A stretch of DNA of 64,000 nucleotides from Alphaproteobacteria bacterium (GTDB taxonomy: Bacteria; Pseudomonadota; Alphaproteobacteria; CAAHEQ01; UBA3637). Of the stretch, positions 1 to 64,000 are shown piece by piece. A program made the translations under genes and the position numbers. Below the pieces are notes generated by a model, which saw nothing but the letters and a program-made list of their open reading frames with translations, did no database searches and was not told the origin of the DNA. Where the stretch lies: positions 90,155 through 154,154 of the forward strand of contig JAFPYS010000019.1 in NCBI GenBank assembly GCA_017412085.1, in the 5' to 3' direction. How positions within the stretch are numbered: position 1 is the first letter of the stretch; each line of letters starts with the position of its first letter.

Positions 1-193
1 CAGCGCACAAGAACAAAACAATCCATAACAATCGCTTAGATTCCTTTTCCTCGGGCGCGGGTGTTGCACGAAATTGGCTTAAATATTGTGGCAAATTTAA
101 ATCAGAATCAGTCGAAGGAGATGCCTCAGACATCTTCTGTTGACGTTCGGCCAAACTTTCGGAAAATGCTTTAATTTTTTCGAACTCGTCCAT
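1..193 (-). CDS. hypothetical protein, N-terminal part only; the gene continues beyond the window start
   Basis: Minus-strand reading frame open from the window edge to an ATG at 191-193 (MDEFEKIKAFSESLAERQQKMSEA...). An AGGAAGG RBS sits 9 nt upstream. No family recognised. Confidence 0.3.
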   Translation of the reverse strand, partial: MDEFEKIKAFSESLAERQQKMSEASPSTDSDLNLPQYLSQFRATPAPEEKESKRLLWIVLFLCA

Positions 194-272
194 ACTCATC
201 CCTTCCTTGTTCTCCATTGTACCGATTTTTTTTTGTTTCGCAAGTATTTTGTTCATTTTTTATAAAAAAAGT

Positions 273-301
273 CTTGACGATTTTGTTTTTTTGCGCTATT
301 C
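273..301 (+). promoter_or_regulatory. sigma70-like promoter for tRNA-Leu (TTGACG-17-TATTCT)
   Basis: TTGACG at 273-278, a 17-nt spacer, then TATTCT about 20 nt before the tRNA 5' end. Confidence 0.5.
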
Positions 302-321
302 TATGTCGGCTATCAGAGGAA

Positions 322-408
322 GCGGATATGGCGGAACTGGTAGACGCAACGGACTTAAAATCCGTTGGAGGCAACTCCGTGCCAGTTCGATTCTGGCTAT
401 CCGCACCA
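322..408 (+). tRNA. tRNA-Leu (anticodon TAA), CCA encoded
   Basis: Cloverleaf GCGGATA...TATCCGCACCA with anticodon loop CTTAAAA and a long variable arm (class II). Length 87 nt. Confidence 0.9.
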
Positions 409-413
409 ATTTA

Positions 414-445
414 AAAAGGCCAGCATTTGCTGACCTTTTTTCTTT
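414..445 (+). terminator. rho-independent terminator after tRNA-Leu
   Basis: Hairpin GGCCAGCA-TTT-GCTGACC followed by a T-run at 436-441. Confidence 0.6.
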
Positions 446-466
446 TGAGAAAAATTGGTTATAATT

Positions 467-1324
467 TTACCCTCTAGATTTGGTTTGCTTGGGAGGCATA
501 AATTTAACAATCGTCCGGTTTAATTTATAGCCAACTCCTTGATAGCAACGATTTGAGGATGGGTAATCATAATCCGTATAAAGCATTGCAGTTTTCCCTT
601 CTGCGAATACTTTTAAAGTCAAATAATTAACCATCATTTTGGCATAAGCCTTGCCACGCTCATCTACCGCAGTATACACACGCCCCACACGCGGGTATTT
701 CCCATTCATAGTAAGGTTTGCGGTTGCAACAGCATTTTCATTTTTGTCTCGCCATACTAAGTATAACGGATTGGATACAAATTTTTGGGCTAATTTGACA
801 TAGTCATCACACATTTGGGCGTGAGGTTCTTCTTTTGTTTCCACATCAAAATTTACCATCATCTGAGCAACCTTTTGTACTTCTTCTGGCTTTGCCTGAT
901 CAGCATGACCGTTATATTGAATGTCATTTAATTTTGAGCATGACCAAGCCCCAAGTGTTTGAAGCCTTTCTCTATCGTCTTCTGTTTGTTGACCTTTTAA
1001 TTCAGGAATGATTTGATTTTTCACCAAATAATCATAGAAATCTTTTTTCGCCATAATTGCAAATGGCTCATTTGCATGAAACTCCTCTTTGATGAAATCA
1101 TAAAGCACACCATATTCTTGAAAATCATCAGAAGTCCAAACAATAATTGCATGGTTGGGATCAGAATTAACAATAGCGCAATCTTTACCATCGGAAAAAA
1201 TTTTCGGTGTTTTATACTTTTCTGTATTGTTTAAGATAGAAAACATAATGCTGTAGGCGATTTCATCTTTTAAAACCGCCTCAGATTTAAATATAGTATC
1301 GTCCCTTTTGACTTCTTTAAACAT
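467..1324 (-). CDS. hypothetical protein, possibly with a C-terminal GNAT-like acyltransferase fold
   Basis: 285-aa ORF. The C-terminal segment VYTAVDERGKAYAKMMVNYL resembles a GNAT acetyl-CoA binding loop. No strong family call. Confidence 0.45.
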   Translation of the reverse strand: MFKEVKRDDTIFKSEAVLKDEIAYSIMFSILNNTEKYKTPKIFSDGKDCAIVNSDPNHAIIVWTSDDFQEYGVLYDFIKEEFHANEPFAIMAKKDFYDYLVKNQIIPELKGQQTEDDRERLQTLGAWSCSKLNDIQYNGHADQAKPEEVQKVAQMMVNFDVETKEEPHAQMCDDYVKLAQKFVSNPLYLVWRDKNENAVATANLTMNGKYPRVGRVYTAVDERGKAYAKMMVNYLTLKVFAEGKTAMLYTDYDYPSSNRCYQGVGYKLNRTIVKFMPPKQTKSRG

Positions 1325-1359
1325 TTTATGTTCTCCTTTTTTTACTGCTTCTTCTTGGC

Positions 1360-3048
1360 TTACACCCGGATCAAATGGATATCCATCAATGGTTTCTTGC
1401 CATATTTTTCATTTAAGAATTGTCGGATTGTATGACGCATTGTATCCTTGATCAAGTTGTCATCATCCAAGCGAGAACGATCTACCTCATCCATCGCATG
1501 TGTAATACGCTCCAATAATTCCCCTTGATCAGCACTATCCGATGCCAACAAACCAAAGGTGGATAATTGTGGTTCTCCCAAAACTTTACCATCTTTATTA
1601 ATAACCAAAGTCAATACAGCGCTGCCATCGTCCATCATTTTACGACGTTTTTTAATAACTTCGGCATTTAATGGAACAATTTGTTTGCCATCGACGGCTA
1701 AAATACCCGCTGGTACCTCCCCTAAAATTTCTGGGGATTCACCACTTAGGACAATCGCTTCCCCGTCTTCCAGGCAATAGACATATGGGACGCCACATTT
1801 TTTAGCAACATTGCTGTGATACACAAGTTCTAGAGCTTCTCCGTGTACAGGCAACGAAATTTTAGGCTTTAACATTTCATACATTTTCTTCAAATCATCA
1901 CCAGCATAATGTCCGGAAACATGGACCAAGGCTTCTCTATCTGTAATAATTTTAATGCCTTTGCTGGCCAAACGTTTTTGTAGTAATGCTATTGCTTTTT
2001 CGTTGCCGGGAATAACTCGGGATGAAAAAATCACGACGTCATCCGCCCCAAAATAAACAGTATTTTTATTTGGTGTTGTTGCACATAGGTTATTTAAAGC
2101 TGAATATGGCTCACCTTGCGAGCCTGTGCAGATAAACAATACGGAACCACGGGGACGTTCTAAGGCTTCTTCTTCGGATAAGAACTCTGGAACATCTTTA
2201 AAGTATCCAGTTGCCCGAGCGGCGGCATCAATGCGCCACAAACTGCGCCCCAACAAGCAAACATCCCGTCCATTTTCTTTGGCGGCCTCATAAATGCTTT
2301 CCATACGTGCCACATTGCTGGCAAAACATCCAACGGCGATATGTACATTCGGATATTCCCCCACCAATTTAATAAGGGTTGTGCGGACATCAGCTTCTGT
2401 CCCCTTTTGTGTTTCACCGGAGGCATTTGTGGAATCACTGACCAAAGCCAACACACCTTCTTTACCCAAGGCTTCCAAAGTCTTAAAATCAGGTTCTTGA
2501 TCCAGAATTGGATCCTTGTCCAAACGCCAATCGCCAGTATGGACAACAAGTCCTTCCTTTGTACGAATGGCCAAAGCATTGGGTTCCGGCAATGAGTGGT
2601 TCATGCGAATAAATTCCACCTCAAATGGATTCAAATCAATCACATCACCCTGTTTTACGACATGAGTGTCTGCCCGTCCCAAAAGCCCCATTTCATCCAA
2701 CTTTGTTTCCACTAACTCATTGGCAAACGCTGTGCAATAGATGGGGCATTGTAAATCATGCCACAAATATCCAACGGCACCAATATGATCTTCGTGGGCG
2801 TGGGTAATAACCAAGCCAACGATATCGGCTTTACGTTCTGCCAAAAACTGCGGATTTGGTAATAAGCAATCTACACCTGGCAAATTTTCACCAGGGAACC
2901 CTATTCCACAATCAACGACCAACCATTTCCCATGATATCCATAGGCAAAAAAGTTCATTCCAATACCTGTTGCGCCACCCAATGGCACAAACACCAATTG
3001 ATCTTCTGGAATGATAATTTTATTTTCATTATTTTCGTTATTTTCCAT
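1360..3048 (-). CDS. rnj: ribonuclease J (metallo-beta-lactamase / beta-CASP family)
   Basis: 562 aa with the HAHEDH zinc motif (VITHAHEDHIGAVGYL) and beta-CASP architecture. Size and order are typical of alphaproteobacterial RNase J. Confidence 0.85.
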   Translation of the reverse strand: MENNENNENKIIIPEDQLVFVPLGGATGIGMNFFAYGYHGKWLVVDCGIGFPGENLPGVDCLLPNPQFLAERKADIVGLVITHAHEDHIGAVGYLWHDLQCPIYCTAFANELVETKLDEMGLLGRADTHVVKQGDVIDLNPFEVEFIRMNHSLPEPNALAIRTKEGLVVHTGDWRLDKDPILDQEPDFKTLEALGKEGVLALVSDSTNASGETQKGTEADVRTTLIKLVGEYPNVHIAVGCFASNVARMESIYEAAKENGRDVCLLGRSLWRIDAAARATGYFKDVPEFLSEEEALERPRGSVLFICTGSQGEPYSALNNLCATTPNKNTVYFGADDVVIFSSRVIPGNEKAIALLQKRLASKGIKIITDREALVHVSGHYAGDDLKKMYEMLKPKISLPVHGEALELVYHSNVAKKCGVPYVYCLEDGEAIVLSGESPEILGEVPAGILAVDGKQIVPLNAEVIKKRRKMMDDGSAVLTLVINKDGKVLGEPQLSTFGLLASDSADQGELLERITHAMDEVDRSRLDDDNLIKDTMRHTIRQFLNEKYGKKPLMDIHLIRV

Positions 3049-3078
3049 ATAATTATTCTTTCTTATTAAAGTTAAACA

Positions 3079-3744
3079 TTAAATCAAAAAAACATCTCCG
3101 GCGGTGATTGAACGCACCTTTTTTCCTGTTTTTAATAAAAGCGCTCCCTCATCCGAGATGCCGTGAAATGTGCCAATCAATTCTTCGGTTGGCAAATGCA
3201 CAGAGATCGTCTCTCCAACACCAGTAGCAAGATCCAACCAACGGGCCCGAATCTTATTAAATCCTTTTTTTTCAAAAACGGCAAATAAGGCCTCATATTG
3301 GATCATCAATCGTTTGACCAAGCCAATAGGACTTAAACGTCCGCCCAAGTTGGCTGTTGGATAAAGCATGTTTTTATCTGGATTATTTACCAAATTAACA
3401 CCAATACCTACGATAATTTTATCGCCAGCATTTTCCAACAAAATACCCGCGACCTTTTTACCTTCTAAAAGAACATCATTGGGCCACTTCAAACGGACAT
3501 TAAACTCCGGCAGACTTTCGGCCAAAGCAAGCCCGGTTAAAAATGATAAATATTGGTCACGCATAGGATTAGACTCAAATACAAAAGAAACATATAAATT
3601 TCCACGTGGACTTTGCCAAATCCGGCCATATCGCCCACGTCCACCTGTTTGAGTTTCAGCCATAACAATCGTTCCGGCGGGGTATTCCCTAGCCGTTGTA
3701 TTGGTGCTGACCAATGAATTAAATTGCTTGATTTCCCATTTCAT
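3079..3744 (-). CDS. birA: biotin--[acetyl-CoA-carboxylase] ligase, group I (no HTH domain)
   Basis: 221 aa with the GRGRYGRIWQSP biotin-ligase signature (compare GRGRRGRxWxSP). Confidence 0.85.
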   Translation of the reverse strand: MKWEIKQFNSLVSTNTTAREYPAGTIVMAETQTGGRGRYGRIWQSPRGNLYVSFVFESNPMRDQYLSFLTGLALAESLPEFNVRLKWPNDVLLEGKKVAGILLENAGDKIIVGIGVNLVNNPDKNMLYPTANLGGRLSPIGLVKRLMIQYEALFAVFEKKGFNKIRARWLDLATGVGETISVHLPTEELIGTFHGISDEGALLLKTGKKVRSITAGDVFLI

Positions 3745-3836
3745 TTGTCCTAATATATCACAAAAGTAAAAAAAAAGCTATTCTTTTTTATAAAAATGTG
3801 TAAAATGGAATTGAAGGACAACAGAAAGGATCTAAA

Positions 3837-4229
3837 ATGTCACCCGCAGAATTAATGGAAAATTTCCAAATGCTTATGAATTGGGAAGATAAATACCGCT
3901 ATTTGATTGAGTTAGGTGAAAAGTTACGTGACTTTCCTGAGACAGATAAAACGGACGCTAATAAGGTAGAAGGGTGTCAGGCGCAGGTGTGGATTACACA
4001 CCGTGTGGAAGGAGACAAGCATTACTTTAATGCGACCAGTGATTCTCACATCGTGCGTGGTTTACAGGCTGTTTTGCTGACGTTTGTTAATGGGTTGACT
4101 TCTCAAGAGATCCAAAAACTGGATATGTTGGCCATCTTTAAGCGCATGGGATTGGAAGAACATCTATCTCCTTCCCGTCGGAACGGCTTTTTGGCTATGA
4201 CCAACCGAATTTTTTCACTAACTTTTTAA
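3837..4229 (+). CDS. sufE: SufE-like cysteine desulfuration sulfur acceptor
   Basis: 130 aa with the conserved EGCQAQVW active-site Cys motif (compare GCQSQVW in SufE/CsdE). Confidence 0.8.
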   Translation: MSPAELMENFQMLMNWEDKYRYLIELGEKLRDFPETDKTDANKVEGCQAQVWITHRVEGDKHYFNATSDSHIVRGLQAVLLTFVNGLTSQEIQKLDMLAIFKRMGLEEHLSPSRRNGFLAMTNRIFSLTF

Positions 4230-4265
4230 GCCCAAGGAATGCAAAATCTTTCTTTTTGATGTAAA

Positions 4266-5054
4266 TCAAGGGCATATTTTGTAATAATTTCCCCAATTTG
4301 GGTGATCGCAAAAATTAGCATGAAATTTCATTTCTTTTAATGTCTTTTCATCTAAAATACCACCAGTAAAATATACTCCGCCAGTGGCCTTTATTGCTAA
4401 AGCGTAATTCATTAAAACGCGTGCAAATTCATTATAAAAAAGCTGGTAAGTTTTACGTGCCATGCGATCTTTTTTTAAACATTTTTCAGCAATTTTAACA
4501 GCAGAAATCGGTGCCTTCCTGTGTGTTAGTTTTTGATATAATTTTTTGAAACCATTACCAGATATCTTTTCTTCAATGGCATGATTATCTGGCAAGACGT
4601 TTTGCCCATATTCCGATGGACACACAACGCCATTCACGATATAACAAGCGCCCAATCCTGTTCCCACATTCATCAAGATCTTTGGAGCTTTATTTGCTTT
4701 TTTGTTATTCAAGGGAACAAGATCTTTTGAAGTCAATGACGATATGGCGGAACCTTGAACTTGTAAATCATTCATTAAGACAACCTGTTTTAGGTTCAAC
4801 TTCGTTTTTAACTTTTTTGCATTTAGTTTCCACGATCTGTTTGTCCATGATACTTCCTCGTTAAATACTGGCCCTGGAACACCTGCTAAGATGAATTTTG
4901 CATCCGGGGCATAGCCGTGTAAAAACGACCCAAACAATAAATATGGATCCTTAAAATCACCGCAGGCAAATTGGTAAATAGCAGATAACCGGCCTTTTTT
5001 AATAAAAGCCAATCGGGCATTGCTTGCTCCCAAGTCGGCCACAATAACGGTCAT
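4266..5054 (-). CDS. glucokinase-family sugar kinase (Glk-like), short form
   Basis: Motifs DLGASNARLAF (compare DVGGTNARLAL), MNDLQVQGSAI, GTGLGACYIV and TGGIL align to E. coli Glk. Start set at the ATG with an AGGAGG RBS at 5054; the upstream extension in the ORF track is ignored. Confidence 0.65.
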   Translation of the reverse strand: MTVIVADLGASNARLAFIKKGRLSAIYQFACGDFKDPYLLFGSFLHGYAPDAKFILAGVPGPVFNEEVSWTNRSWKLNAKKLKTKLNLKQVVLMNDLQVQGSAISSLTSKDLVPLNNKKANKAPKILMNVGTGLGACYIVNGVVCPSEYGQNVLPDNHAIEEKISGNGFKKLYQKLTHRKAPISAVKIAEKCLKKDRMARKTYQLFYNEFARVLMNYALAIKATGGVYFTGGILDEKTLKEMKFHANFCDHPNWGNYYKICP

Positions 5055-5263
5055 ACGAATAATCCTCCTAGAACACAAATAACATTATGATAAACACATC
5101 CTAAGTGCGCCCACAACCTTCCCCCAAAAGAAGCGTTCTTTCCATTTTCTACACATACTAATAATTCATCTGTGCAGTGTACCGTAAAACTTGGTGTTAA
5201 AAACAACGCAGTCAAAAAAACAAAAATCGCGATAACAACTAAATAAATAATCCACTTTTTCAT
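5051..5263 (-). CDS. small hypothetical membrane protein (70 aa, one TM helix)
   Basis: Its ATG overlaps the ptsP stop as ATGA, and its stop overlaps the glk-like start; this translational coupling supports a real gene. Hydrophobic helix IIYLVVIAIFVFLTALFL. Confidence 0.4.
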   Translation of the reverse strand: MKKWIIYLVVIAIFVFLTALFLTPSFTVHCTDELLVCVENGKNASFGGRLWAHLGCVYHNVICVLGGLFV

Positions 5264-7464
5264 GATATTTCTCCCAAATGGACATGATGGTCCCGCAGAT
5301 ATGAAGATAAGGCATTACGCAGGGAAGATTGCTTGCTGTTCAATTGGGACATGAGATAGTCACGGTATTTGTCTAAATTTAAGCTCCGAATGGCCGTTTT
5401 TACGGCTACAACAGATTCTGGACTCATAGATAACGTTCTGATACCCAATGCCAATAATGTTAATGCTTCTAATGGACGAGAAGCCATCTCACCACAAACA
5501 GAACATTTTACATGATAAGCATCGCATTGTTCTACAATCAGATTTAATGCTCTTAAAAAAGCAGGGCACAATGAATCGTAACGATTGTTAATTTGCGTAT
5601 TCGTCCTGTCCGCAGCGAACATAAATTGGGCCAGGTCGTTTGTCCCAATGGAAATAAAATCCACTAACGGCAACAAGTTATCCAGTTGGAAAATCAAGGC
5701 TGGCACTTCCAACATTGTGCCCACAATGATTTCTTTAGGCGTTTTTTGTTTGCGCAATATTGCATTTTTTAACTCAATTTCCAACGTCTTCTTGCTTTCA
5801 ATGAATTCTTCAACGGTTGTGATCATTGGGAACATAACCCTTAATGTACTGCCTGCTGTTGCTCGCAAAAGAGCCCGCAATTGATTTCTAAGGAGTGCGC
5901 GCCGGTCTAATGTCATGCGGATCGACCTCCACCCCATGGCTGGATTTTCTTCACCTTGTTGTTCAAAATATGGCAACACCTTATCAGAACCAATATCTAG
6001 TGTCCTGAAAATAACTGGTTTATTTTTGGCCTGAACTAAAACACGCTTGTACGCTTCGGTTTGTGTCCGAATGTCTGGTAAAGACTTTGCAGTCATGAAC
6101 AATAACTCTGTTCTATATAAACCGATACCATCGCAAGGGGGTAAATGATCCACTGCCCCAGACAGCCCCATGTTTAACATAAGCGATACATCCACTCCGT
6201 CTTTTGTTTGTGCGGGTTTGTCTTTATTTTTGGCCTGTAAACGAGCCATGCTTCTTAAGGCTTGTTGATAACTTTTTAACGTATCCAAAGTTTCATCCGA
6301 TGGGCGCAAATAAATCTTACCTTGCACAGCATCCATAGCAACTGGCGCCCCCTCTTCCAATTGGCGCACGGCTTCTTTGACCGCTCCAATCAAGGGAATT
6401 CTGTAAGCGCGAGCCACAATAACAACATGCGTTGTTTGCGAACCATCTTCCAAAACAATACCTTTAATGTGTTTTAAGTCATAATCCAATAACTCTGCTG
6501 CGCCCAAATTGTCGGCCACCAATATTTTATTGCCAATCAGCTTTTTTTTACCACTCTTAGGGATCAGGGCTTGCATTAATCTGGCAGTCAAATCTTGAAA
6601 ATCGCGTGCGCGTTCCCGTAAATATGGATCGGCGACAGCTCTCATCTTTTCCAATGTTTCATCGCCAACTTTCTGCAAAGCCGCCTGTGCGGTAAGTCCG
6701 GTCTTTATTGCAGATTCAACTTTGTTTTTCCATTCGACATCGCTTAAAAACATCAGATAGGTTTCAAACAATTCCTTTTCTTCTGCTGGCGTTGAAGGAT
6801 GAGTCAATCGACGTTGTATTAAACGTTTAACCTTCGAAAACGAAGTGTTTAGACGTTTGATTTCGCGATCCGGATGAATTGTAAGGATTGGGCCGTTAAT
6901 TTCCAACCGTCGGTGTAACAACACCTCGCCCAGCGCAAAACCTTGTATCATTCCTGTTCCCTCTAATGTCCTGGAGACAGAAAGAGACACCAAATTCTTT
7001 GTTGTTTTGCTGCTTGTTAATTCAGCCAAACACTCGGCCAATATCATGGCTACATTTTGAACCGCTTCTACGATTTCGGTGCTAAATGATTCCTTGCGCC
7101 GCGATAATAGGCCAAGCACCGCCAATACTTGATTTCCGCGTACCATAGGAACAACCAAAATGGTCTTGTTGACGCCTTTGGATGAAATAACGGCCTTGCG
7201 ATCCAAAGCGACCCGCCCAACGATTTCTTCCCCAAGTCGAACAAATGTTGGCAATTGGACGGGGCGACCAATTGCAAGGAAGTTTTCCAAAATATCGCCA
7301 GGACGCATAACGTATAAAACAGCCGATGGCATCTTAAGTTGTTCACACAATAACGTGAGAACAGTATTTAACCTTTTGGGGCCAGACATCTCTTTTGCCA
7401 TTACATCACGTAAGGCACTCATCATCGCCGTTACAGAAATAGTTGATCCCTTTGTCGGTGACAT
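5260..7464 (-). CDS. ptsP: phosphoenolpyruvate--protein phosphotransferase EI-Ntr (N-terminal GAF domain plus PEP-utilising enzyme domains)
   Basis: 734 aa. N-terminal GAF-like region, then PEP-utilising enzyme motifs (GGRTSHAAI-like segment LEDGSQTTHVVIVARAYRIP, plus the C-terminal TIM-barrel region). Confidence 0.85.
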   Translation of the reverse strand: MSPTKGSTISVTAMMSALRDVMAKEMSGPKRLNTVLTLLCEQLKMPSAVLYVMRPGDILENFLAIGRPVQLPTFVRLGEEIVGRVALDRKAVISSKGVNKTILVVPMVRGNQVLAVLGLLSRRKESFSTEIVEAVQNVAMILAECLAELTSSKTTKNLVSLSVSRTLEGTGMIQGFALGEVLLHRRLEINGPILTIHPDREIKRLNTSFSKVKRLIQRRLTHPSTPAEEKELFETYLMFLSDVEWKNKVESAIKTGLTAQAALQKVGDETLEKMRAVADPYLRERARDFQDLTARLMQALIPKSGKKKLIGNKILVADNLGAAELLDYDLKHIKGIVLEDGSQTTHVVIVARAYRIPLIGAVKEAVRQLEEGAPVAMDAVQGKIYLRPSDETLDTLKSYQQALRSMARLQAKNKDKPAQTKDGVDVSLMLNMGLSGAVDHLPPCDGIGLYRTELLFMTAKSLPDIRTQTEAYKRVLVQAKNKPVIFRTLDIGSDKVLPYFEQQGEENPAMGWRSIRMTLDRRALLRNQLRALLRATAGSTLRVMFPMITTVEEFIESKKTLEIELKNAILRKQKTPKEIIVGTMLEVPALIFQLDNLLPLVDFISIGTNDLAQFMFAADRTNTQINNRYDSLCPAFLRALNLIVEQCDAYHVKCSVCGEMASRPLEALTLLALGIRTLSMSPESVVAVKTAIRSLNLDKYRDYLMSQLNSKQSSLRNALSSYLRDHHVHLGEIS

Positions 7465-7542
7465 CCCCCTCTCCTTTTATTTTATTTTAGCAGAATCAAA
7501 TTTCAATCGTCAAGATTTTTTTGATAAAAACATAAAAAAGAC

Positions 7543-7570
7543 TTGCAAAAAGTTTTTTTTCGTGTATAAT
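7543..7570 (+). promoter_or_regulatory. sigma70-like promoter for tRNA-Glu (TTGCAA-16-TATAAT)
   Basis: TTGCAA at 7543-7548, a 16-nt spacer, TATAAT at 7565-7570, about 22 nt upstream of the tRNA. Confidence 0.55.
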
Positions 7571-7592
7571 ACCCTATGTTCTTATTCTAAAG

Positions 7593-7668
7593 GACCCCAT
7601 CGTCTAGAGGCCTAGGACATCGCCCTTTCACGGCGGTAACACCAGTTCAAATCTGGTTGGGGTCGCCA
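7593..7668 (+). tRNA. tRNA-Glu (anticodon TTC), CCA encoded
   Basis: GACCCCA acceptor pairing with TGGGGTC, anticodon loop CTTTCAC, T-loop TTCAAAT. Closely parallels E. coli tRNA-Glu. Confidence 0.9.
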
Positions 7669-7697
7669 TTTAAACGCCTTTGCTGGGCGTTTTTTTA
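7669..7697. terminator. bidirectional rho-independent terminator (tRNA-Glu on the plus strand, ABC transporter on the minus strand)
   Basis: Hairpin AACGCC-TTTGCT-GGCGTT flanked by an A-run upstream and a T-run downstream. Confidence 0.6.
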
Positions 7698-9473
7698 TTT
7701 CAATTGTGTTTTATAAAGGGATGCATACACGGAATCCGGATTGGCCAACAATTGGTCATGTGTTCCCATTTCCTTAATTTCCCCGTGATCGATCACAACA
7801 ATATTATCGGCATTTTTAACGGTGGACAAACGGTGGGCAATGATAAACACAGTCCGGTCTTTCATTAAGTTATAAATGGCCTGTTGCACAATCTCTTCTG
7901 ATTTATTATCCAAAGCGGATGTAGCCTCATCCAATATCACAATCGGTGCATTTTTCAAGAATGCCCGCGCAATGGCCACACGTTGCTTTTGTCCGCCGGA
8001 CAACTTTGTGCCGCGCTCCCCAATTTCAGAGTCTAAACCATTAGGTAGAGATTCAATAAATTCATCCAAACAGGCGTTATGGACTGCTTTTTTGACTTCT
8101 TCCGCTGTTGCATCTGCTTTGCCCAATAAAATGTTCTCTCTAATTGTACCAGCAAACAAAATATTATCTTGGAATACAATAGCAATATGATTGCGTAAAT
8201 CATCTAAATCAAGCTCTTTAACATTGATCCCGTCAATTTGGACAGATCCTTGCGTCACGTCATAAAAACGCGGTAAAAGTGTTACCAAAGTAGACTTACC
8301 ACCACCAGAATTCCCGACCAACGCAATTGTCTTGCCTTTATGAATTTCTAGATTAATGTCTTTCAAGACTGGGCGCCCCTTTTCATACTCAAACCATACA
8401 TGATCAAACACAATCTTATTGATTCCTTTAATATATCTTGGATGTTCACAGTTATGAATGGAAGGAATCGCCTCCAAACTGTCAAACACGCGGTCCATTG
8501 CCAAAAGCGACATCTGAAGCTTTGAATAGTTGCTTCCAATAGACTTGATTGGATGATAAAGCATCAACAAAGCTGTGATGAAGGACACAAATCCTCCAGG
8601 TGTTAACTTGTTGGATGTAATCAGATAGCTGCCCAACCAGATTACCCCTGCAATACCAATAGACACAATAAAGTGCATCATGGGCGTTAACATACCCGTC
8701 TTTTTGGTCATATTCATCCCTAATTTAAAGACTGAACGTAATGTTTCATTAAATTTATCACTGGCATATTTATAAAGATTGAAGGATGTAACAACTTTAT
8801 TACCCATAAACGCCTCGTTATAATGGGTCATAACGCGGGCTCCGGAAAATACTGTTTTATCCATGATGGACTTAATTTTACGCCGCAATCCAGCCAATGG
8901 TAAGAAAGCACCAAACATGACAATAATAGCAATAATGGACAATTGCCATGAGTTCCAAATTAAGACAAACACCAAAGAAATAGACGAAAATAAGCGAGTT
9001 GTAAATAGTTTTAGATTAGAAAGCAATCCACTACATGCAGTATCTGCATCATGGTTAAAACGTTGGATAACATTACCAGATGTGTTTTTATCAAAGAATT
9101 TTGCATCATTATGGATAAGTTTTTGGAACAAATCCTTCTTTAAATCCATTGTAATCTTTTGACCAACCCATGTATTTAAATATGTGGCAGCATAGTTTAA
9201 CAGACTTTGGGCAACGCTAAAGACAATGATAAGAGCTGGAATTAAAGAGGTTGCCTGCACACTCTTTTCAATCATCACCGTATCCATATAGGGTTTCAAT
9301 ACCCAAGCAATTGCTGCATCCATTGCACCCAACGGCAATGTTACTAATATCGCCAATATTGCCCGAAAGAGATATGGTTTAACATATGGATAAATCTTTC
9401 GATAATTGCGCACAAGATTTGTTTCTGTTAATTTTAATGGTAGTTTCATCCACGACCCTTCTCTTAAAGACAT
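7695..9473 (-). CDS. ABC transporter permease/ATPase fusion, MsbA-like lipid or glycolipid exporter
   Basis: 592 aa with six predicted TM helices, then Walker A GNSGGGKST, ABC signature LSGGQKQR and Walker B ILDEATSALD. Confidence 0.85.
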   Translation of the reverse strand: MSLREGSWMKLPLKLTETNLVRNYRKIYPYVKPYLFRAILAILVTLPLGAMDAAIAWVLKPYMDTVMIEKSVQATSLIPALIIVFSVAQSLLNYAATYLNTWVGQKITMDLKKDLFQKLIHNDAKFFDKNTSGNVIQRFNHDADTACSGLLSNLKLFTTRLFSSISLVFVLIWNSWQLSIIAIIVMFGAFLPLAGLRRKIKSIMDKTVFSGARVMTHYNEAFMGNKVVTSFNLYKYASDKFNETLRSVFKLGMNMTKKTGMLTPMMHFIVSIGIAGVIWLGSYLITSNKLTPGGFVSFITALLMLYHPIKSIGSNYSKLQMSLLAMDRVFDSLEAIPSIHNCEHPRYIKGINKIVFDHVWFEYEKGRPVLKDINLEIHKGKTIALVGNSGGGKSTLVTLLPRFYDVTQGSVQIDGINVKELDLDDLRNHIAIVFQDNILFAGTIRENILLGKADATAEEVKKAVHNACLDEFIESLPNGLDSEIGERGTKLSGGQKQRVAIARAFLKNAPIVILDEATSALDNKSEEIVQQAIYNLMKDRTVFIIAHRLSTVKNADNIVVIDHGEIKEMGTHDQLLANPDSVYASLYKTQLK

Positions 9474-9522
9474 GCTATTTTATCATGATTTCTATCCAAT
9501 TGCAAGTGCAAATGCAAAAAAT

Positions 9523-10677
9523 TTATGTCTTATGGCTATTATTCTTTTTTTTATGATGGATCCAAATGGGAATTCCAAAGAGATATATTTTTTTAATAGT
9601 TCGACGTATATTCCTTTTGATTTTAATGATGGGAATACCAAGGATATAGAGTTTCTTTTTGCGATTACTTTTTATAAATTCATAAAGACGCCAAACAAAA
9701 CGGGGACGTTTTTCCAAATGTTCTATTTTTTGCAATAACAGCATATTTTGTACATTAAGTTTAGCTAGTATTTGATATAAATTGTTTAACTTATCAGTTT
9801 TTTTCTGTAAGTCCCCAACAGATTGTTTAATTTTTTCGAACTCATTTTCTTGCCCTGTCAGACAATTTTGAACTTGCTTATCAAATTTTGTAAAAATAGT
9901 CTTCAGAACAATTCCCAAATCTTCTGGTAAAACATATTTTAACCATAGCTCTGTTAATGGATAAAATACATTATCTAATGGTTTGTGTCCGGCGTAATGA
10001 ATTAAATTTTTATTACGGCTCTCGCTTAATTCAGCATAGTCCTTCCACTCATAAACATTGAAATAGTTCCACCGATAATCAGCATAAATGACATTATCTT
10101 GGCAGACTGCATTAAATATATCCTGTTCAGCATATTTTGTGCTTGGATTTTTTAAACGATGTTCATTCAATTTTACCAATAACTTATCTTGGCGTATTTT
10201 TTTCAAGTTTAATAACATAATACCACAATTAAAATAAAGATTTGGGTTTGTTTTTTTGGTTTCAATATCTTCTTTTTCCACCACTAAATCCGGAACAATT
10301 GCCGCATAATGATTCCCTAGAGTAATATTGTAAAAATCAGCTATATCATCAGTTGCAATTATATCACCATCAAGATATAAAACTTTATCCTCTTTCAATA
10401 AATCAGCAATTATAAATTTAAAATAAACGGCAGAAGTTATATAGGGATGCTTAAAATTCATATCTTTGTAGATGTTTTTTTGTCGCAAGATTATAATTTC
10501 AACATTTTTACTTAAAAATTGTGAAAATTGAGCCACAGAAGTGTCAGATAAATCCACAGCAATAATATAAATCCTTAGTTTTTCTTTTTGGGTTTTGACA
10601 AGAGAATTTATAGCAGTCTTTGTTAACAAGACATAATTTTCATCACAAATAAAACAGATGTTCATTTTATGATCCAT
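9523..10677 (-). CDS. family 8 glycosyltransferase (LPS alpha-galactosyl/glucosyltransferase-like) with a C-terminal coiled-coil and duplicated LGIPI-KIK tail
   Basis: Its N-terminal half carries the GT8 hallmarks ICFICDENY and YLDGDIIATDD (DxD). The last 45 aa read LYILGIPIIKIKRN...IYLFGIPIWIHHKK. Confidence 0.75.
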   Translation of the reverse strand: MDHKMNICFICDENYVLLTKTAINSLVKTQKEKLRIYIIAVDLSDTSVAQFSQFLSKNVEIIILRQKNIYKDMNFKHPYITSAVYFKFIIADLLKEDKVLYLDGDIIATDDIADFYNITLGNHYAAIVPDLVVEKEDIETKKTNPNLYFNCGIMLLNLKKIRQDKLLVKLNEHRLKNPSTKYAEQDIFNAVCQDNVIYADYRWNYFNVYEWKDYAELSESRNKNLIHYAGHKPLDNVFYPLTELWLKYVLPEDLGIVLKTIFTKFDKQVQNCLTGQENEFEKIKQSVGDLQKKTDKLNNLYQILAKLNVQNMLLLQKIEHLEKRPRFVWRLYEFIKSNRKKKLYILGIPIIKIKRNIRRTIKKIYLFGIPIWIHHKKKNNSHKT

Positions 10678-10692
10678 TATCTTTACTCCAAA

Positions 10693-12855
10693 TTAACGAC
10701 AAATCTTTTTTAGTACAGGAATTCCTAAAAAATAGTACCGAATTTTGGTGTGTGATGAATTTGTTTTTATCTTTAAGATAGGAATTCCCAAAACTTTTAT
10801 TTTTGCTTTGTTTTGCTTTCTCTTATAACTGAACAATGGAATCAATCCAAACAGATAGCTTTTCATTTTATTCATCTCCTTCTTTGTTGTTAATAATGTT
10901 TGATGATTTAGATGGTGCTCCAATAATGATGTAAAATATTGTGCAATCCATTCTTGTTTTTCAAGTTTTGCTCCCAACTGAATTGCTTTGTTTAAAGGCA
11001 TTTTTAAGAATGAATAATGAACTAAATTCTGAGCATCCAACGCTGTTAACTGGTGGTATTGACCGTAATTTTGAAAGAGTGCTGTTATCACATCTGCTTT
11101 GACTGCAGCTGTATTCGACGATATCCCTCCCAGTCTATAACAAATAATAAATGGCTCAATCATTGTAATTCGTTTAGCGGCCTGTAACATCTTATACATA
11201 AAGGCTGTGTCAGAAGATACCTTATAATCTAAATCATAAAGTCCTAATTCTTTCATCACATCAGTTTTAATTAAAAATGTTTGATGACAAGCATGCTGAC
11301 CGAAGATCAATGAACGAGTTTGATAACAACTCCACAAACTTTTCACATCCATTGTTTTCTCATCAATAGATTTTGCACTTGCACAACACGCATCTGCATC
11401 TTGTTCTTCAGCCTTTTTCACCAACCATTCTAATCCCCGATCATCACAATAAAAATCATCTGAGTTCAAAACAACCACATATTTCCCCTTGGCCTTTAAA
11501 ATGCCTTTATTAATGGCGTCATACAGCCCCCTATCTGGTTCAGAATAATACGTAATCCACCCCTTTTCTTTATATTCTTTTAAGACATCTAATGTGCCAT
11601 CTTTTGAACCACCATCTATCACAATATGTTCAATATTCTTATACGTTTGATTATGAGCGCTAGTAATACTTTGAATAAAGGTTTTTTCGCGATTTTGTTT
11701 AATTAAATTAAATGTGGGTGTAATAATTGTAACGAGTGGTTTCTGATTTTTACGTTTTTCAACCTCTTCCATTTTATTTAAAATAACATCAACTGTTTTT
11801 TCCCAAGAAAACAGTTTGGAACGTTTCAGACCATTCTGGGCCATTTCATCACGATATTTTTTATCAAAATAATATTTTTCATAGGCTTTTACGTGTTGTT
11901 CGTCACTATCCCAATCGATCATTTGTCCCGCATCACCAACAACTTCCGGTAAACTAGTGTTATTAGATGTAATGACAGGACAACCACAGGCCATAGCCTC
12001 CAAGGGAGGCATACCAAATCCTTCATATTGCGAGGTATAAACAAACCATTCAGCATTGCTGTATAGGACTTCCAAATCTTCATCGTCCACATAACCAGCC
12101 CGAATAATTTTATCTTTATATTTCGAAAAATTTGGAATTTGTTCAGCCCATTTTTCAGCATCTTGCATTACATCTTTACCTGCGATAACATAGACCATAT
12201 TATCAATTTTATTTTGGTCAATAAACTCAAGAAATGTTTTAATACACCGCAGCAAATTTTTTCTGGGATCTAAAGAAGAACAAGAAAAAATAAATTTTTT
12301 ATTCAATGGAATATGATATTTATCTAATATCTTTTTTAATAAGTTTTTATCTTTATTCGGTTTATATGAAAAATTTGCTGCATTTGGAGCAACTATCATA
12401 TTTTTTTCATCGATCTGTGGCCAATACTTTAAAAAATCACGCTTTGTATAACGAGAAACAACAAAATAAAAATCATCCTCTCTGAACGAATTGACTAATT
12501 CACCAAACCAACTATTTGCTCTTCCAAAATAACGGGGCAATAAAAATGGGATGCAATCATGTAAAATAGTGTACCGAGAAATGTGAGGATACTGACGAAT
12601 AAAATCGGGTATTTTATAACTCGGTGATAAAAAAACATCTATTTTTGAAAAATCTCTCCCTTTATAAAAAATGTGATCTTCAGGAAAAGATTTGGTAAGC
12701 ATAGAAAGATCTTTTAGATGAGCTTGTTCTTCAAGATATAGATACAAATTAACGTTCCTTTTTCGAAATTCATTAAATATATTTTGTAAAACGAAAAAAA
12801 TTCCGGAACGACTTCCTAACTTTCCCAACAAACGGACATCCAAGCAAATATTCAT
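10693..12855 (-). CDS. bifunctional glycosyltransferase with N-terminal GT4 (group 1) and C-terminal GT2 domains
   Basis: GT4 motif [33 protein letters not shown], then GT2 motif VTIITPTFN...[11 protein letters not shown]. The C-terminal tail has three LGIPI-type repeats. Its ATG overlaps the stop of the upstream gene (ATGA). Confidence 0.8.
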
Positions 12856-15128
12856 TTTTTATTCCTTTTCCCTAAATTATTAATTAAATATTTTTCCAAT
12901 CGTTCACAAAAACTGGATTTATAATAGAAGAATAAATTTTGCTGTTCCTTCTCCTTAGCAGATAATTGAAAATGATTCTTTGCGTAATAATCTAGAGTTT
13001 TTATGAGGTGTTCTTTATTTTTAATAATATTGGGTAATAAATTCTCTTTGCCTAAATATGGATCAACGACATCCAAAACATGTCCATATTTTTGACAATC
13101 TTCTGCATCGTTAAGCGAATAAAAAAGAACAGGCTTTTCTTGGAAAAAGAATTCAAAACACATTGATGAATAATCCGTTATTAACAAAGATGCTATTTGT
13201 TTTATTTTGAAAATATCATCTTCACCAACTAAATCAATATTCATTTTCTGTAAAACGGGAGACAAAAGATCTGCAACAGAATGATGAAGGGCTATTTTAA
13301 TTTTGATATTATGAACATTCTTCTTAATACAATCCAAAATATCACATATATTCCTTACATATTGACTATCTTTAAGATTTTGAATTTGGGAAAGATAACG
13401 TCTTGTTGTAAAGAAAATAAGAATAAACTTTTCTGATTGCTCCAGTGCAGAATTATGAATACCATCCCAACGCATCAAACCATTTTTGATAATATCTTGA
13501 GTTTTAAAATTCCCTCGTTTAATAAATAATTGTTTTTCCATATCATTAGAAACCAAAACTTTATCAAAGATGTTTTTACCATAAACGTTGGGCATAATGA
13601 AATCCGGTTTAAAAAAAGTAACACCATGTTGCATAAAAATAGAGGTCATATGAGATGTATTTTTAACAATATTATGAAACCCAAAAGGAATAGCTGTAAT
13701 AGCTTGGAAACTATCAAAAACATATCTTAATCTAGGTACTAAAAACAAAAAACACAATTTTAAACGCCATGTTGGAGTAGTCCCAGAATTCCAAAAGATA
13801 ACATGTTTACCATATTTTCGAGCTAATTCTTGACGATATGGTGACTGCGAGTTCAATATGTAATAAGGAACTAATTTCCATTTTTTTTGATCATATAGAT
13901 ATTTAAAAAAAGTAAAATTATCTTGAATGTTGGCATTTGCTTCAAAAATGTTATCCATCAGCAATACAACATTGCGTTTAAACGGAATGCGATTAACGTT
14001 TTTCAAAATCTTTTCAAAAAAGTTAGATTTTTTTCTATTGGGATTATTTAATTTTATTTTTAACAATAAAAGACATCCTAATAAATATATTTTTATTTTA
14101 CCTGGCTTTTCCCTGATTTTAATAATTGGCAAAAAATTAAATAATTTATAGGTGGTTACATCGGAAATTTTTTCAAAATGGGATTGAATACTTTTTTGAT
14201 TAACAATTGCTTTTTCCTCTATCCAATCCAGTATTTTGGTTCTTTCTTTGGACCATTTGGCATAACCAGTTTGGATATATTTTATTGCATTTTCCTGAAT
14301 TTTTCTGATATTCCCCAATTGAATTGGTTGTGGATTTTGGGGATCATACAAATAGCCATTTACACCGTTTGTAATATATTCATTCATTGTTGGATTATTT
14401 GGAGCAATCACACATCTCCCCATAGCCATTGCTTCCAAAAAGCTCATTCCAATCCCTTCGTATAATCTGGGGGCAATATAAATTGCTGATTTCTGTTGTA
14501 TTTGCAACATTTCTTCTTTTGTATTAAACCATTCAGAATAAGTTATCTTCCATTTTGAATCTGGTGAGGGATCCATAAAAGTATGAGCTGGGTCTAAAGC
14601 CTTATGAATATGTAAGCGAGTGATTGAATTTCCCATCAAAAGCTTCTCAATAAGAAGTACGTTTATTGGGGTAATTCTTTGCCAGAAAAAAACAGATTTT
14701 GTATCCCCCATATTACCTATTTTTTGAGAGGGTTCTGGAAAATATTGGATATAGTGTGAAGAAAAACCGAGTTTACTCAATTCTTCATGCAATGTACGGC
14801 TGAAATTAATAATTTGAGTAAAACGATATTCGTACCAAATAGGATTATTCCGACTGGGAATACCATCATACATCGGGAAAAAAACACTTTTTTTAAAGGA
14901 AATAAGTTTTTTTAGTTTCTCTAAAGAAGGCATGATTTGCAACAAGACCAATATATCATATTGTTTTCCTTTCAATGGAGCAAAATGGGAATTTATCTCA
15001 TCCTTATATGGATCAAATGAAAACACATCTACAGTATATTTTTTTTCTAATACAGATAATAAAAATAAATTTGATTTGGTTTTATTGTGATAGGCGTGGC
15101 CAATATACAGTAGCTTTTTCTTTTTCAT
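12852..15128 (-). CDS. GT4 glycosyltransferase fused to a TagF-like CDP-glycerol glycerophosphotransferase domain
   Basis: GT4 motif YEGIGMSFLEAMAMGRCVIAPNNPTMNEYITNG in the N-terminal third. The C-terminal region carries the TagB/TagF hallmark ITDYSSMCFEFFFQEKPVLFY. An internal linker has LPIIKIREK...IYLLGCLLLLKIK motifs. Confidence 0.7.
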   Translation of the reverse strand: MKKKKLLYIGHAYHNKTKSNLFLLSVLEKKYTVDVFSFDPYKDEINSHFAPLKGKQYDILVLLQIMPSLEKLKKLISFKKSVFFPMYDGIPSRNNPIWYEYRFTQIINFSRTLHEELSKLGFSSHYIQYFPEPSQKIGNMGDTKSVFFWQRITPINVLLIEKLLMGNSITRLHIHKALDPAHTFMDPSPDSKWKITYSEWFNTKEEMLQIQQKSAIYIAPRLYEGIGMSFLEAMAMGRCVIAPNNPTMNEYITNGVNGYLYDPQNPQPIQLGNIRKIQENAIKYIQTGYAKWSKERTKILDWIEEKAIVNQKSIQSHFEKISDVTTYKLFNFLPIIKIREKPGKIKIYLLGCLLLLKIKLNNPNRKKSNFFEKILKNVNRIPFKRNVVLLMDNIFEANANIQDNFTFFKYLYDQKKWKLVPYYILNSQSPYRQELARKYGKHVIFWNSGTTPTWRLKLCFLFLVPRLRYVFDSFQAITAIPFGFHNIVKNTSHMTSIFMQHGVTFFKPDFIMPNVYGKNIFDKVLVSNDMEKQLFIKRGNFKTQDIIKNGLMRWDGIHNSALEQSEKFILIFFTTRRYLSQIQNLKDSQYVRNICDILDCIKKNVHNIKIKIALHHSVADLLSPVLQKMNIDLVGEDDIFKIKQIASLLITDYSSMCFEFFFQEKPVLFYSLNDAEDCQKYGHVLDVVDPYLGKENLLPNIIKNKEHLIKTLDYYAKNHFQLSAKEKEQQNLFFYYKSSFCERLEKYLINNLGKRNKK

Positions 15129-15138
15129 TTTTACTCTT

Positions 15139-16317
15139 TTACTTTAAATCGAAAATTTGTTGTGTGGTTTTATCCCAGGTGAATTGTTGCGCGCGCTGGA
15201 GACCTTTTAGCGATAATTCCTGGCGTTTTGAAGGATTACTATATAAATCCCCCATGACATGGGCCATCTTTTTTGCATCTGTTTCTGGCACATATAGTGC
15301 GACATCGCCCCCTACTTCCGGTAAGGAAGAATTGTGGCATGTGATAACAGGCGTACCGCATTGCATCGCCTCTAAGACAGGCAACCCAAAGCCTTCGTAT
15401 AAACTGGGATAAAGAAAAGCAGTTGCTTCAGAATAAAGTGCTGGCATGTCTGAATCAGCAACAAAACCCGTGCAGATAATCTTATTTGCGTATTCAGGAT
15501 AGTTTTGAATTTTTTCTTGTAATTTTTCATAATGACGACCTTTAGGGCCTGCAAAAACCAACGAAATATCCTTTGCTTCTATCTGATTTAAGAATTTTAC
15601 AAATGAATTTAAAATGTGTATAAAATTTTTTCTAGGATTGTGGTCTGAAACCGCCAAAAAATACTTTTGCGTCGGGATATGATATTTTTCTTTAATAGCA
15701 TTTGATTTTGAAGGTTTAAATTTAGAATCAGCTGCTAAATATACCACTTTCGTATTTTTATTGATATAATCGGGTCGAAATTTAAAAAAATCAATCTTTG
15801 TTGCATCAGAAACACAGATAACTTCATCAGCTTTCACTTGTTTAATCCAGGAACGATACTTCTTTACAAAACCAGGAGAACAGGTTTCTGGCATAATCAA
15901 GGGAATTAAATCATGAATAAACATTCTTGTTTTAATCTGGCTTTTATAAATAATTGGAGAAATGGGAGAAAATAAACTAAGGTATTCATCATATTGCCTT
16001 AATTGCTTCATATATTCATGAAAGTATTTTTGAGTCAAAAAATAACAATATGCTTTTTTATAAAGATTATATTTTTGTGTTGTCTTTTTTAGGTACGGCA
16101 TTCTGACAATATTAGGAACCAAATATCCAAGTCCTTTGTCTTCTAAATATTTTACTGGATCGACACCTTTTTTTGTCGTAACAATCGGGTAAACTTCATA
16201 CTCTTTTTGTTTGGAAATACGCTTCAAAACTTCCAAAGAAACACGACAAATCCCCGTCTCTCGCCCCGCACTCATTAATAACTGCTCAATATCATAAAGA
16301 AGCTTGATTTTTTTCAT
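15139..16317 (-). CDS. GT4 (group 1) glycosyltransferase
   Basis: Motif YPSLYEGFGLPVLEAMQCGTPVITCHNSSLPEVGGD. Start set at the ATG at 16317, which overlaps the stop of the cytidylyltransferase gene as ATGA. Confidence 0.8.
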   Translation of the reverse strand: MKKIKLLYDIEQLLMSAGRETGICRVSLEVLKRISKQKEYEVYPIVTTKKGVDPVKYLEDKGLGYLVPNIVRMPYLKKTTQKYNLYKKAYCYFLTQKYFHEYMKQLRQYDEYLSLFSPISPIIYKSQIKTRMFIHDLIPLIMPETCSPGFVKKYRSWIKQVKADEVICVSDATKIDFFKFRPDYINKNTKVVYLAADSKFKPSKSNAIKEKYHIPTQKYFLAVSDHNPRKNFIHILNSFVKFLNQIEAKDISLVFAGPKGRHYEKLQEKIQNYPEYANKIICTGFVADSDMPALYSEATAFLYPSLYEGFGLPVLEAMQCGTPVITCHNSSLPEVGGDVALYVPETDAKKMAHVMGDLYSNPSKRQELSLKGLQRAQQFTWDKTTQQIFDLK

Positions 16318-16748
16318 TGCTGATTCCATTTCTTTAAAATCCAACTAGATGAATTTGCCTTATGAGAACCGCCAATACCAAAGACTTTTTCAACATGACA
16401 TTCTTGACATACATCATCTTCGCGAATGTTCTCTTTTCCTCGATCTCCCCCATTCGCGAATACCAATACATCATGGGGATACATTTGTCGCACTTTACGA
16501 ATTCCATCACTGGCCGAGTTATCTGAATCATCAAAACCTAACGCACAAATAACTCCTTTTAAATTTTCGCAAATTGTTTTTCGTGTATTGAAGTTTTGAA
16601 AAGCTTTTCCCTTCTTACGGATTAACCATTCATCGGAATTAACCAAAACAACTACACCATCACTTGCCTCCGCCGAGGCCTTTATCATTTCAATATGCCC
16701 CTCATGAATGGGATCAAATCCTCCGCTGACAATATAATATTTTGCCAT
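16314..16748 (-). CDS. cytidylyltransferase-fold nucleotidyltransferase (TagD-like or HldE domain II-like)
   Basis: 144 aa with the (H/T)xGH motif SGGFDPIHEGH, and NSDEW...KGK and LVFANGGD segments that align to HldE domain II (FDILHAGH, NSD...KG, LVKGGDY). Confidence 0.7.
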   Translation of the reverse strand: MAKYYIVSGGFDPIHEGHIEMIKASAEASDGVVVLVNSDEWLIRKKGKAFQNFNTRKTICENLKGVICALGFDDSDNSASDGIRKVRQMYPHDVLVFANGGDRGKENIREDDVCQECHVEKVFGIGGSHKANSSSWILKKWNQQ

Positions 16749-16978
16749 TTGTTTTCCCTTTATAGATTCAAATCAAAACACATTATGTTGTGTTTTCTTG
16801 GAGAAGATTAAAACATACATTTTATACTAAGTCAAGAAAAAAATATAATATGAATATAATTTTATGTATTTTAATATGAAATTTCAAAATTATTAAAAAA
16901 TTTCAATGTATTAAAAATATTACCATTCAATTATTCAAAAGAGACTAGGTATAAAAAAGCATACAGTAGTATGTAAAA
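16749..16978 (-). promoter_or_regulatory. AT-rich (~85%) intergenic region, likely the promoter/leader of the glycosyltransferase operon
   Basis: 230 bp with no ORF and multiple TATAAT-like hexamers, immediately upstream of the first gene of a run of five overlapping or tightly spaced genes. Confidence 0.35.
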
Positions 16979-17230
16979 TTATTGACGTAATGCTTGGTCA
17001 ATTGCCTTAGATAATTGATCCGCGCAAGATGTGCCCTTCCCCGCGCAATCGTTGCCACGCAGAACATCTGCCACTTGTTTAGCATCTTTGCCTTCGATTA
17101 GTTTGCCAATCGCCAGTAAATTACCAGGACATCCACCTAAAAAACGAACATTATGTAACTTTCCATCTTCTATATCAAAATGGATTTCTTTAGAACAAAC
17201 CAATTGTGTACGATATACATAATGTGTCAT
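16979..17230 (-). CDS. TSCPD-domain small four-Cys protein
   Basis: 83 aa with GGCPGNL and GKGTSCADQL motifs that match the TSCPD signature. Lies 8 nt downstream of the helicase gene. Confidence 0.55.
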   Translation of the reverse strand: MTHYVYRTQLVCSKEIHFDIEDGKLHNVRFLGGCPGNLLAIGKLIEGKDAKQVADVLRGNDCAGKGTSCADQLSKAIDQALRQ

Positions 17231-17238
17231 ATTGCCTC

Positions 17239-19974
17239 CTATACAAATTTATCCAGCACACTTGACCAACGACTTACCTTGTCGGCATAGGTTGTTTGAA
17301 TGCTGGAATAAGCTTTTGCCCTTGATTTTAACATTAACACCCGACCTTCTACGTTGCGTGTGTAAATCACTTTACAATAACCAATATGTTTTTGCCAGTT
17401 ATTTTTAAAAATATTCGCCATTTCTTTGTTTTCAGATAAAATCTCTGGTAAAGCATGATAATCTTTTTGTTGCCACCATTTAACATTTGTATTTTGGCGC
17501 ACCAACAAGTACCTAGGATTATCAATCGGATCCAAGAATTGTTTCATGGCATTAATAAAGACATGATTATCTTTTTGATTTAGGCCGATCGCACTCACTG
17601 TATAATGAACACCTGGAATCTTTTTAACCTTTAGCAACGCTGCTTTTGGGGACGTGTTAATGGCATCTATCTCATATAAACTTTCTAACATCACAAGACC
17701 GATTTGTTCCAACATTTTTTCAGGACGTCCCGCCCTTAGAACTTTCCAAGTCGGAATCAACATAGCCACTATAAATACAGCGATAATTAATCCATATACC
17801 CACAAAGGCGCCATATTATCGTAAGCGATCTTACAGGCTTGATAAGCAAGGAATCCATAAGCGATAAGCATCGTGAAATAAGCATCCACAAAAGGTAATG
17901 TCTTTACTTTATTATTTGTGTCCAGTTCTTGTTTAACAGACCCGATGCCGACTTTTGATTCCTTTACAATTCCTTTTTCCCAAGCTGTTTTTGTTTCCTC
18001 GCGTGTATAAGCAAGTGCTTTTTCATTCAATTCGTCCAATTTCTTTTCTTTTAATTTAGTTGATTTTGTTCCCCATAGACAACGATCCATCCCATTCGTA
18101 ATATCATAAGGCGGCAATAAGCTTGGCGCTTCATAACCAGCAAAGCGACGACTTAAAGATTCAAAATCGCCACCGATATCGCCCTCTTCTCCCTTCCAAT
18201 TATCCACAATATTAAACACTTTGATGTTTGCCAGGTGCCAAATATGCGAAATCTTATCCGGATGATTTTTATCGACACGGATGGCGCGTCCCCGCATTTG
18301 GTTTGAAAGCATATAAGATGCCACGGCACTAGACAACACCAACGAGTTAATACTTGGAGCATCCCAACCTTCGCCCAACAAAGCCTGTGTCCCAACCATA
18401 ATCGTCAAATGACCACCATTAAACAAGTCTGTAATTAAATCCACAATCTTGGATTTTGCCTTTTCCTTTGGCTTAACCGTCACATAATCTGGATAATATT
18501 TAAAGGATGAAAAAGTTACATCGGACTTGTTCAAATTGGCTTTTTCCATTAAATCGACCAAAGGTTTTTCCGCATTTTTTGGAAGTAAGATAATTTGTCC
18601 GGTTAAAATACCAATACTGGCTTTTGGCAAATGAAGTGCCTCCAAGTGTCTGAAAATCGGTACCACACCCAAAGCATCTACCTTAGTCTCAAAGGCATCA
18701 TGCTTAATCAAATCGGCCAAAATTACCATCCGCAAGTCAGCTCCTAACAGGCTATGCTCACGTTTTACAATTTCCTCAATGGCGTCTAATTTCCCGAGAC
18801 TGCGAGCCAATGTTTGTGCAACCGAAGCATTATTTTGAATTTGCACAGATTTGTTTTCAATCAAGTTTGCCTTGGCCGCTTTTTGATGCAGAGAGTTAAT
18901 TTGATCGGCCAATTCGGGATACTTTTCCCCGTGTTTAAAAATTAAACCATTTAACACACGTTCGATCTCTGGTAATGTCAAGCGAGGCAACTCTTCGCCA
19001 GTTGCCTGAAAAATTTCCAAAAATGGCTTGGCAATTTCTTTCTTTTGAGTTTTTAAATAGCTTGACAAAGCAAGATAAAATTCTGGATCATCAAACAATT
19101 CCACCAAAAAAGGATCTGGATTATTCCAAAAAGAAAGCTGTTGAACAGCCGCGCCAAATTCTTCGTTTTTTAAAAAATCATCTACAAACGCTTTTGCCGC
19201 TTGTTCATGCTGAGCCAAAGCTTGTTTTTCTTCTTCGCGCAAATGAGCAAAGTAAATCAAGTCTTGATGTGGACATAAATCCCCAGCCTGCACCAACTCA
19301 GGGATGCTGATTTCGGCATCAACGGGACCACATAAAGCTTCATACCGATCCCATTCGTGCCGATCCACATCATAGGGAGGCGTTGCCGTTAAAGCCACAG
19401 TTTTTTTAAGGCTCATGTGCTCCATCAAATATTCCAAAGCCTTCCACCATTCTTTGCGCAGGTGATGGGCTTCATCCAAACACAGCACTTCGATCTTGGC
19501 TTTCTTTAAAATCTCGACCAACTTTAACGCTTTTTCTTCGTTTAAGCGTGACAATTTTTGAGCGCGCTTTTCCGCCTGCTCTTCCAAGGCGGACACTTCC
19601 TCGTCCGTTAAATCTTCTTTGACATCCTTTTCCACTTGACCGCTTAAGCCCGCCAACAATCCTTGATAGGTTGAAAGGGTGATTGTTTTGGGCGCCAAGA
19701 TATTTGTGGAAATCATGTCATCCGCAATCTTTTTGTTGGTCAAAAAGGCCTGTTTTAAACGGGATGCCCATTGATGTTTAATCGTGATTGTCGGCGTTAA
19801 AATCAAACAAGGTTTTGCAATACGGCGCAAAACCTCCAATCCCAAGATGGTTTTGCCGGCGCCAGGGGCCGCCACAATGTGTAATTTTTCGTCTTCAATG
19901 TGATTGTCCAAATCGTCCAAAATCGCCTGTTGATAGGATCGCCATTTGCCTTGAAATTGTAAATCTTTAAACAT
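17239..19974 (-). CDS. SF2 DEAD/DEAH-box helicase-family protein with a C-terminal membrane-associated extension
   Basis: 911 aa. Motif I AAPGAGKT, motif II LDEAHH, motif III TATP, motif VI QMRGRAIR. The C-terminal 300 aa contain two predicted TM helices (FTMLIAYGFLAYQACKIAY and LWVYGLIIAVFIVAMLIPTW). Confidence 0.8.
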   Translation of the reverse strand: MFKDLQFQGKWRSYQQAILDDLDNHIEDEKLHIVAAPGAGKTILGLEVLRRIAKPCLILTPTITIKHQWASRLKQAFLTNKKIADDMISTNILAPKTITLSTYQGLLAGLSGQVEKDVKEDLTDEEVSALEEQAEKRAQKLSRLNEEKALKLVEILKKAKIEVLCLDEAHHLRKEWWKALEYLMEHMSLKKTVALTATPPYDVDRHEWDRYEALCGPVDAEISIPELVQAGDLCPHQDLIYFAHLREEEKQALAQHEQAAKAFVDDFLKNEEFGAAVQQLSFWNNPDPFLVELFDDPEFYLALSSYLKTQKKEIAKPFLEIFQATGEELPRLTLPEIERVLNGLIFKHGEKYPELADQINSLHQKAAKANLIENKSVQIQNNASVAQTLARSLGKLDAIEEIVKREHSLLGADLRMVILADLIKHDAFETKVDALGVVPIFRHLEALHLPKASIGILTGQIILLPKNAEKPLVDLMEKANLNKSDVTFSSFKYYPDYVTVKPKEKAKSKIVDLITDLFNGGHLTIMVGTQALLGEGWDAPSINSLVLSSAVASYMLSNQMRGRAIRVDKNHPDKISHIWHLANIKVFNIVDNWKGEEGDIGGDFESLSRRFAGYEAPSLLPPYDITNGMDRCLWGTKSTKLKEKKLDELNEKALAYTREETKTAWEKGIVKESKVGIGSVKQELDTNNKVKTLPFVDAYFTMLIAYGFLAYQACKIAYDNMAPLWVYGLIIAVFIVAMLIPTWKVLRAGRPEKMLEQIGLVMLESLYEIDAINTSPKAALLKVKKIPGVHYTVSAIGLNQKDNHVFINAMKQFLDPIDNPRYLLVRQNTNVKWWQQKDYHALPEILSENKEMANIFKNNWQKHIGYCKVIYTRNVEGRVLMLKSRAKAYSSIQTTYADKVSRWSSVLDKFV

Positions 19975-19991
19975 CTCTCCCCCTGATATAT

Positions 19992-20984
19992 TTATCGTTC
20001 TTTTGGTGCGTATTTAGCCAAAGTCACCGCCACAGGACTTTCAAATGGTTTGGCCAGTTGTTTTTGTTGTTCCAACTTTTCCATTTCTTTTTTGTGCTTT
20101 TGTAATCTCTCAAAGGTCATCAAACCAGACAGGGCGGCACAAAACCCCAAAAAACCACGCTCCATTATAGGCAGATTTGGTGCAAATAGGGCAGTTGGTA
20201 TAGCCATAGCAGCACCAGATGCCCGTACAGCTAGACCGGCCACATACGATTTTCTGTCGGCGTCTTTCAACTTTTCATGTTCAGCATTAAACCATTGTGC
20301 CACACCAGCCGCGGTTTCTTGAATGCCATGTTTTTTCACGCTATCCATCAAGGTCAATGGATCCGCCATGGCCAGACCAACCAGTGCTGGCATTTTATCA
20401 AAACGCTCTGACGGCAATTGTTCATATAGCTCTGCAAATACCCTGCGATATTTCATGTATTGCTCGTCTGTTAAAAACGACACCTTTTCTTCCCGATTTT
20501 TCTTAATCATTTTGGCAAAGAAATTGTATTCTTTTTTGCTGTCTAAACCATTATTCAAAGAATCAAAGAAATCATCAAATTTTAATGCATACTTCCATCT
20601 ATGCAAAGAATAAAGTGTTTCACAAAAATCGGCATATTTATCTAAATTAACATGACCTTCTGTATCAACTTCACCATCTCTTGCATCAAACATTTTCAAG
20701 ATTTTTTCAGGGCAAACATATTTTACTCCACGACGTAATATTGCTATTCCCAATTCCGGAACAGGAACACCACACACTTTTCCAAAACCATGATCTGGCC
20801 GAACCAACAAAAATCGTTCGCGCAATTCTTTTCTGGCCGCCTTAGCACCCTCGGTCAAATCCCACGCAGAAAATTCGTGTTCCTCCACCTTTAGAAAGGC
20901 ATTAATTTCTTCCTCCCGCAGCTTGATCTGATGGCGGATCCAATCTTTTTCATCATTGAAATTTGTGTGTTTGTGCGATTCCAT
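19992..20984 (-). CDS. hypothetical protein (paralog of the next gene) with a C-terminal bilobed hydrophobic segment
   Basis: 330 aa. About 45% identical over the C-terminal 200 aa to the 313-aa neighbour (FDKMPxALGLAMAD, SVKKxG, GVAxWFxAE). Hydrophobic hairpin AGLAVRASGAAMAIPTALFAPNLPIMERGFLGFCAALSGLM. Confidence 0.65.
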   Translation of the reverse strand: MESHKHTNFNDEKDWIRHQIKLREEEINAFLKVEEHEFSAWDLTEGAKAARKELRERFLLVRPDHGFGKVCGVPVPELGIAILRRGVKYVCPEKILKMFDARDGEVDTEGHVNLDKYADFCETLYSLHRWKYALKFDDFFDSLNNGLDSKKEYNFFAKMIKKNREEKVSFLTDEQYMKYRRVFAELYEQLPSERFDKMPALVGLAMADPLTLMDSVKKHGIQETAAGVAQWFNAEHEKLKDADRKSYVAGLAVRASGAAMAIPTALFAPNLPIMERGFLGFCAALSGLMTFERLQKHKKEMEKLEQQKQLAKPFESPVAVTLAKYAPKER

Positions 20985-20996
20985 TTCAGCACCTTC

Positions 20997-21938
20997 TTAT
21001 CTTGATGGGCTGTATTTATCAAAAATCGCGGCCACCTTGCCCAGGTTGCTTTCACCCTTCTCTTGTTTGTTTTCATCGTGTTTTTTCAGCTGATAAAGGG
21101 CCAACCAACCAGATACCGCCGCCACAGCGCCCAAAAGACCACGACCAACCATCGGCATATTCGGTGTAAAGACGGCCGTTGGCAACGCCACGGAAGCGCC
21201 CGTGATGCCCGCAACAAGGCCCACTTTTCTGCGGACTTCTTTTTTGTGTTTCGCACGTTCAGCATCAAACCATTCTGCAACACCTCTTGCTGTTTTTTCA
21301 GGACCATATTTTTTCACGCTGTTGATCAAAATGGCCGAATCTGCCATAGCCAAACCCAATGCCTGAGGCATTTTATCAAAGCGTGGTCTTCCATCAAACA
21401 AATCGGAGGGCAATTGATCATAAACGTCCACAAACACCTTGCGATAGTTTTCGCGTTCATCTTCGGATAAAAAAGATATTTTTTCGTTTTGATTTTTACC
21501 AATCAATTTAAGAAAGTATGCCATCTCAAAAGACTTCAAACCACCCCAAAAATTCCCAGTGTCTATATACGCTTTCCAAAATTCGTATTCGTGTAGCGCG
21601 GCAGTATAAATAAAATATTTTTTATACAAACGTGGATTGACCTGAATTCCATATCCTGGTTCGTCATGGAACATCTTCATCATTACTTTGGGGCTAATGT
21701 GATTCAACCCTTGACACATCCTGGCCAACCCTAATTCATCAGAACCGGTATGTAACATTGGATGCACCCCAATACCATTTTTGTCCCAAGTGTCAATCAA
21801 CATGTCACGTAAATCTTTCTTGTTGGAGTCGGCCTCCATAGATGCATCCCATGCGGAAAGATCCTCCGCTTCATCATCCTCTTCCGGACGAAATGTTTTT
21901 TCTAACGCTTTTACTGTTCTGAGAGCGTCTTCGGCCAT
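20997..21938 (-). CDS. hypothetical protein (tandem paralog) with a C-terminal bilobed hydrophobic segment
   Basis: 313 aa. Shares blocks with the 330-aa neighbour. Hydrophobic hairpin VGLVAGITGASVALPTAVFTPNMPMVGRGLLGAVAAVSGWLALY. Confidence 0.65.
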   Translation of the reverse strand: MAEDALRTVKALEKTFRPEEDDEAEDLSAWDASMEADSNKKDLRDMLIDTWDKNGIGVHPMLHTGSDELGLARMCQGLNHISPKVMMKMFHDEPGYGIQVNPRLYKKYFIYTAALHEYEFWKAYIDTGNFWGGLKSFEMAYFLKLIGKNQNEKISFLSEDERENYRKVFVDVYDQLPSDLFDGRPRFDKMPQALGLAMADSAILINSVKKYGPEKTARGVAEWFDAERAKHKKEVRRKVGLVAGITGASVALPTAVFTPNMPMVGRGLLGAVAAVSGWLALYQLKKHDENKQEKGESNLGKVAAIFDKYSPSR

Positions 21939-22000
21939 TGCACGAGGAAACTCACCTTTTGCTTATCATTCAATGACATGCTTCTCATTGTATCTACTCC

Positions 22001-22543
22001 TTAAAAATAACGTTTCAACATAGCTTCTAATGCTTTACCATGACGGGCTTCATCACGCGCCATTTCATGCACAGAATCATGAATTGCATCCAAATTCAAT
22101 TCCTTGGCCTTCTTGGCAATAGCGGTCTTTCCATGGCAAGCACCATTTTCACCAGCCAACATTTTTTCCAAATTGGCTTTGGTGTCAGCGGATACTAATT
22201 CACCCAACATTTCCGCAAAACGGGCAGCATGTTCAGCTTCCTCATGTGCGATTTTATCCAGCGCCATAGCGATTTCCGGATAACCTTCACGCAAGGCCTG
22301 ACGGGACATGGCCAAGTACATGCCGACTTCAGAACATTCACCATTAAAATTGTTGCGTAATCCTTCCACAATTTCAGCATCCACACCTTTGGCAATACCA
22401 ATAGCATGTTCAGCGGCCCATGTCATTTCTTCTTCCTTATATGGGACAACCTTATCACCAGTTACCTTACACACAGGGCATTGTGGTGTCTCACCATCAG
22501 CCACATCAAAAACTTGTCCACAAACTAAACATTTATATTTCAT
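22001..22543 (-). CDS. reverse rubrerythrin (N-terminal rubredoxin-like Cys4 domain plus a di-iron ferritin-like domain)
   Basis: CLVCGQ...CPVC, then EEAEHAARF and DEARHGKAL (ExxH di-iron ligands). Start set at MKYKC, which has a GGAG RBS; the upstream ORF extension is ignored. Confidence 0.75.
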
Positions 22544-22559
22544 ATTTTTCTCCTTTAAA

Positions 22560-23375
22560 TTATTTACGACGAATACGCAGGTGCCACCAGAAAATACCCC
22601 CATGCATACTTTTTTCTGTTTTGGATACACGATCGCTTGCTGGCACAAATAAATGCACCGGTTTTGATCCATCTCTTCCCAATTTCGTAGCTAATTTATC
22701 CTGGCTTCCATCTCCACCACGGGTCAAATTCATTGGATCTTCAATTTTTAACTCGGATGCTATCTCTTGTGGAGTATGTTCACGTAATACCTTATTCAAT
22801 TCAGCGGGATGAATTGTCTGTAACAAAAAGTCGGCATATCTTGCCTCGCCGCCCTTGTGAGGGACAGTATTTTGAATGGCTTCATAAACGCGATAATAAT
22901 CGTTGAAATATTGAACACGCTCTTCATAATCCATTTCATTGGCAATATTCTCAACCTTTTCCACCTGTTCTTTGGCCAAAGTACGACGACTTGTTTGTGG
23001 TCCATGAATTTCGCCTTCATCCATAAAATCATCAAGTTGTTTAGATTTTGCCAAATACGTAAAAAGTTCTGTCATTTTGGGGGTTAATAAAATCTTATTG
23101 GGATTCTTCGGTGGATAATGAGCAAACACATCCTTTGCCCACAGAATCGCCTCTTTGTACGAAGCACCATTGCGCAGTATATAAACAACTGTAGCATACT
23201 GATGCGCTACAGAATCGGCGGGAAATTTATCATCACAACGCGCATATTGAACCTCCGATTCCCATGGCATTTGAATTATCCATGTCGGACTATAAAAATA
23301 GGCAACCATTTTGAAAACGCGCTCAAGATAATAACGGGCTTGATTGGCCTGAACCTTCAAATTCATCGGATTCAT
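22560..23375 (-). CDS. hypothetical protein (271 aa)
   Basis: Long ORF with coding-like composition and no recognisable motifs. Confidence 0.55.
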
Positions 23376-23442
23376 AAAAACTCCTTTACCATATTACCCT
23401 CAACCGGGAAAGAGCATAGCAAATTCTACGCTAAAAGTCAAG

Positions 23443-23961
23443 TTATTTTTGGTGCGTGACAATGTGTTCTGGATAGGGTTTCATGTCCTTTAATTTTTCC
23501 GCGAAAAATTGGGGATAAGCTTCATAATCACTCAGCTTATCTATTGGCAACCAACACATGCGTTCTTCCAAGGTGTTATTCAATGTTTTACTATGGCTGT
23601 CCAATTGTTGTGTTCCGCGCGATTTCATCAAGAAAAAGAACGTAATTTCATGGCATGCCAAACCGCTTAACATTCCATCATTGCGCTTGAAAAAGTTTTC
23701 CCATACGTACGCCAACCGGTCAATTTCGTAATGAATACCTGTTTCCTCATAAACCTCACGCAAGACGGCTTCTTCCATTGTTTCGCCCAAATTAACACCG
23801 CCTCCGATGGAATAGTAATAGCCTTCGGAATCATTGGTGGCAAACAAAACACATCCGTCCTCAATAATAATCGCCGCCGCGCGCAAACGAAAACGCCGCT
23901 TGTCCTCGGTTTCAAAACAAACATCATTATTCATCATTTGGATCGAGTTAGATAACTTCAT
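23443..23961 (-). CDS. NUDIX hydrolase
   Basis: Nudix box GGGVNLGETMEEAVLREVYEETGI (Gx5Ex7REUxEExGU). Confidence 0.8.
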   Translation of the reverse strand: MKLSNSIQMMNNDVCFETEDKRRFRLRAAAIIIEDGCVLFATNDSEGYYYSIGGGVNLGETMEEAVLREVYEETGIHYEIDRLAYVWENFFKRNDGMLSGLACHEITFFFLMKSRGTQQLDSHSKTLNNTLEERMCWLPIDKLSDYEAYPQFFAEKLKDMKPYPEHIVTHQK

Positions 23962-23970
23962 TTTTCCTCC

Positions 23971-24525
23971 TTATTTTATTTGTTTGACAGGTTTGGCCGG
24001 CACGCCATAAGCCAAAGTATTTTCGGGGATGTCTTTGGTCACAAGACTGCCCGCACCAATGACTGAATTTTTACCAATTTTGACACCACCTAAAATTGTC
24101 ACATTTGCTCCAATCCAAACATTGTCACCCACTTCTATCGGTTCAGCGGTCTGCCAACCTTCTGCACGCTCTTCAGAATCCAGTGGATGTGCTGCTGTAT
24201 AAAAACCAACATATGGCCCAACAATAACACCATTCCCTATTTTTACTAATGCGCCATCACCGATCGAAAGATGGTGGTTAAAATAGCAATTATCACCAAT
24301 TTCGGTGGCTTGACCATAATCGACATTCATAGGCAGTTCAAACCATGTATTTTTCCCCAACTTACGAAATAATTTGGGTAATAATTCTTGATGCAAATGC
24401 ATGGTATCTTTGGGACCACATGAATTGATTTCTTTTAACAAAAATGCAGCGCCAATTTTGACCCCTTGCAACTCATCTTCATACCCCTTAAAACGCACCC
24501 CTTTTTCAATTGGTAATTTCGTCAT
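23971..24525 (-). CDS. sugar O-acetyltransferase (maltose/galactoside acetyltransferase family, hexapeptide repeats)
   Basis: Left-handed beta-helix hexapeptide repeats (IGDNVWIGANVTILGGVKIGKNSVIGAGSLV) and a LacA/Maa-like N-terminal region. Start set at MTKLPIEK, which has an AGGAGG RBS. Confidence 0.75.
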   Translation of the reverse strand: MTKLPIEKGVRFKGYEDELQGVKIGAAFLLKEINSCGPKDTMHLHQELLPKLFRKLGKNTWFELPMNVDYGQATEIGDNCYFNHHLSIGDGALVKIGNGVIVGPYVGFYTAAHPLDSEERAEGWQTAEPIEVGDNVWIGANVTILGGVKIGKNSVIGAGSLVTKDIPENTLAYGVPAKPVKQIK

Positions 24526-24533
24526 TTTTCCTC

Positions 24534-25892
24534 CTATGCCATAACAAAAAGTAATACTAAAACTATTGGTGATAACCATTTAATAACAAAAGAAAAATAT
24601 TGTTTAAATATTTTGTTTTTTATACCCAAGTTATCGCTGATTTGTGGCCAAATTTTCCACCCCATAAACACACAATAAACCAGCACCATTAACCCCATCG
24701 TATATGTACCTGTCAGGTGGTCAGCAAAATCAAACAAATTCTTCCCTAAAATCGTCCAATCCAGGTGCCCTGTAAACGATGCTAAGACAATCATGCTTAA
24801 AATCAAATTGATACCAGCGGCACACAAACACGCCTTCCACCGCGACATATGTTTACGTTCAATCAGCAAATTAATAGCGGGCTCATAAATCGAAATTAGT
24901 GATGTCAATGCAGCCACAAACAACAACAAAAAGAAAACAAACATAAACACTTTACCACCCACCATTTGGTTAAAGACAAATGGCAACGTGACAAAACTTA
25001 ATGTCGGGCCTTGATTGGATTCCAAACCAAAAGCGAACACAGCAGGCACAACAATCATGGAAGCTAAAACCGCCACCAATGTATCCAAAACAACAACCCA
25101 TAATGCAGATTTTTTAATATCTGTTTCAGGATTTAAATACGATCCATAGATAAAGCACACGCCCAACCCCAACGACAAAGAGTATATCGCCTGCCCCAAA
25201 GCCAACAAGGCTGTGTGTGCCAATTTATGCAAATTAAAACCTGTGCTTGTGATTCCCAAATCCGCCCAATTAGGCTTGATTAAATATAACAATCCTTTTT
25301 CCGAGCCCGGCACCATAAACATCCATACAACCATAAAAATCAGCAGTACAAACAAAAACGGCATCAGGTAAAGAGAGGCCTTTTCTATTCCCCCTTTAAC
25401 GCCGTGCGTCAAAATCACAAAGGCCGACACAATACATAAAGCACCCCAAAACAATTGCATACCAAACGATGAAGTTAAGGCACCGAATAAATTTTTATCT
25501 ATGACTACGGGAGCAATTCCTACCAGATTTTTACCTGATGCAACAACATAAGATAAAGTCCAACCAATGACAACCACATAAACAGCGGCCACAAAAAAGA
25601 TATTGAATAATGTTAAAGATCCACCAACTCTTCCCCACCAACGAGATACATGGCCATCTGTTACTTTTTCAAATCCATGTACAAAATTCGTTTCGGCGAT
25701 GCGACCAAAAGTAATCTTTGCGGTCAGTAAAAAATACCCTAACAACGCAACACACAATAAATACACCAACAAGAACGCTCCCCCGCCATTTTGAGCAATC
25801 AAATACGGGAAACGCCAAATATTACCCAACCCCACAGCTGAACCAGCTGTCGCTAAAATAAAACCTAACTTTGATCCCCAATGTGAACGCAT
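24534..25892 (-). CDS. sodium-dependent transporter, neurotransmitter:sodium symporter (NSS/SNF) family
   Basis: N-terminal signature GSAVGLGNIWRFPYL. 452 aa with about 11-12 TM helices. Confidence 0.9.
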   Translation of the reverse strand: MRSHWGSKLGFILATAGSAVGLGNIWRFPYLIAQNGGGAFLLVYLLCVALLGYFLLTAKITFGRIAETNFVHGFEKVTDGHVSRWWGRVGGSLTLFNIFFVAAVYVVVIGWTLSYVVASGKNLVGIAPVVIDKNLFGALTSSFGMQLFWGALCIVSAFVILTHGVKGGIEKASLYLMPFLFVLLIFMVVWMFMVPGSEKGLLYLIKPNWADLGITSTGFNLHKLAHTALLALGQAIYSLSLGLGVCFIYGSYLNPETDIKKSALWVVVLDTLVAVLASMIVVPAVFAFGLESNQGPTLSFVTLPFVFNQMVGGKVFMFVFFLLLFVAALTSLISIYEPAINLLIERKHMSRWKACLCAAGINLILSMIVLASFTGHLDWTILGKNLFDFADHLTGTYTMGLMVLVYCVFMGWKIWPQISDNLGIKNKIFKQYFSFVIKWLSPIVLVLLFVMA

Positions 25893-25944
25893 ACAGCTTC
25901 CCTTGTTAATTTCTTATATCATATTATGTTTTTATCAAAAGGGC

Positions 25945-25975
25945 AACAAAAAAATCCCTCAGTTACTTGAGGGAT
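25945..25975 (-). terminator. rho-independent terminator after the 25993..26703 gene
   Basis: Hairpin ATCCCTCA-GTTACT-TGAGGGAT followed by T7 on the minus strand. Confidence 0.55.
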
Positions 25976-25992
25976 TTTCTTTGGCTTTAATC

Positions 25993-26703
25993 TTATTCCT
26001 TACCATAAGGTTTACGATACAGCGCAAGTTTCGCTTCAACTGTATCCAACACATCCCGTTGTTGAGATGGCGTTAACCGATCCAATTCGGAAAAGATAGC
26101 CATTTTTTTCATTTTTAATGTATCTTGTTTCTGTACTTCTGGTTTCTGATCTTTCTTCGCTTCCTCAACTTTTACATTTAATATGTCGGAACGATCTTGA
26201 GGACGAACGATACAAAGTCCGTCATCCGCAAAAGTAAAGAAAGCATGGCGTGAATCTTCTTCTCTTAAACCTGGATTACTTAAGCCAATCATTAATGGAT
26301 GTTTCGAATCATATGGATCATAAAACATGCAAACCCCAGCACCATCGGGATAAGAATGATAGATTTTGGGATATGTGTAATCATCAACAATTCGGGCTAA
26401 ATAATGCAATCCTGGTTGCAAATATCTCACGATACCCAATCTTAATTGTTCAGACAAATCCAATCCTTCGTCCAACAAATGATAATTCATTGCTTCGCCC
26501 ATAGGACCTTTAAAGAAATCCATACTCATCTTTTTAACACCATTATAAGCAACATCAATTTTCTTGAGTTTACCATGATCAAGGGTTAATTCAAAAGCTG
26601 TGGATTCTTCTTTGGGATTTACTTTAGACTTATATTTATCCGACAGGGTGATCTTAAATTGCTTATCACCAATTTTTTCTTTTGTTAAATAGAGTGGACG
26701 CAT
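25993..26703 (-). CDS. hypothetical protein (236 aa)
   Basis: ORF with an AGGAG RBS before MRPLYLTKEK. No family recognised. Confidence 0.55.
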   Translation of the reverse strand: MRPLYLTKEKIGDKQFKITLSDKYKSKVNPKEESTAFELTLDHGKLKKIDVAYNGVKKMSMDFFKGPMGEAMNYHLLDEGLDLSEQLRLGIVRYLQPGLHYLARIVDDYTYPKIYHSYPDGAGVCMFYDPYDSKHPLMIGLSNPGLREEDSRHAFFTFADDGLCIVRPQDRSDILNVKVEEAKKDQKPEVQKQDTLKMKKMAIFSELDRLTPSQQRDVLDTVEAKLALYRKPYGKE

Positions 26704-26778
26704 ATTAAAAACTCCTAGATATATGTTTCCCTCAACCATCGATCAGCATAGCAAAAAATGAAGAACTTGTCAAGTTAT

Positions 26779-27294
26779 TTATTTGTGCCGTAGCTGACGT
26801 ATACGCTGGATTAAAACAGGAATTAATCCGCGTTCGATTACTTCAGCCCTTTGATCATTAAAGCAATACTCAATACGATCTTTGACACGCCTTTTAGAAG
26901 ATAATTCAAAGCCAAAACGTTGCAGCAATGGTTTAAATTGAGGAAAATTTTTATGTGAAACTGTTAACAACGGCTTAGGTCCCAGCGCTTTCAAACAGGA
27001 CTTCATTAACTCCGTTCCAACACCTCGTCCTCGCCAATCTGATCGCACAAACAATGTGCAAATTTTTTTCTCATTTGGCGTATCTTTCAGCAAAGCACAC
27101 CCAACAACTTTCCCCTTTTCTTCTTTAGCAACTATATAACCACGTTCACCTTTTTTTAAACCCGGAACAAAGACTCTTTTGAACCAGTCTGCATAGTTAT
27201 CGTACACCTCTCCCACCGGCTGTGTCATTGTAAACAGCGTACGATAAAGGCCCTTATGTTCCTCGTGATAACCAAAATAACTTTTTATTTGCAT
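26779..27294 (-). CDS. GNAT family N-acetyltransferase
   Basis: 171 aa with the acetyl-CoA binding motif VRSDWRGRGVGTELM (R/Q-x-x-G-x-G/A). Confidence 0.8.
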   Translation of the reverse strand: MQIKSYFGYHEEHKGLYRTLFTMTQPVGEVYDNYADWFKRVFVPGLKKGERGYIVAKEEKGKVVGCALLKDTPNEKKICTLFVRSDWRGRGVGTELMKSCLKALGPKPLLTVSHKNFPQFKPLLQRFGFELSSKRRVKDRIEYCFNDQRAEVIERGLIPVLIQRIRQLRHK

Positions 27295-27356
27295 TTCTTA
27301 CTGGTTCCTTTATAATGCATTATAACAGCTTTATTTGTCTATTGCAAGGAGAAAAT

Positions 27357-27686
27357 ATGCACTATATGAAAGTTCAAACAAAATACTATAATTTACTAAA
27401 AGATGGCGTAAAAACAATTGAGTTACGTCTTTATGATGAAAAACGCCAACAGATTCAAGTGGGAGACGCCATTCAATTTTCCGACCTATCAAACCCAGAT
27501 GATACTTTCGTCACAAGGGTAACGGCTCTACATCGTGCCACTGATTTTACATCTTTATGTGCTTTAATTCATCCACAACAAGCTGGATTTAATTCTCCAG
27601 AAGATCTTGTAAATACAATGCAACAATTCTATTCGTCAGAAAAGCAACAACAATACGGCGTTGTTGGAATTGAAATTCACAACTAA
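27357..27686 (+). CDS. ASCH-domain protein
   Basis: 109 aa. KTIELRLYDEKRQQIQVGD is typical of the ASCH/PUA-like beta-barrel. AAGGAG RBS before the ATG at 27357. Confidence 0.65.
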   Translation: MHYMKVQTKYYNLLKDGVKTIELRLYDEKRQQIQVGDAIQFSDLSNPDDTFVTRVTALHRATDFTSLCALIHPQQAGFNSPEDLVNTMQQFYSSEKQQQYGVVGIEIHN

Positions 27687-27716
27687 AAAACCCTTCACAA
27701 GAAGGGCTTATTTCAA
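27685..27716. terminator. bidirectional terminator (ASCH gene on the plus strand, tRNA-Asp on the minus strand)
   Basis: Hairpin CCCTTC-ACAA-GAAGGG with A6 upstream and TTATTT downstream. Confidence 0.55.
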
Positions 27717-27720
27717 TAAA

Positions 27721-27797
27721 TGGCGGGATTGAAGGGGCTCGAACCCTCGACCTTCTGCGTGACAGGCAGACGCTCTAACCAGCTGAGCTACAACCCC
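27721..27797 (-). tRNA. tRNA-Asp (anticodon GTC), CCA encoded
   Basis: The reverse complement reads GGGGTTGTAGCTCAGCTGGTTAGAGCGTCTGCCTGTCACGCAGAAGGTCGAGGGTTCGAGCCCCTTCAATCCCGCCA, with anticodon loop CTGTCAC. Confidence 0.9.
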
Positions 27798-27818
27798 GCA
27801 ATCACGAGAACGGATTTT

Positions 27819-27847
27819 ATATTACAGTATTTCAAAATAAAATGCAA
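27819..27847 (-). promoter_or_regulatory. sigma70-like promoter for tRNA-Asp (TTGCAT-17-TAATAT)
   Basis: On the minus strand, TTGCAT (27842-27847), a 17-nt spacer, then TAATAT (27819-27824), about 21 nt before the tRNA 5' end. Confidence 0.5.
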
Positions 27848-27898
27848 GCACTTTTTTAATTTTTTTAAAAATAGATGCTACAGAGTTTATAAGTGGGG

Positions 27899-28696
27899 TT
27901 ACCTAACAATTACTCGGTCGCCCGGCTTAGGATTACCAAACATTTCTGCCGCTGATCCCCCTCGCAAACAAATTTCCGCACAATGATTTCCGTTCCAACC
28001 AGAAGAACCTGGCGCCATAATTAAGCTGCCATCTGGAACTGAAAAGATTCCCGTCCCCGTAGATAAGCTCATTGGAATACCGTTAATTTCCGCAATTCGC
28101 GCTGTTCCCATCAAATGTACATTGGTCTTGATATTGCCATAGCCATCAATAGAACAAATAATATTTTCAGGCACCGGCGGTACAAGCAACACCTCCTCAC
28201 CCAACAATTCCCATGATTGCAAAGGTTGACCAGCATGTTTTGCCAAAGAAGCCACACATGGCGGAAAAACATCCCGCGATCTAAATTGAGAGCCATCCGT
28301 GGCACATTTAACTTTGTAAACTTTTGCCCCTAAAAATGAGAAGGAGTAGCCACTATACGCCCCAATCACACGCACACCATTAGGTAATTCCGCAACCGCT
28401 AAAAACTCACCTGCATTATTCATTCTGGCAGACAATTCATCCTTTCGCGGCGCTGTATTGTGGTATACGATATGAGATGCACCCAACTTAGAATTATGGG
28501 CTAACTGAGCCACAACAAAGCCAGTTTCTATTGTATTAAAAGGATTCACACACATATTTTTTACAAAAGGAAAACCCAAATTGCGCATGTCAAATTCTTC
28601 TATTAAACGGCGATCCACCTCTGAAAAGGCCAAATCATCTATTCCCGTTTTGGCCCCATAATCTGCGATAAAATCTATATAAAAAGTCATGTGCAC
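27899..28696 (-). CDS. SAM hydroxide adenosyltransferase / SAM-dependent halogenase-like family (DUF62) protein
   Basis: 265 aa. GSQFRSRDVFPPCVASLA resembles the TFHGRDIFAPVAA core of the fluorinase/SalL/DUF62 family. The N-terminal DFIADYG also fits. Confidence 0.5.
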   Translation of the reverse strand: MHMTFYIDFIADYGAKTGIDDLAFSEVDRRLIEEFDMRNLGFPFVKNMCVNPFNTIETGFVVAQLAHNSKLGASHIVYHNTAPRKDELSARMNNAGEFLAVAELPNGVRVIGAYSGYSFSFLGAKVYKVKCATDGSQFRSRDVFPPCVASLAKHAGQPLQSWELLGEEVLLVPPVPENIICSIDGYGNIKTNVHLMGTARIAEINGIPMSLSTGTGIFSVPDGSLIMAPGSSGWNGNHCAEICLRGGSAAEMFGNPKPGDRVIVR

Positions 28697-28743
28697 TCCT
28701 TTTGTTTGGTCGGCATTATAATTAAAAAGAAAACTTTTGTCAA

Positions 28744-28771
28744 TAAAAAAAGCCCCGTCCGAATGGGCGGG
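28744..28771 (-). terminator. rho-independent terminator downstream of aspS
   Basis: Hairpin CCCGTCC-GAAT-GGGCGGG followed by T8 on the minus strand (A-run at 28744-28751). Confidence 0.55.
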
Positions 28772-28787
28772 ACTCTTTTTTTCAGTT

Positions 28788-30554
28788 TTAGCGCAATTTG
28801 ATATGCACTTCGCGTAGCTGAGTCTCCGTTACCGGTGACGGTGCATGCATCAACAAATCCTGTGCTTGTTGGTTGAACGGGAATGCAATCACTTCGCGAA
28901 TGAATTCTTCGTTTTCCAACATCATCACAATGCGGTCAAAACCAAACGCTGCACCACCATGTGGCGGAGCACCATACTTGAAGGCATTCAACATGCCGCC
29001 AAACTTGGCTTCTACCACTTCGGGGCCGTAACCAGCAATTTCAAACGCTTTATACATAACGTCTGGTCTATGGTTACGGATCGCACCTGACAACATTTCC
29101 AAACCATTACCCACCATATCAAACTGATAGGCCTTGATGGTTAAAGGATCATTAGTTGTCAATGCTTCCAACTCACCCTGAGGCATAGAGAATGGGTTAT
29201 GGCTAAACATCGGTTTGCCCGTTTCAGGATCCTGTTCATAGAATGGGAAATCCACCACCCAACAGAATCGATATGCGTTCTTTTCAAACAAATCCAACTC
29301 GTGACCAAGTAAGTTGCGCACTTTACCAGCAAACAAGGCTGCTTTATCGCCCTTACCGCAGATAAAGAACACGCTGTCGCCCTGCTCTAATTCAGTTAAT
29401 TCAAACAGTTTGGCCAAACGGGCATCATCCAACTTTTTGGCAATTGGGCCTTTGTTACCATCGGCCGCGCGGACAATATATCCCAAACCGCCCATTTCAT
29501 TTTCAACGGCAAAGGCGTTCAGTTTATCAAACCAACTGCGTGGACGATCTTCGGTCTTTGGCGCTTTAATTGCACGCACAAAGCCACCTTCGGCAACAGC
29601 ATTTGCAAAGATTCCGAATTCAGATCCCGCGAATACTTCCGACACATCCACAATCTTAAGTGGGTTACGCAAATCCGGCTTATCTGTACCGTACGTTTTC
29701 ATCGCTTCATCAAACGGAATACGCGGGAACGGAGCCACCGAAGAAGCTGCTTCTGGTGCAAATTCTTTAAAGATAGCACTAATCAGCTTCTCCCCAACTT
29801 CCATGATTTCATCCTGCGTCACAAACGACATTTCCCAGTCAATCTGATAAAATTCACCAGGCGAACGATCAGCACGAGAATCCTCGTCTCTGAAGCATGG
29901 CGCCAATTGGAAATAGCGGTCAAATCCCGCCACCATCAACAGCTGTTTAAATTGCTGTGGGGATTGTGGCAAGGCATAAAATTCGCCTTTGTGCACTCGA
30001 CTTGGCACCAAATAGTCACGCGCACCTTCCGGACTGGAGGATGTTAAAATTGGTGTTTGAAATTCTGTAAATCCCATTTCCCACATCTTATCGCGCACAA
30101 ATTTGTTCAAACGGTTACGCATTAAAATGTTCGCATGTGGTTTTGTCCGGCGCAAATCCAAAAAGCGATAAGTCAACCGTTGCTCTTCGCTTAAATCCGC
30201 TGAATCCGCGGTAATTAAAAACGGTAACACCTGGGCTTCCCCCAGCACATCCACCTTTTCCACACCAACTTCGATTTCGCCGGTTGACATTTTGGGATTG
30301 ACGGTTTCGGGTGTTCTTGTTAACACTTTACCTTCAATACGAACGACAGATTCCGGACGCGCTTTTTCCAAAGTGCCAAAGCACGGACTGGAAGTGTCCA
30401 CCACGCACTGCGTCACACCATCATTATCGCGCAAATCCACAAACAACAGGTTTCCATGGTCACGTTTGGTTTGAATCCAACCAGCCAAGACAACTGTTTC
30501 GCCGGCATTGCTTGCGCGCAATTGGCCGCAGAGTTTTGTTCTATAATTTTGCAT
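28788..30554 (-). CDS. aspS: aspartate--tRNA ligase
   Basis: 588 aa. N-terminal OB anticodon-binding domain, class II motifs (FRDE, GxGxGxDR-like [15 protein letters not shown], GGxxxGxGxDR-like [12 protein letters not shown]). Its cognate tRNA-Asp is encoded about 1 kb away. Confidence 0.95.
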
Positions 30555-30559
30555 TTTTT

Positions 30560-30730
30560 ATCCTTTTCTTTTTGTTAAGTGCAAGGGCGGATTTCGTCCG
30601 CTGTGCCACCTTGCTTCAGGGTCACATGAACCCCCTTAAACACGCTGTAACGGGCGCTCCCGAAGGGTTCTACTGAGCCGTCAGGCCGTTCTTCCCTTAT
30701 GCTCCCCTGTGTCATCAGGATCAAAGCCTC
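30560..30730. ncRNA. GC-rich (~58%) structured intergenic segment; candidate small RNA or 5' leader (unclassified)
   Basis: A local GC island in an AT-rich intergenic region with several hairpins (GCGGA-TTTCG-TCCGC, CCC-GAA-GGG, GAACCCC...GGGTTC long-range pairing) and no convincing ORF. It does not match SRP, tmRNA or RNase P hallmarks by eye. Confidence 0.25.
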
Positions 30731-30821
30731 TCTATTATATAATATAAAAAAACGAATTGCAATAAAAAAATACTTGCGAAATAAAAATCAGTATGTTATA
30801 AAGGAAGAAAAGTGAGGGAAG

Positions 30822-32222
30822 ATGCAACCAAAACAACACCCAGGTCATCCTGAACCGGTTTCAGGATCTTATCATAATAAAGAAATTCTGAAACGCGCTG
30901 TGCTTGTTCAGAATGACAGATGCACAGATTCTGGCCGCAGCATGGTGGAAATGCTGGGCATGTTGGCAATTATGGGATTGTTGGGCATTGCAGCGATTTA
31001 TGGCATCCAAATGGCCATGAACAAGACGAAAGCAAATCAAATTATAAAAGATGGACGTTTAGCACATACTTCGTTAATTACAGATCCTATGGCATCGGAG
31101 TCTCCATGGCAAGACGCTGGCTTTACCCCTCTTTCCGATAAAACAATTCAAAAATGTATAAATGCCAACCAGCAACCTCTTGTGAAAGTGCAAGATGTCC
31201 AACCTTCTGTCTGTAAAGAGTTATTACAATACACGGGAATGGGAGAAGTTAAATTTTATAATGCTGTTGCGGGAAACACCTGTTCGGCTAGCGCAAACGA
31301 ACTAACCACCTGTGGTGATCAAAACCAAGATATTGTCATTTTATTTGACGCCAATGGGATGTCTGACGAATCGGGAGACGATACTGGATGCCGAACCGCT
31401 GCCGACTGCGATAACGGGTGGTGTAATAACGGCGAATGTGTGCCCTGCCCGGATTATCAACAGCCCAACGAACAAGGCGATGGCTGTACCGCAAATTGTA
31501 AGCAAGAAACACAAGATCGTTGTGGGATTGGCGAAGGAGACGACGCCATTGATTGGTGTTGTGACAAAGAATTACAGTGTGGTTCAGAACCCGGCACTTG
31601 TTCCGATGGAACATGCAGTTGGGAATTTCATCAGTTCGCGCCCAAAGCGACATGTCAATGGACTTTTGAACAAAAAGCCCCTCATAGCGATTGCACGGTT
31701 ACCTTGACCTATAATGCCGGCGGCACAGAGGTCACGGATGTCACCACAACCGGTTGTGCAGATTCTGGTGAATATTGTTATGTGGCTTATACAGATGCTG
31801 ATTGCGATGCCACAAATCATGCGGTTCAAAATGGTTCCACCGGCACATTACATGGTGTGTGCAACGCCATGACAACGGTAAATACAACCTGTGTGCCAGA
31901 ACTTACTTACACATCGTCAGGTTGCGATACCGCCGGACAATATTGTTATTTGTACTACACAGACCAAGGGTGCAGCACCCCCGCCGGTAATAGTGCAACA
32001 ACGCTTTATGGTGTGTGCCAAGGCATGACAACGGTCAATACAACCTGCGTTCCAGAAATCACCATGGAAGAAAAAACTTATTGCCAATCTGGTGAATATT
32101 GTTATCTGAAATGGGCGACAAATACAGCTTGCACCGAGCTTACGAACGGCGCCAGCGATGTCCTGTATGGCACATGCATCGCCCAAAACGCCGCCTCAGG
32201 CAGCTGCCCGTATAATCATTAA
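30822..32222 (+). CDS. type IV pilin-like (prepilin N-terminal cleavage/methylation motif) secreted protein with three Cys-rich tandem repeats
   Basis: G|RSMVEMLGMLAIMGLLGIAAIYG follows the class III signal pattern (Gly-1, Glu+5, hydrophobic helix). The C-terminal half has three ~55-aa repeats ending in MTTVNTTCVPE and containing GEYCY...LYGVC. Confidence 0.65.
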   Translation: MQPKQHPGHPEPVSGSYHNKEILKRAVLVQNDRCTDSGRSMVEMLGMLAIMGLLGIAAIYGIQMAMNKTKANQIIKDGRLAHTSLITDPMASESPWQDAGFTPLSDKTIQKCINANQQPLVKVQDVQPSVCKELLQYTGMGEVKFYNAVAGNTCSASANELTTCGDQNQDIVILFDANGMSDESGDDTGCRTAADCDNGWCNNGECVPCPDYQQPNEQGDGCTANCKQETQDRCGIGEGDDAIDWCCDKELQCGSEPGTCSDGTCSWEFHQFAPKATCQWTFEQKAPHSDCTVTLTYNAGGTEVTDVTTTGCADSGEYCYVAYTDADCDATNHAVQNGSTGTLHGVCNAMTTVNTTCVPELTYTSSGCDTAGQYCYLYYTDQGCSTPAGNSATTLYGVCQGMTTVNTTCVPEITMEEKTYCQSGEYCYLKWATNTACTELTNGASDVLYGTCIAQNAASGSCPYNH

Positions 32223-32228
32223 GTTAAT

Positions 32229-32657
32229 TTAGTCATGGTTATCAACGCAAATCGCTCTTGCTGTGGCGCTTCGATTTGACCACCAAATACTACAACCAAG
32301 ATCACATCTTCCACCAACTTGAAGTGCCTGAGTGCCATTTTCATTTGCATCCGCCAACCAAATACCCGTAATAGCAGAATAACTGCTGATATTACCACAA
32401 CGAGCTGAATTATTAACAAATGACATACTTCCGCCAGTGCATACGTCTTCATATCTTGCTAAACGCATACCATTGGCGTTACACCATGCAAAAGCGCTCC
32501 ACCAATTCATAAATGAAGCTGAAGATGCAGATGACATACATAAACGTTGTGTTGTATTTACTTTTCCCATATATTCCGTTCCACCGGTACATGTGGCGTG
32601 GGCAAGCGAAGAACAAAGCAAACAAGCCCCCGCAAACAACAATACAGATTTTTTCAT
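32229..32657 (-). CDS. small secreted C-type-lectin-like (CTLD-like) protein, paralog A
   Basis: Signal peptide MKKSVLLFAGACLLCSSLAHA, then ATCTGGTEY, then MNWWSAFAWCNANGMRLA (WxxAxxxCxxxGxxLA of the CTLD) and 6-8 Cys. AGGAGGG RBS. Confidence 0.65.
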   Translation of the reverse strand: MKKSVLLFAGACLLCSSLAHATCTGGTEYMGKVNTTQRLCMSSASSASFMNWWSAFAWCNANGMRLARYEDVCTGGSMSFVNNSARCGNISSYSAITGIWLADANENGTQALQVGGRCDLGCSIWWSNRSATARAICVDNHD

Positions 32658-32702
32658 GAAATCCCTCCTTTTGCGTTGTTTTGACGAAAGAAAAACATGC
32701 AC

Positions 32703-32720
32703 TTTAAACGACCGTTTAAA
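32703..32720. promoter_or_regulatory. 18-bp perfect palindrome TTTAAACGACCGTTTAAA (candidate operator), copy 1
   Basis: Inverted repeat TTTAAACG-AC-CGTTTAAA about 48 nt upstream of the ATG of paralog A. The same element recurs at 33170 and, degenerate, at 33281. Confidence 0.45.
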
Positions 32721-32743
32721 ATGCATGGGGAAAAATGAAAAAA

Positions 32744-33130
32744 TTATTGACTATTTGGAGCGCAAAGAGCTTTTGAGCCTGTCCACACACGATCGGCAGT
32801 TTTGTAGTATGTGTAACTACCGTTTACCTCAATATATGCACGTAACGTTGTTCCAACGGGATCTGCTAAACCTGCAGGATAAGCTGCATTGGCCAATCTG
32901 TGGTAACAATTCAAACTTTCATCGGACTTCATACGACACATTTCCATCCAAGTTGCTAAATGCATACCATTGGCGTTACACCAAGCATGGGCGGACCAGT
33001 AATTCATTGTCTTATTAGATACACAAAATTTTACATTGTTGTTTGTGTACTCAGTTCCGCCTTCACAAGTTGCATGTATTGGGCTTGAAAAGATTAAAAG
33101 CAAGGACATCAGAATAGAAATTTTTTTCAT
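32744..33130 (-). CDS. small secreted C-type-lectin-like protein, paralog B
   Basis: Signal peptide MKKISILMSLLLIFSSPIHA, then TCEGGTEY, then MNYWSAHAWCNANGMHLA. The C-terminal VWTGS...ALCAPNSQ resembles the CTLD WIGL...C end. AGGAG RBS. Confidence 0.65.
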   Translation of the reverse strand: MKKISILMSLLLIFSSPIHATCEGGTEYTNNNVKFCVSNKTMNYWSAHAWCNANGMHLATWMEMCRMKSDESLNCYHRLANAAYPAGLADPVGTTLRAYIEVNGSYTYYKTADRVWTGSKALCAPNSQ

Positions 33131-33169
33131 TTAAAACTCCTTAGATAAGCATTGATTTTAGGCATTTAC

Positions 33170-33187
33170 TTTAAACGACCGTTTAAA
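33170..33187. promoter_or_regulatory. 18-bp palindrome TTTAAACGACCGTTTAAA, copy 2 (upstream of paralog B)
   Basis: An identical 18-mer lies within a 45-nt block (ACTTTAAACGACCGTTTAAAATGCATGGGGAAAAATGAAAAAA) that is duplicated at 32701-32745. Confidence 0.45.
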
Positions 33188-33338
33188 ATGCATGGGGAAA
33201 AATGAAAAAAATAAAAAAACAGATACTTTTTTTATTGACTTACCTGTTTTTTTATTGTATCAAAGTATTAGGCGACAAAAACGGTCGTTTAAAGTGCATG
33301 TTTTTCTTGCGTCAAAACAACGCAAAAGGAGGGATTTC

Positions 33339-33773
33339 ATGAAAAAATTATTTGTCTTAATTGGACTTACTCTTGCGATGTCATCAACTTCCGCCTATGC
33401 AGGCTGTACTGGTGGAACAACGTTTAACACCACCATAAATTCATTAACCCTTTGCAAATCAACCGCTTCTATGAACTGGTGGAGTGCTTTCGCATGGTGT
33501 AAAGCAAACGGCATGCATCTTGCCACTTTTCAAGATGCTTTTGGCGATGCAACTTTAGCCTACAATAGCAATTGTACACTTAGCATAAATAGCAATATGT
33601 ACAACATGTCTGGCATCAATGGATACCCATGGTTGGCCTTGCCCGGAGATGATAATAGCGGAGAAACGGCTTTTGCGGTTTGCGGAGTGTCAACCGGTGG
33701 TTGGCATCGGGTAAACAAATACTCAAGAACTACAGCCAGGCCTGCTCTTTGTGCGCCGAACACAAATAATTAA
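33339..33773 (+). CDS. small secreted C-type-lectin-like protein, paralog C
   Basis: Signal peptide MKKLFVLIGLTLAMSSTSAYA, then GCTGGTTF, then MNWWSAFAWCKANGMHLA. WLALPGDDNSGETAFAVCG...ALCAPN resembles the CTLD WIGL.D...EDCV...C end. Its 5' leader (33281-33338) is about 95% identical to the paralog A leader. Confidence 0.65.
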   Translation: MKKLFVLIGLTLAMSSTSAYAGCTGGTTFNTTINSLTLCKSTASMNWWSAFAWCKANGMHLATFQDAFGDATLAYNSNCTLSINSNMYNMSGINGYPWLALPGDDNSGETAFAVCGVSTGGWHRVNKYSRTTARPALCAPNTNN

Positions 33774-33809
33774 CATGACATTTCAAAAAAATTATGCTAT
33801 AATAGGGGC

Positions 33810-34790
33810 ATGTTAAAAGAAAAATGTCCTTATTTCGGCAGATGTGGTGGCTGCGTGTGGCAAGACCTCAGCCAACAAGATTATATTGCCAAAAAGGAAA
33901 GTTTCATCCTGCACGCCTTTCGCGATGTCGGCCTTGATGTCCAATTGTCCCCCATGGTCCTGATTCCAACGGGCACCCGCCGGCGCGCCAGTTTTGCTTT
34001 CATGGGACCCCACTTTGGCTATAACGAAATGAAGAGCCACAAGATTGTTGACATCACCGCCTGCCCTTTATTAACGCTGGCCATTAACGCGGCCATCCCT
34101 ATCTTAAAACAAACGATTGCCCAGCTTAAATCATCCGGCGATTGCTTTGTTTTGGACACACCATCGGGCTTGGACATTCACGTTAAAGACAAAAAAGGTA
34201 TGCCCAAATTGGCTGAGTTAGAACTTTTAAGCACATTAAATCAAGAATCCTCCATTGCACGCGTTATTTACAATGACACACCAATTTTTGAAAAAACACC
34301 CCTACCCGCCACAGCGGACAGCTTTGCTCAACCAAGCCAAGAGGGAGAAAATACTCTGATCCGCTTGATGTTGGAAAATGTGGGCGATGCCAAAAAAGCC
34401 GTGGATTTGTTCTGTGGAAAAGGCACATTTACAAAGCCCTTAATTGAAAAAGGCTTAAGCGTTATGGGATATGATAATTCCAACAGTGTCCATGCCCTGG
34501 GGGTTAACGGCAACCAGCGCGATCTTTTTCGAAATCCCTTAATTGCTGACGAATTGAACGGCATTGATTTGGCGGTGTTGGATCCCCCTCGTGCCGGTGC
34601 TTTGGCTCAGGTGCAACAACTGGCGCAGGCAAATATTCCTAATATCATCATGATTTCCTGCAACCCCAAAACGGCGGCACGCGATATGAAGCTGTTAATT
34701 GACGTCGGTTGGCATATACAGAAAATAATTCCTATCGATCAATTTACTTATTCCAACCACATAGAATTGCTGGCAGTTTTAAGAAAATAA
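33810..34790 (+). CDS. 23S rRNA (uracil-5)-methyltransferase, RlmC/RlmD (RumA) family without the TRAM domain
   Basis: N-terminal Fe-S Cys cluster CPYFGRCGGC...C, SAM motif VDLFCGKGTF, catalytic DPPRAG motif, and C-terminal ISCNP nucleophile Cys. Confidence 0.75.
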   Translation: MLKEKCPYFGRCGGCVWQDLSQQDYIAKKESFILHAFRDVGLDVQLSPMVLIPTGTRRRASFAFMGPHFGYNEMKSHKIVDITACPLLTLAINAAIPILKQTIAQLKSSGDCFVLDTPSGLDIHVKDKKGMPKLAELELLSTLNQESSIARVIYNDTPIFEKTPLPATADSFAQPSQEGENTLIRLMLENVGDAKKAVDLFCGKGTFTKPLIEKGLSVMGYDNSNSVHALGVNGNQRDLFRNPLIADELNGIDLAVLDPPRAGALAQVQQLAQANIPNIIMISCNPKTAARDMKLLIDVGWHIQKIIPIDQFTYSNHIELLAVLRK

Positions 34791-34865
34791 ATCTTTTTCA
34801 TTTTTTTGTTGACAATACTATTTTATTAAGTTAAACTAATGGTTGCAATAAACAAGGAGGACTTT

Positions 34866-35348
34866 ATGAGAAAAAAATCCGTTAATGGCACCGTTCGTGG
34901 ACGCTTATCTGATGGCACCCCAAATCCAATTGATTTATACGTTGGCTCGCGCGTGCGTATGCGCCGTACTTTGCTGGGCATGAGCCAAGAAAGGTTGGCT
35001 GCCGAGCTTGGGATTACCTTTCAGCAAGTACAAAAATACGAACGCGGATCAAATCGTATTGGCGCCAGTCGTTTGTGGGACCTAGCACAAGTTTTAGGTG
35101 TTAATGTGGATTTCTTTTATCAGGATATCGACACGCAAACCGTTGACCAAAGTCCCCGCAAAATCTATGCACATCCTGAATTATCAGAAGAAATTTCCGA
35201 ATTTGACATGGATACTTTGTTGCGACGAGATGTGGCAACTCTTTTGCGTGCTTATACAAAAATTAAAGACCCCAAAATTCAGCACAATATTTTAGATGTC
35301 ATTATAGCTTTAGCCAGCACACAAGCAACAGAGGCTGAAAAAAATTAA
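34866..35348 (+). CDS. XRE-family helix-turn-helix transcriptional regulator
   Basis: HTH LLGMSQERLAAELGITFQQVQKYERGSNRIGASRL. AGGAGG RBS before MRKKS. Convergent with sufT, with overlapping stops. Confidence 0.7.
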   Translation: MRKKSVNGTVRGRLSDGTPNPIDLYVGSRVRMRRTLLGMSQERLAAELGITFQQVQKYERGSNRIGASRLWDLAQVLGVNVDFFYQDIDTQTVDQSPRKIYAHPELSEEISEFDMDTLLRRDVATLLRAYTKIKDPKIQHNILDVIIALASTQATEAEKN

Positions 35349-35728
35349 ATTCCCATCATCAGCTTGATTTCTTCGGACAACATGTCTGTTGTCCATGGCG
35401 GATCAAATGTTAAATTTACTGTAACAACACCGACACCAACCACAGATGAAACCGCCTGTGCCGCCATTTGAATCATCTCGTCTCCCATGGGGCAAGTTGG
35501 CGATGTCAACGTCATCAAAACATCCACATCCCCATTTTCTTTTTGATCCACATTATAAACAAGCCCTAAATCAAACACATTCAACATCAATTCTGGATCT
35601 TGCACAGACTTCAACGCGCCGATTATATCTTCATGTGAAGCACGTTTGGCTCCCTTGGGCAAAGGAGTTCCAGCCTTGGCGGTATAGTTTAATTCAATCG
35701 GTGTTGGTGCCTGCAATTCTTCTGTCAT
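35345..35728 (-). CDS. sufT: SufT-like Fe-S cluster assembly protein (DUF59/MIP18 family)
   Basis: 127 aa with LTSPTCPMGDEM and VTVNLTFDPPWTTDM, typical of DUF59. Last gene of the suf operon. Confidence 0.7.
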   Translation of the reverse strand: MTEELQAPTPIELNYTAKAGTPLPKGAKRASHEDIIGALKSVQDPELMLNVFDLGLVYNVDQKENGDVDVLMTLTSPTCPMGDEMIQMAAQAVSSVVGVGVVTVNLTFDPPWTTDMLSEEIKLMMGI

Positions 35729-36906
35729 TTGAAAAATCCTATTGCTTTTTTAAGCGCCTTTAAAAACTTCTCAATATCTTTTGAATCATTATAAAGCCCC
35801 AATGAAACACGCAAGCTTGCCTTCACACCAAAACGGGCATGCAATGGCATTGCACAATGGTGCCCCACCCGTACACACACATTTTCTTTGGCTAAAATGA
35901 GATTCAAATCATCGGCATGAATTCCCTTAACATTAAAAGCAACCAAACCTGTTTTTAAATCTGGATTGCCCAAAAATTCAACATTCTTAATTTGCTTTAA
36001 TCCTTTAATCAAAGTGGCAAAGACACCATTTTCTTCTTTTTGAATTTTTGCAAAACCTATTTTGTTAACATACTTCAATGCCTCAGCCAAACCAACAGCA
36101 TTGGCAATAGGTGGCGTTCCCGCCTCAAAACGAGCGGGCACGTCGGCAAAAGTCGTTTTCTCAACACGCACCGTGTCCACCATATCGCCGCCGAACTGAT
36201 AAGGTTTCAATTCATTCAATGCCTTGCACTTTCCATACAAAACACCGATTCCATTTGGACCATAAATTTTATGGCCAGAAAATGCCATATAATCGCAATC
36301 TAATGTCTTAACATCCACAGACATGTGAGCAATACTTTGCGCCACATCCAGCATTACTTTTGCACCAACTTTGTGTGCTAATTTCACCACTTTTTCCACA
36401 GGATTTACAACACCCAACACATTAGAAAGCTGAGCCACAGCCACAACTTTTGTGCGCTTAGTCAATTGCTTTTCAAAATCATTTAAATCCCATCGACCAT
36501 CATCCAACACATTAAAAGTTTTAAAAGTCGCACCAGAAAGGATACAGGCCTGTTGCCACGGAACAAAGTTGGCATGGTGTTCCGCAATACACACCAACAC
36601 CTCGTCACCTTTTTTTAATGTTTGGGCATAGCTTGCCGCCACCAAATTAATCGCCTCCGTCGCCCCCTTGGTAAAGACAATTTCCTTTGAATCGGCACGG
36701 ATGAAATCAGCCACCGTTTGGCGTGCCTCTTCATATAGCTTAGTTGCCTTTAATGCTAACTCACACGACCCACGATGGACATTGGCATAATCACTCTGAT
36801 AAAAGGATAGCAACTTATCCAACACCTTCTGCGGTTTTTGTGCAGAAGCAGCAGAATCCAAATACACATAATCTTTTTCAAAAATTTTGAAATCTTTTTT
36901 AAGCAT
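35725..36906 (-). CDS. sufS: cysteine desulfurase SufS (class II aminotransferase V)
   Basis: PLP-Lys motif SGHKIYGPNGIGVLYGK and active-site Cys in HHCAMPL. Start set at the ATG whose ATGCTTAA overlaps the sufD stop. Confidence 0.9.
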   Translation of the reverse strand: MLKKDFKIFEKDYVYLDSAASAQKPQKVLDKLLSFYQSDYANVHRGSCELALKATKLYEEARQTVADFIRADSKEIVFTKGATEAINLVAASYAQTLKKGDEVLVCIAEHHANFVPWQQACILSGATFKTFNVLDDGRWDLNDFEKQLTKRTKVVAVAQLSNVLGVVNPVEKVVKLAHKVGAKVMLDVAQSIAHMSVDVKTLDCDYMAFSGHKIYGPNGIGVLYGKCKALNELKPYQFGGDMVDTVRVEKTTFADVPARFEAGTPPIANAVGLAEALKYVNKIGFAKIQKEENGVFATLIKGLKQIKNVEFLGNPDLKTGLVAFNVKGIHADDLNLILAKENVCVRVGHHCAMPLHARFGVKASLRVSLGLYNDSKDIEKFLKALKKAIGFFK

Positions 36907-37516
36907 TTTCATCCATCCATTTTTGAATTGTATCAGAAAATTCATCTGGCATCAAGTCCCCCAAGAAAGAAGATAACAAAATTTTCCTTGCCTCGTTTTC
37001 GGGGATTCCTCTTGTCTGCAAATAGAACATTTGATTTTGATCCAAAGGCCCCACCGCCGACCCGTGAGAACATATTACATCGTCCGCCCAAATTTCCAAT
37101 TGCGGGGTGGCCTCAATTTTTGCTTTTGGGGATAAAATCAGTCCACGATGATGTTGTCGACCATCACATTTTTGACTGGATTTTGGAATCTCAATAATCC
37201 CTTTAAATGAAACGGCACTTTCATCTGTCACAATGCCCCGAATATACTGTTCAGAGGTTGTTTTTTTATGTTTGTGTAATACTTTAATATTTATGTTTAA
37301 GTTATTGTTTTTATTTGTTAAATATGCACAATTTATTTTGCATTTTGCCGCCTCTCCCTGAAGACTGACCAACACATCCAAATCGTCTGTCATTTGCAAA
37401 AAATCGACCCATAAATTTCCATTTTTACCCACCTCAAAAACCCAAGATTTTTCATCTGGATTTTTGACGACCACCTGGTCCTGTGCGTGAATCAAAAATG
37501 GATTAGAATTTGTCAT
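36899..37516 (-). CDS. sufD: SufD-like Fe-S cluster assembly protein, short form (205 aa)
   Basis: C-terminal HGSAVGPLDQNQMFYLQTRGIPENEARKILLSSF matches the SufB/SufD C-terminal helix motif. Located between sufC and sufS. Confidence 0.65.
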   Translation of the reverse strand: MTNSNPFLIHAQDQVVVKNPDEKSWVFEVGKNGNLWVDFLQMTDDLDVLVSLQGEAAKCKINCAYLTNKNNNLNINIKVLHKHKKTTSEQYIRGIVTDESAVSFKGIIEIPKSSQKCDGRQHHRGLILSPKAKIEATPQLEIWADDVICSHGSAVGPLDQNQMFYLQTRGIPENEARKILLSSFLGDLMPDEFSDTIQKWMDENA

Positions 37517-38246
37517 AACCAGATGCCTCCACTTCCTTCACCAACTCAGCCCCAGCTGTTTTGATAATCACACCATCCCGCATAATGGAAACTTTATCAG
37601 GTTTTACATATTGCAACAAATCATCGTGGTGTGTGATAATCATAAAACTTCGTTTGGCATCACGCATCACGGATACCCCCTGCCCAACAACCTTTAAGGC
37701 ATCCACATCCAAACCAGAATCCATTTCATCCAAAATACAAAAATCAGGTTCCAACATGGCCATTTGGAAAGTTTCCAAACGCTTCTTTTCGCCGCCAGAA
37801 AAACCAACATTAACCGGACGCTTTAACATCTCGTTTGAAATGCCTAAGGCCGTTGCACGTACATTCATATACTTCATAAATGCCACAGCATCCATTGATT
37901 CCTTACCTTCAAATTTGCGCTTAGCATTTAAAGCTGTTTTTAAAAACTGGGCCAACCCAACACCTGGCAATTCAATAGGATGTTGAAACGCCAAAAACAC
38001 ACCAGCATTTGCTCTTTCATCTGGGGTCATTTTAAGTAGATCTTTTCCTTTAAACAAAACCTTGCCTTCTGTCACAACATAAGAGGGATGCCCCGTAATA
38101 ACAGCAGACAGCGTGCTTTTACCACATCCATTTGGCCCCATAATTGCATGCACCTCACCAGCCTCAATTACAAGATTTAAGCCCTTTAAAATCTCTTTAT
38201 TTCCCACTTTGGCATGTAAATTTTTAATTTCTAATAATGCTGCCAT
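37503..38246 (-). CDS. sufC: Fe-S cluster assembly ATPase SufC
   Basis: Walker A GPNGCGKST, signature FSGGEKKR, Walker B ILDEMDSGLD. 247 aa. Confidence 0.95.
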   Translation of the reverse strand: MAALLEIKNLHAKVGNKEILKGLNLVIEAGEVHAIMGPNGCGKSTLSAVITGHPSYVVTEGKVLFKGKDLLKMTPDERANAGVFLAFQHPIELPGVGLAQFLKTALNAKRKFEGKESMDAVAFMKYMNVRATALGISNEMLKRPVNVGFSGGEKKRLETFQMAMLEPDFCILDEMDSGLDVDALKVVGQGVSVMRDAKRSFMIITHHDDLLQYVKPDKVSIMRDGVIIKTAGAELVKEVEASGYDKF

Positions 38247-38255
38247 TTTCCCTCC

Positions 38256-39695
38256 TTATCCCACGGATCCTTCTAATTGAATACCAATTAATTTTTGCGT
38301 CTCTATTGCAAATTCAAGCGGTAATTTTTGCATAATTTCCCGACAAAAACCGTTTACAATCAATCCAACTGCCTCTTCCGCTGAGAGCCCACGTTGCATT
38401 GTATAAAACAATTGTTCCTCACTGATTTTGCTTGTTGTCGCCTCATGTTCAATTGTGGCTGTTTCATTGGCACACTGCATTACGGGAATTGTATGTGCGC
38501 CGCATCTATCCCCAATCAACAAACTATCGCATTTGCTAACATTTTTCGCATTTTCGGCTCCAGGAGACATTTTCACCAAGCCACGATAAGTATTGGAGCT
38601 AAAGCCCGCCGAAATACCTTTTGAAATAATTGTGGACGTTGTATTTTTCCCAAGATGGATCATCTTGGTCCCCGTATCGGCCTGTTGATGGTTATTTGTT
38701 AATGCGACTGAATAAAACTCTCCAACGGCATTATCACCCTTCAAAATACAACTTGGGTATTTCCATGTGATGGCCGATCCAGTTTCAACCTGCGTCCATG
38801 ACAATTTAGCATCGTTCATCACCAAACCACGCTTAGTCACCAAATTATACACGCCACCCTTACCATTTTTGTCACCAGGATACCAGTTTTGAACGGTGGA
38901 ATATTTTACATTAGCTCTATCCTTAACCACAATTTCCACAATTGCCGCGTGCAGTTGATTTTCATCACGCTGTGGCGCTGTGCAGCCTTCAAGATAACTG
39001 ACAGAGGACTCCTCATCTGCAATAATTAAGGTTCGTTCAAATTGTCCCGCCTGGCGTGCATTAATACGGAAATAGCTGGATAATTCCATTGGGCACTGTA
39101 CTCCTTTGGGAACATAGACAAAAGACCCATCCGAAAACACCGCGCTGTTTAGACATGCAAAAAAGTTATCTGTATATGGCACTACCGAACCCAAATATTC
39201 TTTAACCAATTCTGGATACTCATGCACCGCCTCAGAAAACGAACAGAACAAAATGCCGCGCTTTTTCAACTCTTCCTTATATGTCGTCCCGATGGATGTA
39301 CTGTCAAAAATAGCATCCACAGCCACACCAGTTAGCGCTTCCTGTTCTTTTAATGGAATGCCCAATTTCTCATAAGTCTTCAACACCTCCGGATTTACTT
39401 CATCCAAGGATTTTGGCGCTTTTTTATGGGGCGAACTATAATAATAAATATTTTGATAATCAATTGGATCATAATGTCCATGGAACCAATGAGGCTCTGT
39501 CATCGTTTGCCAATGACGAAAAGCCTTTAAACGGAAATCCAACAACCAATCCGGCTCATCCTTCTTTTTAGAAATAAAACGAATGACATCTTCATTTAAA
39601 CCCTTGGGAGCATATTCCGTTTGCACAACAGTCTCAAACCCCTCTTTATAAGGGCTATTCACAACTTCCAACAGATCTGATTGTTCTTTTTTCAT
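38256..39695 (-). CDS. sufB: Fe-S cluster assembly scaffold SufB
   Basis: 479 aa with an N-terminal SufB-specific region and C-terminal [11 protein letters not shown]...; adjacent to sufC. Confidence 0.9.
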
Positions 39696-39799
39696 AGGCT
39701 ATAATATGCCAAATTTTATAAAAAAAGTCAAGAAAAAGCATTTTTTGCTTGCAACAAAAATAAAAACGAAGTAATCTTGCTTTAAAAGGGGTTGGTATC

Positions 39800-40798
39800 A
39801 TGTTAATGACAATTAATTTTTCACTGATCTTATTTTTAATAGTAATTGCCATTTTGTTTGTAATTACTAGCCTGTTTTTGGCCATTAAAATTAACCACAT
39901 GCGCTATAAAATGAGCATATTGTTGGAAGAAAAGGCAAAGGCCATTGAGGAAGCCGATCATTATGCCGCCCTTGCAAAGAATCCTTTGGGCCCTTTGTTT
40001 ACGCAAGATACAGAACCGCTAATTCTTTCTTTTAATGTAAAAGGAAAAATTATCAATGCCAATGATCGATTACTCCATAAATTTGGTTATACAAAAGCAC
40101 AATTAATTGGGAAAAATGCAATTGGCACCATTCTGTTAAAGCCAAATAAAGAAACCGACAGCATGATTTATCGTTTGTTTAAAAACCCAGACTTGTTTAT
40201 TGATGCCGAAACAGAAGCAATAACAAAATCCGGTGAAACACACTGGATTTCATGGACAAACAAGGTTATTTATAACTCAAAAGGCAAACCTATCGCCGCG
40301 GATGCTGTTGGATTTGATATTACAAAAAGAAAGGAAATGGAGGCCGAGTTACAATATTTGTCCTCTATTGATCCTCAAACACATGTCATGAACCGTCCCG
40401 CCTTATTGGAAACTGGTGCTACTGAGTTAAAACGAGCCAAACGCTATGGCCGTGCATTATCCGTTGTTATTTTTAAATTCTTTAATAAAAACGCCCATAG
40501 ATCCTTAACAGATGAAGAATTGCGCGCAGCAGCACAGTTAGCACGCACTGTCGTTCGTTCTGTTGATTATTTAGGCCGTATCGGAGATGTTGAATTTGCA
40601 TTAATCTTACCCGAAACGACTGCCCAAAATGTACCTTTCTTAATTCAGCGTTTATCCCAACACATGGATGAGTACAACAAAAAAACACACAATGACATTG
40701 CACTTACCTATGCTGCTGTTTCCTTTAAAAAGAAATCTGATACTATAGATAGTTTAATCAGTCAAGCGTGGCGCAAAGTAAGCGTTAAAAAGAAATGA
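39800..40798 (+). CDS. membrane-anchored PAS domain protein with a degenerate GGDEF domain (likely non-catalytic c-di-GMP signalling protein)
   Basis: N-terminal TM helix, PAS-like IINANDRLLHKFGYTKAQLIGKNAIG, and C-terminal GGDEF-like fold with RIGDVEF in place of RxGGDEF. Confidence 0.7.
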   Translation: MLMTINFSLILFLIVIAILFVITSLFLAIKINHMRYKMSILLEEKAKAIEEADHYAALAKNPLGPLFTQDTEPLILSFNVKGKIINANDRLLHKFGYTKAQLIGKNAIGTILLKPNKETDSMIYRLFKNPDLFIDAETEAITKSGETHWISWTNKVIYNSKGKPIAADAVGFDITKRKEMEAELQYLSSIDPQTHVMNRPALLETGATELKRAKRYGRALSVVIFKFFNKNAHRSLTDEELRAAAQLARTVVRSVDYLGRIGDVEFALILPETTAQNVPFLIQRLSQHMDEYNKKTHNDIALTYAAVSFKKKSDTIDSLISQAWRKVSVKKK

Positions 40799-40807
40799 GG
40801 TTATTTC

Positions 40808-41674
40808 ATGATTACGTTAAGCAATGACAAGCTGAAAATTCAAATTAATCCCGATTTAGGAGCCGCCTTACATCAATTAACATATCATGATATAGATATC
40901 CTTAGACCAACACCCAACACAACTCAAACTCCACAGGATCAGTCTTTATTTCTGATGCTTCCTTATTGCAGCTATATCAAAGGGGGACGCTTCAACTATT
41001 TTGGCATCAGTCGTCTTGTTTCAACATCTGATTCCCAGGTGCAAGATCCTATACACGGAGATGGATGGAAAGCAAAATGGGGCATTGAGGCCCAAACAAA
41101 CAACAACGCGACCTTGTTTTACAAACACACAAAAGATAACGGATTCCCATTTGATTATACAGCAAAAGTAACTTACACACTTGAAGATAATCAATTAAAA
41201 ATCACCCTTTCCGTACATAATCCTTCAGGATTACCAATGCCTTGTGGTATGGGGGTTCATCCATATTTTATGCATCCACAAACGGCTCAAATCTCTTTTA
41301 CATCCTCTCACATATGGCATCACAAGAACGATCCTATTTTTGATCGCCCATACCCCACTCCAAAAGAATGGGACTTTGCAAAGGAGCGCATGCTATCGGA
41401 AGATTTTGATACTGCTTTTGGGGGATGGGATGGTCATGCGTCCATTACTTATCCCGATCAGAAAGTAAAGGTCTCCATTGATGGTGAAGATATTTTCCAT
41501 CACATAGTTTTATATTCTCCAAAAGGGGCAGATTTCTTCTGTTTGGAACCAGTCAGCAATACCCCTGACGCTTTCAACCTGGCAGCCTACGGAGTCATTG
41601 GTACCGGCATTCAAAGTATCGGTGGCGGCCAAACCCTCACGAAAACAATCTGTTTTACCTGCGATACGGTGTAA
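40808..41674 (+). CDS. aldose 1-epimerase (galactose mutarotase-like) family protein
   Basis: 288 aa with the PIHGDGW motif and a beta-sandwich-type composition (HPYF, Y...P residues) typical of YphB/YeaD-like mutarotases. Confidence 0.55.
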   Translation: MITLSNDKLKIQINPDLGAALHQLTYHDIDILRPTPNTTQTPQDQSLFLMLPYCSYIKGGRFNYFGISRLVSTSDSQVQDPIHGDGWKAKWGIEAQTNNNATLFYKHTKDNGFPFDYTAKVTYTLEDNQLKITLSVHNPSGLPMPCGMGVHPYFMHPQTAQISFTSSHIWHHKNDPIFDRPYPTPKEWDFAKERMLSEDFDTAFGGWDGHASITYPDQKVKVSIDGEDIFHHIVLYSPKGADFFCLEPVSNTPDAFNLAAYGVIGTGIQSIGGGQTLTKTICFTCDTV

Positions 41675-41681
41675 AAAGTTC

Positions 41682-41710
41682 TTGCGTTTTTGAAAGCAAT
41701 TTTGTATAAT
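41682..41710 (+). promoter_or_regulatory. sigma70-like promoter for tRNA-Glu(CTC) (TTGCGT-17-TATAAT)
   Basis: TTGCGT at 41682-41687, a 17-nt spacer, then TATAAT at 41705-41710, 9 nt before the tRNA. Confidence 0.5.
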
Positions 41711-41719
41711 GTTTCCAAC

Positions 41720-41794
41720 GACCCTATCATCTAACGGTTAGGATACGGCCCTCTCAAGGCCGGTACACGGGTTCAAATCCCGTTAGGGTCGCCA
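41720..41794 (+). tRNA. tRNA-Glu (anticodon CTC), CCA encoded
   Basis: GACCCTA acceptor pairing with TAGGGTC, anticodon stem-loop CGGCC-CTCTCAA-GGCCG, T-arm ACGGG-TTCAAAT-CCCGT. 75 nt. Confidence 0.85.
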
Positions 41795-41799
41795 ATTAA

Positions 41800-41828
41800 A
41801 AGGATGCCCCATTTGTGGGCATTTTTTA
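41800..41828 (+). terminator. rho-independent terminator after tRNA-Glu(CTC)
   Basis: Hairpin ATGCCC-CATTTGT-GGGCAT followed by T6. Confidence 0.6.
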
Positions 41829-41903
41829 ATTGGGAAATTTCTGACAGGAAATGAACACGTCGGGTTCGGCCAAAGGCAACGCCTTAAGGCGGTAAATCCC
41901 GTT

Positions 41904-41923
41904 AGGGTCGCCATTAAGTGCAA
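41904..41923 (+). repeat. 20-nt direct repeat of the tRNA-Glu 3' end (AAATCCCGTTAGGGTCGCCA); tRNA remnant with no 5' half
   Basis: Exact copy of tRNA-Glu(CTC) positions 56-75 lying 110 nt downstream. No complementary acceptor 5' strand upstream. Followed by its own terminator. Confidence 0.55.
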
Positions 41924-41931
41924 AACGCCTT

Positions 41932-41956
41932 TTGTGGGCGTTTTTTCTTTTATTTT
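41932..41956 (+). terminator. rho-independent terminator after the tRNA-fragment repeat (similar to the tRNA-Glu(TTC) terminator)
   Basis: AACGCC-TTTTGT-GGGCGTT followed by T6. Compare AACGCC-TTTGCT-GGGCGTT at 7672. Confidence 0.5.
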
Positions 41957-42021
41957 CAATCACTTGTGATAGTTCGTAACTCTATTTATCAAAATCGGCT
42001 ATTTTTCAGCGTTTCCAAACT

Positions 42022-42456
42022 TTACTTACCAATAGTATTACTTAGACGCGGCGTTCTGTTATGAACAAGTGCGTGTTTCTTTTGGCATTGCTCCGCAAAA
42101 GTTTTAACATACGGTGCTAGTTTGCCCGGTCCTACAGCTTCATATTTTGCTGGGTCGTATTGCAAAGGAAAACCTTTATTTAATAACTCCACTCCAATAT
42201 CAACCATTTTCAGATGAGCATTCTGGCTGGCCGTCAAAAGTCGGCTTGTTTTTTTATACAAGTAACTTTCGTCAAATAATTCTTGAGCCAACCAATAACT
42301 GCTTGCCAAAAATTGCCCAGCAACAATATCCCCACCCTCTTCCTTTTTATATTGGAAATCTGGCTTACTTACAATCCCGCGAACCGAATCCAATCGAGCA
42401 TTCAACGGACCCAATTCATTGATTAAATCACAAATTTCAAAGTACTTTTCTCGCAT
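42022..42456 (-). CDS. hypothetical protein (144 aa)
   Basis: ORF with coding-like composition. No family recognised. Confidence 0.5.
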   Translation of the reverse strand: MREKYFEICDLINELGPLNARLDSVRGIVSKPDFQYKKEEGGDIVAGQFLASSYWLAQELFDESYLYKKTSRLLTASQNAHLKMVDIGVELLNKGFPLQYDPAKYEAVGPGKLAPYVKTFAEQCQKKHALVHNRTPRLSNTIGK

Positions 42457-42499
42457 GCCTTTACTGTACAGAATATCCAGGCAAAAGTCAAGCTTTATT

Positions 42500-43042
42500 T
42501 TATAACAGCCCTTTTAAAGCCCCTAAAATTGCAGCAAGCACAATAAATGTAATGGGATGCCATTTAAATTTAAAAGTTAAGAACAGATAGAAAAGAAAAA
42601 TTCCCAAAGACAACCCAAAAGTTTCCGGTGTTGATGTGTGCTCAAATATTGTTTTAATCAGCCTTAACACAAAGCCAAAAATCATCATCGCAACTGCTGG
42701 ACGCAAGCCCTGAAAAATTGCTTCAACCCATTCACTTTCTTTAAAACGCTTTAAAAAATGGCACAGAATGATAATTCCCAGCAACATCGGCAAAACCAAA
42801 CCAAGTGTTGCCACCAAACCACCCCACACGCCTGCCGTTTGTAAACCGGTATAGGTTGCCATATTTACCCCTAATGGTCCCGGTGTCGACTCAGAAATAG
42901 CAATCATTTTTACCAAATCAGACGTTGAAAACCAATTTGTCTCTTCGGACAATTGAAATAAAAATGGGACCGTCGCTAACCCGCCACCAATCGCGAAAAG
43001 GCCTATTTTAAAGAAGGAAAAAAATAACGCAATGTAAATCAT
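42500..43042 (-). CDS. chromate transporter (CHR) family protein, short half-size form, subunit 2
   Basis: FFKIGLFAIGGGLATVPFLF signature of the CHR family. 180 aa. Overlaps the upstream half-gene by 4 nt. Confidence 0.7.
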   Translation of the reverse strand: MIYIALFFSFFKIGLFAIGGGLATVPFLFQLSEETNWFSTSDLVKMIAISESTPGPLGVNMATYTGLQTAGVWGGLVATLGLVLPMLLGIIILCHFLKRFKESEWVEAIFQGLRPAVAMMIFGFVLRLIKTIFEHTSTPETFGLSLGIFLFYLFLTFKFKWHPITFIVLAAILGALKGLL

Positions 43043-43572
43043 TTTTTACCTCTCATATAAAAACGCAGAAAGCTGACAAATCCACACAATAATAAAATCT
43101 CCACTGGTGAACAATTAAGCAAAGCCAAAAACAACGCCAATCCCATCAACACCAAACAAAAGCGATCAGTCGCACGATCTTTGACCATCTTAACAATAAT
43201 GGGCAAAATCAAGGCCGGCACCATCAATTGCACACTAGCAAACGCGTTTTGCACAATCGGATCTGTCCAAATTTTACTCAACCCTAAAGCCAACAATGTA
43301 ATCACAATCAAAGACGGTGCGATTATCCCTATCATTGTACAAATAGCGCCCGACCAACCCTTTAATTTATATCCCACAAAGGTTGAAATATTCACAGCAA
43401 TAATACCCGGCGTCATTTGAGATAGAGCGTAATAATTCAAAATTTCTTTTTCTGTTGCCCATCCTCGCTGTTTCATGATTTTCTGAATCAACGGCAACAT
43501 AGCATAGCCGCCCCCAAAGGTAAAGAGGCCTATCTTAAAAAACGATATAAATAAATCCCAATATATTCTCAT
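43039..43572 (-). CDS. chromate transporter (CHR) family protein, short half-size form, subunit 1
   Basis: FFKIGLFTFGGGYAMLPLIQ signature. Start set at MRIYWDLF; the upstream ORF extension is ignored. Confidence 0.65.
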   Translation of the reverse strand: MRIYWDLFISFFKIGLFTFGGGYAMLPLIQKIMKQRGWATEKEILNYYALSQMTPGIIAVNISTFVGYKLKGWSGAICTMIGIIAPSLIVITLLALGLSKIWTDPIVQNAFASVQLMVPALILPIIVKMVKDRATDRFCLVLMGLALFLALLNCSPVEILLLCGFVSFLRFYMRGKK

Positions 43573-43710
43573 AATTTTCCCATAATATGGGGCAAATATA
43601 CAAAAATCATCTTTCTTTGTCAAGCTTAATATAACCCTCTTTACGATTATATGAGTTGACAATCAAACCAGATCTTCCCACTTAAAGCCTGTAGAAAAAA
43701 GGAGGATCCA

Positions 43711-43971
43711 ATGACAAAAAAATGTGAAAGCGCTTTAACAGCAGAAGAAAAGAAAAAATTAAAACAAGAACTACATACCGTATGGCCACAGTTTCCGCTT
43801 GATTTGCGTAAAGTTATCTTTGAGGCCAAAAAACACAAGCTAAATATCATGTATATGATTGAAAATTGGGCAGAAGAAAATCACAATCAAATTTTGGTTG
43901 AACTTTTATCTCGTAAAATCGCCTGCTCCGAGAAAAAGTTAAAAGAAATGGAAAAAGAATTGGAAGCTTAA
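43711..43971 (+). CDS. hypothetical small protein (86 aa)
   Basis: Strong AAGGAGG RBS. Lys/Glu-rich helical composition. Immediately followed by the LuxR-type HTH gene. Confidence 0.5.
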   Translation: MTKKCESALTAEEKKKLKQELHTVWPQFPLDLRKVIFEAKKHKLNIMYMIENWAEENHNQILVELLSRKIACSEKKLKEMEKELEA

Positions 43972-43989
43972 TTGGAAAGGGAAAAGGCA

Positions 43990-44223
43990 ATGAAACCATA
44001 CAACAAAAATAATTATGCACTGGAAAATGGCCTTTTCTTGTCACCTCGACAGGTTGCTGTCTTGGAACAACTGGCACTTGGTCTCAGTAACAAACAAATT
44101 GCTCATGAACTTGGCATTGCAGAACCCACCATCAAAATGCATGTCAGCGCTCTACTTCGCGCGCTTGGCGTTCAAAATCGTGTACAAATACTCATAAAAG
44201 CGAAACAACTGGGCTTTATTTAA
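43990..44223 (+). CDS. LuxR/GerE-type HTH DNA-binding protein (stand-alone HTH domain)
   Basis: LSPRQVAVLEQLALGLSNKQIAHELGIAEPTIKMHVSALLRALGVQNRVQ is a canonical LuxR C-terminal HTH. Confidence 0.65.
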   Translation: MKPYNKNNYALENGLFLSPRQVAVLEQLALGLSNKQIAHELGIAEPTIKMHVSALLRALGVQNRVQILIKAKQLGFI

Positions 44224-44256
44224 AAACTCCCCCTGCTTGGGGGAGCTATTTTATCA
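44224..44256. terminator. bidirectional terminator between the LuxR-type gene and mfd
   Basis: Hairpin CTCCCCC-TGCTT-GGGGGAG, with T-rich flank on the minus side (after mfd) and ATTTTA on the plus side. Confidence 0.55.
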
Positions 44257-44262
44257 TACACT

Positions 44263-47200
44263 TTAAACAACTTCTTTTGCCAGTTCGGCAAATTTCTGTA
44301 TCATATCACGCACGCCTTTTAAACGTGTCTCCACCCGACCCCATGGCCGCATAACAATCAGCTTTTGATCCGGACGCAACTTGACAGTTCCTAATTGCTC
44401 TTGAATATATTTGATAAGTCCTGCGGGGTTTGGGAAGGTGTTGTTAAAGAAGCTGACGGTTGCACCCTTTTCACCAGCGTCAATGCGTTCGATATTCGCT
44501 TGTTTCGCCAAGATCTTTAACTCCAACGTCATAAATAAATTGTCCGTTTCAATGGGATATTGCCCAAAACGATCAATTAATTCCGCACGCATAGATTCAA
44601 TTTCTGCTATCGTTGTTAATTCACTCATGCGATGATATAAATCCATTCTGACATCCAAATCGGCAATATAGGTATCCGGGATTAACACCGGCAACCCAAC
44701 AGAAACTTGAGGTGAAAAATCTTGTTGAACCGGCTCTTTATCTCCCGCCTTTTCGGCGCGTAAAGTTGCCACAGCTTCTGCCAACATTTTCTGATATAAA
44801 GCCACGCCAATTTCACGAATATGTCCAGACTGATCATCTCCAAGCAAGTTCCCCGCTCCACGAATATCCAAATCGTGACTAGCCAGTGCAAAACCAGCCC
44901 CTAAGCTGTCCAGGCGCCCAATAACTTCCAAACGCTTATGTGCATTCTCAGATAACGTTTGTTCCATTGGTGTTGTCAAATAGGCATAAGCCTTAATTTT
45001 ACCACGTCCGACACGGCCCCGCAGTTGATATAGCGCCGCCAAACCAAACATGTCCGCTCGATATACAATTATCGTATTAACGGACAACATATCAAGACCA
45101 GATTCAATGATACTGGTCGCCAACAACACATCAAATTTCTTTTCAGAAAAATCCGTCATAATTTTTTCAAGCTGGCTGGCCGCCATTTGTCCATGTGCCT
45201 GCACCACCTTAATATCTGGCAAAATTGATTTTAAGACCTCAGCCACCTCCGGCATATCCGTAATACGCGGTACCACAAAGAACGTTTGACCGCCCCGGAA
45301 ATGTTCGCGCAAAATCGCTTCTTTAATCACCACAGGATCAAACGGCATCACGTAAGTTTTAACGGCCAAACGATCCACGGGCGGTGTAGCAATAACCGAC
45401 AATTCGCGCACGCCAGACAACGAAAGTTGCAATGTTCTTGGGATTGGCGTTGCAGTTAGGGTCAGCACATGTACCCCCGTTTTTAATTCCTTTAAACGTT
45501 CTTTGTGCGCGACACCGAAATGTTGTTCCTCATCCACAATCACAAGCCCCAGATTTTTAAACTTAATCGTTTTACTTAAAACAGCATGTGTTCCAATTAC
45601 GATATCAAGAGAGCCGTTTTCAAGCTCCTTTTTCACCTTTTTAGCATGCGTCGGTATGACAAGACGTGAAAGGGTGTCAATCCTCACCGGAAATCCTTGA
45701 AAACGTTCTGTAAAGTTTTGCGTATGCTGACGTGCCAATAGTGTGGTGGGAGCAACAACCACCACCTGCTTACCACTCAACACGGCCAAGAAAGCCGCGC
45801 GCATCGCAACCTCTGTTTTTCCAAATCCAACATCCCCACACACAAGGCGATCCATTGGTGTTCCCTTTGCCAAATCTGTTTCAATTTCCTGAATTGTGCG
45901 CAACTGATCATCCGTCTCTGTATAGGGAAAACGCGCACAAAATTCCTGATACAAACCATGAGGAGCCAAGATTCTGTCCACCTTGTTCAAGACACGATGT
46001 GAAGCAATATCTAATAATTTATCCGCCATAGCAAACAAATCTTTTTTCACACGCTCTTTTTTATTAGCAAAAGATTGTGATCCCAAATGATCTAATGCTA
46101 CCTCACCAGAGCCATAGCGCGATAAGATATCTGCATTTTCCACCGGAACGAATAACTTGTCATTACCCGCATACAAAATGCACAAACAATCATGGGCCGC
46201 CCCATCTAATTGCAGTGGCACAAGACCAGCAAACTGTCCTATACCATGCACTTGATGCACAACCAAATCACCCACAGAAAGTGTGGATACATCTTGAATA
46301 AAATTCTCGGCTCGCTTCTTCTTAATAGGACGTTGAATACGTTCACCAAACATATCCGCTTCGGTGATCACAATGAAATCATCCGTCTGGAAACCAGATT
46401 CAAATGGAGCAACAAACAAACTTGGCGCGTGTTTTAAAGCGTGATCCCACGTTTCCACTTCCGATAAAAACAGATTCTTTTCCTTAAGTTGGGCCAAAAT
46501 ACGCTGTCCAGATCCACCCATTGCGGCTGTCACAATAACTTTTTTACCACAAGATCGAATGAAATCGGCAACCGCTTCAAAGATATCTTGATCATTCTTC
46601 ACGCGTATATCCACAAAGTCTCGCCCGGCACGCGCGCCTTGATCCTTCGCCCCAACATCTTGGAACGGAGTTAACATATAAGCATCACTTGAAGATACAA
46701 GTTTATCACTTTGATTTTTATCAATAAAAAATAATTCTTTTGGAATTGGATAATACTTGGATTTGTTTAAATTTTTATCTTTTAAAGCTTGTAATCTAGC
46801 ATCATAATAATCCTGAATCTGGGTTTCACGAGCAGCCAAAGATTGGTAAAATTGCGGATCAAAAGTATAAACTGCATCAGGCAAATAATCCTTTAGATGC
46901 ATCATGTTGTCATAAAACAATGGCAAAAAATGCTCCATCCCCTGAAGATAACGTCCTTCGGAAACGGCCTGATAAACAGCATCGTCCCTAACCTCTCCGA
47001 ACAAATTCCGATAACGAGAACGAAATAATTCTTGTGACTCGGGCGTCATTTTAAATAATCGATTTGGCTTAATGGCGAAAGAATCTATTTTAGATAATGT
47101 TCTCTGGCTTATTGGATCAAACGTGCGAATAGAATCAATCTCATCACCGAAAAAATCCAATCGCACTGGCGTTTCCATGCCCGCCGCAAAGATATCCAAA

Positions 47201-47667
47201 AGCCCACCGCGAACCGCATATTCGCCCATCTCCATCACCACATCTGTATTCTGGTACCCATTATCATTTAAAAACTTCAAAACATCATCAAAGGCAATTG
47301 TTGCCCCTAGTTTCAATGATAATGCAGTTCCTTTAAAAAAATCCTTAGGTGGCAACAATTGAGCCCATGCCGCTACTGAAGTCAAAACAATAGTATCTTT
47401 TACGCCGCTTACCAATTCTGTTAACGTATCAATTTGCGTCCCCAGAATTTCGGGAGATGGAGCTGTTCTGTCATACGGCACTGTATCCCATGCCGGAAAC
47501 ACAAGCACCTTTTGTTTTGGCATCAGCGTATGAATTAAGTCGGCCAAAAAATTGAGGCGTTTTTCATTTTGTGCCACATGTACTAATACACCTTTTGACG
47601 GCAATAGTTGTCTCAAAACAAAAGGCTCAAAACCACTTGGCACACCGGAAAGTTTTTTCATATACAT
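44263..47667 (-). CDS. mfd: transcription-repair coupling factor Mfd
   Basis: 1134 aa. UvrB-homology N-terminus, RNAP-interaction domain, SF2 translocase motifs (GDVGFGKTEVA, DEEQHFGV, QLRGRVGR), C-terminal TRG region. Confidence 0.95.
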   Translation of the reverse strand: MYMKKLSGVPSGFEPFVLRQLLPSKGVLVHVAQNEKRLNFLADLIHTLMPKQKVLVFPAWDTVPYDRTAPSPEILGTQIDTLTELVSGVKDTIVLTSVAAWAQLLPPKDFFKGTALSLKLGATIAFDDVLKFLNDNGYQNTDVVMEMGEYAVRGGLLDIFAAGMETPVRLDFFGDEIDSIRTFDPISQRTLSKIDSFAIKPNRLFKMTPESQELFRSRYRNLFGEVRDDAVYQAVSEGRYLQGMEHFLPLFYDNMMHLKDYLPDAVYTFDPQFYQSLAARETQIQDYYDARLQALKDKNLNKSKYYPIPKELFFIDKNQSDKLVSSSDAYMLTPFQDVGAKDQGARAGRDFVDIRVKNDQDIFEAVADFIRSCGKKVIVTAAMGGSGQRILAQLKEKNLFLSEVETWDHALKHAPSLFVAPFESGFQTDDFIVITEADMFGERIQRPIKKKRAENFIQDVSTLSVGDLVVHQVHGIGQFAGLVPLQLDGAAHDCLCILYAGNDKLFVPVENADILSRYGSGEVALDHLGSQSFANKKERVKKDLFAMADKLLDIASHRVLNKVDRILAPHGLYQEFCARFPYTETDDQLRTIQEIETDLAKGTPMDRLVCGDVGFGKTEVAMRAAFLAVLSGKQVVVVAPTTLLARQHTQNFTERFQGFPVRIDTLSRLVIPTHAKKVKKELENGSLDIVIGTHAVLSKTIKFKNLGLVIVDEEQHFGVAHKERLKELKTGVHVLTLTATPIPRTLQLSLSGVRELSVIATPPVDRLAVKTYVMPFDPVVIKEAILREHFRGGQTFFVVPRITDMPEVAEVLKSILPDIKVVQAHGQMAASQLEKIMTDFSEKKFDVLLATSIIESGLDMLSVNTIIVYRADMFGLAALYQLRGRVGRGKIKAYAYLTTPMEQTLSENAHKRLEVIGRLDSLGAGFALASHDLDIRGAGNLLGDDQSGHIREIGVALYQKMLAEAVATLRAEKAGDKEPVQQDFSPQVSVGLPVLIPDTYIADLDVRMDLYHRMSELTTIAEIESMRAELIDRFGQYPIETDNLFMTLELKILAKQANIERIDAGEKGATVSFFNNTFPNPAGLIKYIQEQLGTVKLRPDQKLIVMRPWGRVETRLKGVRDMIQKFAELAKEVV

Positions 47668-47670
47668 TCC

Positions 47671-49038
47671 TTAAAAGAAGGATAACTCTACTGTAAACAG
47701 CTTTTCTGCTTCTTGCACAAAACCACGTTCTACAAACACAAATGCAATATCCCCCGCCTGAACAATAAGTTCTTTATCTGGGCATAAAAATGTCCCTTTC
47801 CTTAAAACGCCACCTAATGTAATTCCCTTAGGAATCTTAATCTTTTCCAACGCATTTTTCGTAATCCGAGCCGTTGGCAAAACTTCAATTTGTAACAATT
47901 CTCCCAAACCTGATTGCAAGAAATAACCATCTTGCACACGTCCTTTACGCAAATGTTGCAAAATTGCAGAAACCATCACGGCGTTTGGATTGATAAAAGA
48001 ATCGATTCCTAATCCAGACACGTAATTCATGTATAATTCATTGCGTATAAGCGCACATGAGCGCGAAATACCATTGCGTTTAGCCAACAAAGAAAGCAAA
48101 ACATTGTTTTCATCTGTATGTGTTGTAGCAACGGCAACATCATAATTTTTGAATTCAATTTCATCTAATAATTTATCATCAAAACCATCCCCTTTAATGA
48201 TTAAGGCATCATTTAAATGCGATGCCAAAAATTCGGATCTTTCTTCTGATTTTTCAATAATCATCACATTTTGCCGGTCAATTGGTGCTTCCAAAAAACT
48301 ACCCAAAGCATACCCAATTTGCCCTCCACCAAAAATCAAAACATTATCAGGCATTGACATTGTATAGCCAAAGATGTCAAGGACACGCTCCAAGTGGCCC
48401 GCAGCAACAAAGAAATAAACATCATCCCCCACCTTAATGGATGCTTCTTTTAAATCTACCAACTGATTTTTATGATTCACAGCCACAATGGTAAAATTCA
48501 CATTGGCAATCAGTTCACGGATTTGACGTATTGTCTTGCCCACCAACGCACAGTTTTTGCGACATTTAAGCCCTACAAATTCAACTTTGTTATCACAAAA
48601 TGAAGTCACATCCATCGCTCCATTAATCGTTAAATCAGCCAAAATACGCTTTGCCGTTTCCTGTTCGGGAGAAACCACAACATCAATCGACAAACTCTTC
48701 AAAAACTCTGCGTTCTTTTTATCCAAGTACTCAGAAGACGCCAATCTTGCAACACGCTTATTAACTTGAAACAATGTTTTTGCTAATACACAACAAATAA
48801 TGTTTACATTGTCATTTCCAGTCACAGCCAATAAAACATCCGCATCCTTTGCGCCCGCACGAGACAACACAGTTGGAGACGTCCCAGATCCAACAATCGT
48901 TTGAATATCCAATTGTTCTGCTAAATGAGACAATGCTTCCTTTTGTGTATCAATCAAAACAACTGCATGGTCTTCTGTTCTCAAATATTTAGCTAAGGCA
49001 ATACCAACCTGACCAGCGCCAACAATAATAACTTTCAT
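47671..49038 (-). CDS. trkA: Trk system potassium uptake protein TrkA (tandem RCK/NAD-binding domains)
   Basis: Two Rossmann GxGxxG repeats (IIVGAGQVG and LIFGGGQIG). Start ATG overlaps the dus stop (ATGA) and has a GGAAGGAG RBS. Confidence 0.85.
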   Translation of the reverse strand: MKVIIVGAGQVGIALAKYLRTEDHAVVLIDTQKEALSHLAEQLDIQTIVGSGTSPTVLSRAGAKDADVLLAVTGNDNVNIICCVLAKTLFQVNKRVARLASSEYLDKKNAEFLKSLSIDVVVSPEQETAKRILADLTINGAMDVTSFCDNKVEFVGLKCRKNCALVGKTIRQIRELIANVNFTIVAVNHKNQLVDLKEASIKVGDDVYFFVAAGHLERVLDIFGYTMSMPDNVLIFGGGQIGYALGSFLEAPIDRQNVMIIEKSEERSEFLASHLNDALIIKGDGFDDKLLDEIEFKNYDVAVATTHTDENNVLLSLLAKRNGISRSCALIRNELYMNYVSGLGIDSFINPNAVMVSAILQHLRKGRVQDGYFLQSGLGELLQIEVLPTARITKNALEKIKIPKGITLGGVLRKGTFLCPDKELIVQAGDIAFVFVERGFVQEAEKLFTVELSFF

Positions 49039-49946
49039 ACCCCTTCTCCTTCCCAAAAATCTCTAACCAGATTTTTTAAGTGTATTTCATTTTCTTCAAG
49101 ATACATTTTTTCACGCCATTTTGCAACCCCCTTTTTATGTGAAGCATACCATGCCAAGTGCTTGCGCGCCACATATAACCCCGCATGCCCATAATACGAT
49201 AATAACATATCCAAGTGCATCAAAGCAATTTCTGGTGTATTAATCTTCAACTTAACCCCATTTTCAATTTCCGTTAAACGCCACGGTTTCCCAAGCAAAG
49301 CGCGTCCAATCATCACTGAGCTTGCACCACTTTGCCCCAATGCCTCTTTGGCCGTTTCATGATCAACGATATCACCGTTCACAATTATAGGACAATTAAG
49401 CTTTAACCTTTTTAAAACACTCCAATCAGCCTTTCCCGCATATCCTTGCGACTTCGTGCGCGCATGCACCTCAATACGATCTGCGCCAGCATCCACCAAT
49501 TGAGGGGCAAAAGTAAAAATATCTTTGCTATTTTCCCATCCAAGTCGTGTTTTAACAGAAACCGGCAAATGCGTATGTGATTTCACCGCCTCAACCAAAC
49601 GACAAGCTAAATCCACATCTTTCAACAACATAGCCCCCGAATGATTTTGTATTAACTTGCGTACAGGGCATCCCATATTAATATCGATTCCCATTACATC
49701 AAAATCCGTTATTATTTCCGCGGCCTTTGCCATTGAATCTGGATTCGCACCGACCAGCTGCACAACAATATTTTTTTCTTTCTTAAAAGTTAGCATCTTC
49801 AATGTCTTGGGATGAGCATGAACCAATGTTTCAACCCCTATCATTTCTGAAAAAAGTGGCTGATCTCCAAACAACCTTAGGATTTGTCGAAATGGATAAT
49901 CAGACACACCGGCCATTGGTGCTGAAAAAACGCTTATTTTGTTCAT
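49035..49946 (-). CDS. tRNA-dihydrouridine synthase (Dus family)
   Basis: FSAPMAGVSDYPFRQI N-terminal motif. TIM-barrel FMN-binding motifs (MGCP, VKTRLGW). Confidence 0.85.
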   Translation of the reverse strand: MNKISVFSAPMAGVSDYPFRQILRLFGDQPLFSEMIGVETLVHAHPKTLKMLTFKKEKNIVVQLVGANPDSMAKAAEIITDFDVMGIDINMGCPVRKLIQNHSGAMLLKDVDLACRLVEAVKSHTHLPVSVKTRLGWENSKDIFTFAPQLVDAGADRIEVHARTKSQGYAGKADWSVLKRLKLNCPIIVNGDIVDHETAKEALGQSGASSVMIGRALLGKPWRLTEIENGVKLKINTPEIALMHLDMLLSYYGHAGLYVARKHLAWYASHKKGVAKWREKMYLEENEIHLKNLVRDFWEGEGV

Positions 49947-51565
49947 CTAAATTCATCGCTTTCCATTTTTTGAACCAAATTCTGATATTCCGGAAAAACT
50001 CGAGAAAAATCCTTTTCTCCGGGAAACATCTGACTTAGCGCCCTATTAAACCATTCCATTGCTTCCTGTCTTTTCCCTTGTGATTCAAGGTAACGAGCAA
50101 CAATCAATTGCGCGGGGGCATAATCATTTTCCGCCGCTTTTAAATAGTATGGGAAAGCGGCATCTTTTCCATCTTGTTTTTCATAAATTCTGGCAAGCGC
50201 CATATTCGCACCAATGTGTCCCTGCCTAGATGCTTGATGATAATATTCCTTTGCTTTATCCATACTTTTCGGGACCATTTTACCCTCTTCCCAAATTTTA
50301 CCTAAATTAAACTGACTACCAGCATCCCCCAACTCAGCATAATGCATTTCCCACATTAAATTATCCTGAAACTCGTCAAAACTCCACGCACTCATAGAAA
50401 AAGATACCCCAAAACACACGATCACAATTTTCAACAAATTCCATGTCTTTTTTGCCCATTCACTGCCAGGGAAGCTGATCATCCATCCTTTGGCAAATTT
50501 CTTTGCCAAATGTTTCTTCTTCTTATATAATTCTAAAATTGCATTTTGAATACGCTTTTCCAAGCCCACCCGTTGAGGCTTTAACACCAGCAATTTAAAA
50601 TAAAGTCCTAACGCCTCTTCATAATCCTCTGTTTGCTCCAACAAAATAGCCAATTTATAAAGACTTGGAAAATGATTAGGATTTTGTTGGATCACATAAC
50701 GTGTGTGTTCCAAAGCCACAGGAAATTGCCCTTGTGCCATCAACACATTACTTAATCCTTCATGCGCTACGACCAAAGTATTGTCCAACGCTAAGGCTTT
50801 TTGATACGATAAAGCCGCCTGCTCCCAATTTTTTTGATGTTCTAATAATAATCCTTGTTGAAGCCACGCATTGGAATTGTATGCATCCAATTCAATCGCT
50901 TTTTGCAACGCCTTCATAGCCTCATCGGGACGTTTAAGCCCCTCCAAGATGCCAGCATAAAGCGTCCAATCACGACTAAAAATCAAATAGTCTTTTAAAG
51001 TTGTTTCTGCTTTTTTCCATGATTTCTGGCTCATATAAAAACGCGCCAAATGATAGGTGGTATTTTCATTAGCTTCTGCCGCATATGCTTGAACCAACAA
51101 CGCCTCTTTTTCCTTCTTTTTCGTCGTTATTGAGGCCAATCCCAAATAAGCAGATGCAATTTTCCCATTCATCTTTAACGCGGTTCGAAGATAATCTTTT
51201 GCTTCTTTAATTTTGCCTTGTGTTAAATAAATTAGCCCCATCTCTGTCCGTACTTTGGGATTATTCATTTGTTTTGAATAAAAAGAAAGGGCTTCCTCCA
51301 AATGTCCCTGAGCACGTAAAACCTCTGCAAAAGCTAGCTGATAATTAGAAATATCTGGATACAACTCTAAAGCTTCATGCAACAAATCCGCAGCAACAGT
51401 CAGTGCTTTTTGACGATAGGCAATAAGTCCCAACAAATACAAAGCATCACCATGCGTCGGAGAAATAGCCATTGCCTCACGACACAATGTCTCTGCAAGG
51501 CGCAAATTTTCTGAATTAAAGGCCTCAAAAGCTCTATCTAATAATTCGTCAATTTTATTCATCAT
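49943..51565 (-). CDS. tetratricopeptide-repeat protein with a central TM segment and C-terminal Sel1-like repeats
   Basis: Multiple TPR-like 34-aa repeats (ALxLxP, AxxxxGxxL patterns). C-terminal GDAGSQFNLGKIWEEG and APAQLIVARYL are Sel1-like. Start placed at the internal MMNK to avoid a 65-nt overlap with rodA. Confidence 0.55.
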   Translation of the reverse strand: MMNKIDELLDRAFEAFNSENLRLAETLCREAMAISPTHGDALYLLGLIAYRQKALTVAADLLHEALELYPDISNYQLAFAEVLRAQGHLEEALSFYSKQMNNPKVRTEMGLIYLTQGKIKEAKDYLRTALKMNGKIASAYLGLASITTKKKEKEALLVQAYAAEANENTTYHLARFYMSQKSWKKAETTLKDYLIFSRDWTLYAGILEGLKRPDEAMKALQKAIELDAYNSNAWLQQGLLLEHQKNWEQAALSYQKALALDNTLVVAHEGLSNVLMAQGQFPVALEHTRYVIQQNPNHFPSLYKLAILLEQTEDYEEALGLYFKLLVLKPQRVGLEKRIQNAILELYKKKKHLAKKFAKGWMISFPGSEWAKKTWNLLKIVIVCFGVSFSMSAWSFDEFQDNLMWEMHYAELGDAGSQFNLGKIWEEGKMVPKSMDKAKEYYHQASRQGHIGANMALARIYEKQDGKDAAFPYYLKAAENDYAPAQLIVARYLESQGKRQEAMEWFNRALSQMFPGEKDFSRVFPEYQNLVQKMESDEFR

Positions 51566-52718
51566 CAATCGACCCCAACCGACCAATAACCATTTCTTTA
51601 TTAATGGCCACGCATTCAATCAACCCAAAACCTATAAATAATGTTAGCATTGCCGTTCCACCATAGCTCATCAGTGGCAATGGCACACCTACAACTGGCA
51701 TTAATCCCATAACCATTCCCATGTTGATAAACACATAAAGCGCAAAATTTACTGTCAACCCTAAGGCTAAAATCTTACCAAAAAAATTCGTACATTTAAG
51801 TGCAATCATCATACCATAAAAAATAATAATCATATATAACGCATACAAAACCAAAGAGCCCAACAAACCAAATTCTTCGGCCAACACCGTAAAAATAAAA
51901 TCTGTTTGTTTTTCTGGAATAAAACTTAGTCGACTTTGGGTCCCCTGCATAAAACCTTTGCCCCAAAAACCACCAGAACCCAATGTAATTTTTGATTGTG
52001 TGATATGATATCCCGCCCCCAATGGATCGCGTTCTGGGTTTAAAAAAGTCAACACACGCTGTTTTTGATAATCGTGTAAATGTGCCCACACTAAAGGAAT
52101 AGCAGCCGTCCCAGCAATTAGTACCAACAAAAACTTCCAAACCTGTACGCCCACCAAGAAAAAAATAGCGGCCGTTTCAAAAACCAACATCATAGCCGTC
52201 CCCAAATCCGGCTGTTTTAGAATTAATAAAACGGGAACTCCCATCATCAACAAAGGAGGTATAACAAATTTCACACGACGAATATCCTCCAAACTGGCCC
52301 CATGAAAATATCGTGCTAACGCCAAAATAAGCGCAATTTTCATACATTCGGAAGGTTGTAAATTGACAACACCCAAATTCAACCACCTTTGGGCGCCCAT
52401 TCCTATATGCCCAAAAACTTCCACCCCCAGCAACATAAGCAAAGTAAGGCCATAAATCCAATATGCATACCGCATAAACAACCTTAAATTAAAAAATGCC
52501 ACAACCATTAAAAAGCATAAACTAACAATAAAACGCACCGTTTGTTTGCTGGCCCACGGCGACCAATTGCCGCCCCCCACAGAGTAAAGGACACCAATGC
52601 CAATAAAAACAACTAAACAAATAAAAAAGAGAAATTGCCAATTAAAACCACTCCACTTTTCTTTGAAGGAGAGATTATAGTTTTTCATATAACAGTTTCT
52701 GTCTTTAAAAAAACTCAT
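51555..52718 (-). CDS. rodA: peptidoglycan glycosyltransferase RodA (SEDS family)
   Basis: 10-TM SEDS protein (PxxxxGxxxxLGxxxLQPSE-like LNLGVVNLQPSECMK), directly downstream of mrdA with ATGA overlap. Confidence 0.85.
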   Translation of the reverse strand: MSFFKDRNCYMKNYNLSFKEKWSGFNWQFLFFICLVVFIGIGVLYSVGGGNWSPWASKQTVRFIVSLCFLMVVAFFNLRLFMRYAYWIYGLTLLMLLGVEVFGHIGMGAQRWLNLGVVNLQPSECMKIALILALARYFHGASLEDIRRVKFVIPPLLMMGVPVLLILKQPDLGTAMMLVFETAAIFFLVGVQVWKFLLVLIAGTAAIPLVWAHLHDYQKQRVLTFLNPERDPLGAGYHITQSKITLGSGGFWGKGFMQGTQSRLSFIPEKQTDFIFTVLAEEFGLLGSLVLYALYMIIIFYGMMIALKCTNFFGKILALGLTVNFALYVFINMGMVMGLMPVVGVPLPLMSYGGTAMLTLFIGFGLIECVAINKEMVIGRLGSIDDE

Positions 52719-54553
52719 TTGCGCGTTACTCCTTCTTTTAGTTTAGCGTCTTCAATATCTAAACGCAAGGCTTCTTTTAAAATCTTAGACGCCACAGGCG
52801 CTGCCGCAGAAGAACCACCGCCACCGTGCTCAACAACCACAATCACAGCATACTTTGGCTTATCTGTTGGCGCATACGCCGCAAATAATGCGTGATCCCG
52901 ACTTTCCCAAACCATATCTTTTTGCTTTTTGATACCTTCTTCACGTTCCTTTAGGGAAATTCGACGAACTTGTGTTGTAGCCGTCTTGCCCGCCATCCGT
53001 TTCCCATCAAGATCAAACCGACTTTTGTAAGCGGTCCCATTCTCATGGTTTACCACATCATACATCCCGGCACGAATCAAACGTAAATGCGCATTATTAA
53101 ACAGCGAGGCAGTCGATGTAACTTTGTCCTGTTTTAAAAAATGCAGATCGATCAAATGGCCATTATTTGCAATAGCCGCGATTGCGCGCACCAACTGCAA
53201 AGGTGTTGTTAACAAAAATCCTTGTCCAATGCTCAGATTCAACGTATCCCCCATACGCCAATCATCTTTTTTCGTCCGCATTTTCCACTCTGGCGTCGGT
53301 AATAACCCATTTTTATCTCCTATCATCTCGGTTACAACATTCTCGCCAAAACCAAGTTTTTGCGCAGTTTCTACAATCTTCTCTACACCGATTTTTTGCG
53401 CCATTTCATAAAAATACACATCGCAAGAATGACGCAAAGCTTCTCGTAAAGTTAAAGATCCATGACCTTCATGTTTCCAACAATGAAACTTTTGATTACC
53501 TAATTGTGTTGCGCCCGAACAATAAACACGTTTATCTGGATCAATCACACCGCTTTCTAATCCAGCCAAACCAACAACCAATTTAAAAATAGAGCCGGGA
53601 GAATAAGCGCCAAATAATGCCTTATTTTGCAATGGTTTCTTTTGATTATTCATCAGTTTATTCCACTTTTTCTGGCTGATAGAAGACAAAAACATATTTG
53701 GGTCAAAAGAAGGAGTTGATACAAAACTTAAAATTTCACCCGTTTGCACATTCACAACAATCGCCGTGCCCGCCTCATTTCCCAATGCTTCCATTGCCAT
53801 CTTTTGTAAACGGATATCTATTGTAAGGTTCAAATCCTCCCCAGCGACAGATTTTCCCTCTTCCATCAACCTAACCGTTCTGCCCATCGCATTAATTTCT
53901 GTTTTTTTAAATCCGGGTTTTCCCCTCAAACGAGATTCCAGACTTTGCTCCAGCCCCGTTCGACCAATTCTATAACCCGCCAAATCAAACCATATACTGT
54001 CCACGTTGGTGTCGCGATCATTCAACAAGGAAACATAGCCCAACACATGCGCCGTTAAATCTTTCTTTGGATATGTACGAATCATCGTTTCTTCAATTTG
54101 AATTCCCGTCAATACAGGAGCATTTAAATGCAACAAAACTACCTGCTCTTTTGTTAGATTATCTTTGATTTGAATGGGCATAAAAGCTCGTTTATACTTT
54201 ATTTCTCTTAAAATTCGTTTTTCTTCATCTTCTTCTAAAGGAATCAGTTTCTTAAAATTATCCAACGTTTTTTGATAATCTTCGGCTTGTTCTTTTATCA
54301 AAACAGCCTGAAAAATCTTGTGATTATCCGCCAAAATAACACCATTTCTATCATAAATCTTACCACGATCTGGCATTGTTAAACGAATGGCCGTTCGATT
54401 CTTCTCGGCCAACACAAAAAAACGTTCTCCTTGCAAAATTTGTAAATAAAACAAACGCCCAATTAAAATCAAACTAATACAAACAAATATTACACTTAGT
54501 ATAATTGTTCGAACAACAATTTCTCGTGCTTTTTCGTATTTCCAAACGCTCAT
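52715..54553 (-). CDS. mrdA: penicillin-binding protein 2 (peptidoglycan D,D-transpeptidase MrdA)
   Basis: N-terminal TM anchor, dimerisation domain, and transpeptidase motifs SxxK (SIFK), SxN (SCD) and KTG (KTGT). Confidence 0.9.
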   Translation of the reverse strand: MSVWKYEKAREIVVRTIILSVIFVCISLILIGRLFYLQILQGERFFVLAEKNRTAIRLTMPDRGKIYDRNGVILADNHKIFQAVLIKEQAEDYQKTLDNFKKLIPLEEDEEKRILREIKYKRAFMPIQIKDNLTKEQVVLLHLNAPVLTGIQIEETMIRTYPKKDLTAHVLGYVSLLNDRDTNVDSIWFDLAGYRIGRTGLEQSLESRLRGKPGFKKTEINAMGRTVRLMEEGKSVAGEDLNLTIDIRLQKMAMEALGNEAGTAIVVNVQTGEILSFVSTPSFDPNMFLSSISQKKWNKLMNNQKKPLQNKALFGAYSPGSIFKLVVGLAGLESGVIDPDKRVYCSGATQLGNQKFHCWKHEGHGSLTLREALRHSCDVYFYEMAQKIGVEKIVETAQKLGFGENVVTEMIGDKNGLLPTPEWKMRTKKDDWRMGDTLNLSIGQGFLLTTPLQLVRAIAAIANNGHLIDLHFLKQDKVTSTASLFNNAHLRLIRAGMYDVVNHENGTAYKSRFDLDGKRMAGKTATTQVRRISLKEREEGIKKQKDMVWESRDHALFAAYAPTDKPKYAVIVVVEHGGGGSSAAAPVASKILKEALRLDIEDAKLKEGVTRK

Positions 54554-55059
54554 GGGACAACCTCCCGAGCTTTCCTATCTAAATGTGCACAAAAACGCAT
54601 CATAAACGGATAAATCAACGTGAGAATCCAAAATTCCACAAATATTGGTTGGAAAGAAACTGGATATTGTGCCAACAAATCCACCAATTCATAATTTAAA
54701 AATTCAATTATTAAGAATAACGAGGCAAAAACAGTCCACAGAGGAATGAATGTCATTTCTAGTAAATATTTTCGTAAGAAATTTGCGATAAAATAGAGTA
54801 AAACGAAACAAAATACTGTTACACCAAACGGACTTTGAACAAATAAATCAGAAATCATACCCAAAATAAAAACCGCCCATGAGCTCAAGCATCTAGGATT
54901 ATAGATAGCAAAATAAAAAATCGGCACGATACACCACTGAACAGCATAGGGATAATATGGCAAAAAATGAAAAGGAACCAGGTGACAAACAATTAACACT
55001 AAACACAGAAAAAATGGCATTAAGCGCCATACCCAAAAGCGTATATTCACTGATCTCAT
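54550..55059 (-). CDS. mreD: rod shape-determining protein MreD
   Basis: 169-aa polytopic membrane protein positioned between mreC and mrdA. Confidence 0.7.
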   Translation of the reverse strand: MRSVNIRFWVWRLMPFFLCLVLIVCHLVPFHFLPYYPYAVQWCIVPIFYFAIYNPRCLSSWAVFILGMISDLFVQSPFGVTVFCFVLLYFIANFLRKYLLEMTFIPLWTVFASLFLIIEFLNYELVDLLAQYPVSFQPIFVEFWILTLIYPFMMRFCAHLDRKAREVVP

Positions 55060-55060
55060 G

Positions 55061-55921
55061 CTATGGCTCCTTACAATCTGTATTCAGCAAAACATCAGAT
55101 AACCCAAAATCCACTAAACGCACAAACTCAAGCCCCTCTCCTAACTCAAACAGATCCACATCAATTTCATTTTCAATCACAGAACGCACCACACCTATAT
55201 TTAATCCAGAAGGATAAACCCCCATATAACCAGAAGTCAAAATTACATCTCCAACCTTTATTTCTGAGACCCTATCTGTAAAAATAATTTTAGGATGATT
55301 GGTGTTATCTCCCGTTAAAATGGCGGGAATACGTTTCTCTCCCACCAAAACAGGCACACGAGACAAATAATCGGTCAGCATCATCAACCGACTGCCATGA
55401 TCTCCCACTTCAATAACTCTTGCAAAAAGCCCCTTATCTGTCATCGCAACAGCGCCATTTCGAACGCCCTCAGTCTTACCAGCCAAAGCAACATATGAAC
55501 GTGAAAACTTATCTCCCGTATCCATAACAAGCCGTGCCGTCACAGATGTAGAATTCGGATGCGAAACATATCCAACCAATTTTTTTATTTCATTTTGCTC
55601 TGATTGCAATTGAAGTGCCAAGGCGCGCCATTCACGCAACGAAGCATTCTCTTGTTCTAATTCTTGATTTCTACGATATAAAAATAACGCGTTAAAAAAA
55701 GTGTCTTTTCCCGCTTTTAACCATCTTGCGGGCGCTGATAACACCATAACAACCGGGACTAATTTATCCGCTATATACCCACGCGCTGCCACTATCGCAG
55801 GATTTTGTGTACGCCAAAGTGTCATTAGAACAATGGCTAACATCAAAAACACCACCGGAATCAAGCGTCTGATCTGGGATCTAATCCTTTTCAGGCGAAA
55901 CTGCTTGTTTTCCATGTGCAC
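55061..55921 (-). CDS. mreC: rod shape-determining protein MreC
   Basis: N-terminal TM, coiled coil (LEQENASLREW...), and two C-terminal beta-barrel domains (GxVxG patterns). Confidence 0.8.
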   Translation of the reverse strand: MHMENKQFRLKRIRSQIRRLIPVVFLMLAIVLMTLWRTQNPAIVAARGYIADKLVPVVMVLSAPARWLKAGKDTFFNALFLYRRNQELEQENASLREWRALALQLQSEQNEIKKLVGYVSHPNSTSVTARLVMDTGDKFSRSYVALAGKTEGVRNGAVAMTDKGLFARVIEVGDHGSRLMMLTDYLSRVPVLVGEKRIPAILTGDNTNHPKIIFTDRVSEIKVGDVILTSGYMGVYPSGLNIGVVRSVIENEIDVDLFELGEGLEFVRLVDFGLSDVLLNTDCKEP

Positions 55922-55936
55922 CCCATTGGGTTAGAA

Positions 55937-57016
<1,080 letters not shown>

Positions 57017-57052
57017 TCATACACCAAACCGTAATAAAATACAAGCACTTTT

Positions 57053-57565
57053 TTAATATTTTATACCTATACATAAAACATCTGGCACTTCATCCGTACA
57101 ATCCGTCTTGCTTTTCTTGCATTTTCCACCTGAATATTCGTATATACCTACAACTTCACCCTTAGCATAATGCTTTTTCTCCTCTTGCACACGCTTCATT
57201 AAAGCCTTGCACACTGACGCATCCAAAGCCTTTCCACCATTAACATTTCCCACAGGAACAGCAACATAACCAAGCGCCGCCTCACGCTTGACACCGGTAT
57301 TGTTATCGCCCACACCGTAGCCATAAGACGTTATAGCAGAAGCTCCACCAGCCTGTTTATCAAAAACACCATAAGTCAATTTACTAGACTTCTTTTCTGC
57401 AACCAATGCACGTTTACGTACCTCATCCAACAAATTGTTTAATCGCACTTGAGATGTCGCATCTCCAAAAAAGGCCATACCACCAACGGTCAAAAGTCCT
57501 ATGAGCGCCAAAACACCAAGCATTTCCAATAGCGTACGCCCACTATTTTTTTCCATTCGTTGCAT
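57053..57565 (-). CDS. type IV pilin-like protein (prepilin-type N-terminal cleavage/methylation domain)
   Basis: MQRMEKNSG|RTLLEMLGVLALIGLLTVGGMAFF, with Gly-1, Arg+1, Glu+5 and a hydrophobic helix. The C-terminal pair of Cys (C...C) is typical of a pilin disulfide loop. Confidence 0.6.
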   Translation of the reverse strand: MQRMEKNSGRTLLEMLGVLALIGLLTVGGMAFFGDATSQVRLNNLLDEVRKRALVAEKKSSKLTYGVFDKQAGGASAITSYGYGVGDNNTGVKREAALGYVAVPVGNVNGGKALDASVCKALMKRVQEEKKHYAKGEVVGIYEYSGGKCKKSKTDCTDEVPDVLCIGIKY

Positions 57566-57623
57566 TATTCACACTCCTTTTATATGATAGAATTGATTTA
57601 ACTATTTTTTATAGGATTTGTCA

Positions 57624-57652
57624 ATAAAAAAAACCCACACAAAATGGTGGGT
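57624..57652 (-). terminator. rho-independent terminator after the 57786..58067 gene
   Basis: Hairpin ACCCAC-CATTTTGT-GTGGGT followed by T8 on the minus strand. Confidence 0.55.
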
Positions 57653-57785
57653 AAAAAAAGTGGAACAGTAAAAAGAAGGGGGAAAATCCAAACTTGTATG
57701 CAAGGTTGAGGAGTATTACACAACAAGCCTCTTTACTGTTCCGGCGATGATTATATCATCTTTTTAATTATTTGTCAAGTATTTT

Positions 57786-58067
57786 TTATCTTTCGCTTGA
57801 CACAAAATGTGTGTTATTGGTCAATGCTGGATTAACCGCTTGTTTTTGTGCAACTGCAGGGGCCTTTTTACTATATTTAGCCAAAGAACGACCCGCCGCA
57901 TACACAGCACATCCGAACCAACCAATACCAGCTGCCGCAATCATTAAACAAGCACCAGCAACAGCAACAACTTGCTTGGTTGTATAAGCACGTCCATCTG
58001 ACATGTAATAAACACCATCACGTTTGACATAAGTCAATTCATCTTCTGTTTTAATTTGTTCTGCCAT
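57786..58067 (-). CDS. hypothetical small membrane protein (93 aa)
   Basis: A single central hydrophobic helix, VVAVAGACLMIAAAGIGWFGCAVYAAG. No family recognised. Confidence 0.4.
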   Translation of the reverse strand: MAEQIKTEDELTYVKRDGVYYMSDGRAYTTKQVVAVAGACLMIAAAGIGWFGCAVYAAGRSLAKYSKKAPAVAQKQAVNPALTNNTHFVSSER

Positions 58068-58152
58068 TTGAAATCTCCTTTCGAACAGGAAATATTATAC
58101 CACAAACCTTTATTTTTGTCAATCTTTTCTGCATTAAGTGAACAAAAAGGGC

Positions 58153-58181
58153 TTGCATTTCATCAAAAAAAAGTGTATAAA
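58153..58181 (+). promoter_or_regulatory. sigma70-like promoter for tRNA-Pro (TTGCAT-17-TATAAA)
   Basis: TTGCAT at 58153-58158, a 17-nt spacer, then TATAAA at 58176-58181, 10 nt before the tRNA. Confidence 0.5.
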
Positions 58182-58191
58182 TATCAACGAT

Positions 58192-58268
58192 CGGAGCGTA
58201 GCGCAGCCTGGTAGCGCACTTGTCTGGGGGGCAAGTGGTCGTGGGTTCAAATCCCGCCGCTCCGACCA
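58192..58268 (+). tRNA. tRNA-Pro (anticodon GGG), CCA encoded
   Basis: CGGAGCG acceptor pairing with CGCTCCG, anticodon stem-loop CTTGT-CTGGGGG-GCAAG, T-loop TTCAAAT. 77 nt. Confidence 0.9.
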
Positions 58269-58274
58269 CTAAAC
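58261..58274 (+). repeat. direct repeat TCCGACCACTAAAC (tRNA-Pro 3' end plus 3' flank), copy 1 of 3
   Basis: Last 8 nt of tRNA-Pro plus 6 nt of trailer. Repeated at 59137-59150 and 59998-60011, each preceded by a degenerate copy of the tRNA T-arm region. Confidence 0.7.
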
Positions 58275-58276
58275 AC

Positions 58277-58306
58277 AAGTCGTCTGAAAAGGCGACTTTT
58301 TCTTTT
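58277..58306 (+). terminator. rho-independent terminator after tRNA-Pro
   Basis: Hairpin AGTCGTC-TGAAAA-GGCGACT followed by a T-run. An identical hairpin recurs at 60014-60040. Confidence 0.55.
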
Positions 58307-58525
58307 ATTTCCAAGGCGTTGTGCGAGTTCGAATGTCCAACTGTCAAAATGGACAATTTCCAGCCATTTACGAACTCTTGAAGCAAAATTTCCTTTGTTT
58401 TCAATGCCCGCCCCTCGGGAGCCTAAACCCACCATCCCAGAAAAAACTGAATTTTTTATTGCATTAAAAATAATAATTTTGTATAATATCTTGCGAGAGA
58501 TTTGAGCAATCAAAAAGGAGTTATC

Positions 58526-59092
58526 ATGAACAAAAAAGTAGTTTTTCTAACTGGAAATCCTCATAAAAAAGAAATTGCAGAAGCGGTTTTTGCATTATAC
58601 GGTTTAGAAGTTGAAGCACACGATATTGATCTTGAAGAAATACAAGAAACAGATATTGAGAAAATCGCTACATGGAGTGCTTTACAGGGGGCAAAACGAT
58701 TAAATATGCCGGTCATAAAAACAGATGTCGGTTTTTCAATAGATGCCTTAAATGGTTTCCCTGGAGCATTCGGAAAGTATGTATTTCCACAGTTGGGGGT
58801 CGAAGGCTTGCTTCGATTGATGGCGGACAAAACAAACAGGCATGCAACTTCTACTGAAGTATTAGCATTTGCTACACCTGATGGCAAAACCAAAACTTGG
58901 ACTAGGGTTCAAGATCTTGAAATATTAACAGAGCCAAAGGGTACAGGATCAGCGATTGATCAAATTATGGTTGTATCAGGAGAACACACCGTCAATTATG
59001 GGAGCATGGCCCATGAAGAAAAAATGGAGTGGTGGCGAAAAGGCCCGAATTACTTCCATGAGTTTGCAAAATGGTTTATCAGTCAAAATTGA
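58526..59092 (+). CDS. Ham1/RdgB-family non-canonical purine NTP pyrophosphatase-like protein
   Basis: KVVFLTGNPHKKEIAEAV (compare KVVLATGNVGKVRELASL), TDVGFSIDALNGFPGAFGKYVF (compare [21 protein letters not shown]), GTGSAIDQIM (compare GTGGFGYDPIF). AGGAG RBS before the ATG at 58526. Confidence 0.6.
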   Translation: MNKKVVFLTGNPHKKEIAEAVFALYGLEVEAHDIDLEEIQETDIEKIATWSALQGAKRLNMPVIKTDVGFSIDALNGFPGAFGKYVFPQLGVEGLLRLMADKTNRHATSTEVLAFATPDGKTKTWTRVQDLEILTEPKGTGSAIDQIMVVSGEHTVNYGSMAHEEKMEWWRKGPNYFHEFAKWFISQN

Positions 59093-59136
59093 TAGTATTT
59101 CGTTTTTTAAAATGGGCTCGTAAATTGCGCATTCAT

Positions 59137-59150
59137 TCCGACCACTAAAC
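59137..59150 (+). repeat. direct repeat TCCGACCACTAAAC, copy 2 (boundary between islet 1 and islet 2)
   Basis: Preceded by AAATGGGCTCGTAAATTGCGCATTCAT (degenerate tRNA-Pro T-arm) and followed by ACAA plus a hairpin, as after the genuine tRNA. Confidence 0.7.
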
Positions 59151-59388
59151 ACAAAGCATCAGAAATGGTGCTTTTTTCTTTTGTTTCCAAGCGCTTATAA
59201 GGGTTCGAATGTTGAAAGCGCAAAATCGGCCATTTTCAGCCATTTACGAACTCTTGAAGCAAGTTTTCCTTTAAAATCAATACTTGTCCTCTGGGAACCT
59301 AAAACACTAATCCCAGAAAATATACTTGCATACATCAAAAATTTATGATATATTTTCCGTCGAAAAAATTGGATAAAAGGAAATAAAC

Positions 59389-59976
59389 ATGGAAAATTTA
59401 GAAAAAGAAAAAATTCGTTCTATATTGGATAGTCCTGTTGTTTTTATTCACAAATCAACAAAAGAAGAAAAAGATTTATATCCAGATAAAAAAGTAGGAT
59501 GGTTTTATACTTTTGGTTTAGAGTCTGGTCAAATTTTTGTTTCTCATTTTCAACCGATGGAAGAGTATTCTGATACATTGGTTTCAACGTTTAAACCATT
59601 TAATGCCTTATTACCAGATTTAAAAGAAATCAATTTTAAAACCCGCTTTATGTTTAACAGGGAAAGAGATATTGAAATGTATACCCAATATCATCCAAGA
59701 GTCAGTGAAAATGAACAAAAAGTATATGATGAAATAATTGCTTCAAAATATAATGGAAATTCATACGAGTTTATCCCTTTATATCAGAAAAGTTGGCCTG
59801 TTCACTTTGAATTGGTCCGTTGTGCCGAATTAAGAAAAGAATTACTACGTCATCAGAAATTATTAAAAAAAGAACTGACTATTCAAAACAAAGAATCTCG
59901 AATTCCAGAAAGATGTTCTACTCATAATCAAACAGAAAAGATGAGTTTGCATTTGAAAGAGCCTCATGTGAAATGA
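59389..59976 (+). CDS. hypothetical protein (195 aa), cargo of islet 2
   Basis: ORF with a GGATAAAAGGAAA RBS-like region. No recognisable family. Confidence 0.5.
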   Translation: MENLEKEKIRSILDSPVVFIHKSTKEEKDLYPDKKVGWFYTFGLESGQIFVSHFQPMEEYSDTLVSTFKPFNALLPDLKEINFKTRFMFNRERDIEMYTQYHPRVSENEQKVYDEIIASKYNGNSYEFIPLYQKSWPVHFELVRCAELRKELLRHQKLLKKELTIQNKESRIPERCSTHNQTEKMSLHLKEPHVK

Positions 59977-59997
59977 GCTCGTGATTTGAGAGTTGAT

Positions 59998-60011
59998 TCC
60001 GACCACTAAAC
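59998..60011 (+). repeat. direct repeat TCCGACCACTAAAC, copy 3 (distal boundary of islet 2)
   Basis: Preceded by AAATGAGCTCGTGATTTGAGAGTTGAT and followed by the same terminator hairpin as copy 1. Confidence 0.7.
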
Positions 60012-60042
60012 TTAGAGTCGTCTGAAAAGGCGACTTTTTATT

Positions 60043-60771
60043 TTAATTTTTCTTATTATATATTGCGGCAACATCGACCAATATTTGCCGTATTTCTTTG
60101 TCCTCCTTTGGCATCTTGGCGATTACCTTTGGCAAATTCTCTTCCATTTTATCAACAGCCCCACGATCAACAGGAACTCTTTCCGGCATAAAATGCCGCA
60201 TAAAAGCCAACAATGCCGCTTTTTCGTCCGACACATCATAGCCTATTTCTTTAAGCAATGTTTTTGTGCGCTTTAAAGATTTTTGTTTAATTTGTTTCTT
60301 CGGCCATAGACCAATACCATATTTTGCCATTTCCTTCCAAGGAAAAGAAAAATTTGGATCCAGTTTGCGTGTCGGAGCAATATCGCTGTGCCCCACAACA
60401 TTTTCAGGCCGAATGTGGTGTTTTTTTATAATTTGTGTTGCCAACTTCACAAAAGCATCTAATTGAGCCTTTGGATATGGTTTTTGTCCAAAACTAGGAG
60501 TGTATAATTCAATACCAATAGAGGTTGCATTTAATCCAGAGTCACCACGCCAACAGCTTTTGCCCGCATGCCACGCTACCTTATTTTCCCCAACAAATTG
60601 GCTAATTTGACCTTTATTGTCGATCATATAATGCGGACCAACACCAAATTTATCCCATAATTTTAAACTTTTAGACACAGAAAAGGCAAAGCAATGCACA
60701 ACTAAATGGCGTATTTTTTTATGTGGATCGCGTTCCGCAAAATGTGGCCAGTTCAATTGTTTTATTTGCAT
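60043..60771 (-). CDS. ampD: AmpD-like N-acetylmuramoyl-L-alanine amidase (amidase_2/PGRP fold)
   Basis: WHAGKSCW, HSDIAPTRKLDP and IGIEL zinc-ligand motifs of 1,6-anhydro-MurNAc-L-Ala amidase. Adjacent to nagZ. Confidence 0.75.
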   Translation of the reverse strand: MQIKQLNWPHFAERDPHKKIRHLVVHCFAFSVSKSLKLWDKFGVGPHYMIDNKGQISQFVGENKVAWHAGKSCWRGDSGLNATSIGIELYTPSFGQKPYPKAQLDAFVKLATQIIKKHHIRPENVVGHSDIAPTRKLDPNFSFPWKEMAKYGIGLWPKKQIKQKSLKRTKTLLKEIGYDVSDEKAALLAFMRHFMPERVPVDRGAVDKMEENLPKVIAKMPKEDKEIRQILVDVAAIYNKKN

Positions 60772-61835
60772 TTTTGCCCCCTCATCTTATGCAACACCTC
60801 TACGGCATCATAATCCGTTGTCAAATTTTGAGTTTTCTCAGCCAATTCAGCATAGCGGCAATACGCTTTCTTCCTGTCAAACTTAGCTGGTTTTTGCACA
60901 ACAATTTCATGAATACGTGCAAAACGTTCCATTGCCTCATCCGTTAAAGGACGTGCCGCCTTAATAACTTCTTTTAATTCGTCTTCAATACCAAAGCAAT
61001 AACACACGGCATCACATCCCGCCTCTAAACTTGTCTTTGTTCGTTCGGCCAATGATCCACCCAACGCCTTCATGTCAATCGCATCGGAAAGCAAAAATCC
61101 GTGAAATCCGATTCGCCCTCTGATAATCTCTTCAATAGCCTTCTTTGACTGGGTAACAGGCTTGTCATCCACTGCAGAAATCACAATATGCGCCGTCATC
61201 CCAGCTGGAGCATCTCGTCCAACCGCGTGAAAAGGATAAAAATCTTTTTCCAATTCCTTTAGGCTTTGCGGCAAAATCGGTAAATTTAAGTGGGGATCAA
61301 CCACGGCTCGCCCATGCCCTGGCAAATGCTTCACACAAGGACAAATCCCACTTGCTTGATAAACATCCAACAAAATCTTACCGCGCGCCGCCACTTTCTT
61401 TTCATTAGTTGAAAAAATACGATTTCCCAAGGCGGGTGTTGTATCCGGATAAGCCACATCCAACACCGGCGCATAGTTCCAATTAACACCCAGTTCACGC
61501 AAATCCGCCGCAATTAACGAGCCATGCAAGCGAGTAATTTCCTCACCCATCTTACCATTTAATGATCCCAATGAATATTGCGACACATAATGGGGCCATT
61601 CTGGCGGGGAAAAACGGCAAACCCGTCCTCCTTCTTGATCCACGGCAATAAGAATATCTTCGCGCCCAATCACCTCTTTTATGGATTTGATTAAAGCTTT
61701 TACTTGTCTTTTATCTTGTACATTTCTTTTAAATAACGTAATTCCCATTGGATTTGCTTTTTCCAACAGGTGTTTTTCCGCATCAGTCAATTCCAAACCA
61801 GACACGGAAAGCATGGCAGCTAATATAGATTTCAT
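60762..61835 (-). CDS. nagZ: beta-N-acetylhexosaminidase NagZ (GH3 family)
   Basis: GITLFKRN, KHLPGHG and D-H catalytic motifs. 357 aa. Overlaps ampD by 10 nt. Confidence 0.85.
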   Translation of the reverse strand: MKSILAAMLSVSGLELTDAEKHLLEKANPMGITLFKRNVQDKRQVKALIKSIKEVIGREDILIAVDQEGGRVCRFSPPEWPHYVSQYSLGSLNGKMGEEITRLHGSLIAADLRELGVNWNYAPVLDVAYPDTTPALGNRIFSTNEKKVAARGKILLDVYQASGICPCVKHLPGHGRAVVDPHLNLPILPQSLKELEKDFYPFHAVGRDAPAGMTAHIVISAVDDKPVTQSKKAIEEIIRGRIGFHGFLLSDAIDMKALGGSLAERTKTSLEAGCDAVCYCFGIEDELKEVIKAARPLTDEAMERFARIHEIVVQKPAKFDRKKAYCRYAELAEKTQNLTTDYDAVEVLHKMRGQKCK

Positions 61836-61947
61836 AAGCTTATCTCCTTTTATTATATTAAGAAGATACTAAAAAAATAATTATAAGTCAAAAAAAATCT
61901 CCGCCAGAACCATAGCTCTAGCGGAGACACAAAAGGTAACTGTTAAA

Positions 61948-62217
61948 TTACACAGCGTCCTTTAAAGCTTTACCGGCTTTGACTTTCACAACCTTGCGGG
62001 CAGCAATCTTAATTGTCTTGCCTGTAGCAGGGTTACGGCCATTACGAGCAGCACGTTTTGCAACTGTAAATGTCACAAAACCTGTCAATTGCACTGTATC
62101 GCCTTTTTTCACGCGTTCTGTCACAACAGCTTGCATAGCGGCCACAACGGCAGCGGCAGCAGCTTTGGACACTTTTGCTTTTTTAGCAACAGCTTCAACG
62201 AATTCTGTTTTATTCAT
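61948..62217 (-). CDS. hupB: DNA-binding protein HU (alphaproteobacterial type)
   Basis: 89 aa. MNKTEFVEAVA...GFVTFTVAKRAARNGRNPATGKTIKIAARKV carries the canonical HU beta-arm RNPxTG motif. Confidence 0.9.
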   Translation of the reverse strand: MNKTEFVEAVAKKAKVSKAAAAAVVAAMQAVVTERVKKGDTVQLTGFVTFTVAKRAARNGRNPATGKTIKIAARKVVKVKAGKALKDAV

Positions 62218-62467
62218 TTTATTTCTCCTTATATCTTGTTAAACAACAGCCACTTTTGTGTCTGTAATGCCATTCTATGCAGATTCAAAAAGCCTTGTCA
62301 ACAAAAAAAATGCATTTTTTCTTAAAAAATCGCACTTTTTTCATTTTTTTTTCAAAAAAAGCCCCTATTTTACTATTTTTTTAAGCATAACGAACCTATT
62401 TTTACCTCAAAATACTCATAAAACGACATATCCGATTCGTTTTTATTCCCATTTAGCCTTTTAAATA

Positions 62468-62496
62468 TTGACATTTTTGCCTTTTTTTGCTACGAT
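62468..62496 (+). promoter_or_regulatory. sigma70-like promoter (TTGACA-17-TACGAT) for the thioesterase-like gene
   Basis: Consensus -35 TTGACA at 62468-62473, a 17-nt spacer, then TACGAT. Confidence 0.45.
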
Positions 62497-62518
62497 TCGT
62501 TTTAACAAAGGAAATGTA

Positions 62519-63259
62519 ATGTCAACTTATTCCCAGATATATAAAGTCACTGGCTATCAGTGCGATCAAGACAGCACTTTAGCGACACCTTTTGTGTTTA
62601 ACTATCTACAAGATTCCCTAGATAATTTCAGTCGAGCGCATGGCGTTGGCTATGATTTTTGCAAGACGCAAAATCTGACATACATTCTTAAAGGATATGA
62701 TGTTCAAATCCATTCATTGCCACATTGGACCGATATCACTCAAATGGATACAGATTTAATTTCTTTTGGTCCAGGCAGCTTGTTTTTCCTTCAAAATCTA
62801 TATGATTCAAACAAAAAGTTGCTTTTTTCATCTGTCAGTCACGTCGTCCTGCTAGATTTATTAAAAAAGCGCCCCGCCCGAATAAAAGATCACTTTCCCT
62901 CTTCTTTATTACAAACAGCAACACAGGCGACTCCCGCGTTCACCAGTTTGAAACCGTTGGATTGCGTCCATACAACCCGCGAACAGGAAATAACCCCTGA
63001 CTACATAGATTTTAATCAGCATGTCAACAATACTCACTATATAACCTTCGCAGAGCGTGCCTTAGATCCCGTATTTTTGAAAAAAGCACGCTTAAAAAGA
63101 ATTCGAGTCGCCTATAAACAAGCCGCTCTATTAGGAGATAAATTGAAAGTGGAAAGCAAAATCGCTCCAGGCTTTACGGATCACCAAATCTCATCCGTCT
63201 CGGATCCGACGAAACAATTCGCCAGAATCCGCTTTTCTTGGCTTCCCAAAGCAAGATAA
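62519..63259 (+). CDS. acyl-ACP thioesterase-family protein
   Basis: Two hotdog halves. C-terminal DFNQHVNNTHYITFAE matches the D-x-N-x-H-VNN-x-x-Y catalytic motif of acyl-ACP thioesterases (PF01643). Confidence 0.55.
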   Translation: MSTYSQIYKVTGYQCDQDSTLATPFVFNYLQDSLDNFSRAHGVGYDFCKTQNLTYILKGYDVQIHSLPHWTDITQMDTDLISFGPGSLFFLQNLYDSNKKLLFSSVSHVVLLDLLKKRPARIKDHFPSSLLQTATQATPAFTSLKPLDCVHTTREQEITPDYIDFNQHVNNTHYITFAERALDPVFLKKARLKRIRVAYKQAALLGDKLKVESKIAPGFTDHQISSVSDPTKQFARIRFSWLPKAR

Positions 63260-63311
63260 TACCTATAAAAAAGCCCCACCATGCGGCAGGGCTTGATTTT
63301 CACGGATTGAA

Positions 63312-64000
63312 TTAGAAGTTATACTTTGCCTTTAACATACCCATGTGACTTTGGAAGTTTTTACGATAAGCGCCACGATAATCGGCGGACAAATCCCAAG
63401 CGCCAACAGTCATGGTCAAGCCAGCGCCACCTTCCACACCAAAGCGGTGTAATTTTTCACCATGGATACGATAATCGCCACCACCCAACACTTGTACATT
63501 CGCGTCCGGGCCATCGCTGACGAAGTCATAGGTCATCGCCAAGTTGGCATGTGGTGTCCATGTGACCTTATCGCCATTAAACGCCTTGGCATAACGCACA
63601 CCGGCCATACCTGTCCACACGTCGTTTTTGTCGGATTTAATGCGTTGCACCCCGTCGCTGTAGGATTCTTGATCCACCAACAAATAGCGCAAGCCGCCTT
63701 CCAAAGCAAATCCGTTATCAAATTCGTAACCGCTGGTCAAACGGGCGGCATAGGAATTGACATCGTATTTGGCTTTCACCTTCACATCCATTGGTTCTTT
63801 TTCTTCTTTATATTTGCCATAGCCATAGCTCATCAACCAATTGGCATACCATGCGCTTGGTTGATATTGTCCATATAAGAACGCATTGTGGCCATCCACA
63901 TCTGTGTCACGACCAAACGAATCGGCCTTTGTGTTGGTATAGGCATAGCCCAAGCCAACGGTCATGGCATCGCTTAACTTGGCGTCCATACCCATCGCAA
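63312..64000 (-). CDS. outer-membrane beta-barrel (autotransporter beta-domain-like) protein, C-terminal part; the gene starts beyond the window
   Basis: Alternating amphipathic beta-strands, a C-terminal aromatic Phe (…LKAKYNF), and Gly/Tyr-rich strands typical of autotransporter translocator domains. The frame is open to the window edge. Confidence 0.5.
   Translation of the reverse strand, partial: AMGMDAKLSDAMTVGLGYAYTNTKADSFGRDTDVDGHNAFLYGQYQPSAWYANWLMSYGYGKYKEEKEPMDVKVKAKYDVNSYAARLTSGYEFDNGFALEGGLRYLLVDQESYSDGVQRIKSDKNDVWTGMAGVRYAKAFNGDKVTWTPHANLAMTYDFVSDGPDANVQVLGGGDYRIHGEKLHRFGVEGGAGLTMTVGAWDLSADYRGAYRKNFQSHMGMLKAKYNF

Follow-up and report, generated by a model that had tools for sequence, protein, structure and literature searches.

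Three paralogous genes for small exported proteins with a predicted C-type lectin-like fold beside a pilin-like gene in an uncultured gut alphaproteobacterium

Genes and repeats at the locus

The stretch of DNA that was analysed, referred to here as the window, is 64 kb long and comes from an 'Alphaproteobacteria bacterium' MAG. Near its middle, a gene for a pilin-like protein is followed by three small genes (A, B and C) and by a set of repeats (Table 1). The original prediction for this DNA had described three genes of 128–144 aa, two on the minus strand and one divergent on the plus strand, and these coordinates and lengths, taken from the conserved MKK start, were confirmed by the open reading frames. 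The product of gene A is identical to database protein P0023, and P0018 is the gene B protein called from a later start.

Table 1. Positions of genes and repeats at the locus, counted from the first nucleotide of the window.
Feature	Positions	Strand	Basis
Partner gene, 466 aa, Cys-rich type-IV-pilin-like protein, start codon uncertain	30822–32222	+	Motif, repeats, pilin profile
Strain-specific segment of ~1.16 kb: A, B, intergenic repeats, new 5' end and signal peptide for C	32228–33390		Comparison with loci L059, L060 and L061
Gene A, 142 aa, secreted protein of predicted CTLD fold, 8 Cys in mature part	32229–32657	-	ORF; family profile E 1.2e-27
70-nt inverted repeat (arms 99% identical), left arm, covering the start of A (10 nt) and the 60 nt before it	32648–32717		Repeat search
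Palindrome of 32 nt (14-bp stem, 4-nt loop) followed by U-run, between B stop and A start	32696–32727	-	Terminator scan; RNA fold
Gene B, 128 aa, secreted protein of predicted CTLD fold, canonical 6-Cys pattern	32744–33130	-	ORF; family profile E 1e-31
51-nt direct repeat, second copy, upstream of B, includes degenerate palindrome copy	33163–33213		Repeat and box search
70-nt inverted repeat, right arm, covering the start of C (10 nt) and the 60 nt before it	33279–33348		Repeat search
Gene C, 144 aa, secreted protein of predicted CTLD fold; orthologue at same locus in related strains	33339–33773	+	

The signal peptide that had been predicted for each protein was borne out by an MKK n-region, a hydrophobic core of 12–15 residues and an A/I-x-A cleavage motif in all three sequences, with cleavage sites at AHA↓TC, IHA↓TC and AYA↓GC. 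A lipoprotein reading was considered and rejected, the lipobox [LVI][ASTVI][GAS]C being absent from A and B (H-A-T-C) as well as from C (Y-A-G-C). Across the family, a Cys lies 1–4 residues past the AxA site at a variable offset, in agreement with cleavage by signal peptidase I, and the signals of A, B and C are ordinary Sec signals with no anchor.

Beyond the cleavage site the proteins share the motifs C-x-GGT, (F/L)C-x-S, MN(W/Y)WSA(F/H)AWC(N/K)ANGM(H/R)LA and A(L/I)C-x-x-N. Overall pairwise identity among A, B and C was 37–39%, and divergence was concentrated, as had been claimed, in the proposed binding half: mature proteins were 60–62% identical in the N-terminal half as opposed to 21–28% in the C-terminal half. 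A single family profile matched A, B and C at E values from 1e-27 to 1e-32, so the paralogy of the cluster is not a matter of chance. Searches of Pfam and NCBIfam with A, B, C and the pilin-like neighbour gave no usable match, and in Pfam none at E≤1 was obtained for A, B or C.

Comparison with related strains indicated that a 1.16-kb segment has been inserted between the pilin-like gene and C. In L059, L060 and L061 the order is pilin-like gene, 20 nt, C-orthologue, and homology between the window and these loci ends just past the stop codon of the pilin-like gene (32227) and resumes at 33391. Within the segment, the arms of the inverted repeat flank 561 nt that carry gene B, the first copy of the 51-nt direct repeat occupies positions 32696–32746, and a 22-nt box occurs five times between 32696 and 33300 where none is expected. 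The palindrome upstream of A folds as RNA at -30.8 kcal/mol (z -5.3) and, from its sequence, looks like a terminator or attenuator.

These repeats bear on the suggestion that the three genes share a regulatory module. Common upstream repeats, namely the 70-nt arms, the 51-nt repeat and the 22-nt box, are real, but they are specific to the species: the 18-nt core of the box was absent from 63 of 64 loci, the exception being L062 from the same species. Together with the palindrome, the repeats look more like a recombination scar or a terminator hairpin than a regulator of the whole family. A scan for sigma-70 promoters found none in the intergenic regions of A, B and C, and the total number found equalled chance expectation.

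The same repeats might instead form a shufflon-like DNA-inversion switch, in which recombination between the 70-nt arms would flip the 561-nt B segment and so change which paralogue stands behind a promoter and which behind the terminator hairpin, giving phase or antigenic variation of a binding head. The arms share 99% identity and break off sharply at coding nucleotide +10, while the genes that they head are only ~38% identical, a difference that suggests recent or continuing recombination. Only the A side has the strong hairpin with its U-run, the segment contains ghost copies of the gene 5' end (ATGAAAAAATTATT), and contig L062 joins the N-terminal half of A to the C-terminal half of B. 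However, the genes flanking the locus (aspS, a tRNA U5-methyltransferase homologue and suf genes) include no adjoining recombinase, no sigma-70-like promoter was detected in the segment, and the inverted-repeat arm had 0 exact matches in JGI metagenomes. Sequence in the flipped orientation was not found, junctions being informative only where a read spans the whole 70-nt arm. The two ends of contig L062, moreover, share an identical 55-nt sequence, and its period of 497 nt matches the distance between the conserved boxes of A and those of B; the contig may therefore be a cycle of the assembly graph. The chimeric protein P0012 (A N-terminal half, B C-terminal half) was accordingly downgraded as proof of recombination, its 552-nt contig corresponding to a 497-nt cycle plus a 55-nt overlap. 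An inversion switch is considered quite unlikely, and it would be compatible with the main explanation developed below.

Predicted fold and ligand-binding motifs

The original prediction had assigned A, B and C to the C-type lectin-like domain (CTLD) fold. An AF2 model built with 147 sequences (pLDDT 83.2, pTM 0.77) has an alpha/beta fold, with two antiparallel sheets and two helices, and can be superposed on solved CTLD structures, which lends support to this assignment; the less confident part of the model is the binding half, where pLDDT is 64–72 at residues 71–90. The best PDB sequence matches of the family profile were likewise CTLDs (DEC-205, E 0.048; mosGCTL-6, E 0.11), and six Cys positions are conserved throughout the family. 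Among the 147 members, C23, C39 and C54 are invariant, C138 is at least 90% conserved and so is a third pair, C68 and C79. These positions agree with helix alpha1 (47–56) and the last strand (134–140) of the predicted model. In the predicted pairing, the Cys of alpha1 would be joined to that of the C-terminal strand and a further pair would close the N-terminal hairpin, as in long-form CTLDs. Conservation of at least 90% was also noted for W47/W48/W53 and W98. W-[TL]-A-[TL] replaces WIGL in the family, and gene B has GLAD.

When the 147 members were compared with Lectin_C (PF00059), Xlink (PF00193) and Lcl_C/DUF1566 (PF07603) at curated gathering thresholds, 14 matches to Xlink, 11 to Lectin_C and 3 to Lcl_C were obtained, every one below threshold, and the sole sequence to pass was the three-domain relative P0120 (Xlink, 30.8 bits against a gathering score of 27).

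Taken strictly, the original prediction would make A, B and C classical C-type lectins that bind glycans in a Ca-dependent way. The predicted fold, the weak Lectin_C profile matches in 11 of the 147 members and the gut habitat are in keeping with this. Read by eye, however, A, B, C and the family consensus contain neither the EPN/QPD nor the WND motif for Ca and sugar, and the long loop region is short. Among the best structural matches are CD72, NK receptors and Link modules, a group in which some members bind proteins or polymers independently of Ca. In Bd2740, the closest bacterial structure, Ca binding has been lost, and the target of Mtd, a CLec protein diversified by a diversity-generating retroelement (DGR), is pertactin, a protein on the surface of the host cell (PMC10769870). 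Ca-dependent glycan binding by A, B and C is therefore regarded as most improbable, and the suggestion of host glycan binding is not upheld.

The family and its pilin-like partner

Family searches recovered 633 clusters at 50% identity (E≤1e-3), nearly all of 115–145 aa and with a signal peptide. All 54 genomic loci came from MAGs of gut 'Alphaproteobacteria bacterium', and three genomes had 13, 8 and 8 loci. The family is undescribed and uncurated, has no Pfam or NCBIfam model and, as far as its sources are named, has been found so far only in uncultured gut Alphaproteobacteria. A phage origin was discarded, the search of IMG/VR having produced a single weak match and that of a viral structure library only weak CTLDs from eukaryotic viruses.

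The gene upstream of the insertion encodes a protein with features of a type IV pilin. From position 30933 the gene encodes the class III signal motif G↓RSMVEMLG, with G at -1, E at +5 and then a hydrophobic stretch of about 20 residues (G↓RSMVEMLGMLAIMGLLGIAAIYG), and the C-terminus of the protein consists of three Cys repeats of ~52–56 aa each, spanning residues ~280–466. The G, R and E were invariant across 24 homologues, and when a profile of the 24 N-termini was run against the PDB, it matched type IV pilins (E 5e-5) with G(-1)...E(+5) in register. With a single N-terminus the PDB sequence search gave no match, and Pfam N_methyl was below threshold. Neither the pilin-like partner gene nor the connection with DGRs had featured in the original prediction.

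Linkage between pilin-like genes and family genes was evident at other loci. An orthologue of the partner gene lies directly upstream of the C-orthologue in L059, and a homologous pilin-like gene precedes the family member in L001. Among the 38 family genes with enough upstream DNA, 12 had a pilin-like ORF ending immediately upstream on the same strand and 22 had one within 1.5 kb, against a background of 33 such ORFs in 522 kb. In two relatives the parts are fused: P0145 joins a pilin N-terminus to a Cys-rich region and a single CTLD, and over 348 aa it shares 39% identity with a pilin-like protein that stands alone; P0064 combines a pilin N-terminus with two CTLDs. No DGR was present in the genomic contexts of these two fusion proteins.

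Other observations weigh against a pilin-like stalk for these proteins. Many family genes lie in unrelated housekeeping contexts, and A and B are on the strand opposite to the partner gene. No pilus, T2SS or prepilin-peptidase gene was found in the 20 ORFs of the window that were scanned (~5.3–20 kb and 44–60 kb of the 64 kb), which consist of housekeeping genes (mreBCD-PBP2-rodA, mfd, trkA, dus) and a low-GC glycosyltransferase cluster, and none of the genes that flank the locus is secretion- or pilus-like.

A, B and C might accordingly be free periplasmic or secreted proteins that work apart from the pilin-like protein, for example as secretion substrates, inter-bacterial effectors or periplasmic binding proteins like some DGR targets of Bacteroides. 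The ordinary Sec signal with no anchor would suit such proteins, as would the many family genes that lack a pilin-like neighbour, and two DGR variable proteins of Bacteroides, kin to pilus tip adhesins, are strictly periplasmic (PMC11601372). Against this stand operon linkage with gaps of at most 20 nt, far above background, the independent fusions to pilin-like proteins, and the DGR cassette of relatives, which consistently has the pilin-like gene on one side and the CTLD gene on the other. On balance, independent action of the three proteins is judged unlikely.

Diversity-generating retroelements in relatives, and none found in the window

Family members at four related loci (L005, L007, L034 and L038) are DGR targets, the last 25–36 codons of the family gene being the variable region (VR). 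RT (Pfam RVT_1, 56–68 bits) and Avd (bAvd, 38 bits; NCBIfam DivGenRetAVD, E 2e-12) were both present at these loci and at L023, and the template repeat (TR) sits between Avd and RT. In the cassette the pilin-like gene is followed by Avd, TR and RT in that order, and the CTLD target lies beside them. Mismatches between the TR and the 3' end of the CTLD gene fell almost entirely at template A, with 16 of 17 in L007, 11 of 11 in L034, 9 of 10 in L038 and 14 of 15, plus one indel, in L005 (binomial P 1e-4 to 7e-7).

Corresponding elements were not found in the window. Searches of the 64 kb by tblastn with the L007 RT and Avd gave best E values of 0.26 and 1.3, respectively, and neither blastn with the four template repeats nor the repeat search revealed a template. 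Inspection of codons at the 3' ends of the three genes revealed no NNC/NNT pattern, and these ends differ in length from one another and from all four templates. Gene C and its L059 orthologue are 77% identical in nucleotide sequence, and over the 31 codons equivalent to the VR (109–139) they differ by 4 synonymous and 5 conservative changes. Gene C thus drifts normally relative to its orthologue, with no hypervariability in the VR-equivalent region. Since the window has no RT, Avd or template and C drifts normally, diversity here appears to be hard-wired as three paralogues.

Diversification of A, B and/or C in trans, by a retroelement elsewhere in the genome, would make them active DGR variable proteins in spite of these absences. 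Besides the proven targets at the four loci, further paralogues elsewhere in two of the same genomes match a template with mismatches mainly at A sites (L006 against the L007 template, 16 of 20; L036 against the L005 template, 15 of 20), and all three many-paralogue genomes carry a DGR. Apart from the missing RT, Avd and template, however, the unequal 3' ends, the codon pattern and the conservative changes in C all argue against it, and none of the named RT homologues, a minority of the RT matches, came from this MAG. Action of a DGR in trans on A, B or C is considered very unlikely.

Discussion

The best explanation of the results as a whole, and one in which we place moderate confidence, is that a cell-surface fibre most likely has A, B and C as its interchangeable binding heads. 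They would be Sec-exported proteins of ~100–120 aa with a compact, Ca-independent CLec fold, probably held by three disulfides. The conserved N-terminal half, with its Cys-pair beta-hairpin, helix alpha1 with the invariant WC and the 'HLAT' strand, would serve as scaffold, and the divergent C-terminal half, with the W-x-A strand and then the three final strands and loops as far as the invariant C-terminal Cys, as the ligand-binding face. The pilin-like protein would be a membrane- or filament-anchored stalk, and the small CTLD proteins its alternative binding heads, that is, adhesin or receptor-recognition modules. Docking on the stalk, surface display, and adhesion or ligand binding are what we infer from linkage, fusion and predicted fold. 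In sister genomes the binding face of family members is rewritten by a DGR; in this window no DGR is at work, and diversity would be stored as three fixed paralogues, A and B having probably arrived with the 1.16-kb recombinational insertion.

The overall interpretation in the original prediction, that of a diversifying surface or host-interaction family, is supported, with caveats on glycan binding, on the regulatory module and on the claim that compact CTLDs are rare in bacteria. The last does not hold, as CLec-fold domains are the usual target of DGRs (PMC11661182, PMC11601372). The DGR CLec variable proteins, including Mtd of Bordetella phage, TvpA of Treponema and those of the DUF1566/Lcl_C type, belong to the same fold class as the A/B/C family. 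In these proteins and in relatives of A, B and C the variable region takes in the strands and loops of the C-terminus and reaches almost to the stop codon. The relatives share RT and Avd with DGR systems, and their template encodes Asn at variable sites (e.g., SSAYNVNLNNGNVNTNTRTNNNNALCY) in the same register as a DUF1566-type template (AFNFNFNNGNANNNNKTNTYSVRAV). In contrast, the genes of the window have no RT, Avd, template or sign of mutagenic homing. Their family falls below the Pfam thresholds for Lcl_C and Lectin_C. A, B and C are also minimal stand-alone domains of ~100–120 aa with three Cys pairs rather than C-terminal parts of large proteins, with an ending in A-L-C as opposed to V-R-C-V-R.

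The C-terminal domain of Bdellovibrio bacteriovorus Bd2740 (PDB 8oks) forms the tip of a mosaic adhesive trimer fibre; it is joined covalently to the rest of a trimeric fibre protein, which has an S74 chaperone, whereas the A/B/C domain is a separate gene product that is fused to a pilin-like protein in some relatives. Compact eukaryotic CTLDs (CD72, NK-cell receptors and Link modules such as LYVE-1 and Pfam Xlink) are 9–17% identical to A, B and C, which differ from them in falling below the Pfam thresholds, in having the third Cys pair elsewhere, and in being bacterial proteins with only a signal peptide.

Among pilus systems, the type V system of gut bacteria likewise has CLec-fold binding modules beside pilus stalk or anchor genes, some diversified by DGRs and others static. 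Its pilins, however, are lipoproteins from a different phylum, whereas class III signal peptides of the type-IV-pilin-like kind are found here and the binding module is encoded as a small protein of its own. The modular type IV pilins PilB and PilC of S. sanguinis, which display a functional module grafted onto the pilin (PMC8179133), are matched by the fused relatives P0145 and P0064. A secreted protein and a tip minor pilin are likewise paired in TcpF-TcpB of V. cholerae. The proposed split between stalk and head resembles that pair and also CofJ-CofB of ETEC, where a small Sec-exported protein is encoded with a large minor pilin and bound to it (PMC6048534). A, B and C have no relation in sequence or fold to vWA, ConA-like lectin, CofJ or TcpF, and, unlike the modular pilin systems, they are not surrounded by a pilus operon; the interaction between stalk and head is a proposed one.

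In its most extended form, the proposal is that uncultured gut Alphaproteobacteria may carry an undescribed two-part adhesin composed of a Cys-rich pilin-like stalk and separately exported CLec heads, diversified by a DGR in some genomes or by a cassette of fixed paralogues, with the B segment inverting or recombining to switch heads. We give this complete scheme only a slim chance of being correct.

With hundreds of clusters and up to 13 loci per genome in a little-known group of gut Alphaproteobacteria, the family probably forms a major part of surface recognition by these uncultured organisms, be it of host mucus or cells, protists, other bacteria or phage. For annotation, 'hypothetical proteins' of the family can now be named and the upstream gene read as a pilin-like partner. 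With three likely disulfides in ~100 residues, the domain ranks with the smaller CLec scaffolds for which tolerance of DGR variation has been shown, and it may be of interest for protein engineering. The family joins three themes that are usually studied separately, namely type-IV-pilin-like filaments, minimal C-type-lectin folds and diversity-generating retroelements, and its hypermutated and fixed members offer a natural comparison between 'somatic' and 'germ-line' diversification of one binding scaffold.

Three exported paralogues with a predicted C-type-lectin-like fold

Three paralogous small genes with signal peptides had been predicted at 32229-33773, and this was borne out by genes A, B and C, whose mature products shared 60-62 % pairwise identity in their N-halves and 21-28 % in their C-halves. 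The product of C was 100 % identical to a "MAG: Alphaproteobacteria bacterium" protein (locus tag II938_04270). In each N-terminus, an MKK n-region and a hydrophobic core were followed by AHA/TC, IHA/TC or AYA/GC, as is typical of a Sec signal of the usual type; a lipobox was ruled out by the -3 residue, H or Y. Since the first Cys lay 1-4 residues past the AxA site family-wide, processing is probably by signal peptidase I.

Positions of features (window coordinates unless a related locus is named)
Feature	Position	Strand	Description
Low-GC island	~9500-16750	-	29-35 % GC versus about 40 %
Pilin-like gene	30822-32222	+	466-aa Cys-rich ORF directly upstream of the A/B/C cluster
Repeats inside pilin-like gene	31764-32108		three DNA and protein repeats, about 156-168 nt each
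Strain-specific segment	32228 to about 33390		~1.16 kb
Gene A	32229-32657	-	ORF with conserved MKK start, 142 aa
Gene B	32744-33130	-	ORF with conserved MKK start, 128 aa
Gene C	33339-33773	+	ORF with conserved MKK start, 144 aa
Inverted repeats			70 nt, 99 % identical; 60 nt upstream of A and C plus 10 nt at the start of each coding region
Palindrome between B and A			32 nt with U-run; -30.8 kcal/mol, z -5.3
Ghost 5' gene ends	32727-32748 and 33194-33213	+	strand opposite A and B
Second pilin-like gene	57053-57565	-	170 aa
L005 tandem units	6604-7540		four ~200-nt units; fifth, partial copy at 11585-11667
L027 template-like repeat	4304-4387 and 6360-6429		86 % identical to L038 template
L038 palindromic element	5651-5886, 6712-6818, 7166-7331		direct and inverted copies

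No Pfam or NCBIfam model matched A, B or C, and a word-indexed search recovered only 16 relatives; an exhaustive profile search yielded 633 clusters (50 % identity) at E<=1e-3 and 263 at E<=1e-10, nearly all of 115-145 aa with a signal peptide. An AlphaFold2 model of C, based on an alignment of 147 family sequences (pLDDT 83.2, pTM 0.77), had the element order beta-beta-alpha-beta-short alpha and then five strands, and Foldseek with an earlier model from a shallower alignment gave the same picture of the fold. The top PDB sequence matches of the family profile, all sub-threshold, were C-type-lectin-like domains (CTLDs), with (F)C.S...NWWSA..WC.ANGMHLA aligned to the beta1-alpha1-beta2 signature, and weak Pfam matches recurred among the 147 members to Xlink (14), Lectin_C (11) and Lcl_C (3). 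Six Cys positions were kept family-wide in the layout of long-form CTLDs, with one pair in the N-terminal hairpin, one between alpha1 and the last strand, and one further pair. The original prediction of a CTLD was thus upheld at the level of the fold, by comparison of structure models as well as by profile matches and conserved Cys. Glycan binding, which had also been proposed, was not supported, no EPN/QPD or WND Ca/sugar motif being found on reading A, B, C and the family consensus, and neither was the claim that compact CTLDs are rare in bacteria. Given the absence of these motifs and a long loop of reduced length, the three proteins are probably compact and Ca-independent CTLDs; the domain is not demonstrably a lectin, and that the three are true Ca-dependent lectins of the same fold is most improbable.

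Association with a pilin-like gene

The ORF upstream of the cluster contained G/RSMVEMLGMLAIMGLLGIAAIYG. In 24 such N-termini G, R and E were invariant, and their profile matched solved type IV pilins in the PDB (PilA, geopilin, CofA, TcpA and PilE) at E 5e-5, in a register that placed G at -1 and E at +5; matches of these proteins to Pfam N_methyl were sub-threshold only. It is on this match and register that the product is called pilin-like. Its C-terminus comprised three repeats of about 52-56 aa, and this Cys-rich module could be a docking site for the CTLD proteins. The repeats encode SGEYCY..YTD..C....LYGVC..MTTVNTTCVPE, and similar 174-nt tandem repeats were present in the pilin-like genes of related loci L005 and L007.

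Among 38 family genes each preceded by 1.2 kb or more of sequence, a pilin-like gene ended immediately upstream on the same strand in 12 and lay within 1.5 kb in 22; the background frequency of pilin-like ORFs was 33 in 522 kb. At the same chromosomal site in a related strain (three contigs, 77 % nucleotide identity), the pilin-like orthologue was separated from a C-orthologue by 20 nt containing a Shine-Dalgarno sequence, after which came a tRNA U5-methyltransferase gene, an HTH gene, an FeS-assembly gene and a gene that aligned to the ORF from the suf region of the window. One database protein, P0145, joined a pilin N-terminus to a Cys-rich region and a single CTLD (39 % identity to a stand-alone pilin-like protein over 348 aa); P0064 had two CTLDs and P0120 three with Cys-rich linkers between. 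Operon linkage and fusion are a classical sign of functional partnership. Thus, neighbour counts, synteny and fusion proteins link the pilin-like and CTLD genes, and A, B and C would be alternative heads of the stalk encoded upstream. The same export signals would also suit periplasmic or secreted proteins independent of the pilin; set beside the linkage and fusions, this reading is unlikely.

Two further pilin-like sequences were noted. In P0017 (262 aa), some 110 residues from the mature N-terminus of a pilin-like protein led straight into a CTLD, with the join at the signal-peptide junction; it may represent a deletion recombinant or be chimeric. The second pilin-like gene of the window, containing G/RTLLEMLGVLALIGLL, lay just upstream of mreB-mreC-mreD-PBP2-rodA with no CTLD gene adjoining, and its product gave weak NCBIfam matches to prepilin-peptidase-dependent protein and GspH models.

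Repeats at the A/B/C locus

Relative to the related strain, the strain-specific segment contained genes A and B as well as the repeats between genes, and it supplied C with a new 5' end and a new signal peptide. The inverted repeats framed the segment and enclosed a 561-nt piece with gene B, a layout that would allow inversion. An inversion switch, although compatible with a head-stalk pairing, is quite unlikely; no evidence was found that inversion takes place at the locus. A degenerate copy of the palindrome lay upstream of B and its 3' half only upstream of C. Of the shared regulatory module envisaged earlier, the local repeats and palindrome near A, B and C stand; a family-wide regulator was rejected because the motif was absent from other family loci, and the motif is thus a local repeat, a recombination scar or a terminator/attenuator.

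P0012, which combined the N-half of A with the C-half of B, was encoded on a 552-nt contig (L062, ENA ERZ28654120) whose identical first and last 55 nt close it into a cycle of 497 nt, the distance that separates the A/B conserved boxes; it may be an assembly-graph loop or artefact, or a real tandem or circular recombinant. The ghost 5' gene ends (GGGGAAAAATGAAAAAAT...), with 14 nt identical to the start of C and one overlapping the B stop codon, look like remnants of past duplications or inversions.

Diversity-generating retroelements in related loci

Five related loci shared two neighbour ORFs, one of about 440 aa encoding a reverse transcriptase (RT; Pfam RVT_1 56-68 bits, cut-off 29.6) and one of about 128 aa that was Avd-like (bAvd 38 bits, just below the cut-off of 40; NCBIfam DivGenRetAVD E 2e-12). 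The last ~100 nt of the CTLD gene recurred between Avd and RT as a non-coding copy, and nearly all mismatches between the two fell at adenines of that copy (16/17 in L007, 11/11 in L034, 9/10 in L038 and 14/15, plus one indel, in L005; binomial P 1e-4 to 7e-7). Variable sites were Asn in the template (SSAYNVNLNNGNVNTNTRTNNNNALCY versus SSAYNVGLNSGYVYPGTRTLNYSALCY in the gene). These four elements are textbook diversity-generating retroelements (DGRs) with family members as their variable proteins. The cassette order was pilin-like gene, Avd, template and RT, with the CTLD target alongside, and the template register resembled that of DUF1566-type templates. In the model, the variable region fell on the three C-terminal strands and loops, where A, B and C diverge most. 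Other paralogues in the DGR genomes differed from the template mostly at A sites (e.g., 16/20 in L006), which suggests additional or former targets.

Within the 64-kb window, neither an RT or Avd gene nor a template-like repeat was found. Genes A, B and C had 3' ends of unequal lengths without an NNC codon pattern, and C differed from its orthologue over the 31 codons of the variable-region equivalent by 4 synonymous and 5 conservative changes, i.e., by ordinary drift. The window genes thus show no sign of being diversified and are taken as three fixed paralogues of the family; action of a DGR on them in trans, as kinship with DGR targets might suggest, is very unlikely.

Other repeats were seen in the related loci. 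The template-like repeat of L027 paired with the 3'-terminal sequence of the CTLD gene there (A-site mismatches 9/15), and no RT was detected in the available 6.7 kb. The L005 units, with internal hairpins, lay between the DGR target and the convergent RT gene. The L038 element (…GTCATCCTTGCGAAAGCGAGGATCC…), which flanked the DGR target and included a 56-nt inverted pair 100 % identical, looks like a REP or MITE-type repeat. P0251 (512 aa) is an RT ORF extended through a DUF1566-type template repeat that has been translated along with it; an artefact of gene calling, it helpfully reveals the template.

Distribution and interpretation

All 54 recovered loci (one genome per species) came from uncultured "Alphaproteobacteria bacterium" MAGs of human or animal gut origin. 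Among these genomes, three had 13, 8 and 8 loci, and many loci were at contig ends, as expected for repeated genes. The family is cellular, since IMG/VR yielded one weak match only. Elsewhere in the window, the low-GC island, adjoined by an ABC exporter, encoded glycosyltransferases (GT8, GT4/GT2 fusions and a CDP-glycerol glycerophosphotransferase-like protein) and a cytidylyltransferase, and probably represents a surface-polysaccharide or teichoic-acid-like cluster gained by horizontal transfer.

On balance, the favoured explanation is that A, B and C would be exported as disulfide-stabilised, C-type-lectin-fold binding modules and serve as heads for the pilin-like stalk, in a family that DGRs diversify in other genomes. 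Analogues in the literature are the Bd2740 fibre tip (PMC10769870), modular pilins (PMC8179133), the secreted protein CofJ with its binding partner, the minor pilin CofB (PMC6048534), and the Bacteroides pilus tip adhesins, both DGR-diversified and static (PMC11601372). The family is an uncurated, pilin-associated, minimal C-type-lectin-fold family that includes DGR targets and is of a kind already known.

Follow-up and report, generated by a model that had tools for sequence, protein, structure and literature searches.

The window, meaning the whole 64,000-nt stretch of DNA that was analyzed, contains three small genes, A, B, and C, next to the gene of a cysteine-rich protein with a pilin-like N terminus (Table 1). 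Further neighbors of the locus encode a tRNA U5-methyltransferase, an XRE regulator, and SufS together with an FeS-assembly protein. The host is an uncultured ruminant-gut alphaproteobacterium. All three small products carry a signal peptide, show pairwise identities of just 38 to 39%, and have zero matches to Pfam or NCBIfam families. Structure modeling suggests that they are C-type-lectin-like: the AlphaFold model of the C product has a mean pLDDT of 78, and its best 50 fold matches in the PDB are all CTLD or Link domains, with weak scores (E of ∼1e-2 and TM of 0.35 to 0.48). In relatives, a single lectin-like gene is found 14 to 20 nt 3' of the gene for the homologue of the Cys-rich protein, on the same strand.

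Table 1. Features of the lectin-like gene locus and regulator genes of the window (positions of the window)
Feature	Positions	Strand	Remarks
Cysteine-rich protein gene	30822..32222	+	466 aa, pilin-like N terminus; no Pfam/NCBIfam family
Gene A	32229..32657	-	Secreted, predicted C-type-lectin-like, 142 aa (NCBI II938_04260)
Type 1 leader of A	32658..32695	-	With RBS (GGAGG) and U-rich stretch predicted to pair with the RBS
Site A	32696..32727		CATGCACTTTAAACG-AC-CGTTTAAAATGCATG, core 32711-32712
Block beyond site A	32721..32743		ATGCATGGGGAAAAATGAAAAAA; directly adjoins the gene B stop codon
Gene B	32744..33130	-	Secreted, predicted C-type-lectin-like, 128 aa
Type 2 leader of B	33131..33162	-	No relation to the leaders of A and C beyond the site
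Site B	33163..33194		CATTTACTTTAAACG-AC-CGTTTAAAATGCATG, core 33178-33179
AT-rich spacer between the B and C cores	33180..33283		Candidate invertible segment
Site C	33269..33300		TAGGCGACAAAAACG-GT-CGTTTAAAGTGCATG, core 33284-33285; inverted relative to A and B
Type 1 leader of C	33301..33338	+	99% identical to the A leader
Gene C	33339..33773	+	Secreted, predicted C-type-lectin-like, 144 aa (II938_04270)
70-nt inverted repeat, left arm	32648..32717		69/70 identical (99%)
70-nt inverted repeat, right arm	33279-33348		
XRE gene (HTH_3)	34839-35348		
Small LuxR/GerE gene	43972-44223		∼10.7 kb from the locus

Directly upstream of each of the three lectin-like genes lies a two-armed element of 26 to 32 bp. 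Its arms of 12 to 15 bp have the form nCAY-WWW-AAACG and surround an asymmetric 2-bp center, so that the site in a 12-2-12 reading is GCACTTTAAACG-AC-CGTTTAAAATGC. The core dinucleotide is AC at sites A and B and GT, the reverse complement, at site C, which gives site C the opposite direction. At site A, the symmetry reaches 15+2+15 (32696-32727) with 93% complementarity. The spacer-side arm of site C is of an "A-tract" type, as can be found in the sites of Treponema and of a mouse-gut alphaproteobacterium described below. The sequence-only reading had reported a perfect 18-bp palindrome in two identical copies. The 18-mer TTTAAACGACCGTTTAAA is indeed present at exactly 32703-32720 and 33170-33187, with no other copy in the 64 kb, but its reverse complement is TTTAAACGGTCGTTTAAA, and the structure is one of 8-bp arms around an asymmetric AC (8+2+8). 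The third, degenerate copy lies at 33276-33293 instead of 33281-33298 and carries 3 mismatches, all of them in the arm distal to gene C. The distance between the palindrome and the ATG, proposed to be a constant 46 to 48 nt, measures 45 nt (A), 39 nt (B), and 45 nt (C).

The core AAACGNNCGTTT has exactly three copies in the 64 kb, all of them at the lectin locus. When the pattern is loosened to tolerate as many as 3 mismatches, finding three copies in the window is not significant (this number is reached in 12 of 100 shuffles), and the three copies are paralogous and hence not independent evidence. The signal is the extreme conservation of noncoding DNA compared with the 38 to 39% identity of the proteins. 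Several known motif classes were rejected by inspection of the sequence: a CtrA site (TTAA-N7-TTAA), for which the spacing here is N8; a LacI/PurR-type operator with its single central CG; and dif/Xer, parS, and integron attC sites. A REP/BIME element was likewise rejected, with only three copies in 64 kb.

The regions around the sites are organized as a mosaic. Gene A is preceded by leader 1, the site, and the block, gene B by leader 2, the site, and the block, and gene C by leader 1, the site, and the spacer with the promoter-like elements. All three genes have the 22-nt site, and only A and C have the entire 45-nt leader in common. The near-identical inverted copies of the A and C leaders, which had been described as ∼95% identical over ∼75 nt, show 69 identities in 70 nt (99%) and enclose a unique 561-nt segment (32718-33278). 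Sites A and B lie in a stretch that is identical as claimed, over 43 nt and not 45 nt (32701-32743 and 33168-33210), and the block beside site A is identical to that beside site B (33188-33210). Sites B and C are the arms of a 22-nt inverted repeat (20/22) that encloses 94 nt, and the spacer contains a further internal inverted repeat of 16 nt (33210-33225 and 33241-33256). The A/C identity (69/70) ends inside the site, 5 nt beyond the core; the A/B identity (43/43) begins in the gene-side arm and extends 23 nt past the palindrome. The identity tracts change partner exactly at the site, and the modules are shuffled there. Since the proteins are only 38 to 39% identical, the identity of the noncoding DNA is not a matter of simple shared ancestry.

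When 185,579 species genomes, a collection that excludes the source MAG, were scanned with GCAYTTTAAACGRYCGTTT, 27 loci were obtained. Seventeen of these are scattered and contain a single site each. A second, inverted site is present at both of the two mouse-gut Alphaproteobacteria loci and at six of the eight Treponema loci. At locus L057 of a mouse-gut alphaproteobacterium, the site pair surrounds ∼105 AT-rich nt, and the gene-side site is located ∼55 nt upstream of the gene of a 1,244-aa autotransporter adhesin. The order of the elements at this locus is that of site C: A-tract arm, core, CGTTTAAAATGC, leader, and ATG. In rumen and gut Treponema, both sites are 95 to 100% conserved over 34 to 41 nt, and the DNA between them carries unrelated toxin-antitoxin or ATPase cargo. 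No regulator gene adjoins the sites at L046 or L057. Both mouse-gut MAGs show one common orientation and no inverted junction. When the mouse-gut locus was traced through its nth and fabG neighbors, related species were found without the proposed switch, and the contigs of the nearest strain ended in a terminator hairpin. Searching JGI metagenomes for the site pattern yielded 4 unrelated chance matches, and viral scans gave 0 matches and 1 uninformative match.

In the syntenic relative L023, the Cys-rich-protein gene is followed after 20 nt by a single ortholog of gene C, and the site, gene A, and gene B are all absent. Gene C shows ∼90% nucleotide identity with this ortholog from about codon 33 onwards, whereas its 5' end, comprising the leader and the signal peptide, is far more diverged than the remaining gene. 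The cyclic contig L026 has a length of 552 nt and a period of 497, equal to the spacing of repeat D1, and contains a hybrid gene with the N terminus of A and the C terminus of B. Homologous exchange between the lectin paralogs probably occurs in nature. The hybrid gene, the restriction of the module to one lineage, and the diverged 5' end of C, which fits a replacement, would all be compatible with a functionless by-product of a tandem and inverted duplication of lectin genes, followed by gene conversion or template switching at the palindrome, with the coding parts diverging under diversifying selection. This origin is nevertheless unlikely. One-off events leave unexplained the recurring inverted pairs with the same arm types and order in unrelated genomes, and they do not account for the ending of both identity tracts exactly in the site. 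The coexistence of 99 to 100% noncoding identity with 38% protein identity requires ongoing homogenization or selection.

The orientation of the locus in other assemblies was looked up with the exact proteins of genes A, B, and C, the methyltransferase, and the close homologues P0003, P0004, and P0005. Few contigs were recovered in this way, and the syntenic relative L023 without the module was among them. The two resolved assembly contigs from other samples, L001 and L006, both have the orientation of the window and contain no inverted junction. Contig L027 from another sample consists of exactly the 561-nt segment between the arms of the 70-nt repeat. L027, L002, and L004 stop at this repeat, and the orientation is not readable in them. 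These contig breaks at the site are attributed to the 70-nt repeat with a k of 55 and are hence not counted as evidence of inversion.

At the locus, good promoter-like elements are limited to the B-C spacer, where two of them overlap and point in opposite directions. The best-scoring one (rank 89 of 128k) is an extended -10 element on the minus strand, directed towards B (TG-A-TACAAT, 33262 to 33254). The plus-strand element towards C (TTGACT-17-TATCAA, 33235-33263) has rank 746 and lacks the -7 T. A stock promoter scanner calls neither of them. A model with one C-pointing promoter serving all three genes was dropped after rescoring gave the better extended -10 element on the opposite strand. 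Promoter scans of the locus found no sigma-70-like promoter overlapping the palindrome and no promoter-like element upstream of gene A. Transcription from the best promoter-like elements, with predicted starts at ∼33270 on the plus strand and ∼33247 on the minus strand, would place the site in the 5' untranslated region (UTR), at about +15 for C and about +69 for B.

Site A folds on the minus strand into a hairpin of 14 bp, at -16.8 kcal/mol (z = -7.8), with TTTTTCTTTC behind it, and a terminator scan flags the site as a hairpin with the U-run UUUUUCUUUC, starting 17 nt past the stop codon of gene B. This structure resembles a terminator that separates gene B from gene A. The hairpin of site B is weak, with a z of 0 when the 85-nt region upstream of B is folded, and has no U-run; site C is unable to form the hairpin, and neither of these two sites qualifies as a terminator. 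The leaders of A and C fold with their U-rich stretch paired to the GGAGG of the RBS. An inversion performed in silico gives each block-joined A or C leader the hairpin of -16.8 kcal/mol with its U-run and removes the hairpin from each spacer-joined leader. The element could accordingly be imagined to act at the RNA level only, as a terminator or attenuator between B and A or as a 5' UTR structure that tunes stability or translation, for example, by masking the RBS. The stable hairpin and UUUUUCUUUC at site A and the pairing of the U-rich stretch with GGAGG in the two leaders speak for such a role, as does the fact that the sites are transcribed if the predicted promoters are used. A purely RNA-based function is still very unlikely: the B hairpin is no better than that of shuffled sequences and C has none, which means that the sequence and not the structure is conserved. 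An Rfam search of the element gave zero family matches, and the inverted pairs of sites that flank cargo in other taxa are left unexplained.

A protein-binding function of a conventional kind was at the center of the sequence-only reading, which saw an operator for XRE or LuxR-type regulators encoded nearby. In a more general form, a dimeric HTH regulator, or two such dimers (TetR/PsrA-like, XRE, or LuxR type), would coregulate the three paralogs, with sites A and B as strong operators and site C as one of half strength. Part of this proposal holds up, as the motif-like element at a near-fixed distance from the genes is plausible as a protein-recognition site. The palindromic element is found at a similar distance (39 to 45 nt) from each ATG and agrees with 18 of the 20 specified positions of the Shewanella motif 6, AAtTtAAACgNNcGTTTaAaTT. 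A pair of sites around a promoter region, the arrangement seen here and at L057, is common among repressors, the XRE and LuxR-type genes are present in the window as claimed, and no evidence of inversion was found in the assemblies compared. The specific assignment to XRE or LuxR regulators, however, is unsupported: the XRE gene occupies the same position in a relative (L023 to L025) that contains a single lectin gene and no palindrome, and the LuxR-type gene is ∼10.7 kb distant. No TetR gene is seen in the window either, no promoter overlaps the site, and gene A is without any promoter-like element. An operator also explains neither the 99 to 100% identity of the 45-nt leader and the 23-nt block beside 38% protein identity, nor the exchange of modules at the site, nor the conserved Treponema site pairs around unrelated cargo. 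Taken as a whole, an operator function is doubtful.

The mosaic, the asymmetric inverted core, and the inverted pairs in other gut bacteria fit a recombination site better than an operator. The element may be the crossover site of an inverton- or shufflon-like site-specific recombination switch, a reading to which a probability of roughly 40% is assigned. Recombination between sites B and C would invert the ∼100-bp AT-rich spacer with its promoter-like elements and join B to the C end of the spacer, with the predicted junction CATTTACTTTAAACGACCGTTTTTGTCGCCTAATAC. Recombination between A and C would invert a 0.57-kb segment containing gene B and the spacer. Either inversion would change which lectin-like gene meets which promoter end, and the outcome would be phase or antigenic variation among the three secreted lectin-like proteins. 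A gene joined to the block would gain two matching arms, and the resulting 14-bp RNA hairpin with its U-run could halt read-through; gene A is at present in this block-joined, hairpin-bearing state. We infer the inversion itself, the promoter used, and the insulating role of the hairpin. B and C could be divergently transcribed without any inversion, and a segment of 94 bp is close to the lower size limit for inversion.

The recombinase for such a switch would belong to the serine or tyrosine family and would be encoded elsewhere in the genome. No gene of either family is visible in the 64-kb window. The Y-x-R-x-S...Q motif is absent from all open reading frames of the window and of the loci L028 to L058, and none of the window's open reading frames tested against Pfam gives a recombinase. 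No recombinase is visible in ten 8-kb loci of other taxa, where the systematic screen was one for the serine-recombinase motif.

In a wider proposal, which is put forward tentatively and seems improbable as a whole, the site family nCAY-WWW-AAACG-NN-CGTTT-WWW-RTGn would belong to an uncharacterized trans-acting recombination system of gut and rumen Alphaproteobacteria and Treponema. In Alphaproteobacteria, this system would flip promoter segments of ∼100 bp in front of adhesin or lectin genes. The site would double as the arm of a terminator hairpin, and inversion would give the promoter to one gene and an insulator to its paralogs. The Treponema sites would enclose interchangeable toxin-antitoxin or defense cassettes next to a restriction-modification locus.

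If the inversion is real, this uncultured alphaproteobacterium of the ruminant gut varies its choice among three secreted lectin-like proteins. In relatives, the single lectin-like gene is cotranscribed with the gene of the pilin-like Cys-rich surface protein, and for this reason, the three proteins could, in the case of inversion, be alternative binding specificities for host or dietary glycans. The locus would then represent a compact three-gene switch and a new family of recombination sites in a lineage without genetics, and its sequence pattern could be used to find similar switches in metagenomes. Should the operator reading be correct, the locus amounts to an ordinary regulatory module that was duplicated.

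Among known systems, the palindrome of the Shewanella motif 6 is nearly identical to the element but belongs to a gammaproteobacterial regulon linked to lipid catabolism. We take this motif to be of the type bound by PsrA of the TetR family (AAAC-N2-4-GTTT). In contrast to an operator of the PsrA type, the element described here has lectin-like secreted targets, no TetR gene nearby, and a position off the promoter.

The gix sites of phage Mu, read from AF083977 as TTATCCAAAACC-TC-GGTTTACAGGAA and TTCCTGTAAACC-GA-GGTTTTGGATAA, share with the lectin sites the 12-2-12 organization, the asymmetric core inverted between partners, and the mixture of A-tract and T-containing arms. The arms of gix and hix likewise end in AAAC(C/G) beside the core, and the substrate of Hin consists of two 26-bp hix sites. 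The base adjacent to the core is G/C swapped between gix (AAACC-NN-GGTTT) and the lectin site (AAACG-NN-CGTTT), and the outer arm bases differ. Neither an invertase gene nor an enhancer has been identified at the lectin locus, in contrast to the gix and hix systems. A 9-8-9 layout of the tyrosine-recombinase type is equally possible for the site.

The vpma/Xer1 system of Mycoplasma agalactiae, the vsp system of M. bovis, and the vsa system of M. pulmonis also comprise paralogs for secreted proteins in both orientations, with a site in the conserved 5' UTR, and their inversions reassign a promoter among genes. In vpma, the promoter is unique, and every paralog carries recombination sites in its conserved 5' UTR (-1 to -72). 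Terminator structures lie inside these loci, as they do at the lectin locus. The vpma locus differs through its adjoining tyrosine recombinase gene and its unique promoter, compared to two promoter-like elements and no adjacent recombinase at the lectin locus, where the full leader is common to A and C only.

Invertons, such as the capsule promoters of Bacteroides fragilis with Mpi, hin/hix of Salmonella, and fimS of Escherichia coli, mostly span <300 nt. Compared to these, the lectin locus has three sites and as many target genes, one of which lies inside the larger candidate segment, and an unusually short spacer of 94 nt between the repeats; inversion is here a proposal. The B. fragilis recombinase can act on many loci from a gene at a distant position. 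Invertons and the lectin locus have in common short inverted repeats around a small AT-rich segment with a promoter or, at the lectin locus, promoter-like elements, placed in a gut bacterium beside genes whose products are secreted or located at the surface.

The two-armed element upstream of each of the three lectin-like genes A, B and C is read here as the recombination site of an inversion switch, an interpretation ranked first with a probability of about 0.4. It draws on the exchange of modules exactly at the site, an asymmetric core that is the same in every copy and inverted in C, a non-coding identity far exceeding the coding identity, inverted pairs that recur by an adhesin gene and flank variable cargo, and a gix-like layout. 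Against it stand a recombinase not found and a flipped copy not seen in the loci and contigs examined, ambiguous promoters and a very short spacer. The four readings weighed in this section are not fully exclusive.

The 18-mer TTTAAACGACCGTTTAAA, described in a sequence-only reading as a perfect palindrome, occurs at sites A and B exactly where that reading placed it, but is built of 8-bp arms around AC, a non-self-complementary dinucleotide. The symmetry of site A reaches 15+2+15 (CATGCACTTTAAACG-AC-CGTTTAAAATGCATG), and the extended form of site B is CATTTACTTTAAACG-AC-CGTTTAAAATGCATG. The third copy, CAAAAACG-GT-CGTTTAAA, does not lie at 33281-33298 as proposed; its core is inverted, and its three mismatches all fall in the arm distal to gene C. 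The earlier observation is real, with several details wrong: the identical block measures 43 nt instead of 45 nt, the A and C leaders are near-identical in opposite orientation as described but at 69 of 70 nt and not ~95% over ~75 nt, and the gap from palindrome to ATG is 45 (A), 39 (B) and 45 (C) nt instead of 46-48 nt. Toward each gene, the site always reads AAACG-GT-CGTTTAAAGT, so that A and B share one chromosomal direction and C has the opposite one. The B and C sites form a 22-nt inverted repeat (20/22) enclosing 94 nt; the one formed by A and C is 70 nt long and encloses 561 nt. No further copies of the core AAACGNNCGTTT, of the leader or of the block exist elsewhere in the 64-kb window.

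Coordinates of the lectin locus and of associated features in the window
Feature	Position	Strand	Remark
Helicase-like ORF (911 aa), then ORFs of 330 and 313 aa	17239-21938		
Cys-rich protein, pilin-like N-terminus	30822-32222	+	466 aa; left neighbour of the lectin-like genes
Lectin module	32223-33338		
Gene A	32229-32657	-	Upstream: leader 1, site, block
A/C 70-nt repeat	32648-32717, 33279-33348		
Shared A/C leader	32658-32690, 33306-33338		
Site A	32696-32727		18-mer at 32703-32720
Block	32701-32743, 33168-33210		
Gene B	32744-33130	-	Upstream: leader 2, site, block
Site B, 18-mer	33170-33187		
Spacer inverted repeat	33210-33256		
TTGACT-17-TATCAA	33235-33263	+	Toward C
TG-A-TACAAT	33262 to 33254	-	Toward B
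Site C	33276-33293		
Gene C	33339-33773	+	Upstream: leader 1, site, AT-rich spacer
ATGACA-17-TATAAT	33775-33803		Straight after gene C stop
Protein with pilin-like N-terminus	57053-57565		

The upstream DNA of the three genes is composed of pieces 99-100% identical that are differently combined per gene. The A/B and A/C identity tracts overlap in the site only, which, judged from these alignments, makes the site the junction at which upstream modules were exchanged. The encoded proteins share just 38-39% pairwise identity; all three start with MKK and a signal peptide and contain the motif NWWSAxAWCxANGMxLA, and no Pfam or NCBIfam family is recognised in them. An AlphaFold model of C (39 homologues, mean pLDDT 78) gives weak fold matches in the PDB (E ~1e-2, TM 0.35-0.48), of which the best 50 are all C-type-lectin-like or Link domains. 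This makes the label lectin-like a reasonable one, short of proof. The locus lies on a 177,944-bp contig of an NCBI MAG labelled Alphaproteobacteria bacterium (tags II938_04260 and II938_04270; window G+C 39.5%), derives from ruminant gastrointestinal metagenomes and is followed by a tRNA U5-methyltransferase gene. Pilin-like N-termini (GRSMVEMLG.., GRTLLEMLG..) without family assignment are found in two window proteins and in the related loci L008-L022. The helicase-like ORF and the two ORFs after it, which lack a Pfam family, may form a defence or mobile module.

Lectin-like homologues number 44, mostly from gut Alphaproteobacteria, and those inspected are encoded by a single gene on the same strand, 14-20 nt after a ~500-aa Cys-rich or EGF-like protein; the site is absent from these loci. 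The large Cys-rich pilin-like protein and the lectin-like gene form a conserved two-gene unit in relatives, and many assemblies break inside homologues of the large protein, a pattern suggestive of a repetitive or variable gene. Synteny is kept in the closest relative, L023 (big gene, 20 nt, C ortholog, methyltransferase, XRE gene, Suf genes), which is without gene A, gene B and the site, so that the whole lectin module is lineage-specific in this comparison. Its C ortholog shows ~90% nucleotide identity from about codon 33 on, with the leader and signal-peptide region far more diverged than the rest.

Contigs from other samples resolve the region as B-spacer-C (L001) and B-A (L006), both in the orientation of the window, and no assembled contig examined contains an inverted junction; a JGI metagenome scan returned chance matches only. 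L027 coincides exactly with the unique 561 nt enclosed by the 70-nt repeat arms, and L002 and L004 both begin with a shared 55-mer; since an assembler with k = 55 yields such ends at a 70-nt repeat, they are not counted as evidence of heterogeneity. At the start of L001 (ENA ERZ28654782 scaffold_180017, positions 1-300), the first ~50 nt of gene C (signal peptide) are joined to ~250 nt that are rich in G+C and bear no relation to the window; the scaffold is probably chimeric or, possibly, carries another gene on the same leader and signal peptide. The cyclic contig L026 (ENA ERZ28654120 scaffold_579963; 552 nt, made up of a 497-nt period, equal to the D1 direct-repeat spacing, and a 55-nt overlap, k = 55) corresponds to window 32229-33130 and encodes a hybrid lectin (P0003, 136 aa), in which the N-terminal part of A passes into the C-terminal part of B inside the conserved WCNANGM region, with block, site and leader 1 on either side. 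With an exact shared stretch of just 22 nt, the junction is probably present in the reads; if real, it would mean that A and B have undergone unequal crossing-over in a natural population. Such a recombinationally active locus could have produced the mosaic as a by-product of duplication and gene conversion, an unlikely explanation that leaves the recurrence across taxa unaccounted for.

A standard promoter scanner finds no promoter upstream of A, B or C. In a position-weight scan, the plus-strand TTGACT element scores 6.1 bits, versus 11.3 bits for the methyltransferase promoter. With an extended -10 allowed, the minus-strand element is the best of the locus (rank 89 of 128k positions) and the plus-strand element ranks 746; their -10 hexamers overlap, and the same scans give no promoter-like element upstream of A. 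A first model of one promoter directed toward C is consequently not established, and B and C could be no more than a divergently transcribed pair. The spacer also contains a 16-nt inverted repeat (AATAAAAAAACAGATA / TACCTGTTTTTTTATT, 94% complementary) around the TTGACT hexamer, which could be a bending-protein binding site or a weak bidirectional hairpin. The near-consensus sigma-70 promoter after gene C, preceded by TG, presumably drives the methyltransferase gene independently of lectin-locus transcription.

The sequence-only reading considered the palindrome consistent with the operator of a dimeric regulator, naming XRE and LuxR-type candidates. This is possible without being the best fit; it ranks second and is doubtful. 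Shewanella motif 6, which we take to be of the PsrA (TetR family) type, is the only match to the motif string in the literature. That motif, AAtTtAAACgNNcGTTTaAaTT, is linked in Shewanella to lipid catabolism. Of its 20 specified positions, 18 agree with the window palindrome, whose shape is thus shared with a real operator class. The position relative to the promoters and the conserved flanks do not fit an operator, nor does XRE synteny, as the XRE gene is kept in L023 where the palindrome is missing.

On the minus strand, site A forms a 14-bp hairpin (-16.8 kcal/mol, z = -7.8) that begins 17 nt past the B stop codon and is followed by UUUUUCUUUC, which gives it the appearance of a terminator; whichever reading holds, it probably ends transcription from B. 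A role as RNA hairpin or terminator only would build on this structure, which is not kept at the other sites: at site B the hairpin does not exceed shuffled sequence, and site C is unable to form one in folding. Rfam gives no match. This role is quite improbable. Simulated inversions follow a consistent rule: an A or C leader gains the hairpin with its U-run whenever it is joined to a block end, and any leader joined to the C end of the spacer loses it. In the shared A/C leader, predicted pairing of the U-rich UUUUUCUU with the ribosome-binding site AAGGAGGG resembles a fourU-type RNA thermometer or translational mask.

A scan of 185,579 species, one genome each, with GCAYTTTAAACGRYCGTTT gives 27 loci, the source MAG not being among the returned genomes. 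Scattered matches with one site apiece make up 17 of these, and two lineages stand out. Two mouse-gut Alphaproteobacteria MAGs contain paired sites 131 nt apart, ...CAAAAAAACG-AT-CGTTTTTTTG... and TGTAACAAAAAAACG-AT-CGTTTAAAATGCG, in the order found before gene C: AT-rich spacer, A-tract arm, core, CGTTTAAA(A/G)TGC arm, leader, GGGATT..ATG. This indicates that GCGACAAAAACG, the arm of site C on the spacer side, is a recurrent arm type and not decay. The two-site, ~105-nt AT-rich switch-like element lies between fabG and nth (L057 2588-6545, MGBC160833; L046 2800-3040, MGBC103387). A 1244-aa autotransporter with PMP repeats begins ~55 nt downstream of the second L057 site; L046 has kept the switch and the start of the leader, which run into a terminator, and lacks the adhesin gene. 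Eight rumen or gut Treponema genomes carry GCACTTTAAACG-GT-CGTTTTTGGTG, six of them with a second, inverted site 0.9-3.3 kb off (L041, L047, L048, L053, L058 and L049, the last being Treponema ruminis RU1, NZ_CP031518). Both sites are 95-100% conserved between species over 34-41 nt and enclose unrelated cargo: DUF3791+DUF3990 in one species, an AAA_14/DUF4143 ATPase with HipA (listed also as HipBA) in another and an unassigned gene pair in a third. The pairs adjoin C5-methylase and McrB-like genes, and the region looks like a cassette slot or an invertible segment of a defence locus. A serine-recombinase motif screen of these 8-kb loci of other taxa finds no recombinase gene.

Among known systems, the inversion-switch reading finds a matching layout in the gix sites of phage Mu (AF083977), TTATCCAAAACC-TC-GGTTTACAGGAA and TTCCTGTAAACC-GA-GGTTTTGGATAA. 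These show a 12-2-12 arrangement with an asymmetric core inverted between partners and one A-tract arm and one T-containing arm per site; the window sites share this layout, except that the base beside the core is G, not C. Hin acts on two 26-bp hix sites. The window sites may also be read as a 9-8-9 layout. Such a layout is typical of tyrosine recombinases. A functional precedent is the vpma locus of M. agalactiae, in which recombination sites in the conserved -1 to -72 leader of each paralog allow inversions to re-assign expression from a unique promoter.

Follow-up and report, generated by a model that had tools for sequence, protein, structure and literature searches.

The locus directly downstream of tRNA-Pro in the 64-kb stretch of DNA analysed here (the window) is a small array of gene cassettes anchored on a tRNA, one of a family of such arrays that occurs in an uncultured alphaproteobacterial lineage of the gut. 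It consists of two cassettes bounded by copies of a module of ~215 nt, which comprises a short left arm, a tRNA 3' end, a terminator hairpin and a right arm (R arm) of ~140 nt. In gut metagenomes, the same module was found to bound arrays of two to four cassettes or more in uncultured relatives among the Alphaproteobacteria, with nhmmer E-values down to 1e-64. It is proposed, with moderate confidence, that these arrays arise by additive, integron-like accretion at tRNA 3' ends through a recombinase acting in trans and are reshuffled by homologous recombination between modules.

Anatomy of the array at tRNA-Pro

The 14-mer TCCGACCACTAAAC, the core of the repeat, was present in the 64 kb in three exact copies, all on the plus strand and spaced 876 and 861 nt apart, which agrees with the threefold recurrence claimed in the preliminary description. 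No further copy with up to two mismatches was found in the whole 64 kb. The chance expectation was 0.35, and three copies were reached in 0 of 100 shuffles; the shuffles, together with the E-values of the module, ruled out chance or low complexity as the source of the copies. The core copies are thus real, in keeping with their earlier reading as att-like junctions of an array anchored on a tRNA 3' end. The tRNA-Pro gene is intact, the compared part (GGTCGTGGGTTCAAATCCCGCCGCTCCGACCA) being identical to the tRNA-Pro of a cassette-free relative (L015), and an Rfam search of the region returned the tRNA itself as the sole match. The features of the locus are collected in Table 1.

Table 1. Coordinates of the array features and their neighbors in the window.
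Feature	Position	Strand	Remarks
tRNA-Glu(ctc)	41720..41794	+	Second anchor in the 64-kb window
Diverged module family member	41874..42068	+	nhmmer E 4e-33
tRNA-Pro(ggg)	58192..58268	+	Array anchor, putative attB/attI role; ARAGORN; Rfam tRNA 61.9 bits
Core copy 1, TCCGACCACTAAAC	58261..58274	+	Last 8 nt of the tRNA and 6 nt of trailer
Hairpin 1, AGTCGTCTGAAAAGGCGACT and T run	58278..58310	+	Terminator-like
R arm, module 1	58311..58448	+	GTTCGAAT at 58327-58334; inverted AGTTCGTAAAT at 58366-58376; ends in ..CCCAGAAAA
Promoter-like site, cassette 1	58459..58487	+	TTGCAT, 17 nt, TG-n-TATAAT; read from the sequence
Cassette 1 gene, Ham1-family non-canonical NTP pyrophosphatase, 188 aa	58526..59092	+	Ham1p_like E 1.6e-20
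Left arm, module 2, type A1, AAATGGGCTCGTAAATTGCGCATTCAT	59110..59136	+	Motif GCTCGTAAAT 26 nt before CCA
Core copy 2, TCCGACCACTAAAC	59137..59150	+	
Hairpin 2, AAGCATCAGAAATGGTGCTT and T run	59154..59186	+	Compensatory allele of hairpin 1
R arm, module 2	59187..59323	+	GTTCGAAT at 59203-59210; inverted AGTTCGTAAAT at 59242-59252
Promoter-like site, cassette 2	59326..59354	+	TTGCAT, 17 nt, TG-n-TATATT; read from the sequence
Cassette 2 gene (gene 2), 195 aa	59389..59976	+	No Pfam match
Left arm, terminal copy, type A2, AAATGAGCTCGTGATTTGAGAGTTGAT	59971..59997	+	Overlaps the gene 2 stop codon
Core copy 3, TCCGACCACTAAAC	59998..60011	+	attR-like array end
Hairpin 3, AGTCGTCTGAAAAGGCGACT	60016..60048	+	Identical to hairpin 1; no R arm after it
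ampD	60043-60771	minus	Directly after the array
nagZ	60762-61835	minus	After ampD

The repeat had been described as the 14-nt core plus hairpin, and was found to be longer. Between copies 1 and 2, a stretch of 184 nt is 76% identical (58261-58444 and 59137-59320; blastn E 5e-26), and to the left of the core copies 2 and 3 have 27 nt in common (83% over 41 nt), the actual unit being the module with its conserved right arm. Terminator-like hairpins follow the core at all three copies, as had been noted, with copies 1 and 3 sharing one allele from which that of copy 2 differs by compensatory changes. Hairpin 3 probably ends ampD transcription from the opposite strand too, because the ampD stop codon lies at 60043-60045. 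In R arm 1, GTTCGAAT and the inverted AGTTCGTAAAT form a palindromic layout of 53 bp. The T-arm-like stretch reported to the left of the core was weak in the window, where a gap was needed and few positions matched; it was clearer in other arrays, as in L025 (GGTGTCGTGGGTTTAGAAG..GGCCGACCA) and the internal copies of L026 (AAATCCCGCCGCTCCGACCA).

A Pfam search of both units upheld the earlier statement that each carries one gene and no recombinase, and ampD and nagZ lie directly downstream as described. The nearest solved relatives of the cassette 1 protein are of the archaeal Mj0226 and PH1917 type. Gene 2 has a GC content of 28-31%, compared with ~39.5% for the window, and a search for homologues from which the cassette might be traced revealed none known except one 95%-identical variant in L030, with differences mostly at third codon positions. 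The promoter-like site of cassette 1 was missed by a consensus scan because its first hexamer is weak. If the array reading is confirmed, both the Ham1-family gene and the relative-less gene 2 would be annotated as accessory and recently exchangeable, not as core genes.

At the second anchor, tRNA-Glu, the module has a filler whose last 20 nt repeat the 3' end of the tRNA (AAATCCCGTTAGGGTCGCCA, 41896-41915), followed by a hairpin and an R arm that has diverged. Directly adjoining it is the 3' end of a 144-aa ORF (42022-42456, minus strand) that has no Pfam match. No modules were found outside arrays in the 64-kb window.

The module family in related genomes

A hidden Markov model of the module identified more than 20 full copies (E 1e-39 to 1e-64), arranged head to tail in arrays. 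In L026, tRNA-Pro is followed by three cassettes and a terminal partial copy, and in L032 by four different cassettes and a degenerate end; L027 contains four module copies, and further head-to-tail arrays are present in L024, L019 and L020. The consensus consists of a left arm, the 3' acceptor strand of the target tRNA with CCA, YTAAAYACAA, a terminator hairpin and a right arm of ~140 bp with the fixed palindromic layout GAGTTCGAAT-N31-ATTTACGAACTC. The left arm is of two kinds: in one it resembles a T arm (CGTRAATTGCGCA), in the other it is rich in GC and resembles RtT. The tRNA-derived part of the core varies with the tRNA (..TCCGACCA, ..CCCCGCAACCA, ..GGGTCGCCA, ..GTGCCCAACCA) and the flanking arms remain homologous; 3' ends from at least four tRNAs occur between these arms, and in each case the core agrees with the tRNA. 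Arrays open with a copy that begins inside a real tRNA, either tRNA-Pro (window, L024, L026, L032) or tRNA-fMet (L029), and the last copy is without an R arm (window copy 3; L026, 5535-5604; L009, 4358-4390). Judged from sequence, this is a putative attL, internal and attR pattern. The motif GTTCG(T)AAAT occurs at fixed offsets from CCA (-26 direct, +61 direct and +100 inverted), where it resembles arm-type binding sites. The element CCAYTAAAYACAA and the palindromic R-arm site were strictly conserved in 18 of 19 modules, with variation in the adjacent columns.

The cassettes measure ~0.7-1.7 kb and carry one or two genes, most having a promoter-like site of their own. Their cargo is diverse and almost never common to two arrays (Ham1, NUDIX, HAD, methyltransferase, sulfatase-family, GNAT, MORN and GT-D proteins); it also includes many genes without known relatives, and in other arrays some of it lies on the opposite strand. 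The R arm showed no 3-nt periodicity and is therefore non-coding; its interpretation as remnant coding sequence was rejected, the overlying ORFs being alike through DNA conservation alone. RNAalifold analysis of 20 modules showed covariation only in the 9-bp terminator hairpin, along with two short invariant helices, and a structured RNA in the R arm was rejected for want of covariation beyond that hairpin. Among other pattern matches, those in L022 and L023 had no module context and those in L010 and L011 were judged from their taxa to be chance. NUDIX homologues in longer contigs (L037-L041) were core or operon genes free of modules and are therefore not useful for the arrays. No circular or excised form of a cassette was seen, the only hints of excision being that the contigs break at modules in L003-L005.

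The array was found to vary among relatives, as had been supposed, and the empty site that was sought was effectively encountered in L015. There the order is nagZ-ampD-(Bor)-tRNA-Pro-pilin-mreB, with a different tRNA trailer and with no module, Ham1 gene or gene 2. In L030, gene 2 is followed by a left arm, core, hairpin, full R arm and another cassette instead of ampD, and the sequence departs from the window right after CTAAAC. All these sequences are metagenome assemblies, in which array order across repeats could be misassembled; the arrangement of the window recurs in independent assemblies.

Origin of the arrays

In the favored explanation, accretion in trans followed by reshuffling, circular cassettes, each with one attP-like module, would be inserted serially by a site-specific recombinase, whose gene would lie at another place in the genome or on an element present only transiently, either into a tRNA 3' end or into a module already in place. 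Such insertions would leave tRNA-core-P' at the left boundary, P-core-P' at each junction of two cassettes and P-core-B' at the right boundary, which here faces ampD. The modules, long and similar to one another, would then recombine homologously, and cassettes would thereby be added, removed and swapped. The site-specific step and the kind of recombinase are what we infer here. No recombinase, whether Phage_integrase or any other Pfam family, was found among window ORFs of at least 150 aa, in the 10 kb on either side of the window or beside the L026 and L032 arrays. The dependence on a tyrosine recombinase in the preliminary description was an assumption; none was found, and serine recombinases were the only kind seen beside an array. 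That array is L031, which adjoins a large serine recombinase, and the block concerned (resolvase, Dam, large serine recombinase) has at its end, immediately upstream of the cassettes, a left arm of type A and a core. A phage origin was rejected: the two R-arm patterns gave 0 matches in IMG/VR, the L031 large serine recombinase had no viral relatives there, and the 36 matches to the left-arm pattern (16 nt) are attributed to chance because all were without the module. A dif/Xer-like left arm and core, suggested by eye from the likeness of TGCGCAT to part of the XerC arm, was also discarded, the would-be XerD arm being mismatched.

It is possible, if tentative, that the arrays represent a distinct gene-capture system, analogous but unrelated to integrons. 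The ~215-bp module, mimicking a tRNA 3' end, would then play the role of attC and intact tRNA genes (Pro, fMet, Glu and others) that of attI, a recombinase in trans, possibly a large serine enzyme like that of L031, would move single-gene, self-expressed cassettes, and the RtT repeats of E. coli tyrT, long a puzzle, would be gene-less relics of a like process.

One NUDIX-HAD cassette, present at ~99-100% identity both in L031 and in the separate array L032, supports the favored explanation and also bears on homologous recombination. The shared segment is limited at ~+135 nt after CCA on the left and at -13 nt on the right, where the switch falls exactly between left arm and acceptor strand. 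Limits at such unlike module positions cannot, on this alignment of the two arrays, be explained by a single crossover point, so that exchange between the 215-nt modules by homologous recombination must also contribute to the form of the arrays. The same limits, one lying within the R arm and the other ahead of the core, are consistent with a reading that dispenses with any dedicated recombinase, in which the modules serve as portable homology: once DNA from relatives had been taken up, RecA-dependent recombination and unequal crossing-over would lengthen, shorten and remix the arrays, and the copy of the tRNA end would be left over from one ancient event. Promoter stretches common to cassettes with different genes (L030 and copy Sc of L009), identical runs of 18-26 nt among modules, which are enough for homologous pairing, and the lack of a recombinase nearby argue in the same direction. 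So does the partial linkage of left arms and hairpin alleles, which free assortment at the core does not predict (junctions A2+G, 5; A1+A, 5; A1+G, 3; A2+A, 0). Homology alone nevertheless leaves unexplained the matching of the core to each of at least four tRNAs between the same arms, a first copy that always starts exactly inside the tRNA and a last copy without R arm, and the strict conservation of CCAYTAAAYACAA and the palindromic site, and it is regarded as rather doubtful.

Decay of integrase-bearing islands or prophages whose tandem integration at the tRNA was followed by the loss of almost all their content, comparable to the island remnants of marine tycheposons, is improbable. Tandem insertions parted by partial tRNAs and degenerate remnants are documented (bioRxiv 10.1101/2020.12.28.424599), and the recombinase-bearing L031 block with its terminal left arm and core would fit such a history. 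However, more than 25 units in at least six arrays are uniformly small (~0.7-1.7 kb), the genes are intact in each unit and mostly have promoter-like sites of their own, integrase fragments were found in 0 units, and conservation across all 215 nt of the module is not given by random decay. Least probable of all is a mobile or duplicating module, that is, a tRNA-derived non-coding repeat (RtT- or MITE-like) spreading between resident chromosomal genes that are not cassettes: the whole Rfam RtT model (RF00391) is matched by type-B left arms with 28-34 bits (threshold 45), the tyrT-tyrV region of E. coli K-12 has four RtT units with hardly a gene between them, in each of which the tRNA-Tyr 3' end comes last, and 'empty' units exist at 41795-41915 of the window and 8933-9111 of L016, but modules are restricted to arrays at tRNA ends, the intervening genes are missing from the syntenic L015 locus, vary between close relatives and travel with module parts between arrays, and the GC content of gene 2 is markedly below that of its surroundings.

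If confirmed, accretion in trans would provide a concrete, sequence-defined recombination module for the 'additive' islands at tRNA genes, hitherto described mainly by short tRNA-end repeats. It would also mean that, in an uncultured lineage of the gut, single self-expressed genes can accumulate in the manner of integrons with no integrase linked to them; the origin that it would suggest for the E. coli tyrT RtT repeats is testable. The module model and pattern offer a searchable signature for such arrays and their cargo in metagenomes.

Comparison with known systems

The earlier statement that these units belong to no described element class was too strong, as the general kind is already described in additive genomic islands, cis-mobilizable elements (CIMEs) and tycheposon remnants; the ~215-nt module itself appears to be undescribed. 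Additive flexible genomic islands arise by sequential insertions at a tRNA gene, with repeats of its last 20 nt as markers (PMC3698932, PMC10872708). Examples are the islands of Alteromonas next to tRNA genes (PMC3698932) and fGI-2 of 'Ca. Methylopumilus', in which the last 20 nt of tRNA-Lys recur as markers (PMC10872708). The present locus likewise adjoins a tRNA gene whose 3'-end copies recur along the array, most cargo is of unknown function, and the number and identity of cassettes vary among relatives with conserved flanks (L015, L030, L032). In those islands only a short tRNA-end repeat is reported, whereas here every junction has a conserved ~215-nt module that includes a terminator and a palindromic arm, most units consist of one gene with a promoter-like site of its own and the same arms serve several tRNAs.

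Tycheposons form islands in Prochlorococcus in which tandem elements are parted by partial tRNAs and accompanied by degenerate remnants (bioRxiv 10.1101/2020.12.28.424599). Integration at tRNA genes, partial tRNAs between tandem elements and the accumulation of cargo-only remnants are shared features. Unlike the units described here, none of which carries either, tycheposons have a tyrosine or large serine recombinase of their own beside the tRNA and usually replication genes, and extend over several kb to tens of kb. CIMEs are recombinase-less, att-flanked elements left by ICEs or IMEs (PMC5704250). The CIME-like reading of the preliminary description holds in that the units are att-flanked, without recombination or transfer genes, in tandem at one site and presumably dependent on a recombinase in trans. 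CIMEs are defined by the att sites of a known related ICE or IME. No such parent element was found here, and IMG/VR had neither module copies nor relatives of the L031 large serine recombinase; the L031 block that bears this recombinase ends in the same left arm and core. The units are far smaller and more numerous than CIMEs.

As in integrons, the cassettes are small, usually hold a single gene and are lined up head to tail; their cargo varies widely and is for the most part of unknown function. A conserved element resembling a recombination site lies between them, and there is one reserved insertion site. The arrays differ in that no intI was found beside the array (window ORFs of at least 150 aa, 10-kb flanks, L026 and L032 arrays) and that a tRNA 3' end takes the place of attI as anchor. 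Nor is the module an attC site: it has no long imperfect palindrome, RNAalifold of the 20 modules revealing none that spans the module and the terminator as the only covarying helix. Integron cassettes are mostly promoterless and read from a common Pc promoter, whereas most cassettes here bring their own promoter-like site, each window cassette having a TTGCAT-17-TGnTATAAT-like site after the terminator, and some cargo lies on the opposite strand.

In the composite SCC and pseudo-SCC islands at staphylococcal rlmH, tandem cassettes are separated by direct repeats of the target 3' end, and some cassettes without a recombinase rely on large serine recombinases (Ccr) from another cassette. Their target is protein-coding, their repeats are short and the elements are tens of kb long. 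The large serine recombinase adjoining the L031 array is a parallel, the serine enzyme being here a candidate only.

The RtT units of E. coli lie directly after tRNA genes, in tandem, each ending with the 3' end of that tRNA, and score 133-137 bits. They are nearly gene-free and regarded as part of the tRNA transcript, and the window copies at tRNA-Pro differ from them in using the type-A left arm, not type-B; no RtT match was obtained at E <= 1 in either the tRNA-Pro or the tRNA-Glu region of the window. Type-B left arms and fillers, in contrast, align to the full RtT model, with the blocks GGUUCG and CGGCCCGAAGGG in common, those of L031 scoring 28.5-34.1 bits, which does not reach the Rfam gathering score of 45.

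Repeat module and cassettes at tRNA-Pro

Exactly three copies of the 14-mer TCCGACCACTAAAC are present in the 64-kb window, at 58261 (copy 1), 59137 (copy 2) and 59998 (copy 3), against a chance expectation of 0.35. None of 100 shuffled sequences reached three, and no further copies were found in the 64 kb with two mismatches allowed. Each core is followed by a terminator-like hairpin, AGTCGTCTGAAAAGGCGACT in copies 1 and 3 and AAGCATCAGAAATGGTGCTT in copy 2, confirming the preliminary description of a thrice-repeated core with hairpins. The repeat, described there as core plus hairpin, is longer than that, as copies 1 and 2 share 76% identity over 184 nt (58261–58444/59137–59320; blastn E 5e-26). 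Copies 2 and 3 have 27 nt in common to the left of the core. This stretch had been taken for a degenerate T-arm copy; the likeness is weak in the window.

The module of ∼215 nt consists of five parts, namely, a left arm, the last 8 nt of the tRNA including CCA, CTAAACACAA, the hairpin with a T run, and a right (R) arm of ∼140 nt terminating in ..CCCAGAAAA. The first module begins within the real tRNA-Pro. A cassette-specific promoter-like site read from the sequence (TTGCAT-17-TGnTATAAT or TATATT) lies 3′ of the module, and the gene comes next. The motif GTTCG(T)AAAT is found at fixed distances from CCA (−26 and +61 direct, +100 inverted), and its occurrences together form a 53-bp palindromic layout, GAGTTCGAAT-N31-ATTTACGAACTC. 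Alignment of 20 modules revealed compensatory changes in the hairpin, with two main alleles and a third in L032 (an array of the SIG60 type); the other predicted helices were invariant. No codon periodicity was observed in the R arm.

The Ham1-family product of gene 1 resembles archaeal Mj0226 (E 3.5e-21) and PH1917 (3e-16) more closely than RdgB/YggV of E. coli (8.5e-6); a further match is the HAM-like protein KomB (E 4e-7). Gene 2 has a GC content of 28–31% vs. ∼39.5% for the window, and a search of 5.8 billion proteins yielded a single relative, a variant at 95% identity that differs chiefly at third codon positions. The array is followed by ampD and nagZ on the opposite strand. Behind a partly copied tRNA-Glu(ctc) 3′ end lies a diverged module (41874–42068; E 4e-33), whose R arm directly adjoins an ORF of 144 aa on the minus strand that lacks Pfam matches. 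An att copy on the right was not found at this site (41720–42456), and the window holds no modules besides those at tRNA-Pro and tRNA-Glu.

Coordinates and composition of the loci (window positions unless a locus is named)
Feature	Position	Description
Helicase locus	17239–21938	911-aa ResIII/DEAD helicase, then two ORFs (330, 313 aa) without Pfam match; possible defence or restriction-like cluster
tRNA-Glu(ctc) site	41720–42456	Own hairpin, 66-nt filler, copy of last 20 nt (41896–41915), second hairpin, diverged R arm
Pilin-like gene	57053–57565, minus	170 aa; type IV pilin-like N-terminus MQRMEKNSGRTLLEMLGVLALIGLL..; no Pfam match; adjoins mreB, kept there in L015 (53% identity)
Membrane ORF	57786–58067, minus	93 aa, between pilin-like gene and tRNA-Pro; looks degraded in L015
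tRNA-Pro(ggg)	58192–58268	Intact (ARAGORN, Rfam)
Gene 1	58526–59092	Ham1-family NTP pyrophosphatase
Gene 2	59389–59976	No family assigned
Last copy	59971–60048	Left arm, core and hairpin, R arm absent; abuts ampD stop codon
L026 array		tRNA-Pro, three cassettes, terminal partial copy
L027 array		Four modules
L032–L034 arrays (SIG60 type)		tRNA-Pro, four cassettes, degenerate end
L019, L020, L024		Further arrays
L031 GC-rich units	9483–9605, 9640–9758, 14865–14987	∼100 nt, upstream of tRNA 3′-end copies
Other GC-rich units	L016 8970–9095; L026 ∼3255–3290, ∼4742–4777; L024 ∼935–1030	∼100 nt, before tRNA 3′-end copies
Type II CRISPR-Cas	L038 1808–6450 (GCA_965352295.1, more distant relative)	Cas9, Cas1, Cas2 between SNF transporter and methyltransferase genes; absent at the matching place in sister assembly L037

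Module arrays in other genomes

Public collections were searched with a degenerate R-arm pattern. It matched the MAG 'Alphaproteobacteria bacterium SIG60' among one-genome-per-species contigs and nine true loci in JGI metagenomes; viral contigs gave no matches. An HMM made from these copies detected >20 full modules, all of them in head-to-tail order (E 1e-39 to 1e-64). Module arms were also present 3′ of a tRNA-fMet gene (L029) and at other acceptor ends (GTGCCCAACCA in L019 and L031). Cargo varied, as in L032–L034 (methyltransferase; NUDIX + HAD; sulfatase-family; 71-aa ORF), and its sharing between arrays was very rare. A promoter stretch directly 3′ of the R arm (..AAAATTTAATTTATTTTTCCTT..AAAATATGTTGACATTAG..) is ∼90% identical between L030 (880–960) and L009 (4010–4090) despite different genes, and mosaicism therefore reaches beyond the module.

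Other, independent assemblies of this strain carry the same two cassettes. In further samples of the strain, the short contigs L003 (1), L004 (1) and L005 (1–928) start or end within modules; L003 and L004 start inside a 26-nt exact R-arm repeat, and L005 extends from the second copy to the third. Such ends could result from assembly breaks at repeats or from strain-level array variation. The relative GCA_045660045.1 (L015; NagZ 84% and AmpD 54% identical) keeps the order nagZ-ampD-Bor-tRNA-Pro-pilin-mreB; the 3′ part of its tRNA-Pro is identical to that of the window and the trailer differs, and module, Ham1 gene and gene 2 are all absent from the locus. In L030, gene 2 (95% identity) is followed by left arm and core, ACAAGTCG.., a complete R arm and one more cassette, unlike the window, where left arm and core lead to TTAGAGTCG.. 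and then ampD.

The NUDIX-HAD cassette was found in two contexts, L031 and L032, with an identical NUDIX protein. DNA identity of ∼99–100% begins midway through the upstream R arm and extends to ..GAATTGCGCA, past which the acceptor strand, trailer and hairpin of the two loci differ. In L016, a gene for a 182-aa membrane protein adjoins a duplicate of the tRNA-Pro end; in L027 it lies between two modules, with homology confined to the coding part.

Cassette movement and a proposed recombinase

Cassettes would be gained by serial insertion into the tRNA 3′ end by a site-specific recombinase acting in trans, giving the pattern tRNA-core-P′, P-core-P′, P-core-B′ (arm labels of attP/attB-like sites), in which conserved arms enclose cores that match different tRNAs. 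Such integration is somewhat favoured because this pattern, with its tRNA-matched cores, is that of a serial-integration product, and because CCAYTAAAYACAA and the palindromic arm are strictly conserved. It does not account for everything, since the stretch common to L031 and L032 has its two limits at unlike module positions (about +135 nt and −13 nt relative to CCA) and left-arm type is partly linked to hairpin allele at junctions; some cassette movement must also come from homologous recombination between the long modules. The preliminary interpretation is supported in part: the att-like junctions at the tRNA end and the recombinase-less units hold up, its tyrosine recombinase is an assumption, and its view that no such element class is described goes too far. 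The unlike limits and the partial linkage also suit the view that homologous recombination does all the moving, which is feasible in principle and rather improbable. Decayed ordinary islands are unlikely, as the >25 units are uniform and intact and contain no integrase fragments; a non-coding repeat that spreads on its own is more doubtful still, as the modules are confined to arrays and the genes are accessory in nature.

The weakest point of integration in trans is the missing recombinase. Recombinase, integrase and transposase families did not match any window ORF of at least 150 aa, and no recombinase was found within 10 kb on either side of the window or beside the L026 and L032 arrays. 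The sole array-adjacent ones are in L031 (6109–9361), where a 200-aa resolvase, a Dam methylase, a 58-aa ORF and a 545-aa large serine recombinase occur in that order. The stop codon of the last lies 58 nt upstream of a left arm of type A (that of the window tRNA-Pro copies) and core at the head of the cassette array; no intact tRNA was detected within 10 kb of this array, and no relatives of the enzyme in IMG/VR. This enzyme is a candidate for the recombinase acting in trans; alternatively, the block could have inserted there with no connection to the array. The arrays form a sequence-defined, recurrent and testable system.

Relation to known systems

The general phenomenon is already described. 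Additive flexible genomic islands expand through successive insertions at a tRNA gene (PMC3698932); one of them, in 'Ca. Methylopumilus', holds mostly unknown genes and is marked by repeats of the 3′-terminal 20 nt of tRNA-Lys (PMC10872708). Tycheposons integrate in tandem at tRNAs, leaving partial tRNAs and degenerate remnants (bioRxiv 10.1101/2020.12.28.424599), and CIMEs (review PMC5704250) are att-flanked elements without a recombinase. The locus is not an integron, as it has neither intI nor attC and its cassettes carry their own promoter-like sites, nor a tycheposon, as its units lack recombinase and replication genes. Neither a long conserved module common to several tRNAs nor arrays of single-gene, self-expressed cassettes were found described in the literature searched.

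GC-rich left arms of type B and gene-less fillers in L031 scored 28–34 bits against the full Rfam RtT model (RF00391; threshold 45). Type-B units also occur in L016, in internal L026 copies and within an L024 insertion; the window filler (41830–41895), which is shorter but shares a motif with type B, gave no RtT match. At E. coli K-12 tyrT-tyrV (L042), four true RtT units lie in tandem in and after the locus at 178-nt spacing, each ending with the tRNA-Tyr 3′ end. The resemblance suggests that RtT repeats and these att arms could have a common origin.
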